DNA of 64,000 bases from Hyphomicrobiaceae bacterium (lineage in GTDB: Bacteria; Pseudomonadota; Alphaproteobacteria; Rhizobiales; Hyphomicrobiaceae): positions 14,322 through 78,321 of the forward strand of contig JBFWOB010000030.1 of assembly GCA_050250755.1 (NCBI GenBank), read 5' to 3'. Below, in pieces: positions 1 to 64,000 of the stretch (its first letter is position 1; the number at the start of each line of letters is the position of its first letter). The translations under genes were made by a program, and so were the position numbers. The notes below the pieces were generated by a model. It was given only the letters and a program-made list of their open reading frames with translations, did not search any database and had not been told where the DNA came from.

Positions 1-27
1 GCCTCAAGCAGTCACCGGAGCCATCCA

Positions 28-681
28 ATGATGCCCACCATCACCGCCTTTGAAATGTCTCCTGATCGCGGCAGGGGGCTGGCACGTGACATGCGTGTTC
101 GCTGGGCGCTTGAAGAGGTGGGCCAGCCTTACGGTGTTCGCCTTCTTTCGTTCAGTGAGATGAAGGAGCAAGCGCATCGCGCGCTTCATCCTTTCGGGCA
201 GATTCCGACCTATGAGGAAGGCGATCTCGCCCTCTTCGAGTCCGGGGCGATCGTGTTCCACATCGCGGAGCGTCATGTGGGCCTGCTGCCGGTCGATGCA
301 AACGCACGGGCGCGCGCGATCACATGGATGTTTGCCGCTCTGTGCACGATAGAGCCGCCGATTGTCGACCGGGGAATTGTCACTTACCTGGAGAGTGACA
401 AGAGCTGGCGCGAGGAGCGAATGCGCATGGTCGAGGATCGCATCCGTGCAAGGCTAGGCGAACTTTCTGCTCAACTTGGCGATTCCGATTGGCTCGACGG
501 TGCATTCAGCGCGGCGGATCTTCTGATGGCGCATGTGCTGCAGAGGCTGAAGAGTTCGGACCTGCTGCGCGAATATCCGAACTTGGCAGCCTATGTCGCC
601 CGCGCCGAAGCGCGACCCGCCTTCAGGCGTGCGTTCGCTGCGCAATTGGCGGTTTTCACCGCCGCATCGTCCGGGCAATAA
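28..681 (+). CDS. Glutathione S-transferase family protein
   Basis: 217-aa ORF from ATG 28. GST N-terminal thioredoxin-like motif (HPFGQIPTYEEGDLALFESGAIVFHI) followed by a helical C-domain. Likely chromosomal flank. Confidence 0.8.
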   Translation: MMPTITAFEMSPDRGRGLARDMRVRWALEEVGQPYGVRLLSFSEMKEQAHRALHPFGQIPTYEEGDLALFESGAIVFHIAERHVGLLPVDANARARAITWMFAALCTIEPPIVDRGIVTYLESDKSWREERMRMVEDRIRARLGELSAQLGDSDWLDGAFSAADLLMAHVLQRLKSSDLLREYPNLAAYVARAEARPAFRRAFAAQLAVFTAASSGQ

Positions 682-962
682 AACCTACCCTCAGCGATCT
701 CAGCTTCGCGGCGAGGCATGCTTGCAGCCCGTGGCCAAGAACACCACGGCCCGGGCGCCGAGGTCCCGAAACCATGGACACACGCGTCGACTCAGAAGCC
801 GTTCCGCTCAAGAGTGCAGCGGTGTGGCTCGGGGCGACATGGCGAGGCTCGACTCCCTGCTCACGTATGTCCAAATGTATGACCAAAACGGCTGCGACCG
901 GCCGATTTCCCTGAAATTTATCAGGGGAATCGTGGAGTTTCAATAATTTAGGGATATCAAAA

Positions 963-981
963 TGGCGCCCAGAAGAGGACT
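963..981. repeat. Direct repeat copy 1 (att-like core resembling a tRNA 3' end)
   Basis: TGGCGCCCAGAAGAGGACT, 18/19 identical to 14872-14890. Lies in an AT-rich non-coding patch. Confidence 0.6.
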
Positions 982-1390
982 GGTGGACCTGCTTTCCAAG
1001 CATCAGATATATAAGAGTTTCTTCCTCATCCTGAGGCGGATTGTGTACCAGCGAAGTGTACCTGTCGCAAGCCTCGGAACACGAGCGGAAAGAGACCCGT
1101 TTGTGCAGTTCTTGCCCATCCACTGCCGGGAAGAGGTTGCCTCGGCTACTGCTGATATGGCTGGGTTTGAAGCAACCGAGCATGAAATTCATACGAGACT
1201 TACGACGGGGTATGTTGCCCGGTAGCGGCTGCGGTGCCTTGAAGAGCGGCCGGAGTTTGCGAACGGCTGAGGCACGCGCCACCCAGCGCGGCGAGAGTGA
1301 GCAGAGTGCTCGGCTGCATGTTGATAAAATGCCGACGGAGTAGCGGCGCATTATGACACTAGGATCGGTCTACAAGGTTTGAACTTCTCG

Positions 1391-2116
1391 CTACTTGGGT
1401 CTTCTGCTGTCAATGATGCGCAGGAGATGGCTAGCCAACATGATCTGCTCGATGGCCTCGACAGGATCGCTAAGTGCCACGTGGCGGTGTGACTGTGGGT
1501 TCTTGTAAGATCCTAGCGCTCCAGCAAAGAGGTGAGCACGTGCCTCTCGCTCGCCAGCTTCGACACTCTTGTCCGTGAGCTTGCCCGTCTTTGGATCGAA
1601 TGCCTCTCTCGCAAGCTTAACCCCGACCACATCATCGGCAGCACCGGTGGCGCGTCGTAGCTCGACCTCGACCTGCTTCATGCCTTGGAACACTGCCACG
1701 TCATACTCACCCCTAACGAATGCGAGCCAGACGCTGTCAGAGATAGAAGAATGGAGCAGAGCCTTCGGAAGCATTTTTGCTGCGGTGAAGTCCTTAAACG
1801 ACTGTTGGGTCTCGAATTGGCGAGCGCGGCGGCTTAGCCTGCGCCAACCGTGAGTGCCATTGATGCCGGGCTCGGGGACGACCAATCCCTGAGCTTGCAG
1901 CCAAGCCCACGCTTCGACCATTGCCAGTTCAATGTCGGCTGCCAAAGTGTGGTGGGGACTGAAGTGCTGGACCAGGCTCTTGGCAAAACGGCCGGGCTCA
2001 AACATCTTATCGCCTTCGATCTCACGAGTGGCGAACAGCAGCCGAGCGCCAAGTTCTTCGGGCTCAAGTCTAAGTATAACTTCAGGCTCGGGAAGAGCCT
2101 TCACGTATTGGTTCAT
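1391..2116 (-). CDS. TIGR02391/Hypoth_Ymh-family protein (R-M associated)
   Basis: C-terminal half fits the Ymh pattern (FQGMKQVEVELRR...EAGEREARAHLFAGALGSYKNPQSHR). Start set at ATG 2116 (MNQYVKAL), 16 nt after the hsdR stop, because the longer ORF-track version overlaps hsdR. Confidence 0.7.
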   Translation of the reverse strand: MNQYVKALPEPEVILRLEPEELGARLLFATREIEGDKMFEPGRFAKSLVQHFSPHHTLAADIELAMVEAWAWLQAQGLVVPEPGINGTHGWRRLSRRARQFETQQSFKDFTAAKMLPKALLHSSISDSVWLAFVRGEYDVAVFQGMKQVEVELRRATGAADDVVGVKLAREAFDPKTGKLTDKSVEAGEREARAHLFAGALGSYKNPQSHRHVALSDPVEAIEQIMLASHLLRIIDSRRPK

Positions 2117-2132
2117 GGGTTCAGGCTCGAAA

Positions 2133-5100
2133 TCAGTGAGATGGCGCGTTTCCGGGCCGGGTACCCATGTGGTGGTACACGTACTGCCATACAGCTTCGA
2201 CCTTCTCATCGAAGATGACCTGCGGATAAGGCTCCTCCGGCAGCTCGTTGAGGACCACTTTAATCTCGGAGTGCACGCTGGCACGAGTTTGTGGGTTCAG
2301 CTCCCATCGCGGCGACAGGAGGTCGGCCTGGAGCTTCTGAAGCAGTCCCTTCGCCACGGCCTTGACCGCGATTTCTTGAGCTCGGGTCAGTTTTGGCGAA
2401 GGACGTGTGAGCAGGTCGAACACTGCCCGTTCACGCTCCGTCATTCCCTCGAGCCCAGCGCGTTGTTGCTCCTCGTCCATCTCGTTGACGAAGCGCCTGA
2501 GGGCGTCAAAGAATTTCGCCGCATCGATGGTGCCGCTGTTGTACTCCGCGACCAGCATCTCCAGCTTTTCAACGAGATCCTTGCGGGTTGGATTTTCACC
2601 CGCCAACTTGCGCGCCTTTTTTTCAGCATTAGCGCGCATCTGTTCGCTAGCTGTCTTCGGGTTCGTTTGAAAAAGGCCGGACAGCTTCTCAAAGTCGATA
2701 TCGGAGAGGTCTATGCGCTCGCCGACCGCATGATCTTCAACGATGGGTGCTGTGATTGCAACGCCTTCGATCTTCTCATCTAGCAGCGCTTCGATCTTGG
2801 CATAGATGGCGGATATATCGATTGGCCCCAGCTTTGCTCGCACTGCCTCACCGATGACGTGGAGCGTCGCCACTTGCTTGAGAAAGGGCGTAGCTCGGTC
2901 GTCCGGCAGTAGCGCCTTGTAAGCCCGAGCAGCAACTCCCACGCGCCGCAGAAACTCGCGCCTTTGCTCATCTGGGGCGATGAGCACCTCCACGGCATCT
3001 GCGATCAGCTTGAGACGAGCGAGCTTACTGGCCGCCGGGATCGCCTCGGGATCAACGCCAAGCTCGACGCAAAACGCCCGTGCCGCAGCCAGCGACGCAA
3101 CCAGTTCCTCCACGAGCCCGTCCTTGCTTCTAATTGGCGACCCGCCGCTGAGCGAGGAGGTGGTGGCGTAGATGGCGAGCGCCTTCTGCAGGTTTTGGAA
3201 CACGCCAACATAATCCACCACCACGCCCGCCGTCTTGCCGGGCGCCCGGCGGTTGGCACGAGCAATCGTCTGCATAAGCGTGTGGTTCTTCATGGGCTTG
3301 TCGAGGTAAATAGTGCTGCACGTTGGCACGTCGAAGCCGGTGATCCACATAGCGCAGACGAACACGAGCCGGAGTGGGTCCTCTCCATTCTTGAACCTGC
3401 TCTCCAGGTCCTCCTTCTGCATCCGCTCTCGATGCGGAAGAATGTCGAGGCCCTTGGTCTTGAGGTCCGCGATTTCGTTCTGTCCCTGGCTCACAACCAC
3501 GGCCATGTCGAGGCTCTTCATCCACGCCAGCAGCTCGTTAATGCCGGCCTTGGTCTCCTCACGGGCAGCTGTTGCGGATTTTTCACGTTCCGAGATCAGC
3601 GCCGCCCATGCCGCTTTGACCTTGTCGTACATGCGCACCGCCGTGGCCTTGTCTATGGCCACGAACATCGCTTTACCCAAGTAGCCACGAGAGGCGAGAT
3701 GACGCACGAGGTCCGCAGCGATCTCGTCTAACCGGTCGTTTCGAGTGATCAGGTGGTACTGGCGGGCGAACTCTCGCTCCAGCTTCTTTTCCTGGTCATG
3801 ATCGAGCCCAGCCTCCTCAATGACGTCATAGACCTCCTCTCGCAACTCTTCGGAGGCGATCTGAAGCTCTGGCTTCCGGTTCTCGTAGAACAGCGGGACG
3901 GTTGCGCCGTCTGACGCCGACTGCGCGAAATTGTAGATCGAGACATAATCGCCGAAGACTTCCCGTGTCCTCTCCTCTTGGCCGGCTATTAGAGGCGTTC
4001 CCGTGAAGCCGATGAAGGCCGCATTGGGAAGCGCTCGGCGCATGTTGGCGGCGAGCTGATCGTACTGGCTGCGGTGTGCCTCGTCCGTGATGACAATAAT
4101 ATCCTGGCGCTCCGACAGCACCGGCATCAGTTCAAGGCGGTCGGCCGAGAACTTATGGATCAAGGTGAAGACATACCGCTCTTGCCCCGCCAAAAGCTGG
4201 CGCAAGTGCGCCCGGCTCTGTGCCTGGGCATCCTTAATGGGCTTCGTCAGCGCGCCAACGGAGGCGAATGTCTGGGCGATCTGGTCGTCCAACTCCTGCC
4301 GGTCGGTGACGACCACGAAGGTCCAGTTGCCGCCGAGCCGCCGAAGCACTTTCTCGGCAAACATCACCATCGAGAAGCTCTTGCCCGAACCCTGGGTATG
4401 CCAGAACACCCCCAGCCGGCCCTGGTTGTCAGCTATGTGCCGCACGGCCGCGATGGCGCGATTAATGCCGAGGACTTGATGGTACTTGGCTGTCAACTTC
4501 CGCAACCCCTGGCGCCCCTCCTCGAACAGCAGAAAGCTCTCGATCAGGTCGAGGAAGCGGCCGGGCGTGCATGTCGCCCTTAGCATCGTCTCCAGTCCGA
4601 CGCTCTCGGGGCCGTCCTCATCAAGTCGCTTCCATGGGGCGAATAGGTTGAACGGGGCGTGCGACGGTCCCATGACTGCTTCGAGGCCGTTGGAGAGGAG
4701 CGTGAAGCCATTTGCGTCGAACAGCCTAGGAATAGTGTCGCGGTAGTCGCGAAGGTTGGCGTCATAGGCTTCCTGTAGGGGCTGCGTTGGAGCCTTCCAC
4801 TCGCAGAGGAGAACGGGGATACCGTTAAGGTAGCCGATGGCGTCGGGGCGCTTGCGAAAGCCATATAGCTCGTTCTCGATCCACATCTGTGAGGCGATCA
4901 AGAAGTCGTTCTCGCCCTTGCCCTGCCCCGTCCAATCAACCAGTCGCACCCGCTCTAGCTTCTGAGAACCGTCCTCCTGCGGCACCTGGACTGGCACGCC
5001 GTCCCGCAGCAGACGGTAAACTTCGCGGTTAGCGGCGACGGGCGACATGGACGAGCGGTCGGCTGTCAGCTCAGCCTCGGCTTGCTCCAGCGCCTTGACG

Positions 5101-5327
5101 GGTAAGTCAGAGTTGAGGCGCTTCAGGGCTCCACGGAGGCGAGCGGGCAAGAAGACTTCGCGCCGTGAGCGGCGGCCGGTCGGGTTCGTGGGGCCGGGTT
5201 CCTCGTGCAGCAAGTTCTGATGTTGCCAGCCCAGCTCTTGCAGCAGCTCCAACGCCGGCCTCTCCACGATCTCCACCTCACTAGCGAGCGCGCCAGAAAG
5301 AGAGCGTGAGGGGGCAGCAGGAGGCAT
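2133..5327 (-). CDS. hsdR: Type I restriction enzyme R subunit
   Basis: 1064 aa. SF2 helicase motifs: Walker A (TQGSGKSF) and DEAH box (VITDEAHRSQY). N-terminal nuclease region. Abuts hsdS. Confidence 0.95.
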   Translation of the reverse strand: MPPAAPSRSLSGALASEVEIVERPALELLQELGWQHQNLLHEEPGPTNPTGRRSRREVFLPARLRGALKRLNSDLPVKALEQAEAELTADRSSMSPVAANREVYRLLRDGVPVQVPQEDGSQKLERVRLVDWTGQGKGENDFLIASQMWIENELYGFRKRPDAIGYLNGIPVLLCEWKAPTQPLQEAYDANLRDYRDTIPRLFDANGFTLLSNGLEAVMGPSHAPFNLFAPWKRLDEDGPESVGLETMLRATCTPGRFLDLIESFLLFEEGRQGLRKLTAKYHQVLGINRAIAAVRHIADNQGRLGVFWHTQGSGKSFSMVMFAEKVLRRLGGNWTFVVVTDRQELDDQIAQTFASVGALTKPIKDAQAQSRAHLRQLLAGQERYVFTLIHKFSADRLELMPVLSERQDIIVITDEAHRSQYDQLAANMRRALPNAAFIGFTGTPLIAGQEERTREVFGDYVSIYNFAQSASDGATVPLFYENRKPELQIASEELREEVYDVIEEAGLDHDQEKKLEREFARQYHLITRNDRLDEIAADLVRHLASRGYLGKAMFVAIDKATAVRMYDKVKAAWAALISEREKSATAAREETKAGINELLAWMKSLDMAVVVSQGQNEIADLKTKGLDILPHRERMQKEDLESRFKNGEDPLRLVFVCAMWITGFDVPTCSTIYLDKPMKNHTLMQTIARANRRAPGKTAGVVVDYVGVFQNLQKALAIYATTSSLSGGSPIRSKDGLVEELVASLAAARAFCVELGVDPEAIPAASKLARLKLIADAVEVLIAPDEQRREFLRRVGVAARAYKALLPDDRATPFLKQVATLHVIGEAVRAKLGPIDISAIYAKIEALLDEKIEGVAITAPIVEDHAVGERIDLSDIDFEKLSGLFQTNPKTASEQMRANAEKKARKLAGENPTRKDLVEKLEMLVAEYNSGTIDAAKFFDALRRFVNEMDEEQQRAGLEGMTERERAVFDLLTRPSPKLTRAQEIAVKAVAKGLLQKLQADLLSPRWELNPQTRASVHSEIKVVLNELPEEPYPQVIFDEKVEAVWQYVYHHMGTRPGNAPSH

Positions 5328-6592
5328 CAGGCAGCGTCCTCGAGTTCGCGCTCGGCACCGGCCACTGACAACTTACCGGACATCAGGCGAGGTAGGAGAA
5401 GAGCACGAGATGCTGCGAGCTTCGTGTTCGAACGTTGGAGCGTCGCTGCCATCTCAACCCCTGCCATCACGTACTTTTGGAATTGATCACAAACCGTGGC
5501 AACTGGCATGGGAACAGGGTATTTCGCCAGAACGGCCCAGCTGGCTCGGGGCATCTTGGTCCCATTTGAGGTCTGCACAGAGTGAGCGACAAACCGGTCA
5601 CTCGACGTCACGGCAAGCACCAAAGCCGCGACTTTCGTCGCTCGGGGACGAATAACGATCGCATCGGATGAGCAGATACCCTCGAAGGGAGCCCATGCCA
5701 CCTTATGGAAGTAAGGTCGTATCTTTCCGAATAGGATGTCCCCCCGCCTGAACTTTAGCTTCGTGCTCGTCACGTCTGCGGCGCTTCCCCAATCGTCGAG
5801 AGTGGTTGAACGGCGTGGGATATGCTCCAGGCCGACGTAGGGCGTCTCGCCGCTCACCTGGGTAGGCTGAACGGCGTCCCGCATCTCCTCGGCAAGCGCC
5901 CCGAGCGTTGTCCAGGTCCATCCGAGGGGCAACCTATCATCACCCTTGTCTCGGACTTCAGTAGCCTTATGCTCCGGAAACCGGAAGTGGACGAACCATT
6001 CCTCGAACAGCCCCCGCGCCATCTCCTCCAGCACCGCGATCCGTCGCCGGTTCACCTCGATCAGATCGTCGTACGCGCCGAGGATGGAGGCGATGTGGCG
6101 TTGCACAGACATCGGAGGAAGCGGGATCCGTAACAGACGAATGTCTCGGATCGGAAGTTGTGGTTGAGCCGCACCACTGGTCAGCGCTGTGACCTGCGCT
6201 CTGAACTGCGGACTTCGAACGACCAGAAACAAGAACTCCGGCAGCAAAGTTGAACGATCTGCTCGCAGTATGACCATGCCGGAATTGATCCTTATTTGGT
6301 CGTACCGCACGCGATCATTGAACCAACCGACGTTCCCGATGGTCCCACGAGTGGTCAACACTATGTCGCCTCGGACGACCCGGCCCTTCCGAAGCTTGCG
6401 TTCCTTATCATTGGTGATGAACTGGCACGACGTGAAATCGAAGCCATTCTTGCGAACGTTTCCCGTATCCAAGAAGAGCCAGTCGCCGACAGCATTGAAA
6501 TCCGACTTCTTCGGATACTCAGTACCGCGATCCCCGTCGATGATTTCAACCGGAGCGTTTCCAAGTGGCCGCTGGACCCATGCGTCAGTCAT
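5327..6592 (-). CDS. hsdS: Type I R-M specificity subunit
   Basis: 421 aa with two tandem target-recognition domains separated by conserved helical spacers (LEEMARGLFEEWFVHFRFP; ASRALLLPRLMSGKL). ATGA overlap with hsdM. Confidence 0.85.
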   Translation of the reverse strand: MTDAWVQRPLGNAPVEIIDGDRGTEYPKKSDFNAVGDWLFLDTGNVRKNGFDFTSCQFITNDKERKLRKGRVVRGDIVLTTRGTIGNVGWFNDRVRYDQIRINSGMVILRADRSTLLPEFLFLVVRSPQFRAQVTALTSGAAQPQLPIRDIRLLRIPLPPMSVQRHIASILGAYDDLIEVNRRRIAVLEEMARGLFEEWFVHFRFPEHKATEVRDKGDDRLPLGWTWTTLGALAEEMRDAVQPTQVSGETPYVGLEHIPRRSTTLDDWGSAADVTSTKLKFRRGDILFGKIRPYFHKVAWAPFEGICSSDAIVIRPRATKVAALVLAVTSSDRFVAHSVQTSNGTKMPRASWAVLAKYPVPMPVATVCDQFQKYVMAGVEMAATLQRSNTKLAASRALLLPRLMSGKLSVAGAERELEDAA

Positions 6593-8148
6593 GCAAGCAG
6601 CTCCGCCGCGTTCTTCGCGATCTGTGCCTGCAGCGTGACAGCCTCTACGTTCAGCGCCTCCAACTCCTCCTGAAGCGCCTCCAACTGCTCTCGGAACTCG
6701 CCGTTGTCCTTCTTTTCACCCGGGGCCAGCCCGACGTACCGGCCGGGATTAAGGCTCCAGCTCTGTTCCTTAATCTCAGCCCGGCTTGCGACCCTGCAGA
6801 GCCCTAACACGTCGCGGTAGCCGCCCTTGGGGAACGCCTCCTTGATGCGCTCCGCACTACCCGCCTGGGTCTCGATCTCGTCACCCCGCCACAGCCGCAC
6901 AATGTTGGCTAGGAACTCGATGTGCCCCGGATCGAACGTGCGATGAGCCCTGGTGACTTGCCGGAACAGATGGCGGGCATCTATGAACAGCACCTCGTCA
7001 GCCCGTTTGCCTTTAGCTTTGCCCTTGTCGAGGAACCATAGCGTTACCGGCAGCGTGACCGTGAAGAACATATTGGGCCCGACCGCGATGATGCAGTCAA
7101 CTGCCCCGGTCTCCACGAGCTTGCGACGCAGGTCCTTCTCGCTGCCGCCCCCGTCACTGGCGCTGTTGGCCATGACGAAGCCGGCCCGCCCGGTCGGGCT
7201 CAGCGCGGCGTAGAACAGATTGATCCAAAGATAGTTGGCGTTGTTGACAGTCGGCAGGCCGAGGGGGAAGCGGGCGTCCACCTTGCCGGCTTCGCTGACT
7301 AGCCGCTTGAGGTCCACTTCCGACTGGTTGAACGGCGGATTGGCCATGACGAAGTCAAATCGCCCGAGGAGTTTGTGTGGGTCGTCGTAATAAGAGTTAG
7401 CGATTTGCACGTCGCCGGAGAGCCCATGCACAGCCAGGTTCAATCGACAAAGACGCAGTGTGTCCGACATCTTCTCAACGCCGAACAGGCTGATCTCTCT
7501 GGCCGGTTGCCTGCGGTGACGGCGAACGAACTCGGCCGAGTGCACGAACATGCCGCCCGAGCCGCAGGCGGGGTCCAATATCGCGCCATGGTATGGCTCG
7601 ATCACCTCAACGATTAGTTTGACAATGGAGGCAGGGGTGAAGAACTCGCCACCCTTTTGCATGTAGGCGGAGGCGAACTGGCCCATGAAGTACTCAAAGA
7701 TCAGACCGTAGGCATCGCCTTCAAGCTTGAGAGGGGCCAGCAGCCGCAGCAACTCCCGCAGCGTTGCGTTCGGTAGCCCGCTGTAGCCATGTGGGAGCGC
7801 CGCGGCAAGATCCGGGTTCGCCTCGGCAACGCTCCTCATCGCCTCGTTCAAAGCGGCCCCGAGGTCGCTGGCCTCGGGCAGCGCGATCAGCTTCGAGAAG
7901 CGGGCGTTGTCCGGCAGGAACACGGCGCCACGAGCTCGGTAGTCCTCCGGCTTCGCCTTCAGCCGACCCTTGAACCTCGGCGCGATCTCGTCTGTGTGGA
8001 TCTTCGCGAACTTGGCCTCCATCTGCCGGAGCGCGATCAGCGCAAGGACTGGTTGCGAGTACTGGTCAGGCCTCAGATCGGTGTTGGTCCAGAGATTGTC
8101 TGCTGTTTTGAACAGCGTCGCCGAGACCCGCTGAAGGTCAGTCTCCAT
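6589..8148 (-). CDS. hsdM: Type I R-M N6-adenine DNA methyltransferase subunit
   Basis: AdoMet motif ILDPACGSGGMF and catalytic NPPFN. Start set at ATG 8148 (METDLQ), preceded by a GGGGGAG RBS. The ORF-track start at 8184 is also possible. Confidence 0.9.
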   Translation of the reverse strand: METDLQRVSATLFKTADNLWTNTDLRPDQYSQPVLALIALRQMEAKFAKIHTDEIAPRFKGRLKAKPEDYRARGAVFLPDNARFSKLIALPEASDLGAALNEAMRSVAEANPDLAAALPHGYSGLPNATLRELLRLLAPLKLEGDAYGLIFEYFMGQFASAYMQKGGEFFTPASIVKLIVEVIEPYHGAILDPACGSGGMFVHSAEFVRRHRRQPAREISLFGVEKMSDTLRLCRLNLAVHGLSGDVQIANSYYDDPHKLLGRFDFVMANPPFNQSEVDLKRLVSEAGKVDARFPLGLPTVNNANYLWINLFYAALSPTGRAGFVMANSASDGGGSEKDLRRKLVETGAVDCIIAVGPNMFFTVTLPVTLWFLDKGKAKGKRADEVLFIDARHLFRQVTRAHRTFDPGHIEFLANIVRLWRGDEIETQAGSAERIKEAFPKGGYRDVLGLCRVASRAEIKEQSWSLNPGRYVGLAPGEKKDNGEFREQLEALQEELEALNVEAVTLQAQIAKNAAELLA

Positions 8149-8371
8149 CGCGCTCCCCCTTTTCCTGCAGCGGGATCTTGCCACACCTGATTAGTGCTTC
8201 GCCAGCGTGGTGCGACAGTGCGAACCGGGTTTGTGCGGCCGCTGCCCGACGATGGGCCCTTCAGGTCGAGATGTTTTGCTGCGATCGTTCGGGCCGGGAT
8301 CGGGGGAGTGATCTCCAAACAAATCCCCCGTATAGGGGGTAGGCGTCAAAAAAACCAGGTGGAGATCTACA

Positions 8372-8860
8372 GTGGCTACAGTCACTTTTGTTCCGTTCAG
8401 TGAGGTCAAGCCCCTCTCTGACTGTCAACCAGGAGACGTGGTCTACAGCCTGAGAAGCAAGGCTGAGGGGCCTTCTCTCGTTGTTGAGACAAATATGCCG
8501 AATATGGGGCAGTTAATCTTGTTAATGCCAAATGGGCCAGTTGCACGGGAGCTGCCCCATGACACGTTGGTGATGCCGTATTCCACACAAGAGTACTGCA
8601 TCGAGGTGCTCGGCTCTGTCTCGCCGTTCGTTGGGGTTCCCGAACAGAACGGCGCGTTGCTGCACCGCGACGGCAACTGGCAGCTTCTTCTTCAAACGAG
8701 TGGAACTTGGGAGTGCTACGACTTCCGCTCCGGCAAGTTCAACGCCCGTTCTGGTCATCAAGAGTATATTTGCCAGAACTGGCGCTTGATCGTGCCGCGG
8801 CTACCTGTCGGTGCAACTTCTGACCCGAAGGTGATCTTTGAACGCCCGGCGAGAGCATAA
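8372..8860 (+). CDS. Hypothetical protein
   Basis: 162-aa ORF with GTG start and plausible amino-acid composition. No recognisable motif. Confidence 0.4.
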   Translation: MATVTFVPFSEVKPLSDCQPGDVVYSLRSKAEGPSLVVETNMPNMGQLILLMPNGPVARELPHDTLVMPYSTQEYCIEVLGSVSPFVGVPEQNGALLHRDGNWQLLLQTSGTWECYDFRSGKFNARSGHQEYICQNWRLIVPRLPVGATSDPKVIFERPARA

Positions 8861-9015
8861 AAGGCCGTAACGCGCCACCCATAGGGTCTCGGCACGTATA
8901 CCTTTCCAGGACACTTTGGACGAGACAGATATGCGTCTCATATGGATGCAAACTTGATATTTAAGACGTTCGTGCTATAAGGTCTAGAGCCATCCAAGAC
9001 GAGAGGGAGGCACGG

Positions 9016-9564
9016 ATGCTGTACGGCTACGCTCGGGTCAGCACGACCGATCAAGACTTGTCGATCCAGAAGGCAGCCCTGAAAGCTGCGGGATGCACTG
9101 TGATCCGGGCAGAGAAGGCGACCGGCACGACCCGCAAGGGCAGGACAGAACTTGAGACCCTGCTGGAGTTCATGCGGAAGGACGACACATTGGTCGTCAC
9201 CCGCATTGACCGGCTCGCCCGCAGCCTGAGGGATCTTCAGAACATCATGCACGAGCTGCGTGAGAAGGGCGCACATCTCAAGGCCACAGAGCAGCCGGTG
9301 GATACCTCAACGCCCGCTGGGAAGGCCTTCCTGGATATGCTGGGGGTGTTCTCTGAGTTCGAGACGAACCTTCGGCGTGAGAGGCAGATGGAAGGCATCC
9401 AAGCGGCAAAAGAACGGGGTGTCTACAAAGGGCGGCCGAAGAGTATCGACGCCGAGGAAGTCAGGAAATTGCTCGACGAGGGGATTGGCGCGACCGGGGT
9501 TGCAAAACGGCTAGGAATAGGGAGAGCGAGCGTTTACCGGCTAGCGTGCATCGGAAAAACCTAA
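9016..9564 (+). CDS. Serine recombinase (resolvase/invertase family)
   Basis: MLYGYARVSTTDQDLSIQ catalytic-Ser motif, resolvase core and C-terminal HTH (GATGVAKRLGIGRASVYR). Confidence 0.9.
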   Translation: MLYGYARVSTTDQDLSIQKAALKAAGCTVIRAEKATGTTRKGRTELETLLEFMRKDDTLVVTRIDRLARSLRDLQNIMHELREKGAHLKATEQPVDTSTPAGKAFLDMLGVFSEFETNLRRERQMEGIQAAKERGVYKGRPKSIDAEEVRKLLDEGIGATGVAKRLGIGRASVYRLACIGKT

Positions 9565-9573
9565 ATACGTGTA

Positions 9574-9602
9574 TTGACACAATTATGTGTTATACTTATA
9601 TC
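9574..9602 (+). promoter_or_regulatory. Sigma70-like promoter with overlapping palindrome
   Basis: TTGACA (9574-9579), 17-nt spacer, TATATC (9597-9602). ACACA-ATTA-TGTGT palindrome at 9577-9590. Downstream GGAGGA RBS at 9621-9626. Confidence 0.4.
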
Positions 9603-9630
9603 TGTGCTGCGAATGAGCACGGAGGACTAC

Positions 9631-10497
9631 ATGCCGGCGAACAACATCAAGAAGCTCCGATCCAAGAAGGGGTGGACGCAAAAGCAGTTGGCTGAAGCCG
9701 CCGAAACCAGTCAGCAGCAGATCCAGCGCATCGAAGCCGGCATTCAAGACGCTCGCTTCGATCTTGCTGTGCGCATCTGCACAGCACTGGGAGAACCGAT
9801 GGACCGGGTGTTTCCCGCGACGGCACTGCCCCTGCGGCGAGCACGGAAACGCGTTGAGAGCGTGGGACAGCTCTTCAGTGACGGCGCAGCCCAAAAGGAG
9901 CTTGAGCAAGCCGGCCTAGACATGGACCCCGCTGCACGAACCTTTGCGTACCGTCTTCGTGGAGGCGCTGAGGGTCGATTTTCGATCTCTGGGCCAGAAA
10001 GTGCCCGCCTATACTTGAACATGCAGCGTGAAGAAGAGGACGATGGGTTTCTTGTCTTTGACGCTGGCTCCCGACGCATTGCCATCAACCCAAAGCATCT
10101 CATCTTCTGTCATTTTCTATTCGATATGCCTCGTGAAGAGCCCGAGGAAGTTGATGGGGACAAAGACTTTGCCGTTCAGATCTTCCTTTCGGACAGCGCC
10201 GAGCCACTAATCTTCAACGTCGATCCAGACACTTCGCAGCTCGATGATGAAGGAGCTGAGGACAACGAGGTTCAACTTCAAGACCTAGTGTTCAACATTG
10301 AACTCGACGTGCGGGAGCGCTTCTGCCTGACAGACGAGGACGGTGAAACCGCTTGGTTCAGAAGTGCGGACGTCGCGATGATCTCGCTCCCGTTGTGTGC
10401 TGTTGAGCCGAAGCTCATGGCGAGCATCGACGACGGTGAAGACGAGAAGGAGGCGGCCGAAGAGACCTCTTCCTCAAAACCCGATCCCGCAGCTTGA
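9631..10497 (+). CDS. XRE-family HTH protein with long acidic C-terminal domain
   Basis: HTH_3 motif (KKLRSKKGWTQKQLAEAAETSQQQIQRIEAG). ATG 9631 lies 4 nt after GGAGGA. The ORF-track start at 9574 falls inside the promoter. C-terminal ~220 aa is Asp/Glu-rich. Confidence 0.8.
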   Translation: MPANNIKKLRSKKGWTQKQLAEAAETSQQQIQRIEAGIQDARFDLAVRICTALGEPMDRVFPATALPLRRARKRVESVGQLFSDGAAQKELEQAGLDMDPAARTFAYRLRGGAEGRFSISGPESARLYLNMQREEEDDGFLVFDAGSRRIAINPKHLIFCHFLFDMPREEPEEVDGDKDFAVQIFLSDSAEPLIFNVDPDTSQLDDEGAEDNEVQLQDLVFNIELDVRERFCLTDEDGETAWFRSADVAMISLPLCAVEPKLMASIDDGEDEKEAAEETSSSKPDPAA

Positions 10498-10561
10498 CGA
10501 ACGCGCCTGTCCTTCCACTCACGGGTGCAAATAAGCCGTCAATGCTCATACAGGAGAAACA

Positions 10562-11230
10562 ATGCGCTACCTCTGCCGTGCAAGCGGCTGTGGCCGCACG
10601 ACTGCGACCCGCTTTTCGCGTTACTGCTCGGCCCACAAATCAAGGCAAAGAAGACACGGTGACCACGCACAAGCAGGCATTACTGCCGCTGACCTCAAGC
10701 CCTATGTCGCCCGTGTGCGCTGCCGCATGGAGAAGAACCAACACAACCCCGCCTGGGACGCCCTGGATGCCCGCTGGAGGGCCATTGTTGAGCACGCCGA
10801 GGGTGTCATCGCCCTGCAGCTTGCTGGCCGTCCTGGGAGCCGAGACGAGCGCACAGCGGCACGTGAAGTGAGCAAGCTCGGAGAAAACATCCCCGCACGG
10901 GCCGTGGTCCAGACGGTGCTCGCCGTAGTGATGATGTGGGAGTTCGAGCCACGGCGTTTCCGCAGCGACCGGTCCTTCAAGACCCAGCTCGTGCGCCGCG
11001 TAAGAGCTCTCACGGATATGAACTACGGCGAGCGCTACCATCATCCGTCGGCGACCGTGAAGCGATACTACAAGGACGTCTCACCACGAGCGACGGCGAT
11101 TTTGGGGCAATGGCTGGTAGAGGCCCTAGGGGGCGCTGGGCTCCATGTGGCCCGTCTCGAAAGGGCCGATCTCGAACAGGTCGAGAGCGAGAAGAGGGCG
11201 CTTCACAAGGCACTTTCGGAGTTGAACTGA
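10562..11230 (+). CDS. Hypothetical protein with N-terminal Cys/His knuckle
   Basis: 222 aa. N-terminus CRASGC...YCSAH. Stop is 1 nt before the next gene's ATG, which implies an operon. Confidence 0.55.
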   Translation: MRYLCRASGCGRTTATRFSRYCSAHKSRQRRHGDHAQAGITAADLKPYVARVRCRMEKNQHNPAWDALDARWRAIVEHAEGVIALQLAGRPGSRDERTAAREVSKLGENIPARAVVQTVLAVVMMWEFEPRRFRSDRSFKTQLVRRVRALTDMNYGERYHHPSATVKRYYKDVSPRATAILGQWLVEALGGAGLHVARLERADLEQVESEKRALHKALSELN

Positions 11231-11231
11231 T

Positions 11232-12650
11232 ATGCGCTCCGAGGATCTACCAGACCACAATTTGAAGCTTCCCCGCAAGAAGCCGAAGCCACCCGAGCCG
11301 CAGAAGCACCTGTGGTTCGACGGATGGATGTCGGCCAATGGATCGGCACTGAAGGGCCTGATCGAGGCAACGACCAAGTTCATTTCACACCACGAGGAGC
11401 ACACCGGAACTCGGATCAGGAAGCGGCGGCCTGTCGATCAGGCTGTTCACCTCCGTAGCATTGACGCTCTCGTGTGTGCTCTTGCCCACGCAGTCCTGGT
11501 CCCGCCGCCCACTGGCCGCATTGCTGTGAAGCTCGGTCATGCAGGGAAGGGACAGTCCCGCTACGATAGCCCTGTGTTCGGCAAAGCACTCTCGCCCCTC
11601 GTGCACCTTCTGTCTGACCTCGACTTTCTGAATTTGAAGCGGTCCACCTTGCGAGGAGAGGTCTCGTCCATTGCGCCCTCACCTTGGTTTGCTCAAAAGG
11701 TCGGGGAGTTTGGGGTTCAGCTAGCGGACTTCGGAAGACATCAAGATGAGGAAGTCATTTCCCTCACTTGCAATGCGAAGCGGTACAGCGGGTGGGCCGA
11801 TGATCGCATTGGGACGCTGTATCGAGAACCCATCGACTACAACGACACACCAACCACAACGAAGTACAGGGCCGAGCTCCGGACACTTAACGAGTTCCTG
11901 AAGAAGGCCGAGATCGACTTCCTCGATGATGGGCTGGAGCCACGAGTAGATCCGTTCGACAGACGCATGAGGCGGCGGTTCATCATCCTCCCCGATCAAC
12001 AAGTCCGCTTCAACCAAGGCGGGCGCCTTTTCGGCGGCTTCTGGCAGCAGCTCAAGAGAGAGCGACGGTCCCACATTCGGATCAATGCTGAGCCTGTCGT
12101 CGTGCTCGACTACGGCTCGATGTTCACAAGGCTGGCCTACGCTGTGATCGGCAAAGAGCCACCGGACGGAGACCTGTACGCCATACCTGGTTACGAGGGC
12201 TACCGCAGCGGGATCAAGCTGGCGATGAATGCGCTTCTCTTCGACAAAAGCCCCAGGAGGTCGAAGTGGCCCAAGGAAATAGGGATCGGCGTCGGCGACG
12301 ATGAGGATGCAAAAATGGATCGACGAGGGTCCGCGGCACAGTACGAGGCGCGCCTACCAACCGGCTCGACAGTGAAGAAGGTTAGGGATGCCACCCTGTC
12401 AGTGCATCCTCACCTGAGCAAGGCGTGGGGCAGGCAACTCGGCTACCAACTCATGTTCCTTGAAAGTGAGATTATGGTGGAGGTCCTTCGGCAACTCGCC
12501 AATCGGCGTATCCCAGCTCTGGGCCTTCACGACGGACTGTTGGTCTCTTCATCGAAGGCAACCGAGGCTGCCGGGGTGATGAGAGAAGTAGGTCGGGAGA
12601 AGTCGGGCTTGCTTCTGCCGGTCACTCAGAATGAACCTGAGGAGGAGTAG
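11232..12650 (+). CDS. Putative minimal superfamily-A (Pol I/T7-like) nucleotide polymerase
   Basis: 472 aa. Motif A VVVLDYGSMFTRLAYA (Asp codon 12108-12110). Motif B YRSGIKLAMNALLF (12204-12242). Motif C LGLHDGLLV (12528-12533). No exonuclease domain recognised. The function call is inference. Confidence 0.5.
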   Translation: MRSEDLPDHNLKLPRKKPKPPEPQKHLWFDGWMSANGSALKGLIEATTKFISHHEEHTGTRIRKRRPVDQAVHLRSIDALVCALAHAVLVPPPTGRIAVKLGHAGKGQSRYDSPVFGKALSPLVHLLSDLDFLNLKRSTLRGEVSSIAPSPWFAQKVGEFGVQLADFGRHQDEEVISLTCNAKRYSGWADDRIGTLYREPIDYNDTPTTTKYRAELRTLNEFLKKAEIDFLDDGLEPRVDPFDRRMRRRFIILPDQQVRFNQGGRLFGGFWQQLKRERRSHIRINAEPVVVLDYGSMFTRLAYAVIGKEPPDGDLYAIPGYEGYRSGIKLAMNALLFDKSPRRSKWPKEIGIGVGDDEDAKMDRRGSAAQYEARLPTGSTVKKVRDATLSVHPHLSKAWGRQLGYQLMFLESEIMVEVLRQLANRRIPALGLHDGLLVSSSKATEAAGVMREVGREKSGLLLPVTQNEPEEE

Positions 12651-13156
12651 ATAAGGGATATAGGTTGTGGTGGTCGTGCTTGTTCTACCCTCACGTCACT
12701 TTTTTTGCTACCTCTCTTCCTCCATCAACAAGACCCGTAAGGTTGGGCTTCGTCGCTCCGCCTCGGAAGAAGCGCCATCGGCCGGGTTGGCTTATCGTCA
12801 AGCACCTTGGCAATTCTGACAGCGTAAAGGGGCCCAACTTCCTACATCGGATGTTCATGTGGGGCTGGGGTCCGCGAATAACTGCATCCCCTCATTGTCC
12901 AAGCGACAAGCCGTCGTTCCGGGAAGGCAGTGGGTGCTATCTCTCGCAGCCCCGTGAGGGACAGGTTAGCGAGAGCAAATTGCAACAACTACGGTGATGG
13001 CGGGATCGCACCGACAGTGGCGTTTGGGAGGGGCGCAAAGCTTGACCCAATCCGCGCCTTTCCGGTCGATCTCGATACTTCTTCGGAGTTTGAATTGCAG
13101 GATAGAAAGGCCGCCGCTGGTCGATGCGCACAAGCATGCTACTCGTGCATTGCTCG

Positions 13157-14770
13157 TCAACTCTGGTCATCCCCTCCAGCCCCTTCCCATAAGCCGGGAA
13201 GCGGGATCAGACGGACTGCACGCTCCATGAGGCGGAGCGAAACTTCGCCGTAGGCGTCCGCTGCGGTGCGAGGGGCGTGTCCCTGTATCGCATCGAGAAC
13301 ACGCTTGTCGATGCCCTGCTCTAGACCAAGTGCACGGAACAGGTGCCGCCACGCATGGTTTGGGTCCTTCCGATGCCGACGTCCCACCTCAAGCCCAAGC
13401 GTGTGGACCCACGCTGCCACGTTTTTCGCTAGAATCTTAGGCTGTGGCCTCTTTGCTCCGACCTTCCGTTGGGAGGGGTCGAAGAACAGCGGTCCCGATC
13501 CTTTGGTTTCGACGAACTTAAGAAAGTCAACGCTTAGGACGTAGGGGTGAAGAGGAACCCGGCGTTCAGACGAAACGGTCTTCACACTGCCAGCTTCAGC
13601 CTTAATATCCATGAACCAGATATCGCCCTCTTGCCGAATGTCTTCGGCCCTGAGTTGACAAATCTCTGAGACCCGAGCCCCCGCTAGGGCACAGAGGAGA
13701 GGCACCCACCGGTAGACGGGGCTACTCTCTCTTGCGGCTGCTTGGAGGATCGCGGCGGCATCTGACAGGTCAAAGTTGCGCATCCTTTGGCCGGGCTTAG
13801 TTCCTCGTTTGATCGTAACACCTGCCGCAGCGTTGTGCTCGACGCGGCCGTTATCCACGGCCCAGCCCAAGACGACGCGAAGGGCAGCCAGCTTGCTTTT
13901 TCTAATAGTGGCCGGGGAATTACCCATAGCGAGAAGGCGATCCTTCCAAGCAATCACTGACTGCTTGCAGATGGCGTTAAGCTGGTCGGTTCCAGAAAAT
14001 GCGATGTAGGCTTCGATGTGCTTGCGCCACTCATCAACCGTCTTCTGCTTTGGTTGGGCTTCCTTGGCCCAAGCTTCGAATGCGTCCACGAGCGTTGCGC
14101 TACGCTGTTGGGAACTGCTCGACCGGTTGCCGCTTCTGCGGACAGGGAACCGGGCCTCCACGGGGTCCGGGGAGTAGTCGCCCTCGGAACGCCTTTCCAG
14201 CGTCTGGGCCGCCTTGATCAGAGCCGAGGCGACCGCGGTTAGGAGATCCGCCCTCGTCTTTTTATCCAAGCTGTAACCGTGGCGTTCCAGCCAGGGATCG
14301 AGCTTAATGTGTGGCTCCAGAATGCGTTCGGCCTGACGTGGGTGGTAAGGTGCGCTCTCGACCCCATCCGACGTCGGATCGAGGTACGCAGCGCCGTCCA
14401 GCAGCAAATCCTGGAAAATCGACCATTGCTCGGTCGGCCCGGGCTCATCTTCATGTTGGCCCACGAAGTCTCGATACCACTCACCCGCGATCTCATGGAT
14501 TTCCCGATGTGACAGCCCCGCCGGCGCCTGACGGGCAGTAGCCCAGCGAGCTTCGACCTGCGCCGACACGGACGAATGTCGTAGGCGAGCTTCCGCGATG
14601 TCCTTCGTTTTGAGGGAGACCTTTACGGTGGGGCCGAGTTTCACTGTGCTCGTCAACCCCGCTACGTCCACAGAGAAGCTGCGTCCGGACAGTACCTGGA
14701 GGAGGTCTGAGGGCAATCTTGCACGGTAGTACCAGACCCCCGTAGTGGGGTGGCGCCAAGGCTGAGCCAT
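13157..14770 (-). CDS. Tyrosine recombinase / phage-type integrase
   Basis: 537 aa from ATG 14770 (MAQPWRHP). C-terminal catalytic signature: ARVSEICQL, HAWRHLFR, AYGEV. Confidence 0.9.
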   Translation of the reverse strand: MAQPWRHPTTGVWYYRARLPSDLLQVLSGRSFSVDVAGLTSTVKLGPTVKVSLKTKDIAEARLRHSSVSAQVEARWATARQAPAGLSHREIHEIAGEWYRDFVGQHEDEPGPTEQWSIFQDLLLDGAAYLDPTSDGVESAPYHPRQAERILEPHIKLDPWLERHGYSLDKKTRADLLTAVASALIKAAQTLERRSEGDYSPDPVEARFPVRRSGNRSSSSQQRSATLVDAFEAWAKEAQPKQKTVDEWRKHIEAYIAFSGTDQLNAICKQSVIAWKDRLLAMGNSPATIRKSKLAALRVVLGWAVDNGRVEHNAAAGVTIKRGTKPGQRMRNFDLSDAAAILQAAARESSPVYRWVPLLCALAGARVSEICQLRAEDIRQEGDIWFMDIKAEAGSVKTVSSERRVPLHPYVLSVDFLKFVETKGSGPLFFDPSQRKVGAKRPQPKILAKNVAAWVHTLGLEVGRRHRKDPNHAWRHLFRALGLEQGIDKRVLDAIQGHAPRTAADAYGEVSLRLMERAVRLIPLPGLWEGAGGDDQS

Positions 14771-14871
14771 TCTGATGATCACGGACTGTGTACCTCTCCT
14801 GTGTACCTGCAGGAGAGGAAGAACCCATTGAAGCGCCTTAGTTATCTGAAAACATGGCGCTTTTAGGATCA

Positions 14872-14895
14872 GTGGTGCCCAGAAGAGGACTCGAA
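14872..14895 (-). repeat. Direct repeat copy 2 = truncated tRNA 3' end (att remnant)
   Basis: The reverse complement, GTTCGAGTCCTCTTCTGGGCACCA, reads as T-loop, T-stem 3' half, acceptor 3' strand, discriminator and CCA. The upstream tRNA body is absent. Confidence 0.65.
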
Positions 14896-15367
14896 CAAAG
14901 ACTACAATAAATTGATATTGTTATATTTAATGTCTCTTGACCTTCCAAATGAGTGTCCTGAAGAATGCCTGAATGAGTGTCCTCCGCCGGTCTGCGTCAG
15001 GCTGCCGCACAACCATCTGCCCCTCACTGAACAGTTTCGCCCCTGAAGGTGCGCTGACCCACCCCCAACCGCGGCTGTGTCCTGCGGACACTCGGTTGAT
15101 CGGCAACTCGCTTAACGGCAGACAAGGACAAGGCCATCTGCAATGACGATGTTCATTACTTTTGCCCAAGTGGCTGCGAAATGACTATCGCCGAACTGTT
15201 CGATCCGAACTTCACACTGCAAGTGCTCATCCCGCCGGCCGGATGACGAGGCGCACACGCGGCTCCGCGCGCCTTGCTGTCCGGCCCTTCATGCGCTTTA
15301 CCCTGCGCGCTGGTGCCTGCAGTCCCGGCTCACTCCCACCGTGCGATCCGCACGACGGCAGCCCTGT

Positions 15368-15601
15368 TCAATCCTGATTGTCGCTTCCGTATTCGGAGGT
15401 GGAGGTGAACTTGTACCGGTTCACCCAGGCATCCAGGTCCTCATGCACGTAGACGACCTTGGCGCGCTTGCCGGGCCCAAGCTTATGATACGACGGGCCG
15501 GTGCCCTTGAGCCGCATGTCCTGCAACGTGCGCTCCGCCAGCCGGAGATAGGCGGCCGCCTCGCCGGTGGTCAGGTAGCGTACGTCCTCGTCATCGGTCA
15601 T
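15368..15601 (-). CDS. AlpA/MerR-type HTH protein (excisionase-like)
   Basis: 77 aa. YLTTGEAAAYLRLAERTLQDMRLKGTGP is typical of AlpA-family excisionases and regulators. Confidence 0.75.
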   Translation of the reverse strand: MTDDEDVRYLTTGEAAAYLRLAERTLQDMRLKGTGPSYHKLGPGKRAKVVYVHEDLDAWVNRYKFTSTSEYGSDNQD

Positions 15602-15700
15602 GCGGTGGAGTTGTCCCCGAAAAGGGGGTTAACCTACCAACACCCCGCAAATCCCCGCAACGCCCTTGTCGGCCGTTCCCCCCGCCGCTACCTATATGCC

Positions 15701-16234
15701 ATGGACATTCTTCCGGCGGCCCAGGTGCAGGCCCGTATCGACAAGGCCCGGCAACGCTACTTCGACCTCAAGCACGAGCTCGAGGAGGCGCTGAGACCGT
15801 TTACCGCCGATCCCATGACCGCCTTGAACATCGTGGCCTACGCCGAAGAGTTCGGGGCGGATGAAGCGGCCATGACGCTCAGGCATGAGCCCGTTCGCTT
15901 CGACGTATCCTATCCAACGGCAGGGATTGATGAGGCGACGGCGATCCAGCTGGAAAACCTGGTGTTCGATTTCGCGGATGCTTCCCGCGACCTGGATTTC
16001 TACACAACGATGCGCGAAGACGAGCGGCAGCGCGCCGATCCCAAGCGCCTGCGGGTGATGGTGCACGACGGGCGGGAGTTCACGTTCAACCCCCGCACCA
16101 AGGAATGGCGCTACCTCGATACGCCGGAGCTGATTTACACCTTCCCCATGCAGCGCGTGGAAAACCGGGGCGCGCCAGACATGAGCCCCGATGGGGGCCA
16201 AACGCGAACCCGTCGCCGGGGCCGGGGGATGTAG
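15701..16234 (+). CDS. Hypothetical protein with Arg-rich C-terminal tail
   Basis: ATG 15701 (MDILPAAQ), in frame with ORF 15341-16234. Ends in ...GGQTRTRRRGRGM. Confidence 0.55.
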   Translation: MDILPAAQVQARIDKARQRYFDLKHELEEALRPFTADPMTALNIVAYAEEFGADEAAMTLRHEPVRFDVSYPTAGIDEATAIQLENLVFDFADASRDLDFYTTMREDERQRADPKRLRVMVHDGREFTFNPRTKEWRYLDTPELIYTFPMQRVENRGAPDMSPDGGQTRTRRRGRGM

Positions 16235-16252
16235 GCTGACAGCGCAGCCGTT

Positions 16253-16882
16253 CTACGGTGCGAGGTCTGTGCCGCGTTCCGGTTCGGGTGCTGTCACCGC
16301 TTCCTCAATCCAGTCCGGCATGGGACCATCCAGCGCCTTCACGATTTCCCCGTCTCGTGTGCGCACCCAGCGTTTCCAGAGCTGATGGTCCAACGAGTTG
16401 TCGAATACATAGCCACGGTCCACCAGCCGGAGAGCATCCTGCAGATTCAAGATGCTTCGCACGTATCGCTCGCGAACTTTATTGCTCGGGACATCGTGGC
16501 CGCCTTGGGCCACACGTTCCGCTATCCGCCGGATGTTGATTTCCGGGTCCGAGGTGCCGACGAAATAAAGCCGGATGAACCAGCCCGCCCGTTTCGCGCG
16601 GCGGATTAAGTCAAGGTGCCGCTGCGTCGAAAACACGGTCTCATACGCAAAGTTGCGGCCGTGCGTCAGGCATTCTTCGCGACGCCTATCGGCAAGTCGA
16701 GCGGCATTCTGTACCGCTTCGAGCGAGTTCCAGTCACCAAATTCCGCCTGCGCAATCTCATCGGCATTGATATAGCTGTGTCCCGCCGTCCATTCGTGTT
16801 TCAGCACCAGCCGGGTCAGCGTTGTCTTGCCGGAACCGTTCGGGCCTGCGACGACGACCATGGAAGGGCGGCGTTCGCTCAC
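16253..16882 (-). CDS. Zeta-toxin-like P-loop kinase
   Basis: 209 aa. N-terminal P-loop GPNGSGKTT. Size and layout match zeta/AAA_33 kinases. GTG start overlaps the upstream stop by 1 nt. Confidence 0.75.
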   Translation of the reverse strand: MSERRPSMVVVAGPNGSGKTTLTRLVLKHEWTAGHSYINADEIAQAEFGDWNSLEAVQNAARLADRRREECLTHGRNFAYETVFSTQRHLDLIRRAKRAGWFIRLYFVGTSDPEINIRRIAERVAQGGHDVPSNKVRERYVRSILNLQDALRLVDRGYVFDNSLDHQLWKRWVRTRDGEIVKALDGPMPDWIEEAVTAPEPERGTDLAP

Positions 16883-17118
16883 TACCGCTCGACCCCGGCC
16901 GTATCCAACTTATGCCCTTCCTCCTCCCACCATCTTTGAACCTCGATGGCTTCCTCAAACGGGGTCAGCCCCTTGGCGAGCACGCGGATACCCCGCCGCG
17001 CCATGGCTTCCCGCCACAGCACCGTGCGCCGGATGTCCTCCAGCAGCTCGGCTTCCTCCACTTCACTCGGTTCCCAGTTCGGATCCCGGAAATCCCCTTT
17101 CGCAGCCATGATGTTCAT
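16882..17118 (-). CDS. Putative cognate antitoxin (small acidic protein)
   Basis: 78 aa from ATG 17118 (MNIMAAKGD). Its stop overlaps the toxin start. Confidence 0.5.
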   Translation of the reverse strand: MNIMAAKGDFRDPNWEPSEVEEAELLEDIRRTVLWREAMARRGIRVLAKGLTPFEEAIEVQRWWEEEGHKLDTAGVER

Positions 17119-17308
17119 CTCCTGTTCCAATGGAGTCTGAGCCACCTCTGCCAACCCGTCAAGGCTTCGCCCTGACTGCCCGGTGCATCCTATCCGTGTG
17201 CATTGCGACACACCCCCATGTCACCCATCGCATACAGCGCGTGTTCACCTGCCTATTGTGCCAGCACGCCGGCTTGCCAGCCAAGCGGCAGCAGGCTTCC
17301 ATGCGGGC

Positions 17309-17647
17309 ATGCTGCTATCCACCGTCACCGAGGCCGGGCAAGTCCGGGTTTATGCCACGCGCTACAATTCCATCGTCACCTACTTCACCGAGGACGAAAC
17401 CACCGGCGGCATCAAGCTGAACATGGAACTGGGGTTCTGCGCCCTGCCGGAGGATCTCGTGCGCGTCGGTCCCTCGGTTGGCGAAGCGGTCATCGCCGAG
17501 ATCGCGTTGCGCCTCGGCATTCCGCCCGCTGAGGTGCTGCAGGCCAGCTTGAAGGCCCTGTGCGAGGTGGCGGACCCCGAACTCCCCGCCTACTACCGGT
17601 GGGCGCCGCGCTCGCGTGGCCGCGCCGCCACCTGCTCCGGCCGTTAG
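17309..17647 (+). CDS. Hypothetical protein
   Basis: 112 aa from ATG 17309 (MLLSTVTEAG). Plausible composition, no motif. Confidence 0.4.
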   Translation: MLLSTVTEAGQVRVYATRYNSIVTYFTEDETTGGIKLNMELGFCALPEDLVRVGPSVGEAVIAEIALRLGIPPAEVLQASLKALCEVADPELPAYYRWAPRSRGRAATCSGR

Positions 17648-17806
17648 GCTGTTTCTTTTTCGCGCAGTCAGTCGTCTCGACAGGAAGCGCTCTGGATGCG
17701 CCTCACCATTTCCCGTCGGTTCCCCACTTGGCGTCTCAAAACCGTTCTCAGGGACCGTCCAGCCGTCTTGCAGGGCATATTGCTGGCCGGCCTCACCGGC
17801 TAAAAA

Positions 17807-17875
17807 ATCCTGGGGGTTCGGGGGCAAAGCCCCCGGCGATATGGCCGATTCGGCGCCGTGATGTTTGTGCACAAA
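17807..17875 (+). promoter_or_regulatory. Candidate oriT / operator region upstream of mobC
   Basis: ATCCTG hexamer at 17807-17812. Hairpin with 7-bp stem, CGGGGC-AAA-GCCCCG type, at 17819-17835. Perfect 12-bp palindrome TTTGTGCACAAA at 17864-17875. Confidence 0.3.
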
Positions 17876-18055
17876 TGTGCCCAAAAAGTACACACGCGGT
17901 ATTTTCACTGCATGAACCACACCCCTATGTTTGCGTGATGGGAGCAAGCAAGTCTTTTGGGCCCAAAAATGGACCCAAAAGATGCTCAATCGGCCGGTGG
18001 CCTCAATCGCACGCGCTTGCTTGTCCCCTCAACGCCGGGGAGGGCTGTGACCGCC

Positions 18056-18454
18056 ATGTGCGCCGCCAAAAACCATAGAAAAGCACAACCGCTCTCCGAA
18101 CGGATCAAGGTCCAGTTGACGGTCGAGCAACGCGACATCCTCGAAGCAAGGGCTGAAGCAGCCGGAATCACACTGGCCGCCTATATGCGCCAGTGCGCAC
18201 TGGTATCGCTGGGCGGTCCGGGAGCGCCCAAACGGCCGCCCCTGAAGCGGAAACGCGAGCAGGAGCTCACGTTCGCGGAAATCCATGAGATGGCGATGCA
18301 GGTGCGCAAGGTGGGCATCAACCTGAACCAGCTCGCCCATCAGGCCAACAGCGGCCTGGTGCCGATCAAGCGCGAGGAAATCGTCTACATCCAGAACCGC
18401 ATCCAGACCGTCCTCAGCGAAGCCTCCGCCGCCATGGAAAGAGCCTTCCGATGA
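18056..18454 (+). CDS. mobC: MobC-family relaxosome accessory protein
   Basis: VGINLNQLAHQAN motif. ATGA overlap with the relaxase start. Start ATG 18056 chosen; the ORF-track start at 17957 is possible. Confidence 0.75.
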   Translation: MCAAKNHRKAQPLSERIKVQLTVEQRDILEARAEAAGITLAAYMRQCALVSLGGPGAPKRPPLKRKREQELTFAEIHEMAMQVRKVGINLNQLAHQANSGLVPIKREEIVYIQNRIQTVLSEASAAMERAFR

Positions 18455-19758
18455 TCGGCAAGGTGCCAAAGGCGGGACAGGGGTTCCGCGGCCTGGTCAA
18501 CTACCTGCTCAACGGCGACAAGGACCAGCAGCATGCTGCCAGGGAAGCAGGCTCCTCAGGCCTGCCGGCGAGCAGGGTGGCATGGTCCGCCATGCGCAAC
18601 ATGCTCATCACCGACCCCAATCTCGCACCGGGCCTGATGCGGGCAACCGCCCACAAGTCCAAACGGGTCAAGAGCCCCGTCTACCATTACGTGATCAGCT
18701 GGCACCCCGATGAGGCGCCTACCGACGACTTCATGCAACAGGTCTGCGATGTGACCTGCGACGACCTTGGATTGCAGGACTACCAGCGCCTCTACATCGC
18801 CCACCGCGACACCGATCACCACCACGTGCACATCGTGGTCAACCGCGTGCACCCGGAAACGGGCACCGCGTGGAACCGCCGGCAGGACTGGGTGCGCATC
18901 GAGCAAAGCCTCCGCCGCCAGTCCGAAAACATGGGCCTCGAAATCGTGCCGGGCCGCCACACCGACGGGCAACAGTTCAGGAACGTCGGCAAAAGGCCAT
19001 CGGACGGCGCCTTGCGGCGCAAGGCAATGAAACCGTCCGGGGTCCCCGAGCGCAGCTGGACCAAGGAGATGATCCGCGAACGGCGCGAGGCGCTGTCGCG
19101 CACGATCGACGCGTGCTCGAGCTGGAGCCAGTTGGACCGGGCGCTGTCCGTCATGGGCTACCGACTTCACCGCAAAGGGCAGGGGCTGGTCATCGCCGAT
19201 GCGGGCGGCACGATGAAGCTGTCGGATGTCGGCAAGACCATCCGCCTCAAGGCGCTCGAGGCGCGGTTCGGGCAGACCTTTGACCAGCACGAGACGCTGG
19301 CGCAGATGATGGACGACCAGGCGCGCGGGGCGTCGGTTGCCGCCCCGGTGTCCCTGACCGCACCGCCGCCTCCGCCGTCCCCCGCTCCGAGGGATACGCC
19401 CATGACGGCCGGCGCCTTACATCGCGCACCGCCGCTTTCTCCACCGTCGGCCGACCCCGATCGGGAACGTACCGCCGAGAAGTACACCGTCCTCGCCGGT
19501 GCCAAGGACAAGGCCGATCTCGCCGAAGCCTTGCGGGCGCTGGGCCTCGCCTCCGTCGACAACGTGCGCAGCGCCCGCGCCGAGGTCGTGAAAGCCATGG
19601 AAGATGTGGAAAAGGAGAAATCCGTCCTCGATCAGTTGATCAGTGATCTTGCCATCCCGGGTGCCGGCGGTAACGCTCCGAAGAAACATGACTCCGGACC
19701 AAGTGACAATGCCCCGCCCCCTCAGGACAAGCGCCGACGTTCGAGGCGCCGCCGCTAG
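18451..19758 (+). CDS. Relaxase/mobilisation nuclease (MobA/VirD2 type)
   Basis: N-terminal relaxase domain with His-rich metal motif HRDTDHHHVHIVVNRV. Pro/Ala-rich linker. C-terminus is KRRRSRRRR. Confidence 0.9.
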   Translation: MIGKVPKAGQGFRGLVNYLLNGDKDQQHAAREAGSSGLPASRVAWSAMRNMLITDPNLAPGLMRATAHKSKRVKSPVYHYVISWHPDEAPTDDFMQQVCDVTCDDLGLQDYQRLYIAHRDTDHHHVHIVVNRVHPETGTAWNRRQDWVRIEQSLRRQSENMGLEIVPGRHTDGQQFRNVGKRPSDGALRRKAMKPSGVPERSWTKEMIRERREALSRTIDACSSWSQLDRALSVMGYRLHRKGQGLVIADAGGTMKLSDVGKTIRLKALEARFGQTFDQHETLAQMMDDQARGASVAAPVSLTAPPPPPSPAPRDTPMTAGALHRAPPLSPPSADPDRERTAEKYTVLAGAKDKADLAEALRALGLASVDNVRSARAEVVKAMEDVEKEKSVLDQLISDLAIPGAGGNAPKKHDSGPSDNAPPPQDKRRRSRRRR

Positions 19759-19775
19759 GGAGACCTGACCTCCCG

Positions 19776-20807
19776 ATGCCTGCCGCCAATCTCCGCCAAG
19801 GCAGCACGCTCTACGCCCTCGGCCTGCACCGGACGGAGGGAGCACACTGGTACGACATCAAATTGGGCGCCCCGTTCTCCAAAGGCGGCGCCGCGCGGCT
19901 TTGGCATGTCGAGAAGCCGGGCCTCGCGCTGCCGCTGGTGGCCAAGATCTGGAACAAGCAAGGCTTGGGCGAGGTCTTTTCAACTCCGGTGGAAGCCACC
20001 CGCGTGCTGCGGCTGGTCGCCAACCGCGACCAGCTTCACAACCACATCCCAGCGGTGGTCTGGCCACGCCGCCTGCTGTTCACCCGGCCGGAGCGGGACA
20101 ACGTCCAGCGGGATTTCCGCGGCTTCACCATGTCCCGCCTCGACCACATGCGGAAGCTGCATCACATCATCGCACTGTCCCAGAAAGGCCAGTCCCCGCT
20201 CACCTTCGACCAATCCAAACGCATGGTGCTGATGCTGTGCGAAGCGCTGCAGAAGCTGCACGAGCACCCCTGGCAGTTCCGCATCGCCGATTTTTCGCCA
20301 AACAACATCATGTTCAACGAAGACTTCACCACCCTGGCCTTCGTCGACGCCGACAGCTACCAGTTCCTCTATCCCGACCCCGAAAGCCGCACCAATATTC
20401 AATTTAGGCCCACCGGTTTCACCCTCGGCTATTCGTCTCCCAAAGCCGTCAAGGACGAGCTTCTGCGCAAGACGGGTGACCCGCCCGTTCTGGTCGATGA
20501 GCAACACGACCAGTTCGTGCTCGCCATCCACATCTTCCAGATCTACATGGCCCATCTCGGATTGGGCGGCGCGGCACCCTTCCAGAAATTCGAGCGCGGC
20601 AACGAGAACGATGCCATCGCCGCAGGCCGCTTCACCCATGACATGCCCAAGGACCACCAACCCAACGCGTTCGTCCAGGAACAATACCTCCGTATCCCGG
20701 CGCCCGTCCGCGAAGCCTTCAGCCGCACTTTCGCCCGTGGCAAACCCCTGACCACACGCGAATGGGCCGACCTGTGCTCAACGCACTGGAGGTCCCTTCA
20801 ACCCTGA
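19776..20807 (+). CDS. Protein-kinase-like fold protein (Ser/Thr kinase-like)
   Basis: Ordered but degenerate kinase motifs: Gly-rich loop (LGAPFSKGGAARLW), Lys (PLVAKIW), catalytic loop (IADFSPNNIMF), DFG-equivalent (FVDADSY), GYSSPK. Confidence 0.65.
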   Translation: MPAANLRQGSTLYALGLHRTEGAHWYDIKLGAPFSKGGAARLWHVEKPGLALPLVAKIWNKQGLGEVFSTPVEATRVLRLVANRDQLHNHIPAVVWPRRLLFTRPERDNVQRDFRGFTMSRLDHMRKLHHIIALSQKGQSPLTFDQSKRMVLMLCEALQKLHEHPWQFRIADFSPNNIMFNEDFTTLAFVDADSYQFLYPDPESRTNIQFRPTGFTLGYSSPKAVKDELLRKTGDPPVLVDEQHDQFVLAIHIFQIYMAHLGLGGAAPFQKFERGNENDAIAAGRFTHDMPKDHQPNAFVQEQYLRIPAPVREAFSRTFARGKPLTTREWADLCSTHWRSLQP

Positions 20808-20865
20808 AGCCACCCCCAACGGCGCCGACGCTCAAGTCCAGGCTCCCTCGGCCGCGGCTGTCGCC

Positions 20866-21573
20866 ATGCCCGCCTCCGTCCCATCGCGTCCAACCGCCCA
20901 ACCCGGCGCTCCGGCCCGGTTCACCCCGGTGGATTGGCCGGCAACATTCTGGAAGCTCCGCCGAGCCCTTGCCGCCGGCGTGACCCACTTGGTCGTAGCA
21001 TTTGCTCTCGCTGCTCTGTTTCTCCTGTTTCTCCAGTACCGCCACGGTCCTGTCTCCGCGCCACAGCCACCGACACCACCTGGCGGCATGCAACCATCCG
21101 ATTACCTGTCGCTGGAATGGCCGACCATTCCCTCCCAGGTTTCCTTGGTATCGCCCGTCCCGCCGTTGCCCCGGCCCAATCCGCGGCGCGAAACACCCGA
21201 CACCATCCGCGGCTCCGTCTATAAATACCTTTCTGTCTGCCTCAGCGCGCCGCACGACCCAAACAAACCCTTCGCCTGCATCCCGAAGGGGCGTGAGGTC
21301 CGCCGTGTGGGCGTCGATGTCTTCCTTCGCGTGAGGTCCGAAACCGGCTTTGCCGTCAGGGCGTGGGGAGCGACGGGCTTCACCACCGAAAGCCTCTGCC
21401 GCCAAGTGATCGCGGGTATGCGCGGAAGCCGTTGTGCTCCGAGCGAAATGCGGTTCGATCGCGGCGACGGCAGCTTCGGCACCATCCGGTTCGTCAGGGT
21501 CGAATTCGACGCCGACCCGGCGCCCGCACCACTGAACCCTTTGTCAGCACTGCGTAAACCGCGGCAGCCTTGA
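20866..21573 (+). CDS. Single-pass membrane protein with Pro-rich linker
   Basis: One hydrophobic helix (HLVVAFALAALFLLFLQY), a Pro-rich segment, and a ~120-aa C-terminal domain with 4 Cys. Confidence 0.5.
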   Translation: MPASVPSRPTAQPGAPARFTPVDWPATFWKLRRALAAGVTHLVVAFALAALFLLFLQYRHGPVSAPQPPTPPGGMQPSDYLSLEWPTIPSQVSLVSPVPPLPRPNPRRETPDTIRGSVYKYLSVCLSAPHDPNKPFACIPKGREVRRVGVDVFLRVRSETGFAVRAWGATGFTTESLCRQVIAGMRGSRCAPSEMRFDRGDGSFGTIRFVRVEFDADPAPAPLNPLSALRKPRQP

Positions 21574-21831
21574 GCGCCGCGTGGCCGGGGAGCTAGCACG
21601 AGGCGCAGAGAATCTCCACGCCATGGACGGGCATTGCACGGGTTGAGGGCGGCACGGTTCGAGGAGTTTCGCGGATGCCTGCTGCACAACCGACGGGCGC
21701 GTTTCGCGGCCCAGCCCGCCTCGCCAACAAAACTGTGGAACGACCCGGAAAGGCCGACACAGGACGATCCGTGAGCATCTAGGGTTATTGCTCACTTTGT
21801 TTCGATCATTGTACGCAAGGATACTTCCTCG

Positions 21832-22740
21832 ATGCCAAACCAGCCCCAGGATCCCGCGTGGCATACGTTCGGCAAGTCACCCCTCATCAACGGGGACGCC
21901 GGCGGAACGCCGATTCCCAAGGACAAGACGCACCTCAAGCGCTTTCCGTTCGTGTTCCTTGTGGATGTTTCCCATTCGACCTCGTTCGGCGGCGACAATG
22001 CCGACCTCCACGCCATCAACCGCGAGCTGCCGCGGTGTTTCGAGACCCTGAGGAGCCCGCCGCCCGACAGCGACCTCGCCAACGTGAAGGGGCAAATAGA
22101 TATCTGTTTGGTTACCTATTCGCAGACACCCAAGAACATCTTCCTGTGGCAACCCGCCGACGAGCTGCCGACCAGCGTCAGCCTCCAATCCGAAACCAAC
22201 ACCTCCACCCGCGCCGCCCTCAACCACGCGATGGACCTGATCGAAGAACGGCTGAAGCTCCTGAAGCAGCCCGGCCAGAAAGTGCAGACCGGCGCACCCC
22301 ACATCTTCCACATCACCGACGGCGTCCCCAACGACGTCTACCCGCACATGCCGGAATGGAAGCAACTGGTGGACCGCATTGCCGTGTTCGCCACCAACGC
22401 CGACCAGGACCGTGCCACCGACCAGAAGGGGCATATCCTGCATTTCGTCACGCCCAGTGCCGAGCGGATCAACAAAGACAACCGCTTCATCGATGAGAAC
22501 GGCAATGACATCTCCGGCAAGGAAGCGATGATCAAGCTGTCGGGCGAAAAGACCGTCATAACCCTCAACCGCGGCGCCAGCTCGCTGCCCGACGTGATCA
22601 AGCTGATCACCGCCATCATCAGCGTCAAATCCACCAACTCCAAAACCACCGTGGCGGAAACCATCGCCGAAGTGGTGGAGGAAAGCGACGGCGCGCTCGG
22701 CATGCCCGACAGCTACCCGGCTCTCGGCGCGAAACCATGA
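21832..22740 (+). CDS. vWA-domain protein (TerY-like)
   Basis: MIDAS motif DxSxS (FLVDVSHSTS, nt 21964-21981) and downstream HITDGVPND. Confidence 0.8.
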   Translation: MPNQPQDPAWHTFGKSPLINGDAGGTPIPKDKTHLKRFPFVFLVDVSHSTSFGGDNADLHAINRELPRCFETLRSPPPDSDLANVKGQIDICLVTYSQTPKNIFLWQPADELPTSVSLQSETNTSTRAALNHAMDLIEERLKLLKQPGQKVQTGAPHIFHITDGVPNDVYPHMPEWKQLVDRIAVFATNADQDRATDQKGHILHFVTPSAERINKDNRFIDENGNDISGKEAMIKLSGEKTVITLNRGASSLPDVIKLITAIISVKSTNSKTTVAETIAEVVEESDGALGMPDSYPALGAKP

Positions 22741-23558
22741 ACCCCGAGCTCGTGACCCAGTGCCGCCTCGCCACCGAGCAATGGCGGGGCTGGCTCATCT
22801 CGTCCGTGTCGCAGCAAGGCAAGCGCCACCACCAGCGTTCCCTGCCGACCGACGATGCCCTCCTGGTCGCCGCCGCCGGCGACCATCTTTTGCTCGGCGT
22901 GGCCGACGGCGTCTCAAGCTGCCCCTTGTCCCGCATCGGCTCTGAGCATGCCTTGGCCGCCATCTACGCCCACGTCGATCAGGCGCTCCTGAAATCCGGC
23001 GGCGAACCGAGCCCGGACATCCTCGCCCACGCCATGGCGAACGCCCACTATGCGCTGCAATCGCTTGCCGACCAGACCGGCGCCCCCATCGACGATTACT
23101 CAACCACCGTGGCAACCGTCCTGATCGGCCCCACCACCATCTACGCCGCCAATATCGGTGACAGCAGCCTCGCCTACCTCACCAAGCCCCGCAGCGCCGC
23201 CAACCCCGATACGGCGGTCCTCCTGCCGCTTTGCTCCGCCCCGCAGCAGGATGACGGGGTCACGCCCATCACGTTCCCCAACTGGAACAAGTTCCTTGCA
23301 CTTGCCCGCCACCCCGTCGACGGCGTCGATGCCGTGCTTCTTGCCACCGACGGCGCCGAGGACTTCCTGTTCAACGGCCGGCACGCCACCGGGCAGGTCC
23401 TGAGCCCCGCCGCCGTCAGCGCGTATCTGTCCAACTGCAACGACTTGTCGCCGAGGCTCCTGCCCCTGTTCCTCGCCGACTACATCCAGAAGCTCGACAA
23501 CGGCACCGACGACCGAAGCCTCATCATTGCCTCACCCCACCCGGCGCTGGCGTTATGA
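22737..23558 (+). CDS. PP2C-family Ser/Thr phosphatase
   Basis: Metal-binding Asp motifs LGVADGVSS and LLATDGAEDF. ATGA overlaps with vWA (22737-22740) and traG (23555-23558). Confidence 0.75.
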   Translation: MNPELVTQCRLATEQWRGWLISSVSQQGKRHHQRSLPTDDALLVAAAGDHLLLGVADGVSSCPLSRIGSEHALAAIYAHVDQALLKSGGEPSPDILAHAMANAHYALQSLADQTGAPIDDYSTTVATVLIGPTTIYAANIGDSSLAYLTKPRSAANPDTAVLLPLCSAPQQDDGVTPITFPNWNKFLALARHPVDGVDAVLLATDGAEDFLFNGRHATGQVLSPAAVSAYLSNCNDLSPRLLPLFLADYIQKLDNGTDDRSLIIASPHPALAL

Positions 23559-25567
23559 TCAGCCCGCCCACCGACCTCTCCCCGTTCACCCCGACCACCC
23601 TGATGGCCCTGGTCGACGCCATCCTCGACGATCCGGCCGCCCGCATCCGCCAGCCCACCATCGAAATCCTCAACCAGATCGGCGACCGGCCGCTGCATGA
23701 CCTGATCTCGAGACATGTGAAGGGCTACCTTTCCCGCAGCGACGCCGTGGTGGAGCAGCTGCCTGCGCTCGGCACGGTGAACTGGGGCAAGGTCGCCGCC
23801 ACCATCTACACGCGCCTCTCATCCGACATCCGCCGCAACGCGCGCTTCAGGCTGGCCTACAGCCTGTCCATCGAATACCCGGCGGCGATGCTCACGGAGA
23901 AGGACCGCGCCGCCATCCGCGGCATGGCGCAGCTGGTCGCCCATGCCAAGATCACCCCTCACGAATGGGCACTGTTCCTGGCCCGCATGGCATGGCATGA
24001 CGGCAAGGGCCACCTCGTCGCCGGCCCCGCCGCCAAAAGTGCCGCCATTTTGGCCGAAACCGTCACCATCCTGAAAAACATCCTGCCGACGGTGCTGCCC
24101 GCCCACGAGGTGGTGCTTGGTGACGCCGTCGCCAGGATCTCCCGCCATGCCCTGGCGCCCGTGCAACAGGCGCTGCCGCCGCCAGGCTTCAAACGCGGCA
24201 TCCGGTTCCTGAAGGGGGCCGACATCGACGGCACGCCCTATCTTGCCACCAAGGCCTCCAAGGCCAGCCTCTACCTCGGCCGCATGCCGCGCACCCGCGA
24301 GCACATCTACTACGCCGGCCACGAGAGTCTCATCACCATCGGCGGGCCGGGCAGCGGCAAGAGCATGGCGCATGTCATTCCCAACCTGCTCCTCTACCCG
24401 GGCTCGGCGCTGGTGCTGGATGTGAAAGGCGAGCTCTGGGACATGACCGCCGGATACCGCGCGAAGCACTTCGGGCCGGTGTTCCGGTTCTCGCCCACCG
24501 ACACCGGCGGGCGCACCCACCGCTACAACCCGTTCGACTTCATCTCCGCCGACATGCAGGAGGCGGCCAACGACTGCGAGGTGTTCTCCTATCAGGTGAT
24601 CGTCCCCAACCCCGAAACGCGCGAGCCGTTCTGGGACAACCGCGCGCGGGACTTTTTGTGGGCCTTCGCCATGATCATCGCCGCCTCGCCGAACCCCAAG
24701 AACCGCATCATGGAGGCCCTCTCCGACCTGACCGCCATCCCCACCGAGTTCAAAGACCTCACCAAACGCCCCTACATCGGCTCCAAGACCCAGAAGGTCA
24801 TCCAGACCCTGCACCTGATGGCTAAGCAGTTCGACATCCCGGACCTCGGGCATGCCGCCACCTCCATCGAATCCAGCCTGGTCGAAAGCGAGCGCCTCAC
24901 CAGCATCTTCGACAATGTCCGCCGCGCCCTCGCGCTGTTTGGGCGTTCCAAGAGGCTGCGCAACGCCATGGCAACCAGCGACTGGCGGCCAGAACAGCTG
25001 CGCAACCAACCCGGTTCCACCATCTACCTCTGCATCCCCGATTCCGAGCTCAAGGCCTACGCCCCCATCATCCGCGTGATGTTCTCCCAGCACCGCCGCA
25101 TCCTGAGCCGGCATCGCGCCGACCCGAAAGAGGCGCCCATCACCTTCTTCCTCGATGAAATGCCTCAGTTGGGGACATTCGACGACATCCTCACCATGCA
25201 GGACCTCGGCCGCGGCGCGGGGCTGCGCCTCTGGATGTTCGCCCAGTACATGTCCCAGATCCGCAACGCCTACGGCCAGGACCGCACCACCGGCATCATC
25301 GAGGCCAACCGCATCCGCTGCTACATGCAGCCCGACATGGATGCCGCGACCCATCTCGAGCGCGCCCTCGGCGACACCGTCAATGAGCTGACCGGCGAAC
25401 GCCGCCCGCTTGCCACCGTCCCCGAGCTGCAAAGCTCGCCCGACTACACCAACAAAATCATCCTGTCCGTGCGCGGGCATCTCCCGGCCGTACTCGACAA
25501 GGTGATGGCCTTCGAGAAACTCAAGGACCGCATGATTTCCCCGCCGGACGTGCCGGTCGCCGGTTGA
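23555..25567 (+). CDS. traG: Type IV coupling protein (TraG/VirD4 family)
   Basis: Walker A GGPGSGKSM and Walker B FFLDEMPQLG. The N-terminal ~250 aa has no obvious TM helix. Confidence 0.85.
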   Translation: MISPPTDLSPFTPTTLMALVDAILDDPAARIRQPTIEILNQIGDRPLHDLISRHVKGYLSRSDAVVEQLPALGTVNWGKVAATIYTRLSSDIRRNARFRLAYSLSIEYPAAMLTEKDRAAIRGMAQLVAHAKITPHEWALFLARMAWHDGKGHLVAGPAAKSAAILAETVTILKNILPTVLPAHEVVLGDAVARISRHALAPVQQALPPPGFKRGIRFLKGADIDGTPYLATKASKASLYLGRMPRTREHIYYAGHESLITIGGPGSGKSMAHVIPNLLLYPGSALVLDVKGELWDMTAGYRAKHFGPVFRFSPTDTGGRTHRYNPFDFISADMQEAANDCEVFSYQVIVPNPETREPFWDNRARDFLWAFAMIIAASPNPKNRIMEALSDLTAIPTEFKDLTKRPYIGSKTQKVIQTLHLMAKQFDIPDLGHAATSIESSLVESERLTSIFDNVRRALALFGRSKRLRNAMATSDWRPEQLRNQPGSTIYLCIPDSELKAYAPIIRVMFSQHRRILSRHRADPKEAPITFFLDEMPQLGTFDDILTMQDLGRGAGLRLWMFAQYMSQIRNAYGQDRTTGIIEANRIRCYMQPDMDAATHLERALGDTVNELTGERRPLATVPELQSSPDYTNKIILSVRGHLPAVLDKVMAFEKLKDRMISPPDVPVAG

Positions 25568-25616
25568 CGAGGCGTTCTCGTGGTTCAATCGTTTCACATG
25601 ACGAGACGTTAGAAAG

Positions 25617-25640
25617 CGGCCATGTCCATGGCCGTTTTTC
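25617..25640 (+). terminator. Rho-independent terminator after traG
   Basis: CGGCCATG-TC-CATGGCCG stem followed by TTTTTC. Confidence 0.6.
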
Positions 25641-25829
25641 TCTGCCTCGCTTCGCGGTGTTGCCGTTTTTCCGCCTCCGGTACAATAGAGCCGCCTAAGG
25701 CAGAGATGTGCCGTTGCGATTTGCCGCGTTGCGAACTCTCAGGGGGCATCAGCGCGCATGGTCGGATGCGAATGACCCCAGGATCTTAAGGTCGCGCAAC
25801 GGCGGGCACGCAGCCTCCTGAGGGGACCC

Positions 25830-27449
25830 ATGCCGACGAACCAACAGCCCGCCGCCAGCAGCGCTGAAATTGGCCCGTTCGGTCCGCTTCGACACGGTGT
25901 GTTCCGAAACATGTGGCTGGCCAGCATATTCTCCAACCTGGGACTGTTTGTTCTGGGTGTGGGTGCTGCCTGGGATATGACGCTCATGAGCGGTTCGGCG
26001 AGCATGGTCGCATTGGTTCAGACCGCCATGATGCTTCCCGTCGCGCTGTTCTCCTTGGCGTCGGGTGCCATCGCCGACATGTTCGATCGCCGCAAGGTGG
26101 CGCTTGTTGCGCTGGTGATCTCGATCTGTGGATCGATCGTCCTTGCTCTCATGGCGCACACCGGACACATCACTCCCGGATCCATGCTCGCCCTGTGCTT
26201 CATCGTCGGCTCGGGCACCGCGCTCCTTTGGCCCGCTTGGGGCGCCTCTGTCGGAGAGCAGGTGCCGCCGGACGTATTGCCAGCGGCGGTGGCGCTCAAC
26301 GGCATCAGCTACAATGCTGCCCGCAGCTTCGGACCGGCCATCGGGGGCGTCATCGTTGCGGCGGCTGGTGGCGTGGCTGCATTCGCGACGGCGGCACTGT
26401 CCTATATCCCTCTGCTCATCGTACTTTACCTATGGCGACGCCAAGGTGAGCCCTCGCGGCTGCCTCCGGAGAGCCTTGGGCGTGCCATGATCTCCGGCTT
26501 GCGCTACGTCAGCAACGCGCCGTCAATTCGCGTGGTGATTGGCCGAACGTTGATAACCGGCCTCGCAGGTGGCTCGGTGGCAGCGCTTCTACCCCTTGTC
26601 TCGCGCGATCTGCTGCTGGGCGGCGCTCAGTTGTTCGGTCTTCTTCTCGGGGCCTTTGGCATCGGTTCGATTTGCGGGGCCTTCAGCTTCTCCCTTTTGC
26701 GAGATCGCATGAGCGGCGAGGCGGTGGTTCGCCTGTGCACGTTGGGCATGGGTTTGGGCGTTGCCGTCATTGCCGAGAGCCGTCTGCCGGTGCTCACGGT
26801 CGCTGCCCTCGTCCTGTTCGGGGCCGCTTGGACGGGATGCATGATGAGCTTTAACGTGACGGTGCAGATGTCGGCCCCTCGCTGGGTCGCCGCGCGCAGT
26901 CTCGCGGCGTATCAAGCTGCTGTGGCTGCAGGTGTCGCGCTTGGCGGATGGGGCTGGGGGGTGCTGGCCAACGACTGGGGAGTCGACCGCGCGCTCCTGG
27001 CCTCCGCTGCCGCCCTGCTCGTGTCGATAGCCCTTGGCCAGTGGTTGCGTGTTCCAACGATCGGTTCTCAGAAAGCGGTGTCCGGCAATGAGTTATCCGA
27101 CCCGGACGTGCAAATTCCGCTTACCGCCCGCAGCGGCCCGATTGTCGTCGAGATCGAGTATCGCGTCGAAACCGACCGAGCGCGCCCCTTCCATGCGGTG
27201 ATGCAGCGAGTCCGGTCGAGCCGGACACGCAATGGCGCCTACGGCTGGTCCATCGCACGTGACATTGCCGATCCGGAGATCTGGATCGAGCGCTATTCAT
27301 GCCCCACTTGGCATGACTATCTGCGCCAGAGGAACCGGCCGACAACGGCAGAGCGCGAACTTCACGCGCGTGCAGCAGAGTTCCACATCGGCCCGGAGCC
27401 GGTACGTGTCCATCGCATGCTCGAACGCCCGGTCGGCTCTGTCCGCTGA
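25830..27449 (+). CDS. MFS transporter with soluble C-terminal extension
   Basis: About 12 hydrophobic helices over the first ~400 aa, then a ~130-aa hydrophilic tail. Confidence 0.8.
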   Translation: MPTNQQPAASSAEIGPFGPLRHGVFRNMWLASIFSNLGLFVLGVGAAWDMTLMSGSASMVALVQTAMMLPVALFSLASGAIADMFDRRKVALVALVISICGSIVLALMAHTGHITPGSMLALCFIVGSGTALLWPAWGASVGEQVPPDVLPAAVALNGISYNAARSFGPAIGGVIVAAAGGVAAFATAALSYIPLLIVLYLWRRQGEPSRLPPESLGRAMISGLRYVSNAPSIRVVIGRTLITGLAGGSVAALLPLVSRDLLLGGAQLFGLLLGAFGIGSICGAFSFSLLRDRMSGEAVVRLCTLGMGLGVAVIAESRLPVLTVAALVLFGAAWTGCMMSFNVTVQMSAPRWVAARSLAAYQAAVAAGVALGGWGWGVLANDWGVDRALLASAAALLVSIALGQWLRVPTIGSQKAVSGNELSDPDVQIPLTARSGPIVVEIEYRVETDRARPFHAVMQRVRSSRTRNGAYGWSIARDIADPEIWIERYSCPTWHDYLRQRNRPTTAERELHARAAEFHIGPEPVRVHRMLERPVGSVR

Positions 27450-27747
27450 GCGGGCGCGGTCCCACGGACGCTCGACACTTGTGCCCGATGCGCACGAGGC
27501 ACCGGCGTCGGTTCGGTCTCGGTTTTGCCGGGCATCCATGGCGCCGCCCGCTCAACCTTCAGTGGCTGGACACGATCAAGCCCGGTGGGAAAGTCGCGAT
27601 CGCGTGCCATCTGCAGCAACGCCGTGGTCCGCAGGTGATGAAACAAGTCGCATGTCATATACAGTGCTGCCTGTTCCGTACACACCCTGTATTGACCATG
27701 TATGCCCCTTTCGTCAGGCTCGCATCACCTAAAGAAAGGGAAACACA

Positions 27748-28329
27748 ATGGATAACCAAAAACCGCAACAGGGCGAATTCGCCATCAACCTCAACTTCCG
27801 CCGCAACGGCAATCCGAAGGCGCCGGCCCTTTCCGGCCGCATCAGCGCCCCGGACTCCCCCGACAAGATCCTCTCCTTCGATGCCTTCGAGCACCAGAAC
27901 GACAAGGGCAAGTTCTGGATCGGCAGCGTTGACCCGCGCGGCGCCTCCATGCGCAACGCGCTGAGCAACACCGCTCCCGAACGCGGCACCCATTTCATCG
28001 CCATCCGCGAGAACGGCTTCAAGGTCTTCCGCGAGGACGCCGAGGGCAACCCGAACCCCGCCTATCAGGCGCTCACCGACGCGGAGAAAAAGCAGCACGA
28101 CGCGCTACCGTCCTACTGGGCCGTGTGGACCCGTGGCCGCAACGATCCTGAGATCCGCGCCGCCGCCTGGGAGCGCAAGCCCACCCGCTATGGACCCTGG
28201 GCGTCCGGAAGCACCCAATACCCGCAGCGCGGCATGGATGCCGCCGAAGCCTACATCGACCAGGCGCCCGGACCCGATGAGATCCCGTTCTTCGACCACG
28301 CGACCGCCGGCAACGAGGGCAGGGCGTAG
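27748..28329 (+). CDS. Hypothetical protein
   Basis: 193 aa. ATG 27748 is preceded by AAGAAAGGGAA. Followed by a terminator. Confidence 0.55.
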   Translation: MDNQKPQQGEFAINLNFRRNGNPKAPALSGRISAPDSPDKILSFDAFEHQNDKGKFWIGSVDPRGASMRNALSNTAPERGTHFIAIRENGFKVFREDAEGNPNPAYQALTDAEKKQHDALPSYWAVWTRGRNDPEIRAAAWERKPTRYGPWASGSTQYPQRGMDAAEAYIDQAPGPDEIPFFDHATAGNEGRA

Positions 28330-28347
28330 ACGCGTCAGCCCTCCCAC

Positions 28348-28371
28348 AGGCCCCGACGGGGCCTTTGTTTT
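28348..28371 (+). terminator. Rho-independent terminator
   Basis: AGGCCCC-GAC-GGGGCCT stem followed by TTGTTTT. Confidence 0.6.
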
Positions 28372-28527
28372 GGGTGTCCGGTTCCGTCTCCTCGCCCGTG
28401 CGCGGTTGCACGGCCAAGGCAAAAAAACTTTCAGACAACCCCCTTCCGGCCCTTTTTTTCCGGGCACGGCCCTCCACCTAAACCGGCTCCGGGGGATGTT
28501 TAAGGTTATTTGCAGGAGCCGTTTGAC

Positions 28528-29151
28528 ATGACTGACGAGGCACTCCCCGAGAACCCCAAGGTCGGCCGCATTTCTGCGATCCAGAACATGTACCGCAGGC
28601 CGAACAGTGACCAGCCCATGTTTCGCGGCTTCATCCAGCTCGAGGATGAGGACCGTCCGCGCAACCTCGTTCTCTGGCTGCATCGCTCAAGGACGGGGCG
28701 CGTCGTGCTGGGTGGGCGCAGCTCGAAAACCGCGGCGTCCAAGCTTTCCGAGGCCCTGGACGACGTCTTCGAGAAGGATGGCGACTTTCCGCCCTTGAAG
28801 CAGGTGAACGGCCTCGACGTGGACACCGGTTCCCTTGTCCTCTTTGAGAATCCGGAGAAGCAGGGCCCGAACAGCTCGGATTTCTACGGGTACTACAATC
28901 CGGGCACCCACCACCCGCTGTTGGCCGTGCAGGTCTGGTCCGACAACGATGCCGACGACAGGTTGATGCTCAATGGCCCCCTCAGGGTCTACGTCGAGCG
29001 GCAGCAGGTGCAGGAGCGGGTGCCCGACATCGACGAGGCCACCCGGCAGGAGCTGCAGCAGCGCGTGCATGACGACGGCCGGCCCGACGCCGACAACGAC
29101 CAGGAGGATATGGAACAGGCGCCGCGGCGCAGACGGGGCAGGGGCCGTTAG
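28528..29151 (+). CDS. Hypothetical protein with acidic patch + Arg-rich tail
   Basis: ATG 28528 (MTDEALPEN) lies 9 nt after CAGGAG. Ends in DADNDQEDMEQAPRRRRGRGR. Confidence 0.55.
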   Translation: MTDEALPENPKVGRISAIQNMYRRPNSDQPMFRGFIQLEDEDRPRNLVLWLHRSRTGRVVLGGRSSKTAASKLSEALDDVFEKDGDFPPLKQVNGLDVDTGSLVLFENPEKQGPNSSDFYGYYNPGTHHPLLAVQVWSDNDADDRLMLNGPLRVYVERQQVQERVPDIDEATRQELQQRVHDDGRPDADNDQEDMEQAPRRRRGRGR

Positions 29152-29274
29152 CCGACCTTGGCCCCGCATGGGGGCGAGGGGAGGGCGGCGATCCGCAAAC
29201 GTCGCCCGGCCCGTCCTGCGAAGGCTCGCCGGGACAGAAAACCAAACGGTAATCTCATGGGCGGGGTTCCGTCG

Positions 29275-29703
29275 CTACATCTTCCGGCCACGCCGTCTCG
29301 GGCGGTCATCATCCGGGCGTTGGTCATCGTCCATGGCCTGCCCGGCCACCGGCTCATCGCCTGGAGGGGACGCATCATGGCCCAGAATGTCCGCCACCAT
29401 GTCCGGCGCCTGTGTGGCCGCACGCTTCACCGAATACGTGAGCACCCCGCGCACCGCCGCGTCCCCGGCGCCGGAGAGCTTCCCGTAGAGGTCCCGCCAT
29501 TGCTCCGGCTCCATGGCATCGACCAGCCGGTCGAGCTCCCGCTTCGCCGCCTCCCGGTCGACCCCGGCCTCGTCGGTCATGCCCTGCCAGCGCGCCCACG
29601 CCAGCGCCGCCCGTTCCGCCGGTTTGGCAGCAAGGCGGTCGGCGGCCGTGCGGGCGCCGCGCGCCTTCAGCTTGCCGGGGTTCCACAAGGCCATTGTCCG
29701 CAT
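29275..29703 (-). CDS. Hypothetical protein with acidic patch + Arg-rich tail
   Basis: The only frame here with protein-like composition. Ends in DDDQRPDDDRPRRRGRKM. Start is at 29703 or 29694. Confidence 0.45.
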   Translation of the reverse strand: MRTMALWNPGKLKARGARTAADRLAAKPAERAALAWARWQGMTDEAGVDREAAKRELDRLVDAMEPEQWRDLYGKLSGAGDAAVRGVLTYSVKRAATQAPDMVADILGHDASPPGDEPVAGQAMDDDQRPDDDRPRRRGRKM

Positions 29704-29938
29704 CCTTCAAAGACAGGCAAGGGGGACGCCGCCCCGCATCCCGGGGCCCGCGTCCTCGCACGCCAAGCCGGCGGGCCGTCTTGGCCCTTCGGGCGTCGGC
29801 CGCTGGCGCGGTCAGGCCCATGCCCAGAGCTAACGTGCTCGCATGCGCCATGACAATGGCTATTGCCTGAAGGGCACAGGAAACGGCGGTGTCCTTCGCC
29901 GGGGCAACGATCTTCACACGGAACCAACGGACCACACC

Positions 29939-30223
29939 ATGCGAACCCTGGTCAGGCTGGGCACCCGGTATTACTGGCGAGACGACGAGGACCGCTGTTT
30001 CATCCCCCTCCACAATCCCGCCGCGCGCATACCGTTCTCGCTGGCGGAAAGCGCCCATGTCCGCTTCGAGCAGGTGCCCTGCGCGACCGACCTGCCGCTC
30101 ACCCTCGGCCATCGCGCGTACACCTGCGACGACTGCCGCGAGAGCTTTGCCGCCGCCTGCCATTGCAACAACACGCCGCAACCCGCCCCCCGCCCCCGGC
30201 GGCGCAAATCCATGAGGCGCTGA
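29939..30223 (+). CDS. Hypothetical small Cys-containing protein with Arg-rich tail
   Basis: 94 aa from ATG 29939 (MRTLVRLG). Contains CDDCRESFAAACHC. Ends in PRPRRRKSMRR. Confidence 0.4.
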   Translation: MRTLVRLGTRYYWRDDEDRCFIPLHNPAARIPFSLAESAHVRFEQVPCATDLPLTLGHRAYTCDDCRESFAAACHCNNTPQPAPRPRRRKSMRR

Positions 30224-30224
30224 C

Positions 30225-30851
30225 GTGCACCCGTTTCTGCGCAGCTATGCCCACACCGCCTGGACCCCGGCCGACCCCCTCCAGGGCCTTGCCGCGCACG
30301 AGCGCCGCGCCATCCTGCTGATGCCCTCCACCTTCGGCGAACGCCTGCGCATGGCGCCCTGGCGCTCCTACGCCAAGAAGCGCGAGACCATGCTCCGCAT
30401 CGTCGCCGAACGCCGCCTGCTCTACGACCTCATGCAGGAGCGCATGCAGCAGGCAAAGCCATCGCCCGCCGCCGATGAGATGCTGACGCCCGGCGACCGC
30501 GTCCTTGCCGAATGGCAGGCAAGGGCCATGCAGGTTTCTCCGTCCGCCGCCATGGATGCCGTTGCTGCCTACCGCATGGCCCTGCAGCGCGACGCGATCG
30601 CCGCGCTCATGGACCAGCGCCGCCAGGAAACCCTCACCGATCTCGCCCGCAATCCCGCCGCCCGCGCCGAGCGGGGCATCCGCGACAAGCGCCTCCAGGC
30701 CCTGCAGCAGATCGAGCTGCAACGCGCCCGCCTGCATGTGAAGGCACTGGAAATCAACGCCGGGCTCCACGATGAACCGGAACGGGAACCGCCCGCCGTC
30801 CCGGCCCACGACGACGATGACCGGCCCCGCCGCCGCTCCCGCTCCATGTGA
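30225..30851 (+). CDS. Hypothetical protein with acidic patch + Arg-rich tail
   Basis: GTG start 1 nt after the previous stop. Ends in HDDDDRPRRRSRSM. Confidence 0.5.
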   Translation: MHPFLRSYAHTAWTPADPLQGLAAHERRAILLMPSTFGERLRMAPWRSYAKKRETMLRIVAERRLLYDLMQERMQQAKPSPAADEMLTPGDRVLAEWQARAMQVSPSAAMDAVAAYRMALQRDAIAALMDQRRQETLTDLARNPAARAERGIRDKRLQALQQIELQRARLHVKALEINAGLHDEPEREPPAVPAHDDDDRPRRRSRSM

Positions 30852-31192
30852 GGTGCCCCGCCATGCGCAGCTACCCCGAGTTCCCGTTGCTGGTGATCGG
30901 TGACCGCGCCTACCGCATCGACATCCGCCGCAACATGCTCGTCAATACCCGCAACACATATGACCGCGTGTTCTTCCGCGATGTGGAAGCCCACTTCATC
31001 CAGATTGCGCGCTATTCGCCGCCGAACATTCGCATGCAATGCCTCGAGGCCGCCGTTGCCTTCGACAAGGCCCTGCAACGGCCCCGTGGCTCGACCTCGC
31101 AGGAGCTGCTGGCCTTCATCAACCACCCGCAAAACGTCTGGGTTCCCGAGCCGGAGCCAGGGCACCGTTTCCGGCGGCGCCAGCGCATGTGA
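30848..31192 (+). CDS. Hypothetical protein with Arg-rich tail
   Basis: GTG 30848 overlaps the previous stop; an alternative ATG is at 30863. Ends in PGHRFRRRQRM. Confidence 0.5.
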   Translation: MRCPAMRSYPEFPLLVIGDRAYRIDIRRNMLVNTRNTYDRVFFRDVEAHFIQIARYSPPNIRMQCLEAAVAFDKALQRPRGSTSQELLAFINHPQNVWVPEPEPGHRFRRRQRM

Positions 31193-31256
31193 GCGGCGGG
31201 TGGTTGACAATGAGGCGTATGCGGATTAAAGATTTGACCGACCGAAATTGCTGATA

Positions 31257-31282
31257 GGGGCGCCGCGCATGCGCCCCTTTTT
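31257..31282 (+). terminator. Rho-independent terminator
   Basis: GGGGCGC-(7 nt)-GCGCCCC stem followed by TTTTT. Confidence 0.6.
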
Positions 31283-31342
31283 GCGTTCCGGCGCCCCGTT
31301 CCACCTTTTCGGGATTGGCCGCAAAGGGAAGGGGAGGGGGAA

Positions 31343-31588
31343 GTGCAACAAGGACCAATCACCATCGCCAACGATCCCGTCCTCTTCGCCTACAGCCCCC
31401 TCAAGGGCCGCAACGGCAAAACCCGCTGGAAATGCCTTGGCGCCGCGTGGCCCCACGCCACCGGGGCAGGTCTCACCGTGCAGCTGGATCTCGTGCCCAT
31501 CCATTGGGACGGCCGCATCATCCTGCTTGAACCAGATGAGCACGATGACGCCGAAATGCTGAAGCGGGGGAGGCCCAAGCGGCCCTGA
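31343..31588 (+). CDS. Hypothetical small protein
   Basis: 81 aa. GTG 31343 immediately follows a strong GGGGAGGGGG RBS. Ends in KRGRPKRP. Confidence 0.5.
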   Translation: MQQGPITIANDPVLFAYSPLKGRNGKTRWKCLGAAWPHATGAGLTVQLDLVPIHWDGRIILLEPDEHDDAEMLKRGRPKRP

Positions 31589-31619
31589 GCCGTTGCAGCA
31601 TATGTGGCATTACTCGAAC

Positions 31620-32997
31620 GCTCCGCAGAGAAATGTATGGACCGGCTGCTGGACGCAATCGAGATCGCGCGTGGGGATCGGAAGTCGCTGATATGTATCC
31701 GGCCTGTTTGATCGGCTCGCGGGCCGTGGCCTTGATGGGAATACGCGCGCACCACTGGTCTCATTAGCGGATAGGCCGTCAAGCGGCCATTTCTCTGCCC
31801 AGACTTTGGATGCGCATTTTCGTCCGTTCCATGCATTGATCTCTGTCGCGAACCTCTTCGATGTCGTCAGGCTAGACCGCAATCGTCTCGTCGAACCTCC
31901 TATCGTGCCGCAAGATGCTCCAGGCGATGCGCGCCAGTTTGTTGGCGAGCGCGGTCGCAAGCTTGTTGCGATGAAGCCGAGGCGCTACTTGCTGCAGCCA
32001 CGCACCAAAGCTAAACCGCGCCCAGTTGTGCGGGCGCATCAGGATGATGTTCGCCGCCTGGATGAAAAGTGTTCGCAGATACTTGCTGCCGCGCTTGGAG
32101 ATACGCCCCAGGATCGGCCGACCGCCCGTGCTGTACTGGCGTGGGATTAGGCCCAGCCAGGCGCCGAAGTCGCGCCCGCGACCAAAGGCTTCGCCAGTGC
32201 CGATGGCGGCGACCATGGCAGTGGAGATCAGAGGGCCGACGCCGGGGATGCTCATCAGGCGCTGGCAGTTCGCCTCTTTCTTACTGAGCGCCTCGATCTC
32301 CCGCGTTACCGTCTCGATGCGTTCGTCGAGCCAGAGCCAGTCCTCGTAGAGACCGACGATGAGATCAGCCATCCGCGGCGAAATCTCCTTCTCGCGGTTC
32401 TTCAGAATCTCGAACAAGGAGTTGCGCAGTGCTCTCGATCCAGTGCGGACAGCGATACCCTGCTCGATCAAGAAGGCGCGGATCTGGTTGATTGTGGCGG
32501 TGCGGCGGGAAACCAATCGGGATCTAACGCGATGGCAGGCCTGCAGGTCGAGCTGATCCTGCGTCTTCTCTTGCACAACGCGGAGGTTCGGCCGAAGTGC
32601 CGCTTCAGCGATGGCCTCGGCATCGTTGTAGTCGTTCTTTTGTCCCTTTAGGAACGGCTTCACATGGATCGCCGGAATGATCCGCGGCTGGTGGCCGAGC
32701 TGGCGAAGAACGCGGCTGACAAAGTGCGCGCTGAGGCACGCTTCCATGCCCACGATGCAAGGCGGCAGCGCTTTGAATGTATCGGCGAGTGCCAATCGCT
32801 TGATCTTGCGGCGCAACGCGATCTTGCCTGAGGTGTCGAAAGCGACGAGGTGAAAAACGTCCTTGCCGATGTCGATACCAATCGAGGCGAAAGCTGGCGC
32901 AATGGTATCCATGAGCTGCTTCTCCTGTTCGTCGCGGGTCAAGGTCTTTGCAGACTAACCCGCTGGGGAAGCAGCCGGTCCATTCCATTAGCCGACT
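31620..32997 (-). mobile_element. IS110-family insertion sequence (IS1111-like layout)
   Basis: Perfect 14-bp subterminal inverted repeat: ATGGACCGGCTGCT at 31637-31650 and AGCAGCCGGTCCAT at 32970-32983. TCGAAC occurs at both outer junctions (31614-31619 and 32998-33003). Single transposase gene. Ends are approximate. Confidence 0.6.
31872..32912 (-). CDS. IS110-family transposase/recombinase
   Basis: ATG 32912 (MDTIAPAFASIGIDIGKD) with a GGAGAA RBS. N-terminal DEDD-type region (IGIDIGKD...GMEACLSAH...YNDAEAIAEA). Confidence 0.9.
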   Translation of the reverse strand: MDTIAPAFASIGIDIGKDVFHLVAFDTSGKIALRRKIKRLALADTFKALPPCIVGMEACLSAHFVSRVLRQLGHQPRIIPAIHVKPFLKGQKNDYNDAEAIAEAALRPNLRVVQEKTQDQLDLQACHRVRSRLVSRRTATINQIRAFLIEQGIAVRTGSRALRNSLFEILKNREKEISPRMADLIVGLYEDWLWLDERIETVTREIEALSKKEANCQRLMSIPGVGPLISTAMVAAIGTGEAFGRGRDFGAWLGLIPRQYSTGGRPILGRISKRGSKYLRTLFIQAANIILMRPHNWARFSFGAWLQQVAPRLHRNKLATALANKLARIAWSILRHDRRFDETIAV

Positions 32998-33056
32998 TCG
33001 AACACGAGCGTGCTCAGCCTAAAGATCAGCAATAAAGAGCGGTCAGGTTACCTCGA

Positions 33057-33422
33057 TCAGCGGACATAAGCAGATGGAATTTCGAGATCGACCAAGTAAG
33101 CTGTTCCGTCGGATGCGCGATGGACTGAAATCCCTTGTAAGCTCGCGACGAGGCGGGCTAACAGCGGCGGAATTCTGCGCTGCCGGTTAGGAGAGTAGAG
33201 CCATCGCAACAATCTGAGCGCATTCGCTATGACCAAGACCGTGGCGCCGGCGAGGATGGCCATCCAGAGCGTCGTCATTGCGAGCGGCGTCGCGGCGAGA
33301 AAGCCGCCTTTCGCACAAGCGTTATCAAAATGTTCTGCCAGATGTTTCAGAGTATCGCCTGCGAGATCCTGCGAATTAACTGCCAGCGCAGGAACCGGAT
33401 CAATGAGTCGTTCGTATGTCAT
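33057..33422 (-). CDS. Hypothetical membrane protein
   Basis: 121 aa from ATG 33422 (MTYERLIDP). One or two hydrophobic helices. The ATG overlaps the stop of the 40-aa ORF (ATGA). Confidence 0.45.
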   Translation of the reverse strand: MTYERLIDPVPALAVNSQDLAGDTLKHLAEHFDNACAKGGFLAATPLAMTTLWMAILAGATVLVIANALRLLRWLYSPNRQRRIPPLLARLVASLQGISVHRASDGTAYLVDLEIPSAYVR

Positions 33423-33541
33423 CTGAAGAACACATATTTCGCCAGCGCAGCGATAATGAGGGCGAGGACGATAACCGCCAGCAGACCGCCGAGCCCCATG
33501 CCCCACACCATGCCCGTTCCGTCCATCATGCGATCCATCAT
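33419..33541 (-). CDS. 40-aa Met/Gly-rich small membrane protein (below the ORF-track cutoff)
   Basis: Manual translation gives MMDRMMDGTGMVWGMGLGGLLAVIVLALIIAALAKYVFFR. ATGA overlaps the cusA stop at its start and the next gene's ATG at its stop. Confidence 0.45.
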   Translation of the reverse strand: MMDRMMDGTGMVWGMGLGGLLAVIVLALIIAALAKYVFFR

Positions 33542-36500
33542 GACGTAAGCCCCTCCTTCTGACGGACGGCGGCAGTGGCTCGGGTGAGCCGTGCCCCTTT
33601 GATCAACGCGTAGATGGCTGGAATGACGATCAATGTCAAAACGGTGGAGGACGCCATTCCACCGATCATCGGAACCGCGATGCGCTGCATCACTTCAGAG
33701 CCGGTGCCGTGACTCCATAGGATCGGCACAAGACCCGCAATGATGGCGATCACCGTCATCATCTTAGGGCGCACGCGCTCGACTGCACCCTCCATTATGG
33801 CGACGGTAAGATCAGAGCGCGTAACAGCGCGGCCTTCCGCGAGTGCCTTTCGCTTCTGATCCTCCCAGGCGTGGTCGAGATAGATCAGCATGATGACGCC
33901 GGTTTCGGCAGCAACGCCGGCCAATGCGATGAAGCCGACGGCGACTGCAACGGACAAGTTGAAGCCCATCCACCACATCAGCCACAGGCCGCCCACCAGC
34001 GCGAACGGCAGCGACAGCATGACAATCAGCGCTTCCGTCATGCTTCGAAAATTGAGGTAGAGCAGCAATAGGATGATTAGCAGTGTCAGCGGTACTACAA
34101 TGGCGAGACGCTTCTTTGCCCGCTCGTAGTACTCGTACTGTCCGCTCCACACGGCAATGTATCCGGGTGGGAATATTACCGCGGCAGCGACCGCATGCTT
34201 GGCGTCGGCAACATAGCTGCCGAGATCACGCTCGCGGGCGTCGACGAAGATATAGGCAGCAAGTTGAGCGTTCTCGGTGCGGATTGAGGCCGGGCCCCGC
34301 ACGAGACTGATCTTGGCCACTTGTCCGAGTGGAATAGAAGCGCCGTTGGGGAGCGGCACCAGTGCTTCTTGCGCCATTGCTCGGGGGTCCGAGCGCGTAT
34401 CGCGGGGATAGCGGACGGTGACGCCATAGCGCTCGCGGCCTTCGACGGTTGTCGTGACCGTTTCAGCGCCGATGGCCGATGACACCACCTGCAGTACATC
34501 CGCGACTTTTAGCCCGTATCGGGCAAGCTCGAGCCGGTTCGGCTCGATATCAAGGTAGTAGCCACCGATGATGCGCTCAGCAAACGCACTCGACGTCCCT
34601 GGCACTGTCTTGATGGCGGCCTCGATCTGGCGCGCGAGCGTTTCGATGACCTTGATGTCCGACCCGATGACCTTGACCCCGACGGGAGTGCGGATGCCGG
34701 TTGCCAACATGTCGATGCGTGCCTTGATCGGCATCGTCCAAGCGTTCGAAACACCGGGAAACTGAAGCGCCTTGTCCATCTCCTGAATTAGCTTGTCGAT
34801 GGTCATGCCCGGACGCCAATCCTCCTCAGGCTTCAAGTTGATCACGGTCTCGAACATCTCTGTTGGCGCTGGATCGGTAGCGGTCGCGGCGCGGCCCGCC
34901 TTGCCGAACACGCTTTCGACTTCGGGGAAGGTCTTGATGATGCGATTCTGGATCTGCAGCAGGTGAGCTGACTTGGTGATGGAAAGCCCGGGCAGCGTTG
35001 TTGGCATGTACATGATCGTGCCCTCGTTGAGATTGGGCATAAACTCGGAGCCGAGCTTGGTGGCAGGCCAAATGCTTCCTGCGAGGATGAACAGGGCAAT
35101 GCCGATCGTGAGTACTTTTGCCTTTAGCACGCCACGGATGATCGGCCGGTAGAGCCAAATCAGGGCACGGTTGATGGGGTTCTTGCGCTCTGGAACGATG
35201 CGCCCACGCACGAACACCGCCATCAGCGCTGGCACTAGCGTAATGGAGAGCAACGCAGCGGCAGCCATGGCGAAGGTCTTCGTCCAAGCGAGCGGCTTGA
35301 AGAGAAGGCCCTCCTGCGCTTCCAACGCAAAGATCGGTAAGAACGAGACAGTGATGATGAGGAGAGAGAAGAACAGCGACGGGCCAACCTCGCTCGCCGC
35401 CTCAATCAGCGCCTCCATCCTCGGCTTATTGGGCGGCGCGCGCTCCAGATGCTTGTGAGCGTTTTCTATCATCACGATGGCCGCATCGATCATGGCGCCA
35501 ATGGCGATCGCGATGCCGCCGAGACTCATAATGTTGGATGAAATGCCCAAGCCCCACATGCAGATGTAAGCGATTAGGATGCCGCACGGCAGTGTAATGA
35601 TAGCGACCAGGGCGCTACGGGCATGGAGAAGGAATACGAAACAAACCAGAGCCACGATCAGACTTTCTTCGATCAGCGTCGTCTTAAGCGTGGCAATGGC
35701 GCGGTGGATCAGCTCCGAGCGGTCGTAGACTGGCACGATCGACGTGCCCTTAGGGAGGCTGTCCTTAATCTCGGCCAACCGCTTTTTAATGCTGTCGATT
35801 ACGGATAGGGCGTTCTGTCCGTAGCGCTGAATGGCGATACCGGATACGACCTCACCCTCGCCATTTAACTCGGTGACGCCGCGCCGCTCGTCAGGCGCCA
35901 ACTCGACCCGCGCCACGTCTTTGATAAGCACCGGCGTGCCGCTTTGCGCCCTGAGGACAATATTCTCGATATTGGCAATGCTTTTAAGATAGCCGCGCCC
36001 CCGCACCATGAACTCGGTCTCGGCCAATTCCACCACCCGGCCGCCGACGTCCATGTTGGACTCGCGGATAGCGCTGCGCACCTCCGACAAGGGAATATTG
36101 AATGCGCGCAGCCGGCGCGGATCGACAACAACAGAATACTGCCGCACAAAGCCGCCGACGCTTGCGACCTCAGCCACACCCTCCGCCTTTGCGACGGCGA
36201 AGCGCACCTGCCAATCCTGCGTCGTGCGCAGCTCAGCGAGGTTCCTCTTTTCGGCCATCACGGCGTATTGGTAGACCCAGCCTACACCGGTCGCGTCGGG
36301 CCCGAGCGTCGGTACGACGCCTTGCGGCAGCGTTCGCGCTACGCCGGACAGATATTCGAGCACGCGGGAGCGCGCCCAGTAAATGTCGGTGCCTTCCTCG
36401 AAAATGACGTAGACGAACGAGACGCCAAAGAACGAGAAACCTCGCACCACCTTCGAGCGCGGCACCGACAGCATCGCCGTCGAAAGCGGATAGGTGATCT

Positions 36501-36690
36501 GGTCCTCGATTACCTGCGGTGCCTGTCCAGTGTATTCCGTGTAGATGATGACCTGCGTGTCTGAAAGGTCCGGAATGGCGTCGAGGGGAACGTTGGTGAC
36601 GGCATAAACCCCGGCGCCGGTCGCAAAGACTGCCGCGATCATGATCAGCACCAGATTGGTGGCCGACCAACGTATGATACGCGCGATCAC
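33538..36690 (-). CDS. cusA: CusA/CzcA-family heavy-metal efflux RND pump
   Basis: 1050 aa. 12-TM RND layout with two large periplasmic loops. HME-RND-like segment GGIAIAIGAMIDAAIVMIENAHKHLE. Confidence 0.9.
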   Translation of the reverse strand: MIARIIRWSATNLVLIMIAAVFATGAGVYAVTNVPLDAIPDLSDTQVIIYTEYTGQAPQVIEDQITYPLSTAMLSVPRSKVVRGFSFFGVSFVYVIFEEGTDIYWARSRVLEYLSGVARTLPQGVVPTLGPDATGVGWVYQYAVMAEKRNLAELRTTQDWQVRFAVAKAEGVAEVASVGGFVRQYSVVVDPRRLRAFNIPLSEVRSAIRESNMDVGGRVVELAETEFMVRGRGYLKSIANIENIVLRAQSGTPVLIKDVARVELAPDERRGVTELNGEGEVVSGIAIQRYGQNALSVIDSIKKRLAEIKDSLPKGTSIVPVYDRSELIHRAIATLKTTLIEESLIVALVCFVFLLHARSALVAIITLPCGILIAYICMWGLGISSNIMSLGGIAIAIGAMIDAAIVMIENAHKHLERAPPNKPRMEALIEAASEVGPSLFFSLLIITVSFLPIFALEAQEGLLFKPLAWTKTFAMAAAALLSITLVPALMAVFVRGRIVPERKNPINRALIWLYRPIIRGVLKAKVLTIGIALFILAGSIWPATKLGSEFMPNLNEGTIMYMPTTLPGLSITKSAHLLQIQNRIIKTFPEVESVFGKAGRAATATDPAPTEMFETVINLKPEEDWRPGMTIDKLIQEMDKALQFPGVSNAWTMPIKARIDMLATGIRTPVGVKVIGSDIKVIETLARQIEAAIKTVPGTSSAFAERIIGGYYLDIEPNRLELARYGLKVADVLQVVSSAIGAETVTTTVEGRERYGVTVRYPRDTRSDPRAMAQEALVPLPNGASIPLGQVAKISLVRGPASIRTENAQLAAYIFVDARERDLGSYVADAKHAVAAAVIFPPGYIAVWSGQYEYYERAKKRLAIVVPLTLLIILLLLYLNFRSMTEALIVMLSLPFALVGGLWLMWWMGFNLSVAVAVGFIALAGVAAETGVIMLIYLDHAWEDQKRKALAEGRAVTRSDLTVAIMEGAVERVRPKMMTVIAIIAGLVPILWSHGTGSEVMQRIAVPMIGGMASSTVLTLIVIPAIYALIKGARLTRATAAVRQKEGLTS

Positions 36691-38120
36691 GGGTTCGTCT
36701 CATTGGCGGAAGGAGTAGGCGGTGCGGCCTCGAAGGAAGCGGCCGTGAAGGCGGACAGCGCGGCCTTCAAGTTGCTCTCGGCATCGATCAGGAAGTTGGC
36801 GGCGACGACGACATTTTCGCCGGCTTTGATACCTTCGATGATCTCCACATTGCCATCACCTCTGGCGCCCACTTTAACAGCGCGTGGTTCGAAGCGGCCT
36901 TCACCACGATCAACGATCACTACCTGGCGATTGCCGCTGTCAATGAGTGCCGAGACCGGCACGACGAGACGTTCAGCCTCGCCCTCGCCCGCATTGATCT
37001 CCACATCTGCGAACATCTCGTGCTTGATGCGATGATCGGGATTGCCGACCTCGATGCGCACTTTGGCCGTGCGCGTCGCCATATCGAGCTCGTGTAGAAT
37101 GAAGGTGACGGTGCCGGTGAATATTTCGCCAGGGAAGGCACGGAAGCTTACTTTAGCTTTCGATCCCACGCGTACCTGTCCAATATCTTGCTCGGCAACG
37201 TCGGCAATGACCCAGATCGAGGAAAGATCGACGAGCCGCAGCATCTCCTCTCCAGCTTTGATCATCATGCCTTCGATTACATTCTTCTGCATGACGACGC
37301 CGGAGACGGGCGAAGGCCAGTCAAATGAGATAACTGGCTCGCGCGTGCGCTTGAGCTCGTTTATCACGGCCTGCGGAAGCTGCAGGTTCGAAAGGCGCTG
37401 AAGCGCGCCCGCGTCATCGCGATTGCCGGATGCATTGGTCGAGATGCGGTAGTCGACTTGCACCTTGACCATGTCGGGACTGTAGACACGGAACAGTGGC
37501 TCGCCCTTCTTTACGTGGCGACCCGTCTCGTTGACGTAAAGTTTTTCGATGAAACTGTCGGCGCGTAACGCAATGGTGAGGAGCGTACGCTCGTCGGGCT
37601 TGGCGACACCTGGTGCCCGAATCGGCCGCACCAAACGGCGCATTACCGCAGGCTCCGACCGCACACCCGCATGCTGGATCTTCGCAATGCTGACTTTGAC
37701 GGTATTGCCGTTGTCTTCCTCGCCTTCGTAGACGGGAATGTAGTCCATCCCCATCCAGTCTTTCTTCGGGACCGGCGAGGTGTCTGGCAGTCCCATCGGA
37801 TTGCGGTAGTAGAGCAGCTTGCCTTTTCCCTTGGGCGCCGGCGGCGTTGCCTCAGCACTCCCGATCGTGGGCTCCTCTTCGTCGTAAACAGGCAGATAGG
37901 CGCGACCATCGGAGGTCTTCTTAGGCGATGGCGCGAAATCCGCCTCGCCATCGGGGTGCTTCCAATAGAGAACCTTGCGCCGAGCGACGGGACGATCTGA
38001 GACGGTACCCGTAGGAGCGACTTGCCTCCCGAGGAGCCAGAACCCGGCACCGGCGCGATATCCGCCGACGATGCCGAGGAGGGCCGCTGCCAGAGCGACC
38101 CCGAGGATGGTGCGGGACAT
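36687..38120 (-). CDS. cusB: Efflux RND periplasmic adaptor (CusB-like)
   Basis: MFP/HlyD-type barrel-sandwich. Two N-terminal metal-binding-type repeats (YWKHPDGE; YYRNPMGLPDTSPVPKKDWMGMDYIPVY). Overlaps cusA. Confidence 0.85.
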   Translation of the reverse strand: MSRTILGVALAAALLGIVGGYRAGAGFWLLGRQVAPTGTVSDRPVARRKVLYWKHPDGEADFAPSPKKTSDGRAYLPVYDEEEPTIGSAEATPPAPKGKGKLLYYRNPMGLPDTSPVPKKDWMGMDYIPVYEGEEDNGNTVKVSIAKIQHAGVRSEPAVMRRLVRPIRAPGVAKPDERTLLTIALRADSFIEKLYVNETGRHVKKGEPLFRVYSPDMVKVQVDYRISTNASGNRDDAGALQRLSNLQLPQAVINELKRTREPVISFDWPSPVSGVVMQKNVIEGMMIKAGEEMLRLVDLSSIWVIADVAEQDIGQVRVGSKAKVSFRAFPGEIFTGTVTFILHELDMATRTAKVRIEVGNPDHRIKHEMFADVEINAGEGEAERLVVPVSALIDSGNRQVVIVDRGEGRFEPRAVKVGARGDGNVEIIEGIKAGENVVVAANFLIDAESNLKAALSAFTAASFEAAPPTPSANETNP

Positions 38121-38129
38121 GGACCGCTG

Positions 38130-38522
38130 TCATTTGGCCTGAAAGACGACTGTGCCGTCGACGGTCTCATTCTCGCCAGGGACCTTGGCCTGGAGCTTAA
38201 GGGCCCATTTGCCAGCCATTGTGAAATCGGCCTTGAAGCGGTAGACGCCAGGCTCGGCACCAGGCATTGCCGCATGCTTCGCCGTCATCTGGCCCATGCT
38301 ATCTGGCGACATGTCTAGCCGGGTGCGGAAGACGATCGCGCCAGCGATTGGTTTAGCCGTGGGCTTGTGGACGAGACGTACGGCGATCTCGCTACCCGGG
38401 CCGTTCTTCACTTCAACGGCAACGGGCTGGAACTCGTAGTCAGAGGCCGCGGCTAGGGCGGTGGGCACGGTGGAGTTGACCGCCAGCCCAAATGCTGCGA
38501 TCGCGACAAGGTTGGTCTTCAT
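38130..38522 (-). CDS. Periplasmic FixH/YtkA-like protein
   Basis: ATG 38522 and signal peptide MKTNLVAIAAFGLAVNSTVPTALAAA. About 105-aa beta-rich mature part. The family call is tentative. Confidence 0.5.
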   Translation of the reverse strand: MKTNLVAIAAFGLAVNSTVPTALAAASDYEFQPVAVEVKNGPGSEIAVRLVHKPTAKPIAGAIVFRTRLDMSPDSMGQMTAKHAAMPGAEPGVYRFKADFTMAGKWALKLQAKVPGENETVDGTVVFQAK

Positions 38523-38640
38523 GATCCTGATCCTGACACAAGAGATGGGCGCCGCAGACGGTAACCGCGGCGAACTGCCATAGGCGTCTGGCAGACAGCC
38601 GCACACGGCCGTTGCCAGCTTGCCTGCGTTTCTCACAGGG

Positions 38641-39099
38641 TCAGGCTTTTGGGGGTGGGGCAGGTGGTCGATGCAGCCAGTCAGGCGGCTTTTGGGGATC
38701 GGCCGGCCGATCGTGACGGATCAGGAGGCGGAGCGTTGCCGGCCCGGGCGACAGTGCCGCGATAGCGGTGATGCCGCACTTGGCGAGGCAAGCCATCATC
38801 TCAGGACACGCGGCCTTCGATGAGGTGTCACAGCAGGGGCAGTCCTTCTCAGCCACACCATGCATGGCGTCGGGCATGCCCTGCATGGCCTTCATGCAGT
38901 CGCTCATTGCATCTTCGGGCGGAGCCACCGCAACCACGGTCTTGTGCGTGTCGGCATGCATCGACGCGCCGGCCCACTCCGAGATGATCGGTGCAAGCGG
39001 CAGCGCCACGGCGATCAAGATCGCCAGTATGATCCGCAAGTACCTCAGAACATCGCTCCTTCTAGTGTCGCAGAATGCCCAATGCCGCGACAGAGTCAA
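38641..39099 (-). CDS. Membrane-anchored Cys/Met/His-rich putative metal-binding protein
   Basis: One TM helix (ILAILIAVALPLAPII) followed by DCMKAMQGMPDAMHGVAEKDCPCCD...CPEMMAC. Confidence 0.5.
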   Translation of the reverse strand: MTLSRHWAFCDTRRSDVLRYLRIILAILIAVALPLAPIISEWAGASMHADTHKTVVAVAPPEDAMSDCMKAMQGMPDAMHGVAEKDCPCCDTSSKAACPEMMACLAKCGITAIAALSPGPATLRLLIRHDRPADPQKPPDWLHRPPAPPPKA

Positions 39100-39496
39100 C
39101 GCGCGTTTTAAGCACTTTGCGGCAGGCCCGACCGTGGAGTTGTTTCCGAGCCAGCCATACTCCTGCCGACGCGCGATGACCGAAAACGCGACAGCTCATA
39201 AGCCAACGCCCGAACTGTCCTCTACGGATTCCGTCCATGCTTTTTAATTTGGATGAACAGACTACCCCATTCCTTCCGGAACTTTCGCAACAAGAGGCGG
39301 TTCTCGCGATAGAGCATCCGGAATGGAGGGGCCCGAAGGTCCAGCCTTATCGGATGCTCTGTTGGTGAGGCTTGAAAGCGCTCGACCTTTCGACGCGCAA
39401 AGTCTCCGCGGACCAGTGGCAACAGCAACGTGCCGCTCGTTTCGCTGACCGAGAATCGGAAGATGGTCGAGATAGATCAGGACGATCCTGAAGCCC

Positions 39497-40039
39497 ATGG
39501 CTGGGGCACCGATGGAGGAAGGATTGATGCCTCACGAGCACCAGGCACGCCAAGCGCATGGCGATGGGAAGCATGGCTCGCACGGCCGCCCATACCTGAT
39601 GCTCTGGGTGAACATGACCCTTGGCCTTGCCGTCATGTACATCGTCATGTTCAGCATGATCGATGGCTTCGGCGACTTCAGGAACAATCTGAACATGTTC
39701 TATATGGCTGTGACCATGTGGGCGCCCATGGGCATCTTCATGTTGGCCACGATGCCGGGCATGTACTCGAACAGGAAAGCCAACCTAGCGCTTTACGCGC
39801 TTTTCGCCGTGCTGACGGCGGGGTCCTTCTGGGCAACGCGCGACCAGGTTATGATTAACGACCGCCAGTTCATTGCATCAATGGTTCCCCACCACTCCGG
39901 CGCAATCCTGATGTGCAGGAAAGCAAACCTTTCCGATCCAGAGCTCGTCTCGTTGTGCGGCGAGATCACCAAGGGGCAGCGCGAGGAGATTGAGCAGATG
40001 GAAAGGATAGGTGCAAGGTTTCGTAACGATGCGAAATGA
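39497..40039 (+). CDS. DUF305-domain protein (copper-resistance associated)
   Basis: FIASMVPHHSGAILMC...REEIEQMERI matches the DUF305 HH motif. N-terminal His-rich stretch and TM helices. Confidence 0.7.
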   Translation: MAGAPMEEGLMPHEHQARQAHGDGKHGSHGRPYLMLWVNMTLGLAVMYIVMFSMIDGFGDFRNNLNMFYMAVTMWAPMGIFMLATMPGMYSNRKANLALYALFAVLTAGSFWATRDQVMINDRQFIASMVPHHSGAILMCRKANLSDPELVSLCGEITKGQREEIEQMERIGARFRNDAK

Positions 40040-40333
40040 CTGCTAATTCCGCGATGCATTTGGTTGAGACGGCTTAGTGACGACGCGGCGCAGAGTTAGC
40101 TGCCGTCGAGTACGGGACCCCACACGTCCACGGTTTGGCGTCGCACCATCGTCGCGACACCTCAAGCAGCGGACATCGCTGGATAGGATCATTGGCTGCG
40201 GGAAGGCTGGCCAAGGCAACGAACGACCTGGTGGTCCATGACCTATCGGAGCGCCGCGTCCGCATTGTTTAAGTCTTGACTTTCGTTAGCTCAAACTTAC
40301 ATTCGGCTCTCGTGCAGCAACAAGCTGGAAAAG

Positions 40334-40663
40334 ATGGCTAACGCGGAGCGAGCCTTTGACGCGCTCGGCGACCGCACCCGGCGGCGCATCTTTACGAAAC
40401 TACGCAATCGAGTGTGCACGGCGGGTGAACTCGCACAGGGCATGGGCGTGACCCGGGCAGCGGTTTCGCAACACCTTCAAGTGTTGCGGCTCGCCGGGCT
40501 CGTCTCTGTCACAGCCTACGGAACGCGGCGGCTCTATCGGGTCGAGACCCAAGGCATCGAAGCGCTGCGCCAATGGCTCGACGGTTTCTGGGACGAGACC
40601 CTGGACGCGTTCAAGACAGCCGCCGAGCGTGCGGCCAGTAAAAAGGCAGAGCCTGATGGCTGA
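40334..40663 (+). CDS. ArsR/SmtB-family transcriptional regulator
   Basis: 109 aa. HTH segment CTAGELAQGMGVTRAAVSQHLQVLRLAGLV. Confidence 0.85.
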   Translation: MANAERAFDALGDRTRRRIFTKLRNRVCTAGELAQGMGVTRAAVSQHLQVLRLAGLVSVTAYGTRRLYRVETQGIEALRQWLDGFWDETLDAFKTAAERAASKKAEPDG

Positions 40664-41165
40664 ACAGATCTTCTTGAATTGGACCGATCCGAACAGCGTT
40701 AGAAAGATCATCAAAGTGCAGGCGCCGCGAGTTTTGGCGTGGCAGGTCTTCACGCAACATCTGGGGACCTGGTGGCCTCTGGCCGTATACAAGATCGGCA
40801 ATGCGAAGGCCGTGGACGCCGTCATCGAGCCGCAAATTGGCGGGCGTTGGTATGAACGCGGTGACGATGGCAGCACATGCGATTGGGGACGCGTGCTGGC
40901 CTGGCAGCCGCCCTCTCGGCTCGTGCTGTCGTGGGACATCAACGCAGACTTCCAATACACCCCGGGGCTCAACACCGAAATCGAAGTGCGCTTCATCGCG
41001 GAAGGCGAAAGCGCAACACGTGTTGAGCTCGAACATCGCTGTCTCGATCGGTTTGGCGATCGCCGCGATCAAATGCGCGACGTCTTCGACAAGAGCGGCG
41101 ATTGGGGTCAGCTGCTGTTGTCGTTCGCGGGCGCCGCCGAGAAGGCTACCGCTCAGGGAGGCTAA
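40656..41165 (+). CDS. SRPBCC/AHSA1-like domain protein
   Basis: ATG 40656 overlaps the arsR end. Typical ArsR partner, about 170 aa (WWPLAVYKIG...GGRWYE). Confidence 0.6.
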   Translation: MAEQIFLNWTDPNSVRKIIKVQAPRVLAWQVFTQHLGTWWPLAVYKIGNAKAVDAVIEPQIGGRWYERGDDGSTCDWGRVLAWQPPSRLVLSWDINADFQYTPGLNTEIEVRFIAEGESATRVELEHRCLDRFGDRRDQMRDVFDKSGDWGQLLLSFAGAAEKATAQGG

Positions 41166-41166
41166 C

Positions 41167-41550
41167 ATGCCGTATTACACCCCTACGGTTACGCTGCTTG
41201 CTGTCGCCCTCTATTTCTACTTCGCCACACAAGTGGCGGTCGCGCGGAGGCGGTTCAATGTCAAGCAACCCGCTACGACCGGTAACGCCGACTTCGAGCG
41301 CGTCTTCCGTGCTCACATCAACACTTTGGAGTGGCTCCCAACCTTCCTGGTCCCGCTGTGGCTGTGTGCAATCTATTTCGACGATAAAGCCGCAGCCGCG
41401 ATCGGGCTCGTCTGGATTGTCGGGCGTGTGGTGTATTTCATGGGTTACAGCCGCGCCGTCGAAAAGCGCCTACCCGGGTTCTTCATCCAATCGACCGCAT
41501 GCCTGCTTCTTTTCTTTGGCGCAGTCGCCGGACTGGCTCTTCACTGGTGA
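41167..41550 (+). CDS. MAPEG-family membrane protein (glutathione-transferase-like)
   Basis: 127 aa with 3-4 TM helices. Contains RAHINTLEWLPTFL. Confidence 0.65.
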   Translation: MPYYTPTVTLLAVALYFYFATQVAVARRRFNVKQPATTGNADFERVFRAHINTLEWLPTFLVPLWLCAIYFDDKAAAAIGLVWIVGRVVYFMGYSRAVEKRLPGFFIQSTACLLLFFGAVAGLALHW

Positions 41551-41843
41551 TGCGAATGGGCCGATTTTGAGAAATACGGCGCCAAACAGCACTGCAGAAC
41601 GCGTAACGCTACAACTAATTCAATGCCAGTCTTTCAGCGACGTCATGTACCAACGCGGATGAGAGGTAGAGTACTTTCACGTCGCCATATCCTCGCTGCA
41701 CGAGATCGTCGACAAGGCGCGAGGCGCCGCCGCCAATATCGGTGATTGGCGGTACTAGGCGGAGGCGCAACCGCTGTTACAAGCGCAAGCGACGTTTCCG
41801 GCGAGGCCTGCGTCCAAGAGCGCACGAGGCAGGACACGTACCA

Positions 41844-42683
41844 TCATCCCGTTGGCTCCCGACGGCCCAGGGGATAGCTGCGGTCATCTTCGCGGAAGGG
41901 TTGGGTAAGCAGCCGGTCGAGACGCAGCTCGCGAGGATCGCGGAACTGGTCTATGCCGACCGTCATGGCGAGGTGGCCGTCCTCCGGCTGCTCGCGATAG
42001 GTCCCCAAAAGGCGATCCCAACAGGACAGGTTGAAGCCAAAATTGCTATCGGTTTCGCGTGGCTTGATCGAATGGTGCACCCGGTGCATGTCAGGAGTGA
42101 CGACGATCCAGCGCAGGACCCTGTCGAGCTTTCCCGGCATGGAGACGTTGCCATGATTGAACATCGATGTCGCATTGAGCAAAACCTCGAAGATCAGCAC
42201 CGAGATGGCCGGTGCGCCGATCGTCGCTACGACGCCGAACTTGATGACCATCGACAGAAGGATCTCGACGGGGTGAAAGCGGATGCCGGTGGTGACATCG
42301 AATTCGAGGTCGGCATGATGCATTCGATGCAAGCGCCACAGCGCCGGGACGGCGTGGAACAGCACATGCTGCAGATAAATGGCGAGGTCGAGCAGGATGA
42401 TACCAAGCACTACCGCCAGCCAAGTCTGGACCTGGAAGGCATGAACGAGGCCCCATCCCTGTTTTTCGGCGAGGAGCGCAAGCGCGACCGCCGATATCGG
42501 AAAGAGAACCCGCACCAAAAGCGTGTCGATAAGTACGATGCCGATATTTCCAGGCCAGCGACGCGCCCGACCCGTTGCCTGGGCGCGGCGTGGTGCAAGC
42601 AGCTCCCAAAGGACCATGCCCAACAGGATGCTGACAAAAACCGCGAGCCTTATGAAAGGCTCATTTGACTGGAGCATCTGCAT
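41844..42683 (-). CDS. Fatty-acid hydroxylase / sterol desaturase family protein
   Basis: His boxes HRMHHAD and HRVHHS. N-terminal TM helices. Start ATG 42683 (MQMLQSNEP). Confidence 0.75.
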   Translation of the reverse strand: MQMLQSNEPFIRLAVFVSILLGMVLWELLAPRRAQATGRARRWPGNIGIVLIDTLLVRVLFPISAVALALLAEKQGWGLVHAFQVQTWLAVVLGIILLDLAIYLQHVLFHAVPALWRLHRMHHADLEFDVTTGIRFHPVEILLSMVIKFGVVATIGAPAISVLIFEVLLNATSMFNHGNVSMPGKLDRVLRWIVVTPDMHRVHHSIKPRETDSNFGFNLSCWDRLLGTYREQPEDGHLAMTVGIDQFRDPRELRLDRLLTQPFREDDRSYPLGRREPTG

Positions 42684-42709
42684 ATTCAATAATTCTCTTG
42701 AATGATGAG

Positions 42710-43387
42710 ATGGTGTCAAGCATGAACCCGAAGCGTGCGCTCTTTGCCCAGTTCGCCGCTGTGGCGAAAGCCGTCGCGCACGAGCATCGACTGGAGTTGC
42801 TGGAGCTGGTGGCACAGGGCGAGCGCAGCGTCGAGCGGCTGGCGGAGTGCACCGGCCTGTCCGTGGCCAATGTCTCACAGCACCTGCAGCATCTGCGCCG
42901 TGCTGGTCTCGTGGTGTCACGCCGGCAGGCGAAATTCGTGCTCTATAGTCTGGCCGATGGCGGGGTTCTCGATCTGCTAGCTAGCATTCGTAGCGTTGCC
43001 GAACGCCGTGTCAGCGATGTTGATCGCATCGTGCGCGACTACTTCCAGGCGCGTGATGAACTCGAGCCGGTCTCGCGCGCCGAGCTTGTGCGGCGGATCA
43101 AAGACAAGACCGTCATTGTCATCGACGTTCGCCCTGAGGATGAGTTTGCGCTCGGGCACATCGCCGGCGCCCGCAACCTGCCGCTGGTGCAGTTGAAACG
43201 CCAGCTCTCCAAGCTCGATCGCAAAACAGAGATCGTTGCTTATTGCCGTGGCCCCTACTGTGTCATGTCCTTCGAGGCGGTGGCTCTGCTGCGCCGGCAG
43301 GGCTTCGAGGCGCGCCGGCTAGAGGACGGACTTCCTGAGTGGAAGGCCGCTGGGTTGCCGGTCGAGACCTTAGCCGTCCGCGAGTAA
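42710..43387 (+). CDS. ArsR-type HTH fused to rhodanese domain
   Basis: HTH segment ERLAECTGLSVANVSQHLQHLRRAGLV. Rhodanese active-site loop AYCRGPYCV. Start is at 42710 or 42722. Confidence 0.8.
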   Translation: MVSSMNPKRALFAQFAAVAKAVAHEHRLELLELVAQGERSVERLAECTGLSVANVSQHLQHLRRAGLVVSRRQAKFVLYSLADGGVLDLLASIRSVAERRVSDVDRIVRDYFQARDELEPVSRAELVRRIKDKTVIVIDVRPEDEFALGHIAGARNLPLVQLKRQLSKLDRKTEIVAYCRGPYCVMSFEAVALLRRQGFEARRLEDGLPEWKAAGLPVETLAVRE

Positions 43388-44114
43388 CGTTAGGACACGA
43401 TTGCGAAGCCCATCAGGCATCACGCGGAGCTAACTTTTTAATCACGATCCAAATAGTGGTGGCGCTTCCGGACCAAACCGTCGCGCCGTCCGACGATTGG
43501 ATTCTGTCTCTTTGATCTTCCTAGTCTTCAGCAGGATCTCTTCCATCGTCCGTTGCATGGGCGAGCGCCATTGCGGTGATGTGCAGAGCTTGCAGACATT
43601 GGTTCCCTAGGCCGTGCAACTGGCGGTGGTATGTGTGCAAATGTCCGCTTTCCAAAATAACGGACGCGAGCTTCCCATCATTGCTGTCGGATCCGAACGA
43701 AGGTTCCGAGGGCTCGCAATCGCGCGTTGGTTAGGAATTCCGCTGCCTGCAGCGTAACGCGTCCTAAGCTCGACCCGTTAGTCGGCAATTTCGCAAGCAC
43801 ACCGCGATGTAAGGGGGGAACATCAGACGGCATCGGTGAGGGCACGAGCGAGCGGCCAAGTCCATCTCTCGCATCCACAACTCGCCGATCGTATTCCCCG
43901 CGCGCGGCGCCATGGGTTGAGGACTACGCAGCTGCCATTCAGCTGAGAGCCATCGCGTAACCTCGAATCGTGGCTATTGCGACTACCGTCTGATCGCTGC
44001 GCAGGCGCCACATCGCGCCAATCTACTCAGGGTTAATTGTTCTTTTAACGTTCCGTTCAGACACGAGCGTGCTAGAATCATATGTTGACGGCGCTAACCA
44101 GGGAGGTCGAGCCC

Positions 44115-45122
44115 ATGTCGAACAAACCGATTGCCGCGCTCCTCGCCTCCCATATTGAAGGCGACGACGAGCAGTTCCTGTCGATCATCTTGCAGTTCGC
44201 GGCCCAGGAGGCGCGGCATGGCCGCACTGACGAGGCAGCGAAGCTGAAGGAGCTTGTCCAATCCGCTCGCGACCGGCGACGGGTCTCACCGCCGTCCGGC
44301 CAGACGCCCATCCCGATGGCGCGCCCGCGCGGCGAGCTGCAGGGCTTGGTGGACAGCTCCTATCCGAAGCTCACGCTCTCAAGCATGGTCCTCTCTCGCG
44401 ATGCCCGCGAGCGCCTCCTGCGCGTGATCCGGCAGCAGCAGTCGCGCGCCGCTCTGCGCGATCACGGCCATGTGCCAACCAGCCATATGTTGCTGGTCGG
44501 CCCGCCGGGTACCGGCAAGACCATGACGGCTGCGGCCATAGCAGGCGAGCTGCACCTGCCGTTGTTCACCGTGCGCCTGGAAGCGCTATTCAGCCGCTTC
44601 CTCGGAGAGACCGCAGCCAAGCTGCGGCTGCTGTTCGATCAGATCGCGCAGGTGCGCGGCGTCTACCTCCTTGATGAGTTCGACGCAATCGGCTCGCGAC
44701 GTGCCGCGACCAACGACGTCGGCGAGATCAGGCGCGTGCTCAATTCGGTGCTGGCCTTCATGGAGGAGCCAAACTCGACCGACAGCCTCGTGATTGCCGC
44801 CACCAACCATGTCGAGATCCTCGACAGCGCGCTGGCCCGCCGCTTCGACGAAGTGATCGAGTATGCCCTGCCTGACGCATCCGCGGCGCGGACGGTGATC
44901 GAAAGCAGGCTCGGCAAGTTCCGGCTGCATGCGCGGTCCTGGAAGAAGGTCTCCGCCGCTGCAGAGGGCCTTAGTCAAGGCGAGCTGTGCCGAGCTGCCG
45001 ATCAGGTGGTCCGCGATGCCATTCTCGCGAAGGCCGACAAGGTGACTGGGGTCGGGCTCGAAAATGCGCTCAAAGCCCGACAGGCTGTGCAGAGAAGATT
45101 CCGTTCTCAAAGCGAGTTGTAG
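44115..45122 (+). CDS. AAA+ ATPase (IetA-like)
   Basis: Walker A GPPGTGKT and Walker B VYLLDEFD. ATG 44115 lies 8 nt after GGGAGG. Confidence 0.8.
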   Translation: MSNKPIAALLASHIEGDDEQFLSIILQFAAQEARHGRTDEAAKLKELVQSARDRRRVSPPSGQTPIPMARPRGELQGLVDSSYPKLTLSSMVLSRDARERLLRVIRQQQSRAALRDHGHVPTSHMLLVGPPGTGKTMTAAAIAGELHLPLFTVRLEALFSRFLGETAAKLRLLFDQIAQVRGVYLLDEFDAIGSRRAATNDVGEIRRVLNSVLAFMEEPNSTDSLVIAATNHVEILDSALARRFDEVIEYALPDASAARTVIESRLGKFRLHARSWKKVSAAAEGLSQGELCRAADQVVRDAILAKADKVTGVGLENALKARQAVQRRFRSQSEL

Positions 45123-45176
45123 GGCGCCGGTTGCGAATCACTTACCGTTGGAACCTGCCCTAACGAGTTTTGAGCC

Positions 45177-47726
45177 ATGCCGACGCCCGATGAGTTTGGC
45201 GCCCGCGACCGTCAGCACATCCATATTGATGTCCTTCGCGAGCGAGCCGATTACCGCTTTCCTTCCCGCAAGCAGACCAGGAAGCCGCTTCGCGACGACT
45301 ATGCCGCGCACGCCGCGTCCTTGATCGAACAACTGACTCTGGCGTTGGGTGCAGTCCCGCCGCCGGCAGATCGGCTCGCGGTCGACGGCCTGAAATCCGG
45401 CACCATCGTCGAGGTCGCAACCGCGCCGCCCGAACCCGGATCTCGTAAGGCCGCCGTCAAGGTGCCCGCCGCCCTAGAGTTTACGGTGCAGGACATCGTC
45501 ATCCTGCGCGGCGGCCGGCGGGGCGACAAATCCGAGAACGCGCTCGTCTTCGTCCCCGACGACGCGCGCGCATTCCTGACAGGACGCCTCGGCGCTTACG
45601 GCAACGCCAATCTAGGCAACCGGCCTCGCCCCGATGTGGACCGGTTCGAGAGCATCGAGACCGTGAGCAGCGTCGAAGATCGGCGCCTCTTCACGGGAAC
45701 GGTCGCATTCGACGACCCGGAACGACGTTGGTGGGAGCTCTGGGTGCGGGAGCTTGCATCGCCCGAACGGACGATCTCGGCCGGCGTCGCGCGTCTTGCG
45801 CAGGCGCAGGGCTTCGACGTGCACGGCGACCGGCTGCTGTTCCCGGATACGACGGTCATCTTCGTCCACGCGAGCGCGGCGGTGCTTGCCGCATTCGCGG
45901 CTCGCATTCAAGGCGCGATCACGGAAGTGCGGCGCGCGACCGGCACCATCTCGGTCTTTCTGGAGAGGGGCGAAGCCGGCGCCGTTGATCAAGGTGACTG
46001 GGTCGAGAGCCTGACCGCGCGCCTGAGGCCGGCCGCAGCCGATGCACCGGCAGTGTGCACGCTCGATACCGGCGTCGCTGCGGCCCATCCCCTGATCGCT
46101 CCCGGCCTGGCCGGCGCATGGGCCTATGATGCCGCTTGGGGTCCCGACGATCATTATCCCGATGGCGGCCACGGCACGGCGCTGACCGGGCTCGCACTGC
46201 TCGGCGATCTGGCCCCGCTCATGGAGGACGAAAGGCAAGTCGACCTCACGCACACAGTCGAATCGATGAAGCTGCTGCCGCCGGGCGGGTTCCCGCAGAC
46301 GCAGCCCGGCAACTACGGCGTGGTCACGCAAGGCGCCGTCGCCTCGGTCGAGACCGAGCGGCCGGGCGTCCGCCGCGTGTTCTGCATGGCTTGTTCGACC
46401 GTAGACTTCCCGAACGACCGGCCGTCGACATGGAGCGGATCGATCGATCAGATCGCGGCGGGCTCGATGCCGGGCGACAGGAATGCGGCCCTGACGGCCG
46501 CCGCACATCCGAAGCGCATCGTTCTCGTGCCGACCGGCAATGTCGACGGCGGCATGAAGCCGGATGTCGAGCGCTGCCAAGGGATCGAGGACCCGGCGCA
46601 AAGCTGGAATGGGATCACCATCGGCGGCTACACGACCAAGGAGACGTGCAACGACGCGGCGTTCTCGCCCGTCGTCGCAGCCAACAACCGCAGCCCCTTC
46701 AGCCGGGGTTCAAACCTGCAGCCAAATGATCTGACCCCGATCAAGCCCGAGCTGCTGTTCGAGGCGGGGAATATGGCGGCGGACGCAACCGGCTTTTGCG
46801 GGTGGCATTCGGACCTCTCGATGCTGGCGGCGGGGTCGGATGTCGTGAACGATCCTCTGGTGCCGTTCTGGGCGACCAGCGGCGCGTCGGGCGTCGCCGG
46901 TCATTTCTTTGGGTCCCTGCAGGCCGCGATGCCGGAGCGTTGGCCTGAGACCTTGCGCGCGCTTGCCGTCGATTCGGCCCATTGGCCCGAGCCAATTCGC
47001 AAGCGCTTTATCGGTCGCGGCGCACATTGGAAGACGCTCGGGAAGGCACGGCTGCAGGAGCTGTTGCGCGAGGTCGGCTACGGCGTGCCGCGGCTCGACC
47101 GGGCGATGCTGTCCGCGCGGAACGATGTGACCTTGATTGCCGAAGCGGAGATTCAGCCGTTTGCGGTCGGAGCCGACGGGCGCACCGCCGTATTCAACGA
47201 CATGCATTTCTACAAGCTGCCTTGGCCGAAATCGGCCCTGGAGCAACTCGAGAACGAAATCGTGATGATGAAGGTCACGCTCTCCTATTTCATAGAGCCG
47301 AACCTCACCGGGCGCGCCGCGACGCGGCCCGAGACCTATCGTTCGTTCGGTCTGCGCTTCGCCATGAAGAAGCGCGGCGAGACGAGTGGGCGGTTCAGGA
47401 GCCGGATTTCGGCGGCGCTCGAACGCGAGGCGGCCGAGACCGAAGCGGAAAAAAGCTGCTGGCTGTTGGGGCCCAAGGCGATCCAAGCCGGATCGCTGCA
47501 CTGCGATTTGTGGCGGGGCAGGGCGATCGATCTCGCCTTGCACGACGAGATCGCGATCTACCCGGTCGGGGGCTGGTGGAAGTCGCATGCGGGACAGCGT
47601 CGGATGACCGACCGTGCGCGCTATTCACTCGTGATCTCGCTGTCGGCTCCCGGGCATGTGATCGACCTGCATGCCGAAGTCGTCACCCACGTCGATGCGG
47701 CGACGATCGGCGTGGAAGCGACTTAA
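45177..47726 (+). CDS. S8 subtilisin-like serine peptidase with ~280-aa N-terminal domain (IetS-like)
   Basis: Catalytic order D-H-N-S: CTLDTGV (D297), GGHGTAL (H332), FEAGNMA (N532), WATSGASGVAG (S568). Confidence 0.8.
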   Translation: MPTPDEFGARDRQHIHIDVLRERADYRFPSRKQTRKPLRDDYAAHAASLIEQLTLALGAVPPPADRLAVDGLKSGTIVEVATAPPEPGSRKAAVKVPAALEFTVQDIVILRGGRRGDKSENALVFVPDDARAFLTGRLGAYGNANLGNRPRPDVDRFESIETVSSVEDRRLFTGTVAFDDPERRWWELWVRELASPERTISAGVARLAQAQGFDVHGDRLLFPDTTVIFVHASAAVLAAFAARIQGAITEVRRATGTISVFLERGEAGAVDQGDWVESLTARLRPAAADAPAVCTLDTGVAAAHPLIAPGLAGAWAYDAAWGPDDHYPDGGHGTALTGLALLGDLAPLMEDERQVDLTHTVESMKLLPPGGFPQTQPGNYGVVTQGAVASVETERPGVRRVFCMACSTVDFPNDRPSTWSGSIDQIAAGSMPGDRNAALTAAAHPKRIVLVPTGNVDGGMKPDVERCQGIEDPAQSWNGITIGGYTTKETCNDAAFSPVVAANNRSPFSRGSNLQPNDLTPIKPELLFEAGNMAADATGFCGWHSDLSMLAAGSDVVNDPLVPFWATSGASGVAGHFFGSLQAAMPERWPETLRALAVDSAHWPEPIRKRFIGRGAHWKTLGKARLQELLREVGYGVPRLDRAMLSARNDVTLIAEAEIQPFAVGADGRTAVFNDMHFYKLPWPKSALEQLENEIVMMKVTLSYFIEPNLTGRAATRPETYRSFGLRFAMKKRGETSGRFRSRISAALEREAAETEAEKSCWLLGPKAIQAGSLHCDLWRGRAIDLALHDEIAIYPVGGWWKSHAGQRRMTDRARYSLVISLSAPGHVIDLHAEVVTHVDAATIGVEAT

Positions 47727-47752
47727 CTCGACGCAGTAAGCTTGAGAGCAGA

Positions 47753-47787
47753 CATCATCGGCGACGCGCTCAGCGTCGCCGATGATG
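47753..47787. terminator. Perfect 15-bp-stem hairpin between convergent genes
   Basis: CATCATCGGCGACGC-GCTCA-GCGTCGCCGATGATG. No U-tract on either side. Confidence 0.45.
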
Positions 47788-47976
47788 GTGGCCCGGATGT
47801 CGGCTTCTGGGATGGCGCAACTCTGTGCTGCGCACCACGAGAGCATATGCGTTAGGTCACTATGGGGCCCATCGTATCTGCTAGCCGATATCCGCTGCCA
47901 GAGGTCTTGCGAATGCTGCCAGTTCGGGAGAATGAGCATCCTCCATGGCCCTCCATGCGATCGGCATTTTCCATCC

Positions 47977-50900
47977 TCACCGAAAATCCCGCGATCGGAA
48001 TCCCGCGTCGTGCTTCCGGATATCGCGCGGGTCATGGCCTGGGTTCTTGATGTGGTCCGCGCGGGCCAGCGGCGGGTCGATGCCGTTCCGGTCGGCAAGC
48101 GTGTGCAGGTGATGGCTGAGGTCAACCAGGCGCTGCGCGACGACGTGAATGACGATGCCTTCCCGCTGCAGCAACCCTTCCACGCCGAGCAGCCTGGCGC
48201 CCATCACCACTCTACGAAAACGCTCGAACACCTTCGGCCAGACGATGATGTTGGCGATGCCGGTTTCGTCCTCGAGGGTGGCGAAGATCACGCCGCTGGC
48301 GGTTGCAGGGCGTTGCCGCACCAGAACGACGCCCGCCACTTTCAAACGGCGGTTGTTCGGCCGGGTCGCGAGGTCCTTGCACGGGACGAAACCCATGCCC
48401 GCCATGTCACCGCGCAGCAGGGCCATGGGGTGAGCTTTGAGCGACAGGCGCAGGGTTTCGTAGTCGGTGACCACGTGCTCGCCGAGGGTCATTTCCGGAA
48501 GCTGGGCATCCGGCATCTCCAACACTTCGTCCTCGCCGCGATAGGCGAACAGCGGCAGGGGCGGCGCATCGGGCAGGGCTTTGGCTTCCCAAAGCGCTTC
48601 CCGCCGGTCGAGGCCGATGGAGCGGAACGCATCCGCTTCCGCCAGCCTGATGAGGGTGGCCGCGCGCAGCTTGGCACGGCGCCAGAGCTGCCGGAGGTCG
48701 GAATAGCCGTTGCCCCGCGAGGCGAGGAGGCGTTCAGTTTCTGCGCCCGCTAGGCCAGAGACCTGGCGCAGGCCGAGCCGCACGGCGAAACGGGATTGCG
48801 TATCCGGTGCCGGCTCCAGCGTGCAGTCCTGTTCGGAATGGTTCACATCGACGGGGAGGACGTGAACGCCATGGTCGCGGGCGTCGCGCACGATTTGGGA
48901 AGGCGCGTAGAAGCCCATGGGCTGGCTGTTGAGGAGCGCGCAGGCAAACGCGGCCGGATAGTAGTGCTTGAGCCACGCTGATACGTAGGCGAGTTGGGCG
49001 AAGCTGGCGGCATGGCTTTCGGGGAAGCCGTACTCGCCGAACCCTTCGATCTGGTTGAAGCAGCGCTCAGCGAAGTCCGCCTCGTAGCCGTTGCGCGTCA
49101 TGCCGTTGATGAACTTCTCGCGGAAAGTGTGGATGGTGCCGGTATGCCGGAACGTCGCCATGGCACGGCGCAGGCCGTCGGCTTCGTCGGGCGTGAACCC
49201 GGCGGCCACGATAGCGATCTTCATCGCCTGTTCCTGGAAGAGGGGCACCCCCAGTGTTTTGCCCAGCACCTCCTTCAGCGCCGGGGAGGCGTAGGTGACG
49301 GGCTCCTGGCCGCAGCGGCGGCGCAAGTAGGGGTGCACCATGTCGCCCTGGATGGGGCCGGGACGGACAATGGCCACCTCGATGACCAGGTCGTAGAAGC
49401 AGCGCGGCTTGAGGCGCGGCAGCATGGTCATCTGCGCGCGGCTTTCGACCTGGAACACGCCCACCGAATCCGCATTGCACAGCATGTCGTACACGGCGGG
49501 GTCGTCCTGCGGCACGGAGGCGAGACCGTAATCCTCGCCGTAGTGCTGCCGGATGAGGTCGAAGGCCTTGCGGATGCAGGTGAGCATGCCGAGCGCCAGC
49601 ACATCCACCTTCATGAGCCGCGCCGCCTGCAGATCATCCTTATCCCACTCGATAACTGTCCGTTCGGCCATGGCCGCGTTTTCGATGGGAACCAGTTCAG
49701 ACAATGGTCCGCGCGTGATGACGAAGCCGCCCACGTGCTGCGACAGGTGGCGCGGAAAACCCACCAGTTCGCGCGCCAGCGAGAGCACCATGGCAAGGCG
49801 GGGATCGTCCGGGTTCAGGCCGCCTTCACGCGCCTGGCTGTCCGTGGTGACCGCGCCGTGCGACCCCCAGATGCCTTTGGCCAGGCCACCAACGACATCC
49901 TCCGACAGCCCCATCGCCTTGCCGACATCGCGCACGGCGGACCTGCCCCGGTAGCTGATGACGGTGGCAGCCAGCCCGGCGCGGTCGCGGCCGTACTTAT
50001 CGTAGATGTATTGGATCACCTCCTCGCGGCGCTCGTGCTCGAAATCCACGTCGATGTCCGGGGGTTCGTTGCGTGCCGCCGAGATGAACCGCTCGAAAAG
50101 CAGGTCGTGATGGGCGGGATCGACGGAGGTGACGCCGAGGCAATAGCACACGGCGCTATTGGCGGCCGAGCCCCGGCCCTGGCAGAGGATGCCCCTCCGG
50201 CGGGCAAAGCGCACGATGTCGTGCACGGTGAGGAAATAGGGCGCGTAATTCAGTTCCGCGATGAGCGCCAGTTCGTGTTGGATGGCGGCCTGCACCTTCT
50301 CCGGCATGCCCTCGGGATAGCGCTCGCGCACGCCGATGCGGGTGAGGTGCTCCAGTTCCTGCTGGGGTGTGCGGCCCTCCGTGGTCACTTCGATGGGGTA
50401 TTCATAACGCAGCTCGTCGAGGCTGAACCGGCAGCGTTCCGCGATGTCCACGGTGCGCGCTACGGCCTCCGGATGATCCGCAAACAGCGCCGCCATCTGT
50501 TCGGGCGCTTTCAGATGGGCTTCCGCGTTCGGTGAGAGGCGGTATCCCGCCTGGTCGATGGTGCAATGCTCGCGGACGCAGGTGACCACATCGTGCAGCA
50601 GCTTCCGGCGGGGGTGATGGTAGTGCACGTCGTTGGTGGCGACCCATGGGGTTCCGCATCTGTTGGCAAGCTCCGCCAGCTGCGCCAGTTGCGCCTTGTC
50701 GTTGCCGCGAAAGCGGTGCGCGCCTGCGAGGTAGGCGCGGCCGGGGAACGCTTCGGCAAGCCGCGCGAGAATGGCCGCCAAGCCATCGGCGCCGTTCGGC
50801 GCTGCCGGATTGCGGGCAAGCCCGTGGTCGCCGGGTAGGGCAAGGACGATCTGCCCTTCGGCGTATGCCAGCACGTCATCGAGGTTCAGCCAACACTCCC

Positions 50901-51219
50901 CCTTGGGTGCGCGGCGGCGGCCGATGGTGATGATCCGGGACAGGCGGCCGTAGGCTTGGCGGTCGGTGGGATAGATCAGCAGGCTCGGCGCATCCTGCAA
51001 ATCAAGCCGCGCGCCGACCACGAAGCGAATGCCTGCCTCCTTCGCGGCAGCGTGAGCACGCACGATGCCTGCCAGCGTGTTGCGGTCGGTGATGGCGAAC
51101 GCCTTGAGGCCGAGAGCAGCCGCCGTCACTGCCAGTTCCTGCGGATGCGAGGCGCCGCGCAGGAAGCTAAAATTGCTGGTGATTTGCAGTTCGGCGTAGG
51201 CTGGAATCACACGCGGCAC
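47977..51219 (-). CDS. dnaE2: Error-prone DNA polymerase III alpha-like subunit
   Basis: 1080 aa. N-terminus YAELQITSNFSFLRGASHPQEL (PHP domain) and C-terminal ...SRDFR are typical of DnaE2/ImuC rather than DnaE1. GTG start. Confidence 0.9.
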   Translation of the reverse strand: MPRVIPAYAELQITSNFSFLRGASHPQELAVTAAALGLKAFAITDRNTLAGIVRAHAAAKEAGIRFVVGARLDLQDAPSLLIYPTDRQAYGRLSRIITIGRRRAPKGECWLNLDDVLAYAEGQIVLALPGDHGLARNPAAPNGADGLAAILARLAEAFPGRAYLAGAHRFRGNDKAQLAQLAELANRCGTPWVATNDVHYHHPRRKLLHDVVTCVREHCTIDQAGYRLSPNAEAHLKAPEQMAALFADHPEAVARTVDIAERCRFSLDELRYEYPIEVTTEGRTPQQELEHLTRIGVRERYPEGMPEKVQAAIQHELALIAELNYAPYFLTVHDIVRFARRRGILCQGRGSAANSAVCYCLGVTSVDPAHHDLLFERFISAARNEPPDIDVDFEHERREEVIQYIYDKYGRDRAGLAATVISYRGRSAVRDVGKAMGLSEDVVGGLAKGIWGSHGAVTTDSQAREGGLNPDDPRLAMVLSLARELVGFPRHLSQHVGGFVITRGPLSELVPIENAAMAERTVIEWDKDDLQAARLMKVDVLALGMLTCIRKAFDLIRQHYGEDYGLASVPQDDPAVYDMLCNADSVGVFQVESRAQMTMLPRLKPRCFYDLVIEVAIVRPGPIQGDMVHPYLRRRCGQEPVTYASPALKEVLGKTLGVPLFQEQAMKIAIVAAGFTPDEADGLRRAMATFRHTGTIHTFREKFINGMTRNGYEADFAERCFNQIEGFGEYGFPESHAASFAQLAYVSAWLKHYYPAAFACALLNSQPMGFYAPSQIVRDARDHGVHVLPVDVNHSEQDCTLEPAPDTQSRFAVRLGLRQVSGLAGAETERLLASRGNGYSDLRQLWRRAKLRAATLIRLAEADAFRSIGLDRREALWEAKALPDAPPLPLFAYRGEDEVLEMPDAQLPEMTLGEHVVTDYETLRLSLKAHPMALLRGDMAGMGFVPCKDLATRPNNRRLKVAGVVLVRQRPATASGVIFATLEDETGIANIIVWPKVFERFRRVVMGARLLGVEGLLQREGIVIHVVAQRLVDLSHHLHTLADRNGIDPPLARADHIKNPGHDPRDIRKHDAGFRSRDFR

Positions 51220-51257
51220 GGCCCGTCACCCTGATTTTGCGGACCGGCGCTTGATAG

Positions 51258-51272
51258 GAACAAACATGGAAC
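51258..51272. promoter_or_regulatory. Alphaproteobacterial-type LexA (SOS) box
   Basis: GAAC-AAACATG-GAAC (GTTC-N7-GTTC on the coding strand), about 40 nt upstream of the dnaE2 start. Confidence 0.6.
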
Positions 51273-51340
51273 ATTGTCAAGCCGAAGCGCAGCCCGATAT
51301 GGCCCTATCAAAGGGCAGGGAGAGCAGAACGCTGGCTACT

Positions 51341-54300
51341 TCATTGCTTTGCTTGCCGCGCCAGTATCATAAGCCGGTCAAAGGGCGTGGTTCGTTCCAG
51401 ACCCGGTTGTGCCTGCTTGATCTGTTCGAGAACTCTGAGCAGGTCACCAAGTGGATGGCGAGGCGTTTTGGGCACAATTGCATCCAGTAACTGCAGTGTT
51501 TCCCTGGGGAATAAGGAGGGCAATTTGGATTTTCCAAGTTTTCGACAAAGGTAATGGAGATGCTCAATCGGACACAGCAAAGGTTCAGCCATCCTGAAGG
51601 CAGCGGGAAACTGGTCGTCTGCCGCGATGGCGAGATTGGCAAGCGCCTCAGATAGCGGTGCGGAGGTAATGCGGATTTCTTTCGGCCATGTTCCACGCCA
51701 AAAAGGCGCGATGCGATTGGTCCAATAGTCCGCTTTTTTATCCGCGGCAGCGCCGATGGCGTTGGCCAAAGTTCTGGTGACCTCGATAAGCCCTTTCTCT
51801 GGAAAGACTGAAAGTGCTTCTGCTATGTTAGGAAAGGTATAGCCCTCGATGAGGTCCAGGCCGGCGTAAGTCAAGAGCTGGGCATAGATTCGCGCCGCCT
51901 GCGGATCGAGCTCAGCGTAATGTCGAGCCGTCTCAAGAAACGCGGGCTTTATAGCGATCATAAGTGGTTTATAGAGACGCGCTGACCAGAGAAAGCCCTC
52001 CCAGGCTGGTTTAGCGCGATCAGAGTGCGTCCAGCCAAATAGTAGCAGCAGGTGGTCATGAGTCCAGTCTGGATCCGCGCGAAACAGGGACACGGCCTGA
52101 GCGGCAGCAATGACGATACCGAATAGAAATGGCCGACCGTTGGCGGAAAGGACCCTTTCGAGGATGGCGCGAATATCTGCGGGCAGACCTTGGCCGTCCT
52201 TTGGATTTCCGGCCAGCCAATAATTGAGGATGGCCTGAGTTATGTGGCCCACCGGATGATTGATGGCGGCATCCACATAGCGCGTCGTTTCATTATCCGG
52301 ATGACGACTTGCCAACACGTGCTCACAGAGTGAAAAAAAGATGCGTTGATGCGGGTGAACTGACCGCGCCGCACCTTCAAGCCAACATGATATGGCCGCG
52401 GCACAGTGGCTTCGGACATCGTTGGGCATACGGTCGATGATGGGCGCGAAGTAATACCAGGTGCGCCGCGGCAAGCGCTTTTCGGACCAGCTGTAGAATG
52501 CCGCGCGCCAGCGGTCCTTGAGCCAGACTCCTCTGTCCGCCAGATCGGCAAGGGCGCATCCGGCCTGCAAAGGATGCTTGCGGCAGGTCTCGGGCCAAGT
52601 GTCGTCGTAAAGGATGGATGTCTTTTCCGGGCGTTCCTTCATCAGCCACCCGACGAGTTCCCGCCGCTTCGTGGGAGCAAAATCAATTTGGCGTTGATCT
52701 TCAAAGTCAGGATCGCCGGTCCCGCTCATCCAAGAGATGAATTCATTGCGTTCGTGTTCGCGCACCTGCTGCCATCCGCCGAACCCGGCCGGGGGTGTGG
52801 CAAGCAGGGCCAGCGACGCGGCGCCGAGGGGTGCTTCATCACTCATAAGCTTGCAAAGCCGCAGGTATTTTCCGCGATTGACGATTCCCCTCCATTCCGC
52901 TGCTGACAGATCTCGGCGATACATCCACCGCGGAGGCCCTTTGTGAATTGCGATCTCCAGCCCGGTGCGCAGTTGCTGGGAGAGAGCTGGTCCCTGCTGG
53001 ACGAACAAGCGCAACACCTCGCGATGGGTATCCACACTCCAAAGCCACCAGCCGTCATCAGCAATCAAATGGTCGACCCATTCAGCCGAAGGGATACCGC
53101 CGTAGCTCGCCGCAAAGAGCGCGAGACGCGTGAAAGTAGGATAGGGAACGCTGAGCCAGTGCGTGGCTACGGCCGCGGCGCGGTCACCGTCGGCTTTTTG
53201 CACGGCAAGCCATGCATCGCGCACCAGTTCAATCAATATCACCCAGTCTTGGAAGCCCCTGTTTTGCCAATGTGGTTCGATGGAGGGGAGGTTCCAGCGG
53301 GAATCATCGAACTGCGGCGAAGCGGCGCCGACATCCCGGGCAATGTCCAGGGCATCTTTCAGGAGCGTCTCGAATTCGGTGAGCAGCGCGGGGAGTGCGG
53401 CTGACCATTCCTCGGTCGAGCGCAATTCATCAAGAGCGCTGCCGGCGTGGTCACACGCGAGCACCAGTTTACAGGCGACATCGGCCTTCAGTTGATCTCT
53501 GTCGGAAGAGTTAGCAGGAAGCTCCGCATGTGGACCACGCCGCGCTCTGGAGATGGAGATTCTTGGGGCAAGAATATCGCGAAGTTGCAACCGCATGCCG
53601 GTGGTCAAGCCCGTCCGCTTGAGTTGTTTGCTCCAGGTGAAGAAATCGGCATCGAAGCGTGGCGACCTGACCCTTCCTTCAAGCAAATGGCGCCACAGCG
53701 TGCGCATTTGCGCGGTGGGAATGGAGCGAGGAGATTCATTCTGAAGTGCGGTCAGTTCGTGCGTGTTGCCCGCATGCTCAAGATCATCGATGCGATCGAG
53801 TGCGCGTCCGATATCCCAAGCAAAGGCATCGTGAAGGACGGCGCCGCTTTCAACGGCCCAAAGAAGCAAGGAAGGATCACCCAGGTACCTCAGAAGCCAG
53901 CGGGCGAGATGAGACATGACGTGGTCCCATCTGCTCTGGCGGTGTTGATGGGTAACGACTGTCATCCATGGTGCATGAGTATGAGGTGCGGGACGCGCCA
54001 ACAGGCTGTAGCTCAGCGTTTCGTCCTCGGGCGGCGGAGCCGGTATGCCGAACCTGGACAGATCGCGGTGACCGAAATCCTGCTTCGAGAAGGCGCCAAG
54101 CCAGTCCAATGGCGGCGGTGGTGAAAGGTCCGCAAATCGCATCGCGGGCAATCCGGATTGATGAGTCAGCGCCCAAATCATGCGTCCGACAAAGTCATCC
54201 TCGCGGGTGCTAAGGCTGGGGCGGGCGGAGGCGTGCTTGACAACGATGGCCTCCTTGCCGCTGACGCCATCGATATAAGTTTTGGCCCATTCCTGCAGGG

Positions 54301-55150
54301 TACGATGCATTGCCCCGTGATTGTCTGCCCGGTTGTAGAGAATCGGTGTCACCCCCTTAGCCGTCCATTGGGTTGTCTCAATGCTTTCCTGGCCGGGCGA
54401 GTACGCTCCAAAAGCGTAAGCCTGCGGAGTTGTTTCGCCGAGCCGACGATCCGCGGCCAGGGCGTCCATCATGTAGCGCAGGACGGGGTCGTTGATGCTA
54501 TAGCCGACGAAACACACGATGTAGTTGGCCAGCAACTCACTGACGAACCGCGCTGCCCATCGTTCGGTAAGATAAGCCAAACCAAAGTCGCCGCTTGTGA
54601 TGATCAAGCGGTTCAAGTCCATGGCGTCATCGACGCGCTTGGGCAGCTTGCCATGGAGGTAGACGAGGCCATTCCAGCGGCTTGCCTTTGGGATGGGCAG
54701 GGACGGCGCCAAGCAGGAGTTGAACGCAACCTTGAACCGCTTCCCCGCACGGTCAAACAGCTCGTCGAAGTTGGTTGTGACAAGCCGCAAGGAGCCGTCT
54801 GAGACCCGCCCCAGCCGCAGTAAAGCTTGATGGGTATCGAGAGCCCCCACCCGACGCCATTTCGGCTTTAGCGCCTGCTGCAGTGCCTTATGAAGCGTGA
54901 GGCGCTGGCCGGGCAGGCGGCGCTCAAGAAGATCCAGAGCGGTGTCGTACTGCTCCGAATCCAAGGCGCTTTTTTCCGCTGCCAAGGGTGACGTGCCTGT
55001 GATCTCGAAAATGCGCGTCACGAGCTTTGCGAAGCTCGGCAGGTCGGCCGGGTATGAAATGCCGGCCCCGCAAAAGAAGACGACCTTCCCCTCTTCGTGG
55101 GCATCAAGCAGGAGTTCAGGAATGTCGGGGCCGTTGGCAATAAACTGCAT
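51341..55150 (-). CDS. SIR2-like domain fused to ~1000-aa uncharacterised domain (DSR-like)
   Basis: N-terminal motifs VVFFCGAGIS, LVTTNFD, VYLHGK and CFVGYSINDP. The remainder is helical and W/L/R-rich with no nameable motif. Confidence 0.8.
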   Translation of the reverse strand: MQFIANGPDIPELLLDAHEEGKVVFFCGAGISYPADLPSFAKLVTRIFEITGTSPLAAEKSALDSEQYDTALDLLERRLPGQRLTLHKALQQALKPKWRRVGALDTHQALLRLGRVSDGSLRLVTTNFDELFDRAGKRFKVAFNSCLAPSLPIPKASRWNGLVYLHGKLPKRVDDAMDLNRLIITSGDFGLAYLTERWAARFVSELLANYIVCFVGYSINDPVLRYMMDALAADRRLGETTPQAYAFGAYSPGQESIETTQWTAKGVTPILYNRADNHGAMHRTLQEWAKTYIDGVSGKEAIVVKHASARPSLSTREDDFVGRMIWALTHQSGLPAMRFADLSPPPPLDWLGAFSKQDFGHRDLSRFGIPAPPPEDETLSYSLLARPAPHTHAPWMTVVTHQHRQSRWDHVMSHLARWLLRYLGDPSLLLWAVESGAVLHDAFAWDIGRALDRIDDLEHAGNTHELTALQNESPRSIPTAQMRTLWRHLLEGRVRSPRFDADFFTWSKQLKRTGLTTGMRLQLRDILAPRISISRARRGPHAELPANSSDRDQLKADVACKLVLACDHAGSALDELRSTEEWSAALPALLTEFETLLKDALDIARDVGAASPQFDDSRWNLPSIEPHWQNRGFQDWVILIELVRDAWLAVQKADGDRAAAVATHWLSVPYPTFTRLALFAASYGGIPSAEWVDHLIADDGWWLWSVDTHREVLRLFVQQGPALSQQLRTGLEIAIHKGPPRWMYRRDLSAAEWRGIVNRGKYLRLCKLMSDEAPLGAASLALLATPPAGFGGWQQVREHERNEFISWMSGTGDPDFEDQRQIDFAPTKRRELVGWLMKERPEKTSILYDDTWPETCRKHPLQAGCALADLADRGVWLKDRWRAAFYSWSEKRLPRRTWYYFAPIIDRMPNDVRSHCAAAISCWLEGAARSVHPHQRIFFSLCEHVLASRHPDNETTRYVDAAINHPVGHITQAILNYWLAGNPKDGQGLPADIRAILERVLSANGRPFLFGIVIAAAQAVSLFRADPDWTHDHLLLLFGWTHSDRAKPAWEGFLWSARLYKPLMIAIKPAFLETARHYAELDPQAARIYAQLLTYAGLDLIEGYTFPNIAEALSVFPEKGLIEVTRTLANAIGAAADKKADYWTNRIAPFWRGTWPKEIRITSAPLSEALANLAIAADDQFPAAFRMAEPLLCPIEHLHYLCRKLGKSKLPSLFPRETLQLLDAIVPKTPRHPLGDLLRVLEQIKQAQPGLERTTPFDRLMILARQAKQ

Positions 55151-55293
55151 GACATTGCCCTCAGCAAGTTAGCTCGTGCCCGCATGCATATGGGGGTGAT
55201 TCGCCCTGTTGCGGATGGTGAGTGTGGGTGGGAGGGAGGAGAGAGGCAACAACGCAGCCTCCATTGATCCAACGGGATGCAGAACGGTCGGTG

Positions 55294-56325
55294 TTATCGG
55301 CGGCCGGTCCCGTCCCAAACAGGCAAGCGATCCACGTCCTCCGTCTGAACATCTTCCCGCCGTCCGTCGTAGAGTTTCGTGGTGACCACCGAGGAGTGGT
55401 TGGCCAGCCTCCGCGCTTCCTCCATCATTCCCCCGGCGTTCAGGAACTCCGTAATCCCCGTCGCCCTAAAACTGTGGTTGGTGATGCCCTCGATGCCCAG
55501 CTTACCGGTGCGATGCTTCACCATCTGGTAGCAGACCATGTTGGTGACGGGTTTGGCGGTGAGCAGCTTGCGGCCCTTGTCCCATTTGCGGAACAACCAG
55601 CCCTCCGGATTGGGCTCGCAATCCTTGGCGGGATGGGTGGAGCGCCCGAGATACTCGCACAGGTACTGCTCAAGCATCGGATGACAGGGCACCTTGTGAA
55701 TCTTGCCACGCTTTTCCTGCAGCCTCAGATGCAGGCGGCCGCCCGTCCGGTAGAGGCTGCGGTGCCTCAGCTTGCACACCGCGCCCACGCGGGCGCAGCT
55801 GTAAGCCATTACGGCGATGATGGCGCGGTCGCGGAGGTCACGCAGGTTGTCGGTGTCGAAGCTAGCCAGCAGGCGCGACATGTCGGCAAATTTGAGCTGC
55901 AACGCGCGCCCGGTGTTCTCCGAGTCATCGGATACCTTGAGGTCCAGGGTGGGATTGGCGGGAATGGCGCCGCCGCAGACCAGCGCTTTGAAATAGCCAC
56001 GCAGACAGGCCAGCGTTTGCGCCCTGGTCCGTGGCGACAGGTCGCCTTTTTGGGGCGCCTGACGGACGCGTTGCAAACCCTTGACGTAGTTGCTGAGGTG
56101 CGTGGGCGTAAGGTCGGCAAGGGATGCGAATTCTCCGTGCTCCGCCCATTCCAGAAACGCCCTCAGGATGCGGAAATAGGCCTCCGCGGTGAGCTTGTTG
56201 CGTTGCTTGCTGAAAAACGAGCGGGTGAGCTCCGGCGCCTTGGGGTGGGTGGCGTAGAGAATATCCGGCAACCAGCCGTCAATTTCCCGCTGCAGGTCCG
56301 ATGCGTCCATAACCGACACTGCCAT
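55294..56325 (-). CDS. Tyrosine recombinase / integrase
   Basis: 343 aa. AYSCARVGAV...HSFRATGITE...TTKLY matches the R..HxxR..Y signature. Confidence 0.85.
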   Translation of the reverse strand: MAVSVMDASDLQREIDGWLPDILYATHPKAPELTRSFFSKQRNKLTAEAYFRILRAFLEWAEHGEFASLADLTPTHLSNYVKGLQRVRQAPQKGDLSPRTRAQTLACLRGYFKALVCGGAIPANPTLDLKVSDDSENTGRALQLKFADMSRLLASFDTDNLRDLRDRAIIAVMAYSCARVGAVCKLRHRSLYRTGGRLHLRLQEKRGKIHKVPCHPMLEQYLCEYLGRSTHPAKDCEPNPEGWLFRKWDKGRKLLTAKPVTNMVCYQMVKHRTGKLGIEGITNHSFRATGITEFLNAGGMMEEARRLANHSSVVTTKLYDGRREDVQTEDVDRLPVWDGTGRR

Positions 56326-56340
56326 GCGGGCTTAAAAAAC

Positions 56341-56736
56341 TTAAATATAATGTCGATTATGTTTCGTTTTGTGAGAGGGGGGTGTGTTTTCGCAGCAAAC
56401 CGCCAACTGCTCCCCATCGCCCTGATTACCGCGCGTGTTCACCCATTCGCCGGGCACCCCGAGCGGGCATCGGGGGGCGGGATAGCGGCCGACCTTCGCG
56501 TTCCAATACCTCCATGCGCGGGCGGGGATGATGCCCGGCGGTGCCTGGTCGATTGCAGCTGCGAGGCCTTCCAGACCGATGTGTTCCAACAGCAGCGCCA
56601 TGTCCTCATCCGTTGAGGCCTTCATGGCATACGCCATCAGCTCGATGGGCTGGGCAAGGCTTTCTTCCGGCGGCTTGAACCATACGATCCGGCGGGCAGC
56701 ACGAAGGAATTCCGGCGTTTGCGGAAACGGCCTCAT
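56341..56736 (-). CDS. Hypothetical protein
   Basis: 131-aa ORF with plausible composition and no motif. Confidence 0.4.
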   Translation of the reverse strand: MRPFPQTPEFLRAARRIVWFKPPEESLAQPIELMAYAMKASTDEDMALLLEHIGLEGLAAAIDQAPPGIIPARAWRYWNAKVGRYPAPRCPLGVPGEWVNTRGNQGDGEQLAVCCENTPPSHKTKHNRHYI

Positions 56737-56982
56737 CGATCACCATTCCCATCACGATGTCGGCGCGCTGTCCGTTTCAGGCTCGGCAGCCGCAACGGGT
56801 CCACGGCGACTGCCGCTTTCACAAGCGGTTTTAGGAGCGGTCAGTGTGGCTGACCCCGATGGGCAGCCGCGCACATCGAAGCTCAGCACCCATATAGCGA
56901 AATTCAGGTCCCAGAAGCACGGCGATCTCATCGAGAACGAATATCAGACCGGGTGCCCAAGGAGGGACAGGGACAATTGCCA

Positions 56983-57252
56983 TCAATAATGAAATTGGTC
57001 ACGCTTCGCGTCATAAGCCTCCACCAGATCCTTCCAATTCAAGAATTCCGTGTGCTTGTCACTGCCTTCCGGTGCGCCTTCCAGCAATTCACACCGACGC
57101 TCGACTTCACGGGCCAGTTCGTCAGCAGCCTCCACGAATTCGCGGAAACTCTCGCCTCCGGGCAGGTCTTGCCAGGCGCCGAACCTCCAGACCGCGCCCG
57201 CTGCCTGCAAGGCCTTTACCGCCGCATACCGCATCCGGTCGAGGTCACTCAT
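56983..57252 (-). CDS. Hypothetical protein
   Basis: 89 aa from ATG 57252 (MSDLDRMRY). Overlaps the upstream stop by 8 nt. Confidence 0.4.
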   Translation of the reverse strand: MSDLDRMRYAAVKALQAAGAVWRFGAWQDLPGGESFREFVEAADELAREVERRCELLEGAPEGSDKHTEFLNWKDLVEAYDAKRDQFHY

Positions 57253-57550
57253 TGATGAACTCCTTGTCCACTGCGTCACTCCTCCGATCCCAACTGCCGC
57301 CGGTAACAAGGCGCGGGCGCCATGCGCAACGCTTCTCGAGGCGATGCTCCACAAGAATGGCCACAAACACTTGGCTGCGGGCTTTGCCCACGAATAACCG
57401 CTCGTCGTCGATCATGCCTTTGAGGAACCCCCGGAATGGCCCCTTGACCGCTTCGGTGCGTTGGAACGGAACGACACAATCGGCCTGCATCAGCGACCAC
57501 TCCGACGTCCAGTCCGCCCCCAAAACCAAGCTGATATAAACCGAAGCCAT
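57245..57550 (-). CDS. Hypothetical protein
   Basis: 101 aa from ATG 57550 (MASVYISL). Confidence 0.35.
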   Translation of the reverse strand: MASVYISLVLGADWTSEWSLMQADCVVPFQRTEAVKGPFRGFLKGMIDDERLFVGKARSQVFVAILVEHRLEKRCAWRPRLVTGGSWDRRSDAVDKEFINE

Positions 57551-57812
57551 GACCACGCTGCGCACGTTCACCTCCGCGCACGGATTTGCCGCCGATCGCT
57601 GCGTTGCGCGATACAGGCGGGACTGCCGCGGCTCAGGCCAGCGCAGCCACAATTCCTCCCTGGTCCGGCGGCAAACCCTTCGTGCCGGGGCCGCGAAACG
57701 CATCCTTCCCGGAGGGTGTGGGCCCGACTATCCCGAACAGGGCCCCTGCCCCGGCGCCCTTCGCGCCGTTCATTCCGGTGCCTGGACAGCGCGTTTTCGG
57801 ATGTAATGCACA

Positions 57813-58190
57813 CTACAAATCGTTGGCGCACCGGGCTTGCTCCATTCTTCTCTTCAAGCTTTTCAGATTGCGCGCGGATACGTCCCCGGCTTCCCGGATA
57901 AGCGGCTGGTGCGTGCGCGACACCAACCGCGGCACATACCAGCGCTGCGGATAGCGCCCGAGCATCACGACATCGTCTTCCAGCAGCTCGCGCAGCATGC
58001 GCACGCGCCGTTTCATGTCTGCTTCCAATTGCGCGGCCTGCGCGCATTCATCCGCCTCGATGCGCTTTTCGACATCGCCATGCTCCAGAAGAAAAACCAC
58101 CAGGAGACCGCAAAAGGCCGCCCACACCCAGAACGCCCGTTTTTTTGCGGGGACGGGTGGGTCCCCATTCATCTTCTCGCTTCCCTTCAC
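57813..58190 (-). CDS. Hypothetical membrane protein
   Basis: One TM helix (FWVWAAFCGLLVVFLL) followed by a charged helical tail. Confidence 0.4.
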   Translation of the reverse strand: MKGSEKMNGDPPVPAKKRAFWVWAAFCGLLVVFLLEHGDVEKRIEADECAQAAQLEADMKRRVRMLRELLEDDVVMLGRYPQRWYVPRLVSRTHQPLIREAGDVSARNLKSLKRRMEQARCANDL

Positions 58191-58508
58191 CCGCGCACCC
58201 TCACGCCGACCCGATCCCGGCCGCGCCGGCGGCCGGTTCGCTGAAGCTCATCCGGTTCAATCAATGGGCACCCGGAGGTGATGCCTCCGGAAAAGGCTCC
58301 GCGGCGCAAACCCCAACGCCGCGGAGCGTGACCCTTACCCTCGTCGGGCCACCACCGCACAATACCAGACGGTACACCGTCATTTGTGATGCGTTCCCGC
58401 CGTTTTCTCGCCGGGAATAAGGCGGTGTCGCGCAGTTGCAGCACTGCATCACCGCATCGCGCGATCCTTCCGTGCAAATTTGACGGGCGGCGCGTGCCTC
58501 CGCACGCT

Positions 58509-59072
58509 ATGGGGACGAACGAAAGCTGCCGTGTGAGCCCCGATGCGCCGCGTCACCCATCGCCGCGCCGAAAGGCGGTCAGCGTTCTCCTGGAGCGCGC
58601 CAACGCCCGCTTCCATGAAATACTGCGGCGGACGGACCCGAACCTGTTCGCCTGCGGTGGAGACGCTGCTGCGGAACCCGTGCCACTTCGCGAAATCGTG
58701 GACGCGGTTAACTTCGTCGGCCAGTGGCCGTCGCGTATCCTTCAGTCCAGCCGGTTGCCCCGCTCCCTCACGCATGTCCGGCAGACAACGGCCCTGATGG
58801 CCGTTTCGCTGAGCAGCGAGAACCCCCGCACCATCGCCCATCAACTCGGCCGGTTCGACCGGTCGGCCATCGTTCTCGGTGCCAGCGCCGCCCGGAAGCG
58901 CCTCGAGAGAGGAGAGCAACCCAGCCTGGATCTGTTCACGGCCGCCCTTGTCGTGCTGATGCGCTCTTATCCGACGGCGCATGTCCATCTCGACAGCGCG
59001 CTTCGGCAATGTGCGTCCGACACGCTTCTTCGCCATGCGAATGCGCAATCATCGGACGCACGTGGCGTTTAA
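58509..59072 (+). CDS. DnaA domain-IV-like HTH protein
   Basis: LREIVDAVN...SSRLPRSLTHVRQTTALMAVSLS...IAHQLGRFDRSAIV resembles the Bac_DnaA_C pattern. Both frame and start are uncertain. Confidence 0.4.
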   Translation: MGTNESCRVSPDAPRHPSPRRKAVSVLLERANARFHEILRRTDPNLFACGGDAAAEPVPLREIVDAVNFVGQWPSRILQSSRLPRSLTHVRQTTALMAVSLSSENPRTIAHQLGRFDRSAIVLGASAARKRLERGEQPSLDLFTAALVVLMRSYPTAHVHLDSALRQCASDTLLRHANAQSSDARGV

Positions 59073-59215
59073 TCGTGTGTATGGCGACGGGGCCGCTCGG
59101 TCTTGCTTCGCCGCGCAGAACCGGCCTCGTCCGCCATGTGCGTTTGGGCAATTGGCAAACGCGGACTGCCCTCATCAGAACGTACGGAGAGCCGGTGAGG
59201 GACCTTGAGCAACCG

Positions 59216-59587
59216 CTACGCCGATTCCAGGCATTCTTTGACCGCGGCGAGCAGCTGGCGCCGGGTAAAGGGTTTTGACAGGCACGCAGCAGGACCGCCA
59301 GGCGGGGGCCCCAGCAGTTCCTCGACTTCTTCCGCCCAGGCGGTGAGGAAAATCACCTTCGGCGGCCGAGGACGCGCCTGCAGTGCCTGCCAGAGGCCAA
59401 GGCCGCCAAGCGGAGCGTTGGTCCAATCGGAAATCACGAGATCGGCTGTCTCCAGTCTTGGATCAGCCAGCGCGTTGCTGCCTGACGCGTGAGCCGTGGG
59501 GGCATAGCCCGCTTCGCGCAATATTCCGGAGATCGCGCCAATTGTCGCGCGGTCGTCGTCGACGATAATGATGCTCGGTGCTGTCAT
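59216..59587 (-). CDS. Single-domain response regulator (receiver)
   Basis: IIIVDDD, LVISDW and LSKPF match the REC signature. Confidence 0.8.
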   Translation of the reverse strand: MTAPSIIIVDDDRATIGAISGILREAGYAPTAHASGSNALADPRLETADLVISDWTNAPLGGLGLWQALQARPRPPKVIFLTAWAEEVEELLGPPPGGPAACLSKPFTRRQLLAAVKECLESA

Positions 59588-59668
59588 TCGCTGCTCCGAT
59601 GTGATGCTGCGGCGCGAGCCCGGCGTCCGCGGATCGTGCCGTGAACGAAGCCTCCAAAGGCACGCTTC

Positions 59669-60376
59669 CTAAAGCTCCGCCTCATCACATTTCATCCGTT
59701 CCTGCGATGGACGGAATCGGGTCATCCGTGAAGCCGTCCGGACCCAACGTCCGGCCCAGCCGTTGGCAGCACTCGCCCTCTCATGAGCGACGACAGGGTT
59801 GTGCACGCCGTCCGCCCTCGTTGCGCAGAACCGCACGGAAAGATTGGTCACCGTCAGTTCAGGCGTGCGCGCCAGCGCCATGGTCAGTGTGTTCTGGTCC
59901 ACCAAGCCCCGGCGCGTGCCGTCGCTGAACTCAGCCCATCGGTGGAGAAACGACACCGTGCCGTCCGTCGCGCGGAGCACCATGGTGCCGGAACGCAATC
60001 CCAGTCTCGGCGTTCCGAGCCGGTCTTTGCCGAGGCGCATGTGCAGCCCGATGTCCGTCTTGATGGCCGCGAGATCATCGAGGGGCGCGAATACAATCGC
60101 ATCCACGTCAAGAAAGATGATCGTTGTGCGCGCATGCCGCCGCATCGCCTGGATCATCATTGCAGGCTTGCGCAGCGTGTTGCGTGCCCAGCCGCCCCGA
60201 CGCTTGTCTACAGAGACGAAATCATGCGGCGCGCCAACCTTGTCGAGACTGGCCCGCAGTGGTGTCACCCATGCCGCATAGTCGGGCGTGTACCAGCCGC
60301 AGACGACGAAGTTTTTCTCACCTTCGTCCGCTCGGCCGACGTCAGCCGTACCGTTTTTTTCCATCGCACGCCCCAT
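59669..60376 (-). CDS. Putative nucleotide-diphospho-sugar transferase
   Basis: DxD-like motif IIFLDVDAIV. About 230 aa. Tentative. Confidence 0.4.
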   Translation of the reverse strand: MGRAMEKNGTADVGRADEGEKNFVVCGWYTPDYAAWVTPLRASLDKVGAPHDFVSVDKRRGGWARNTLRKPAMMIQAMRRHARTTIIFLDVDAIVFAPLDDLAAIKTDIGLHMRLGKDRLGTPRLGLRSGTMVLRATDGTVSFLHRWAEFSDGTRRGLVDQNTLTMALARTPELTVTNLSVRFCATRADGVHNPVVAHERASAANGWAGRWVRTASRMTRFRPSQERMKCDEAEL

Positions 60377-60382
60377 CGACCT

Positions 60383-60892
60383 TTACGCCTTGCTCCTGCG
60401 CCCCCAAATCGACAACCGCCGGTACTCCGACGGCGTGACGCCAACTGCCGCGGTAAACACTTCGGTGAAGTGACGTTCTTTGCCGTAGCCTGCGCGCAGC
60501 GCCACCTCCCGAACGAGCAAGCGTCCCGTCACCAAAAGGTGCTTCGCGTACTGGATGCGTGCTTCCCGGATGAGATGGCCCGGCGACGGTGCGCCGATCT
60601 TGCCCAGTTCGCGCCTGAGCTTCGTGAGGCTGATATTGTCGATAGCGCGTGCCAGGTTTTGCGCGGTCAGCATGGCGTCGTCGTAAGCACGGCGCCGCGC
60701 ATCGTTCCAACCGTGCACCATCGCCTCCCGCCGGATGGCCTCACGCGCCTCCCATTCGCCGGCGATCCATTGCGACAGCACCTCGTGCACCCGGCGGAAG
60801 AACGGGGCAGACCGATAGGCTGGCGGCTTGCGGTCCCGCGCGACAACGGCATTGTCCTGCTCCATCGCAATCACCCAAGCGAAACACGCCAC
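60383..60892 (-). CDS. AraC-family transcriptional regulator
   Basis: C-terminal double HTH (IREARIQYAKHLL...VREVALRAGYGKERHFTEVFTAAVGVTPSEYRR). Confidence 0.8.
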   Translation of the reverse strand: MACFAWVIAMEQDNAVVARDRKPPAYRSAPFFRRVHEVLSQWIAGEWEAREAIRREAMVHGWNDARRRAYDDAMLTAQNLARAIDNISLTKLRRELGKIGAPSPGHLIREARIQYAKHLLVTGRLLVREVALRAGYGKERHFTEVFTAAVGVTPSEYRRLSIWGRRSKA

Positions 60893-61473
60893 ATCCGTTC
60901 GCGCCCAACGGTGTCGGGCACGGTGGGCAATTCATGACGTTCGGAATCCCCCTCGCGGCAAAGACCGGTACGTTGGCTAACTCACCAACGACCCTCTCTG
61001 CACGGGCGAAGTGCGTTTCCGGCGCAAGTTGGCGCGTTTCTGGAGGTTCGGCCGATTGTATGGGAGGCCGCCGACTTCAAATGGCAGCCTCATCCTTCGC
61101 CAGTGCGTTCCAGACCACTGCCGATGCACAAGCCCCCTCCCGCACCGCTTCGAATTTGTGCGGTTGCGAGCCTCATGCCTGCATGCGGCCGGACCCGTTC
61201 CCGACGGACGGCCCGACACCTCGAGGCGCCCGTGCCTCAAGCCATAGCAGGCGGTTCACCGTGAATTACGACTCCGTTCACGGCTTATTCTCGCCCAAAA
61301 TGTGACTTTCGGTGACACGCTCCTGCCACTTCTGTCCGTGCTCGAAGCGCTTCGCCGCACATCAATTATTACTGGGCAACATGCCGCGAACGGCGGCACC
61401 GCCCGACGGCTAACTGACCGCGACGGAAGTCGACTTATTCGGAGGAGAACTGCTCCCGTCGGCTCCAGACACG

Positions 61474-62169
61474 TTAACGAGGCCCGGCGTGCTCACCGGC
61501 GCTGGATTGCCCGTTTGCCGAAACAACGTGTGCCTGAGCCTGCGCCGGATCCGAAATCCCCGGAGGCAGCGACAGATCGAGCCAGCGCTTGTCAAACTGC
61601 TCGTATAGCTGCGGAGCCAGCTTGGTGTTCTGCGGCAGCAGACGAACCGCACTCCCTTGCGCGAACACGGTGATCGTTGCCTGCATGTCCGCCGGGCTCA
61701 TTCCGCTCATTTTCGTGCGCGATGCGGAATTGACGATGTGCGCCATCATGTTCCAGGCCACGCCCACCTTGTTGGTGAAGGCCACCTTGCCATGCTCGAT
61801 GCGGAAATCGGCGTGGATGACGGCGTCGCCACCAAGATGGCGGCACTCAAACCAGAGGCGGTCCTTGGCGTTCTCAAGCACGCCCCTCAGGTTCGGCGCC
61901 TGGCCGCGTTCGTTGCCGGTGACGGCAACGGCGAACACCGTGTCGATCAGCAGGTAAGGCATTCCCAGGTCGCCCTTCGCCACCCGGCGCGCAAGGGCCG
62001 TATCGATATCGCCCGACCGCATCCTCAGATAGTCCGCGAAGTCGTCGCGCTTCCGTTGCGCTTCCTCCAGCCGATCGCGCTCGGCCGCCTTCATGCGCCG
62101 TACTGCGAGTTTCTGCCGGTAGCCGTTCGGCATCCTCATCTCGACCACCCTTTGTCCGAACCCATTCAA
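61474..62169 (-). CDS. Hypothetical protein (possible YbjQ/UPF0145-like domain)
   Basis: The segment ...CRHLGGDAVIHADFRIE... weakly resembles YbjQ-type proteins. Confidence 0.35.
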   Translation of the reverse strand: MNGFGQRVVEMRMPNGYRQKLAVRRMKAAERDRLEEAQRKRDDFADYLRMRSGDIDTALARRVAKGDLGMPYLLIDTVFAVAVTGNERGQAPNLRGVLENAKDRLWFECRHLGGDAVIHADFRIEHGKVAFTNKVGVAWNMMAHIVNSASRTKMSGMSPADMQATITVFAQGSAVRLLPQNTKLAPQLYEQFDKRWLDLSLPPGISDPAQAQAHVVSANGQSSAGEHAGPR

Positions 62170-62395
62170 ATATGCCCTTCACACGCAACGCTGCGTGCGA
62201 GTCCCCACATATCCGCAGATGTCAGATCATCGGCCGAACCGCCACAAGTGCTTGGCGCGGCGTATGCCGAGTTATCCCCAACTGGGCGTCAGCTGTGTTG
62301 ACGGATTCAACATCAAACAGGACGTCGGCGCGGATGCTGAAGAGCGCAGGCGGCGGCTTGAGCCAACGCCGATCGCGCTGAGAGCCATTGTCTTG

Positions 62396-63091
62396 TCACG
62401 ATCCGAGCCCTCCGTGGCGCTGGTCCGGCTCATCCTCCGCGTGCATGGGCGAGGCAGCGTGGCGTGATCGCGACTTGAACGCACGACGCAAAAGCGGCTC
62501 GACCTCCTTGAGCCGTTCTCTCTGCTCCTTGAGGACGAGGCCGATCTCCCTTTCGATCGTCTCGGAGGCGCGAGCGCTGTTGTCCCCAGGGCTGTCAACT
62601 TCACGCGCAACGGCCGCCTTGTAGCGGTTCGACAGGTCGAGCAGGCGCCGTTCAGGCTCATAAAACGGGTCGGAGAGGTCGACACCTTGGTCCATGTGCC
62701 GCTCGGTCTCGCCACTGGTAATCACCCAATCGGCAACCTGGTAGCGCAGGGCCGTCGCGGCGACCTTCACCGCGGAGGAAATCTCGTCTGTCGAGGGACC
62801 GGCCAAGCGCGCAACGTTCCATGCCATGTACTGAATGGCTGCCAGGTACGAGGGCGTCTCGAATGACGCTGGATAAGCGCAGCCAATCCCTCGGCGTTGG
62901 CGCAGCTCTGTGTCTTTCAAAAGCATGAAATGGGAATATAAGCCGTGTGCAGCGAGGATCTGCCCGGCCAAGTGCGAAGGCCCAATGGAGGAAATGTTCA
63001 AACTCATAATAAGCAGTATATGGCCCGTATTATTTTTTTCAATGGGAAATAATACTTCTTTGAATTGCGCGGTCGTTCCCAATAGCAGCAT
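62396..63091 (-). CDS. Hypothetical protein
   Basis: 231-aa ORF. The 5' part and upstream region have lower GC. Confidence 0.35.
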   Translation of the reverse strand: MLLLGTTAQFKEVLFPIEKNNTGHILLIMSLNISSIGPSHLAGQILAAHGLYSHFMLLKDTELRQRRGIGCAYPASFETPSYLAAIQYMAWNVARLAGPSTDEISSAVKVAATALRYQVADWVITSGETERHMDQGVDLSDPFYEPERRLLDLSNRYKAAVAREVDSPGDNSARASETIEREIGLVLKEQRERLKEVEPLLRRAFKSRSRHAASPMHAEDEPDQRHGGLGS

Positions 63092-63506
63092 AAATCATCA
63101 GATACGGATCGTTTGGTAAACCATTATAATGGCTTGCGAATTGCGCTTACAGAATCATATCGCTGCACTTCATGCAGGCGGAGGGTGCAACTTCCATTAT
63201 CATGGCTGCCCTAACCCCTGTCCTTTCCTCATAACCCCGGACGTGATCGACTTGCCGACATACCGCGCCGGACAACGTCGAGGCATCCCAAAAGCTACCA
63301 TTGAGCGCGCTAAAGTCCGCGACGCCAAAGGAGCCGCCGACCGTGTCGGCTGTCGGAGGTATCGCGTCGCAAGATCAGATGTCGATCTTCTCCGCGATCT
63401 CGATCGAATCGTCGATGCCTATTCATAAAACCGCAAAAAGCGGGCAGGCGGTTCGGCAAAATCAAGCTTCATGACTTCGGACGTACGCGGCCAGGCACGA
63501 ATTGCG

Positions 63507-64000
63507 TTATTTCGGGAGCTTGACGGAGAGTTCATAGGAAAAACCACGCGAACTATAATCGAAGCGCGGCGGTGCGCCCGAGTTGGCCAGGGCGCGCTCG
63601 AGCAAAACAGTGCCGAAGCCTTTCCGCGTTGGAGGCGCGGTGGGTGGACCGCCCTGCTCCTTCCATTTGAAATGAAGGGTTGTTACGTCGGCTCCGACGG
63701 CGACCGTCCAGCCAACAAAGACGCTGCCCTCGTCTCGACTTAAGGCTCCGTGTTTGGCGGAGTTGGTAGCTAGCTCATGCACAATCAGAGCGAAGCCTTG
63801 CGCGAGGGTCGGACTGAGGTGGACCTGAGGGCCATCGACCAGGATCCGATTGCCAAAGCTGTTGGTAATCGCTCTTACGATGTCCATGAGGAAGGCTCCT
63901 CGTCCATCCCCCTCCATCAGTAGGTCCTGTGCTCCGGCGAGTGCGTGCAAACGGGAAATCAAGGCTTCCGAACCGTCGCCCCCATTGCGCAAGCTGGCAC
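63507..64000 (-). CDS. HWE/HisKA_2-type sensor histidine kinase (C-terminal part; gene runs off the window)
   Basis: RLHALAGAQDLL and HELATNSAKHGALS...KWKEQGGP...GFGTVLLERAL match an HWE-type ATPase domain. Confidence 0.7.
   Translation of the reverse strand, partial: ASLRNGGDGSEALISRLHALAGAQDLLMEGDGRGAFLMDIVRAITNSFGNRILVDGPQVHLSPTLAQGFALIVHELATNSAKHGALSRDEGSVFVGWTVAVGADVTTLHFKWKEQGGPPTAPPTRKGFGTVLLERALANSGAPPRFDYSSRGFSYELSVKLPK

Follow-up and report, generated by a model that had tools for sequence, protein, structure and literature searches.

The locus considered here carries a single long gene for a SIR2-domain protein, and the question that it raises is whether this protein belongs to a known family of antiphage sirtuins or represents something new. 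The stretch of DNA analysed as a whole, 64,000 nucleotides in length, is referred to below as the window. An earlier note had described the product as a giant protein resembling the defence-associated sirtuins DSR1 and DSR2, with about 1000 amino acids of unassigned sequence, and had suggested that it might define a new subtype. The sequence comparisons described below indicate, with a probability of about 0.85, that the gene is dsr1, encoding defence-associated sirtuin 1, and that it is complete and, to all appearances, functional; antiphage defence of this kind needs only the one protein. The features of the locus are summarized in Table 1.

Table 1. Positions of dsr1, its domains and its neighbours within the window.
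Feature	Position	Strand	Basis
dsr1 coding sequence	51341..55150	-	Open reading frame list and translation; 1269 aa plus stop codon; ATG start
Ribosome-binding site GAGGG	55158..55162	-	Read from the sequence; 7 nt ahead of the dsr1 ATG
N-terminal SIR2 NADase domain (putative), ~aa 1-290	54281..55150	-	Pfam SIR2_2; phmmer to KomC
Gly-rich NAD-binding loop VVFFCGAGIS, aa 23-32	55055..55084	-	Aligns to the Gly loops of KomC and sirtuin-3
Asn127 codon (TTNFD)	54770..54772	-	46/46 sequences; aligns to KomC TTNYD
His166 codon (YLHG)	54653..54655	-	46/46 sequences; aligns to KomC His146
C-terminal sensor (predicted), aa 291-1269, all-alpha solenoid	51344..54280	-	AF2 model, Foldseek, family alignment
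Tyrosine recombinase/integrase, 343 aa	55294..56325	-	Pfam Phage_integrase and Phage_int_SAM_1; PHROG 1 integrase, E = 4e-31
dnaE2 error-prone polymerase	47977..51219	-	NF004225, 1505.7 bits (cutoff 939), and Pfam domain set
GTTC-N7-GTTC LexA-box-like site in the dsr1-dnaE2 spacer	51258..51272	-	Exact pattern match; 38 nt before the dnaE2 start

Assignment to the Dsr1 family

The NCBIfam equivalog model for Dsr1 (NF041818.1) matches amino acids 1-1264 of the window protein over positions 1-1262 of its 1263, with a score of 1646.7 bits (cutoff 1400 bits). Scoring against the PADLOC families also gave Dsr1 (PDLC02183), at 1579.3 bits and over the full length (amino acids 1-1266 on profile positions 1-1272 of 1275), and the PHROG 15208 profile scored 1323.6 bits. 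The Escherichia coli chromosomal Dsr1 WP_001159683.1, a different entry from the experimentally tested EcDsr1 (WP_029488749.1), aligns end to end and colinearly, with 49% identity and 64% positives over amino acids 1-1266 and 22 gap positions. Homologues are numerous (n = 3712), and nearly all of the 120 listed are 1256-1304 amino acids long. The N-terminus of the window protein, MQFIANGPDIP, is identical to the family consensus.

By the criteria of these curated models, the protein classes as Dsr1 proper. The core of the earlier reading, that of a single-gene, SIR2-domain protein like the defence-associated sirtuins, was right and indeed understated, since the models point to Dsr1 itself. The PADLOC Dsr2 models gave no match at E ≤ 1. 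Dsr1 is already known, and the window gene is a fairly divergent further member. In annotation it should be labelled dsr1, anti-phage defence-associated sirtuin, instead of hypothetical SIR2 protein.

The SIR2 domain and its catalytic residues

Pfam SIR2_2 matches amino acids 123-270 (E = 3.3e-20), and phmmer aligned residues 13-264 to the SIR2 NADase KomC (PDB 8zsf; E = 4e-5). The four motifs quoted in the earlier note are all present at the residues given there, namely VVFFCGAGIS, LVTTNFD (amino acids 123-129, containing N127), VYLHGK (163-168, containing H166) and CFVGYSINDP (213-222). The nucleotide range that it had attached to the glycine-rich loop, 55055-55069, corresponds exactly to GAGIS within the full motif.

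Conservation in homologues extends to both of the catalytic residues that had been proposed: all 46 sequences compared have N127 and H166, as well as D129, D188 and D221, and for N127 these include an outgroup with 26% identity. In the loop, 45 of the 46 retain G28, G30 and S32; the Agrobacterium Dsr1 is the single exception, its annotated sequence (1194 amino acids) having nothing aligned with the loop. H166 corresponds to the catalytic His146 of KomC, which is mutated in PDB entries 9xvc (H146N) and 8zsi. Across the SIR2 region as a whole (about amino acids 1-290), identity to relatives is 67%.

Structure was predicted in two parts, the SIR2 portion and the sensor portion. The AF2 model of the SIR2 portion was poor (pLDDT 63), and a fold search with it placed the SIR2 domains of DSR2 and KomC on top, all at non-significant values (E ≥ 0.02, the best PDB match being a DSR2 SIR2 domain at E = 0.02). 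A SIR2 fold for amino acids 1-290 is therefore supported by sequence, not by predicted structure.

The C-terminal sensor

The tail of about 980 amino acids, previously described as unassigned, is identifiable by alignment as the conserved Dsr1 sensor. It is colinear with the Dsr1 family and contains many invariant tryptophans among dozens of invariant residues, and in published work the region has been assigned to the Avs7 type of helical-repeat sensor, triggered by the phage major capsid protein (PMC13581612). The AF2 model of this part has a mean pLDDT of 81.4 and consists of helices almost throughout. The tail had also been called Trp/Leu/Arg-rich: relative to neighbouring proteins, Trp (3.9% vs 1.3%) and Leu (12.1% vs 9.7%) are indeed elevated, while Arg (8.4% vs 8.2%) shows no enrichment.

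A profile of the sensor retrieved 4085 clusters, and the best 150 matches all have the Dsr1 architecture, with the sensor occupying everything past about residue 350 in proteins of ~1250 amino acids, or are shorter sequences with the sensor part alone. A sensor-only tblastn search of plasmids gave one match lacking SIR2 annotation, an IS-flanked fragment in Enterobacter with no visible effector. Foldseek matched the sensor model to generic HEAT/ARM solenoids alone (the PP2A A subunit and importins, TM 0.2-0.27), with no specific relative. Searches of PDB sequences with the single protein, a full-length profile and the sensor profile returned no Dsr1 or Avs7 structure; the sensor profile gave 0 matches at E ≤ 10, and the Salmonella SeAvs7 entries (9YIX, 9N01 and 9N00) were not encountered in either of the two PDB sets searched.

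Proposed mechanism

Several properties of other Dsr1 proteins have been described. Dsr1 lowers NAD+ upon infection (Garb et al. preprint), and this can be overcome by NARP1, a phage pathway for NAD+ reconstitution. The sensor of EcDsr1 is reported to be homologous to that of Avs7, and the major capsid protein was the only trigger of EcDsr1 in a 73-gene screen (2026 Nature paper; PMC12803255, PMC13581612). This trigger is an HK97-fold major capsid protein, and activation by capsid protein has been shown for EcDsr1 alone, with the capsid protein of phage ZL19. Mutations in the effector domain abolish trigger-induced toxicity and defence, according to an excerpt of PMC12803255 that does not state which of two proteins was mutated.

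By analogy with these proteins, the SIR2 domain of the window Dsr1 would be held inactive in uninfected cells. On infection, the helical sensor would bind a phage structural protein, and this binding would turn on the SIR2 domain, leading to hydrolysis of NAD+ to ADP-ribose and nicotinamide. Falling NAD+ would then keep the phage from replicating, whether or not the cell itself stopped growing. We infer that the window protein may deplete NAD+ and protect against phage in this manner. Its description as an NAD+-depleting abortive-infection protein agrees with other Dsr1 proteins as regards NAD+; the abortive part needs care, because when Dsr1 was tested in Bacillus subtilis the depletion was only transient and the culture did not collapse.

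Genomic context

The gene had been reported to lie directly after an integrase, and a tyrosine recombinase is indeed found 143 nt upstream. This recombinase is XerC/D-like but scores far under the XerC/D cutoffs. GC3 is 0.64 in dsr1, compared with 0.80-0.82 in the integrase, dnaE2 and ietAS genes; its composition marks dsr1 as foreign cargo, lying beside the recombinase gene of an alphaproteobacterial genome. Seven homologue loci with visible flanking genes were inspected, and the neighbours differ in all of them; they include an integrase, type I restriction-modification genes, SNF2 with PglZ, RnlA and SocA toxin systems, and plasmid leading regions. Thus, dsr1 is a single-gene system with no conserved partner. 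The integrase and dsr1 were considered as a co-moving module, an idea that was rejected, since the integrase beside the window dsr1 is unrelated to the one beside dsr1 in E. coli.

The surrounding region is patchy and horizontally acquired, and also contains an IS110 transposase and a metal-efflux cassette. Positions 33538..38120, considered as an imuA-imuB-dnaE2 cassette, instead encode a CusAB-like RND efflux pair. An IetAS-like pair lies just past dnaE2, 3.6 kb from dsr1, and the pair and dsr1 together identify this stretch as defence cargo, in an alphaproteobacterial lineage that has been little sampled. A search for flanking direct repeats that would delimit an island gave nothing convincing, the window contains no tRNA gene, and Rfam found nothing over 43500-64000. 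No empty site was found, and the nearest genome with a dnaE2 homologue (a Dongiaceae MAG, 69% identity) has only dnaE2 and one HTH-rhodanese gene in common with the window.

Divergence and alternative explanations

The window Dsr1 lies on a long branch: its nearest relative, among those listed, is 53% identical, and it shares 51% identity with relatives that are ~70% identical to one another. In the C-terminal third (amino acids 901-1269) these values are ~40% and ~66%, no sub-region has a closer relative, and GC3 drops from 0.72 at the 5′ end of the gene to 0.49 at the 3′ end. Such features are what would be expected of a Dsr1-family protein whose sensor has diverged to a class of trigger other than the major capsid protein, and hence of a functional new subtype, although we consider this quite unlikely given the full colinearity of the alignment and the retention of 254 of the 267 positions invariant in 39 relatives (95%), some of them in the C-terminal third, with the 13 changes mostly conservative. 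A score above the equivalog cutoff, and a tree in which Dsr1 proteins from an E. coli plasmid, Pantoea and Agrobacterium all branch deeper, likewise speak against the earlier suggestion of a new subtype. As the family, at E ≤ 1e-30, comprises at least 1258 clusters at 50% identity, and thousands overall, divergence of this level is ordinary, within the spread of proteins that PGAP names Dsr1. Furthermore, Avs7 recognizes its target by broad shape complementarity to a conserved capsid fold, in which point changes are tolerated, so sequence drift need not alter the class of trigger. The lower identity of the C-terminal third does mean that trigger specificity is not confidently transferable from other Dsr1 proteins. 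The most likely reason for its divergence is adaptation to the capsids of the phages that attack this host, rather than a change of mechanism. It is unlikely that the low-GC3 lobe (amino acids ~900-1269) was acquired or reshaped for a non-HK97-capsid trigger, or for capsids that core-clade Dsr1 misses; if this were true, the protein would be a natural specificity variant, of use in working out how targets are recognized by the Avs7/Dsr1 sensor. As a deep-branching Dsr1 with its conserved positions largely kept, the protein offers a possible comparison point in studies of sensor specificity, and it poses no new mechanistic question.

Other explanations set the gene further apart from an active Dsr1. 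A decaying or inactive passenger copy might be expected in such a patchy, transposase-containing region, and a sigma-70 promoter scan at dsr1 detected none, the scan being uninformative for an alphaproteobacterial host. This is very unlikely, in view of an uninterrupted frame of 3810 nt with a good ribosome-binding site, the retention of all catalytic residues, and the occurrence of the identical protein on five contigs from several samples. Because the family-invariant positions are so largely kept, the window Dsr1 looks functional. Proximity to dnaE2 raises the idea that the gene encodes a protein deacylase, acting as a sirtuin-like housekeeping regulator with a functional tie to the SOS polymerase. 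As had been noted earlier, dsr1 sits before an SOS-boxed dnaE2: the polymerase gene begins with a GTG at 51219, 121 nt downstream on the same strand, and no terminator is predicted between the two. The box, of a form that we take to be the alphaproteobacterial SOS box, belongs to dnaE2, not to dsr1, and gives the polymerase gene its own LexA-type site downstream of dsr1. Moreover, the protein has a negligible match to the canonical deacylase sirtuin model (NF001752, 11 bits), neither dsr1 nor the window integrase has a homologue within 10 kb of dnaE2 across 80 loci from other genomes, and dsr1 homologues are found in unrelated mobile and defence contexts, which leaves a tie to dnaE2 with almost no probability. 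Equally little can be given to a DSR2-, ThsA-, SIR2-HerA- or Avs5-type system in place of Dsr1. In its favour are the common SIR2_2-type chemistry and weak PADLOC matches to ThsA (E = 5.4e-5, amino acids 17-247) and LmuA (E = 3e-6), both on the SIR2 part, and DSR2 led the non-significant fold matches noted above, whereas DSR2 PDB chains match at the Gly loop only (amino acids 15-50, E ~0.2) and are absent from the top 50 Foldseek matches of the sensor. Nor was any significant full-length match found to the DSR2, ThsA, SIR2-HerA or Avs5 families: neither the protein nor its neighbours contain a SLOG/STALD, HerA or STAND NTPase domain, no TIR gene lies nearby, the adjoining genes are the integrase and dnaE2 rather than a HerA-type ATPase, and Pfam, NCBIfam and PADLOC results include no NTPase domain.

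Comparison with known systems

ThsA of type I Thoeris, SIR2-HerA and Avs5 resemble the window protein in having a SIR2_2-type NADase effector, and differ from it in their SLOG/STALD domain, HerA partner or STAND NTPase. KomC, the SIR2 NADase of the Kongming system, provides the SIR2 domain of known structure that is nearest in sequence, and its Gly loop, TTN(F/Y)D motif and catalytic His align with those of the window Dsr1. In contrast, KomC is a stand-alone effector of 264 amino acids with no sensor tail, and acts in a multi-gene system activated by a nucleotide signal. DSR2 of B. subtilis (PDB 8WKT, 8WYC and others) is likewise a single protein that joins an N-terminal SIR2 NADase to a long C-terminal sensor of alpha-solenoid form, and it too is switched on by a structural protein of the phage; this is the tail tube protein, and DSR2 is shorter, at ~1000 amino acids.

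For the sensor, the relevant comparison is with Avs7, a STAND NTPase antiviral receptor (Salmonella SeAvs7) whose sensor is reported to be homologous to that of Dsr1 (PMC13581612). The Avs7 sensor, a helical repeat in two lobes, wraps around the HK97-fold capsid protein, and both Avs7 and Dsr1 respond to the major capsid protein; the window protein has neither the STAND NTPase nor the Cap4 nuclease, and its effector is SIR2. Dsr1 itself (Gao et al. 2020; EcDsr1) is in the same length class (~1270 amino acids), with an N-terminal SIR2 domain and a helical sensor of ~950 amino acids. Although the window protein comes from an uncultured Rhodospirillales-like alphaproteobacterial host and is set apart from the core clade by its long branch, most clearly in the C-terminal third, it aligns with Dsr1 from end to end, has the same invariant catalytic residues and, as in E. 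coli, is encoded as single-gene cargo adjoining an integrase.

Assignment of the SIR2-domain protein to the Dsr1 family

The 1269-aa protein encoded by the window is Dsr1 itself, beyond a mere likeness to the DSR proteins. The earlier note had called it defence-associated-sirtuin-like, a reading that holds and is understated, as curated Dsr1 models match it nearly end to end. Residues 1–1264 align with positions 1–1262 of the 1263 in the NCBIfam equivalog profile NF041818 (‘anti-phage defense-associated sirtuin Dsr1’), at 1646.7 bits where the curated cutoff is 1400, and the PADLOC Dsr1 model PDLC02183 gives 1579 bits across residues 1–1266. A chromosomal Dsr1 of E. coli, WP_001159683.1, is carried by 76 of the 5426 complete genomes of that species; in BLASTP the window protein matches it across residues 1–1266 at 49% identity (64% positives), with 22 gap positions. 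When 5.8 billion proteins were searched, 3712 homologues were recovered; among the 120 listed, almost every one has 1256–1304 aa, and NCBI gives the name Dsr1 to several. PHROG 15208, labelled as function unknown, is the same family. On each feature that could be settled computationally the protein agreed with Dsr1, and identification as DSR2, ThsA, SIR2-HerA, or Avs5 was rejected, since it lacks a defining feature of each. The automatic NCBI pipeline would give the gene its correct name.

The open reading frame is real, and the four motifs originally quoted in support of a SIR2 domain all lie at the residues claimed for them (Table). The Pfam SIR2_2 domain is found at residues 123–270 (E = 3.3e-20). 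The C-terminal ∼1000 aa had been regarded as an unassigned sensor region; this does not survive alignment with the family, in which the tail is colinear with Dsr1 and has dozens of invariant positions, Trp at many of these, and is therefore the conserved Dsr1 sensor. It is helical, Leu-rich, and Trp-rich as described (3.9% Trp compared with 1.3% in the proteins of neighbouring genes), but the proposed enrichment in Arg was not found.

Table. Features of dsr1 and its surroundings in the window.
Feature	Position	Strand	Remarks
IS110 transposase	31872–32942		accompanies the long ORF pair
Long ORF pair	33538–38120		CusA/CusB-like RND efflux system
LexA-box-like site	44039–44053	+	28 nt ahead of ietA-like ATG
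ietA-like AAA ATPase	44082–45122	+	PADLOC IetA, 231 bits
ietS-like S8 subtilase	45177–47726	+	PADLOC IetS, 90.7 bits
dnaE2	47977–51219	−	error-prone polymerase
dsr1 ORF	51341–55150	−	ATG, 1269 codons and stop
VVFFCGAGIS	aa 23–32		GAGIS portion exactly nt 55055–55069
LVTTNFD			includes N127
VYLHGK			includes H166
CFVGYSINDP	aa 213–222		
Ribosome-binding site GAGGG			7 nt upstream of dsr1 ATG
int	55294–56325	−	343-aa tyrosine recombinase
Five small ORFs	56341–59036	−	131, 89, 106, 125, 195 aa; upstream of int, same strand

Integrity and structure

Among 39 relatives, 267 alignment columns are invariant, and the window protein retains 254 of them; its 13 departures are mostly conservative. The catalytic Asn and His proposed earlier, N127 and H166, do not vary across the 46 sequences compared, and neither do D129, D188, and D221; the comparison includes a 26%-identical outgroup and the deeper-branching annotated Dsr1 proteins. 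An identical protein is encoded by five contigs from several samples. From these retained columns, catalytic residues, and identical copies we conclude that dsr1 is subject to the constraints that act on its family at large.

Structure was predicted in two parts. The model of the sensor (aa 291–1269) is usable, with a mean pLDDT of 81.4, and consists almost entirely of helices with one small beta element. Its matches in the PDB were generic HEAT/ARM solenoids (PP2A A subunit, importins, CAND1) with TM-scores of 0.2–0.27; DSR2 was absent from the top 50 fold matches, and no Dsr1 or Avs7 structures were found in the PDB copies searched. The model of the SIR2 part is poor (pLDDT 63, with the catalytic region below 50) and its fold search was not significant, with the SIR2 domains of DSR2 and KomC at the top of the list, so that assignment of the SIR2 fold rests on sequence and not on the model.

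Divergence within the family

The earlier note raised the possibility of a different trigger or a new subtype. The long branch behind this suggestion is genuine: the window protein is 51% identical to each of the 39 relatives, which average 70% among themselves, and the gap is largest in the C-terminal third (40% compared with 66%). A closer relative was looked for in each sub-region of the protein and none was found. Furthermore, GC3 falls steadily along dsr1, from 0.72 (codons 1–200) to 0.58 (1001–1200) and 0.49 (1201–1269), in parallel with the region of greatest protein divergence, especially 51341–52150. The C-terminal sensor lobe could have a mosaic origin; no donor lineage for it was found.

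A separate subtype does not follow from this branch length. The equivalog cutoff is cleared, and in a neighbour-joining tree the protein branches inside the span of PGAP-annotated Dsr1 proteins, with those of an E. coli plasmid, Pantoea, and Agrobacterium branching more deeply (37–51% identical to others). Run against 50%-identity representatives, a profile of the sensor only matches 4085 clusters, of which 2941 reach E ≤ 1e-10 and 1258 reach E ≤ 1e-30; the best 150 all have the Dsr1 architecture. Since thousands of such clusters exist, an identity of ∼50% to the nearest relative is ordinary within the Dsr1 family. A trigger class different from that of other Dsr1 proteins, to which the divergent C-terminal third, the lack of a closer relative, and the GC3 gradient would lend themselves, is in our view improbable against this background.

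Genomic context

As initially described, dsr1 lies between an integrase gene, int, 143 nt upstream and dnaE2, 121 nt downstream. The latter scores 1505.7 bits on NF004225 (cutoff 939). Its best match among species representatives is from a Dongiaceae MAG (69% identity), and the next matches are alphaproteobacterial, many of them Rhodospirillales. The SOS box reported for dnaE2 is present as a GTTC-N7-GTTC site, which we take to be the alphaproteobacterial LexA box, 38 nt ahead of the start. No imuA or imuB was found beside dnaE2 in the stretches of the window checked, and dnaE2 stands alone; an imu-like cassette was considered for the long ORF pair and rejected, as this encodes an efflux system.

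On its other side, dnaE2 is bracketed by an IetAS-like antiphage pair, for which NCBIfam IteA scores 200 bits, under its cutoff of 510. A second exact GTTC-N7-GTTC site precedes this pair. The window has four such sites compared with 1.78 expected by chance, and four were reached in 7 of 100 shuffles; SOS control of the defence pair is possible.

GC3 is lower in dsr1 (0.64) than in any other local gene (0.80–0.82 for int, dnaE2, and ietAS), which fits horizontal acquisition. Neither PHROGs nor NCBIfam gives a match for the five small ORFs, and Pfam and PADLOC give none for the 131-aa ORF, the one of the five searched there. They are kept with the integrase and dsr1 on other contigs and may be the remaining cargo of an integrative element. 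The window is the reverse complement of contig JBFXIC010000016.1 (assembly GCA_050176365.1). Two independent Logan metagenome contigs with an identical dsr1 (L002 and L003) both end exactly 164 nt beyond the dsr1 stop codon, with 42 nt of dnaE2 included (window ∼51177). This common assembly break may mark strain-level variation at the junction of the island and dnaE2.

Elsewhere, dsr1 homologues are found in a range of mobile and defence surroundings. In E. coli the gene comes immediately after a prophage integrase; other homologues overlap the end of a type I R-M S gene, lie between an SNF2 helicase and PglZ, neighbour RnlA and SocA toxin systems, or belong to the leading regions of plasmids. 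The integrases next to dsr1 in the window and in E. coli are unrelated; a shared int-dsr1 module was rejected, and the pairing reflects cargo position in integrative elements. At two unrelated loci (L087 and L091, both 6001–6013) the upstream gene, an SNF2 helicase at one and a type I R-M specificity subunit at the other, overlaps the start of dsr1 by 13 nt, which suggests that dsr1 commonly lies within restriction or BREX-like operons and is translated together with them. The L087 protein (P0004), 53% identical to the window protein, is among its nearest Dsr1 relatives. Like the window with its IetAS-like pair, L087 carries an AAA and S8 pair, here a short way upstream of the SNF2-dsr1-PglZ cluster. 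On an Enterobacter hormaechei plasmid (NZ_CP056156.1, locus L092, 4848–6668), a 606-aa ‘hypothetical protein’ lies between two IS3 elements. Its match to the window protein is confined to the sensor part (24% identity, E = 2e-13); it has no SIR2 domain and probably represents the truncated sensor of a Dsr1- or Avs7-like gene.

Comparison with characterized systems

In the phmmer alignment with KomC, a SIR2 NADase of solved structure, the TTNYD motif of KomC pairs with N127 and its His146 with H166; His146 is the residue mutated by the depositors in PDB 9xvc (H146N) and in the 8zsi variant. Garb et al. cloned a Dsr1 in B. subtilis and found that infection by phi29 led to NAD+ depletion, which was transient and occurred without collapse of the culture. 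Dsr1 is defeated by the phage NAD+-reconstitution pathway NARP1 (Osterman et al.). By homology to other Dsr1 proteins, residues ∼300–1269 of the window protein would be expected to sense capsid protein, upon which the SIR2 domain would hydrolyse NAD+. In the work of Lee et al. (preprint PMC12803255; Nature 2026, PMC13581612), the Dsr1 sensor is described as homologous to that of the STAND receptor Avs7, AlphaFold3 models share a bilobed, sharply bent helical-repeat architecture, and major capsid protein is the sole trigger of EcDsr1-mediated cell death in a 73-gene library of phage ZL19. In SeAvs7, the sensor wraps around the HK97-fold capsid protein, relying on broad complementarity of shape and charge, and its recognition of the capsid withstands point mutations.
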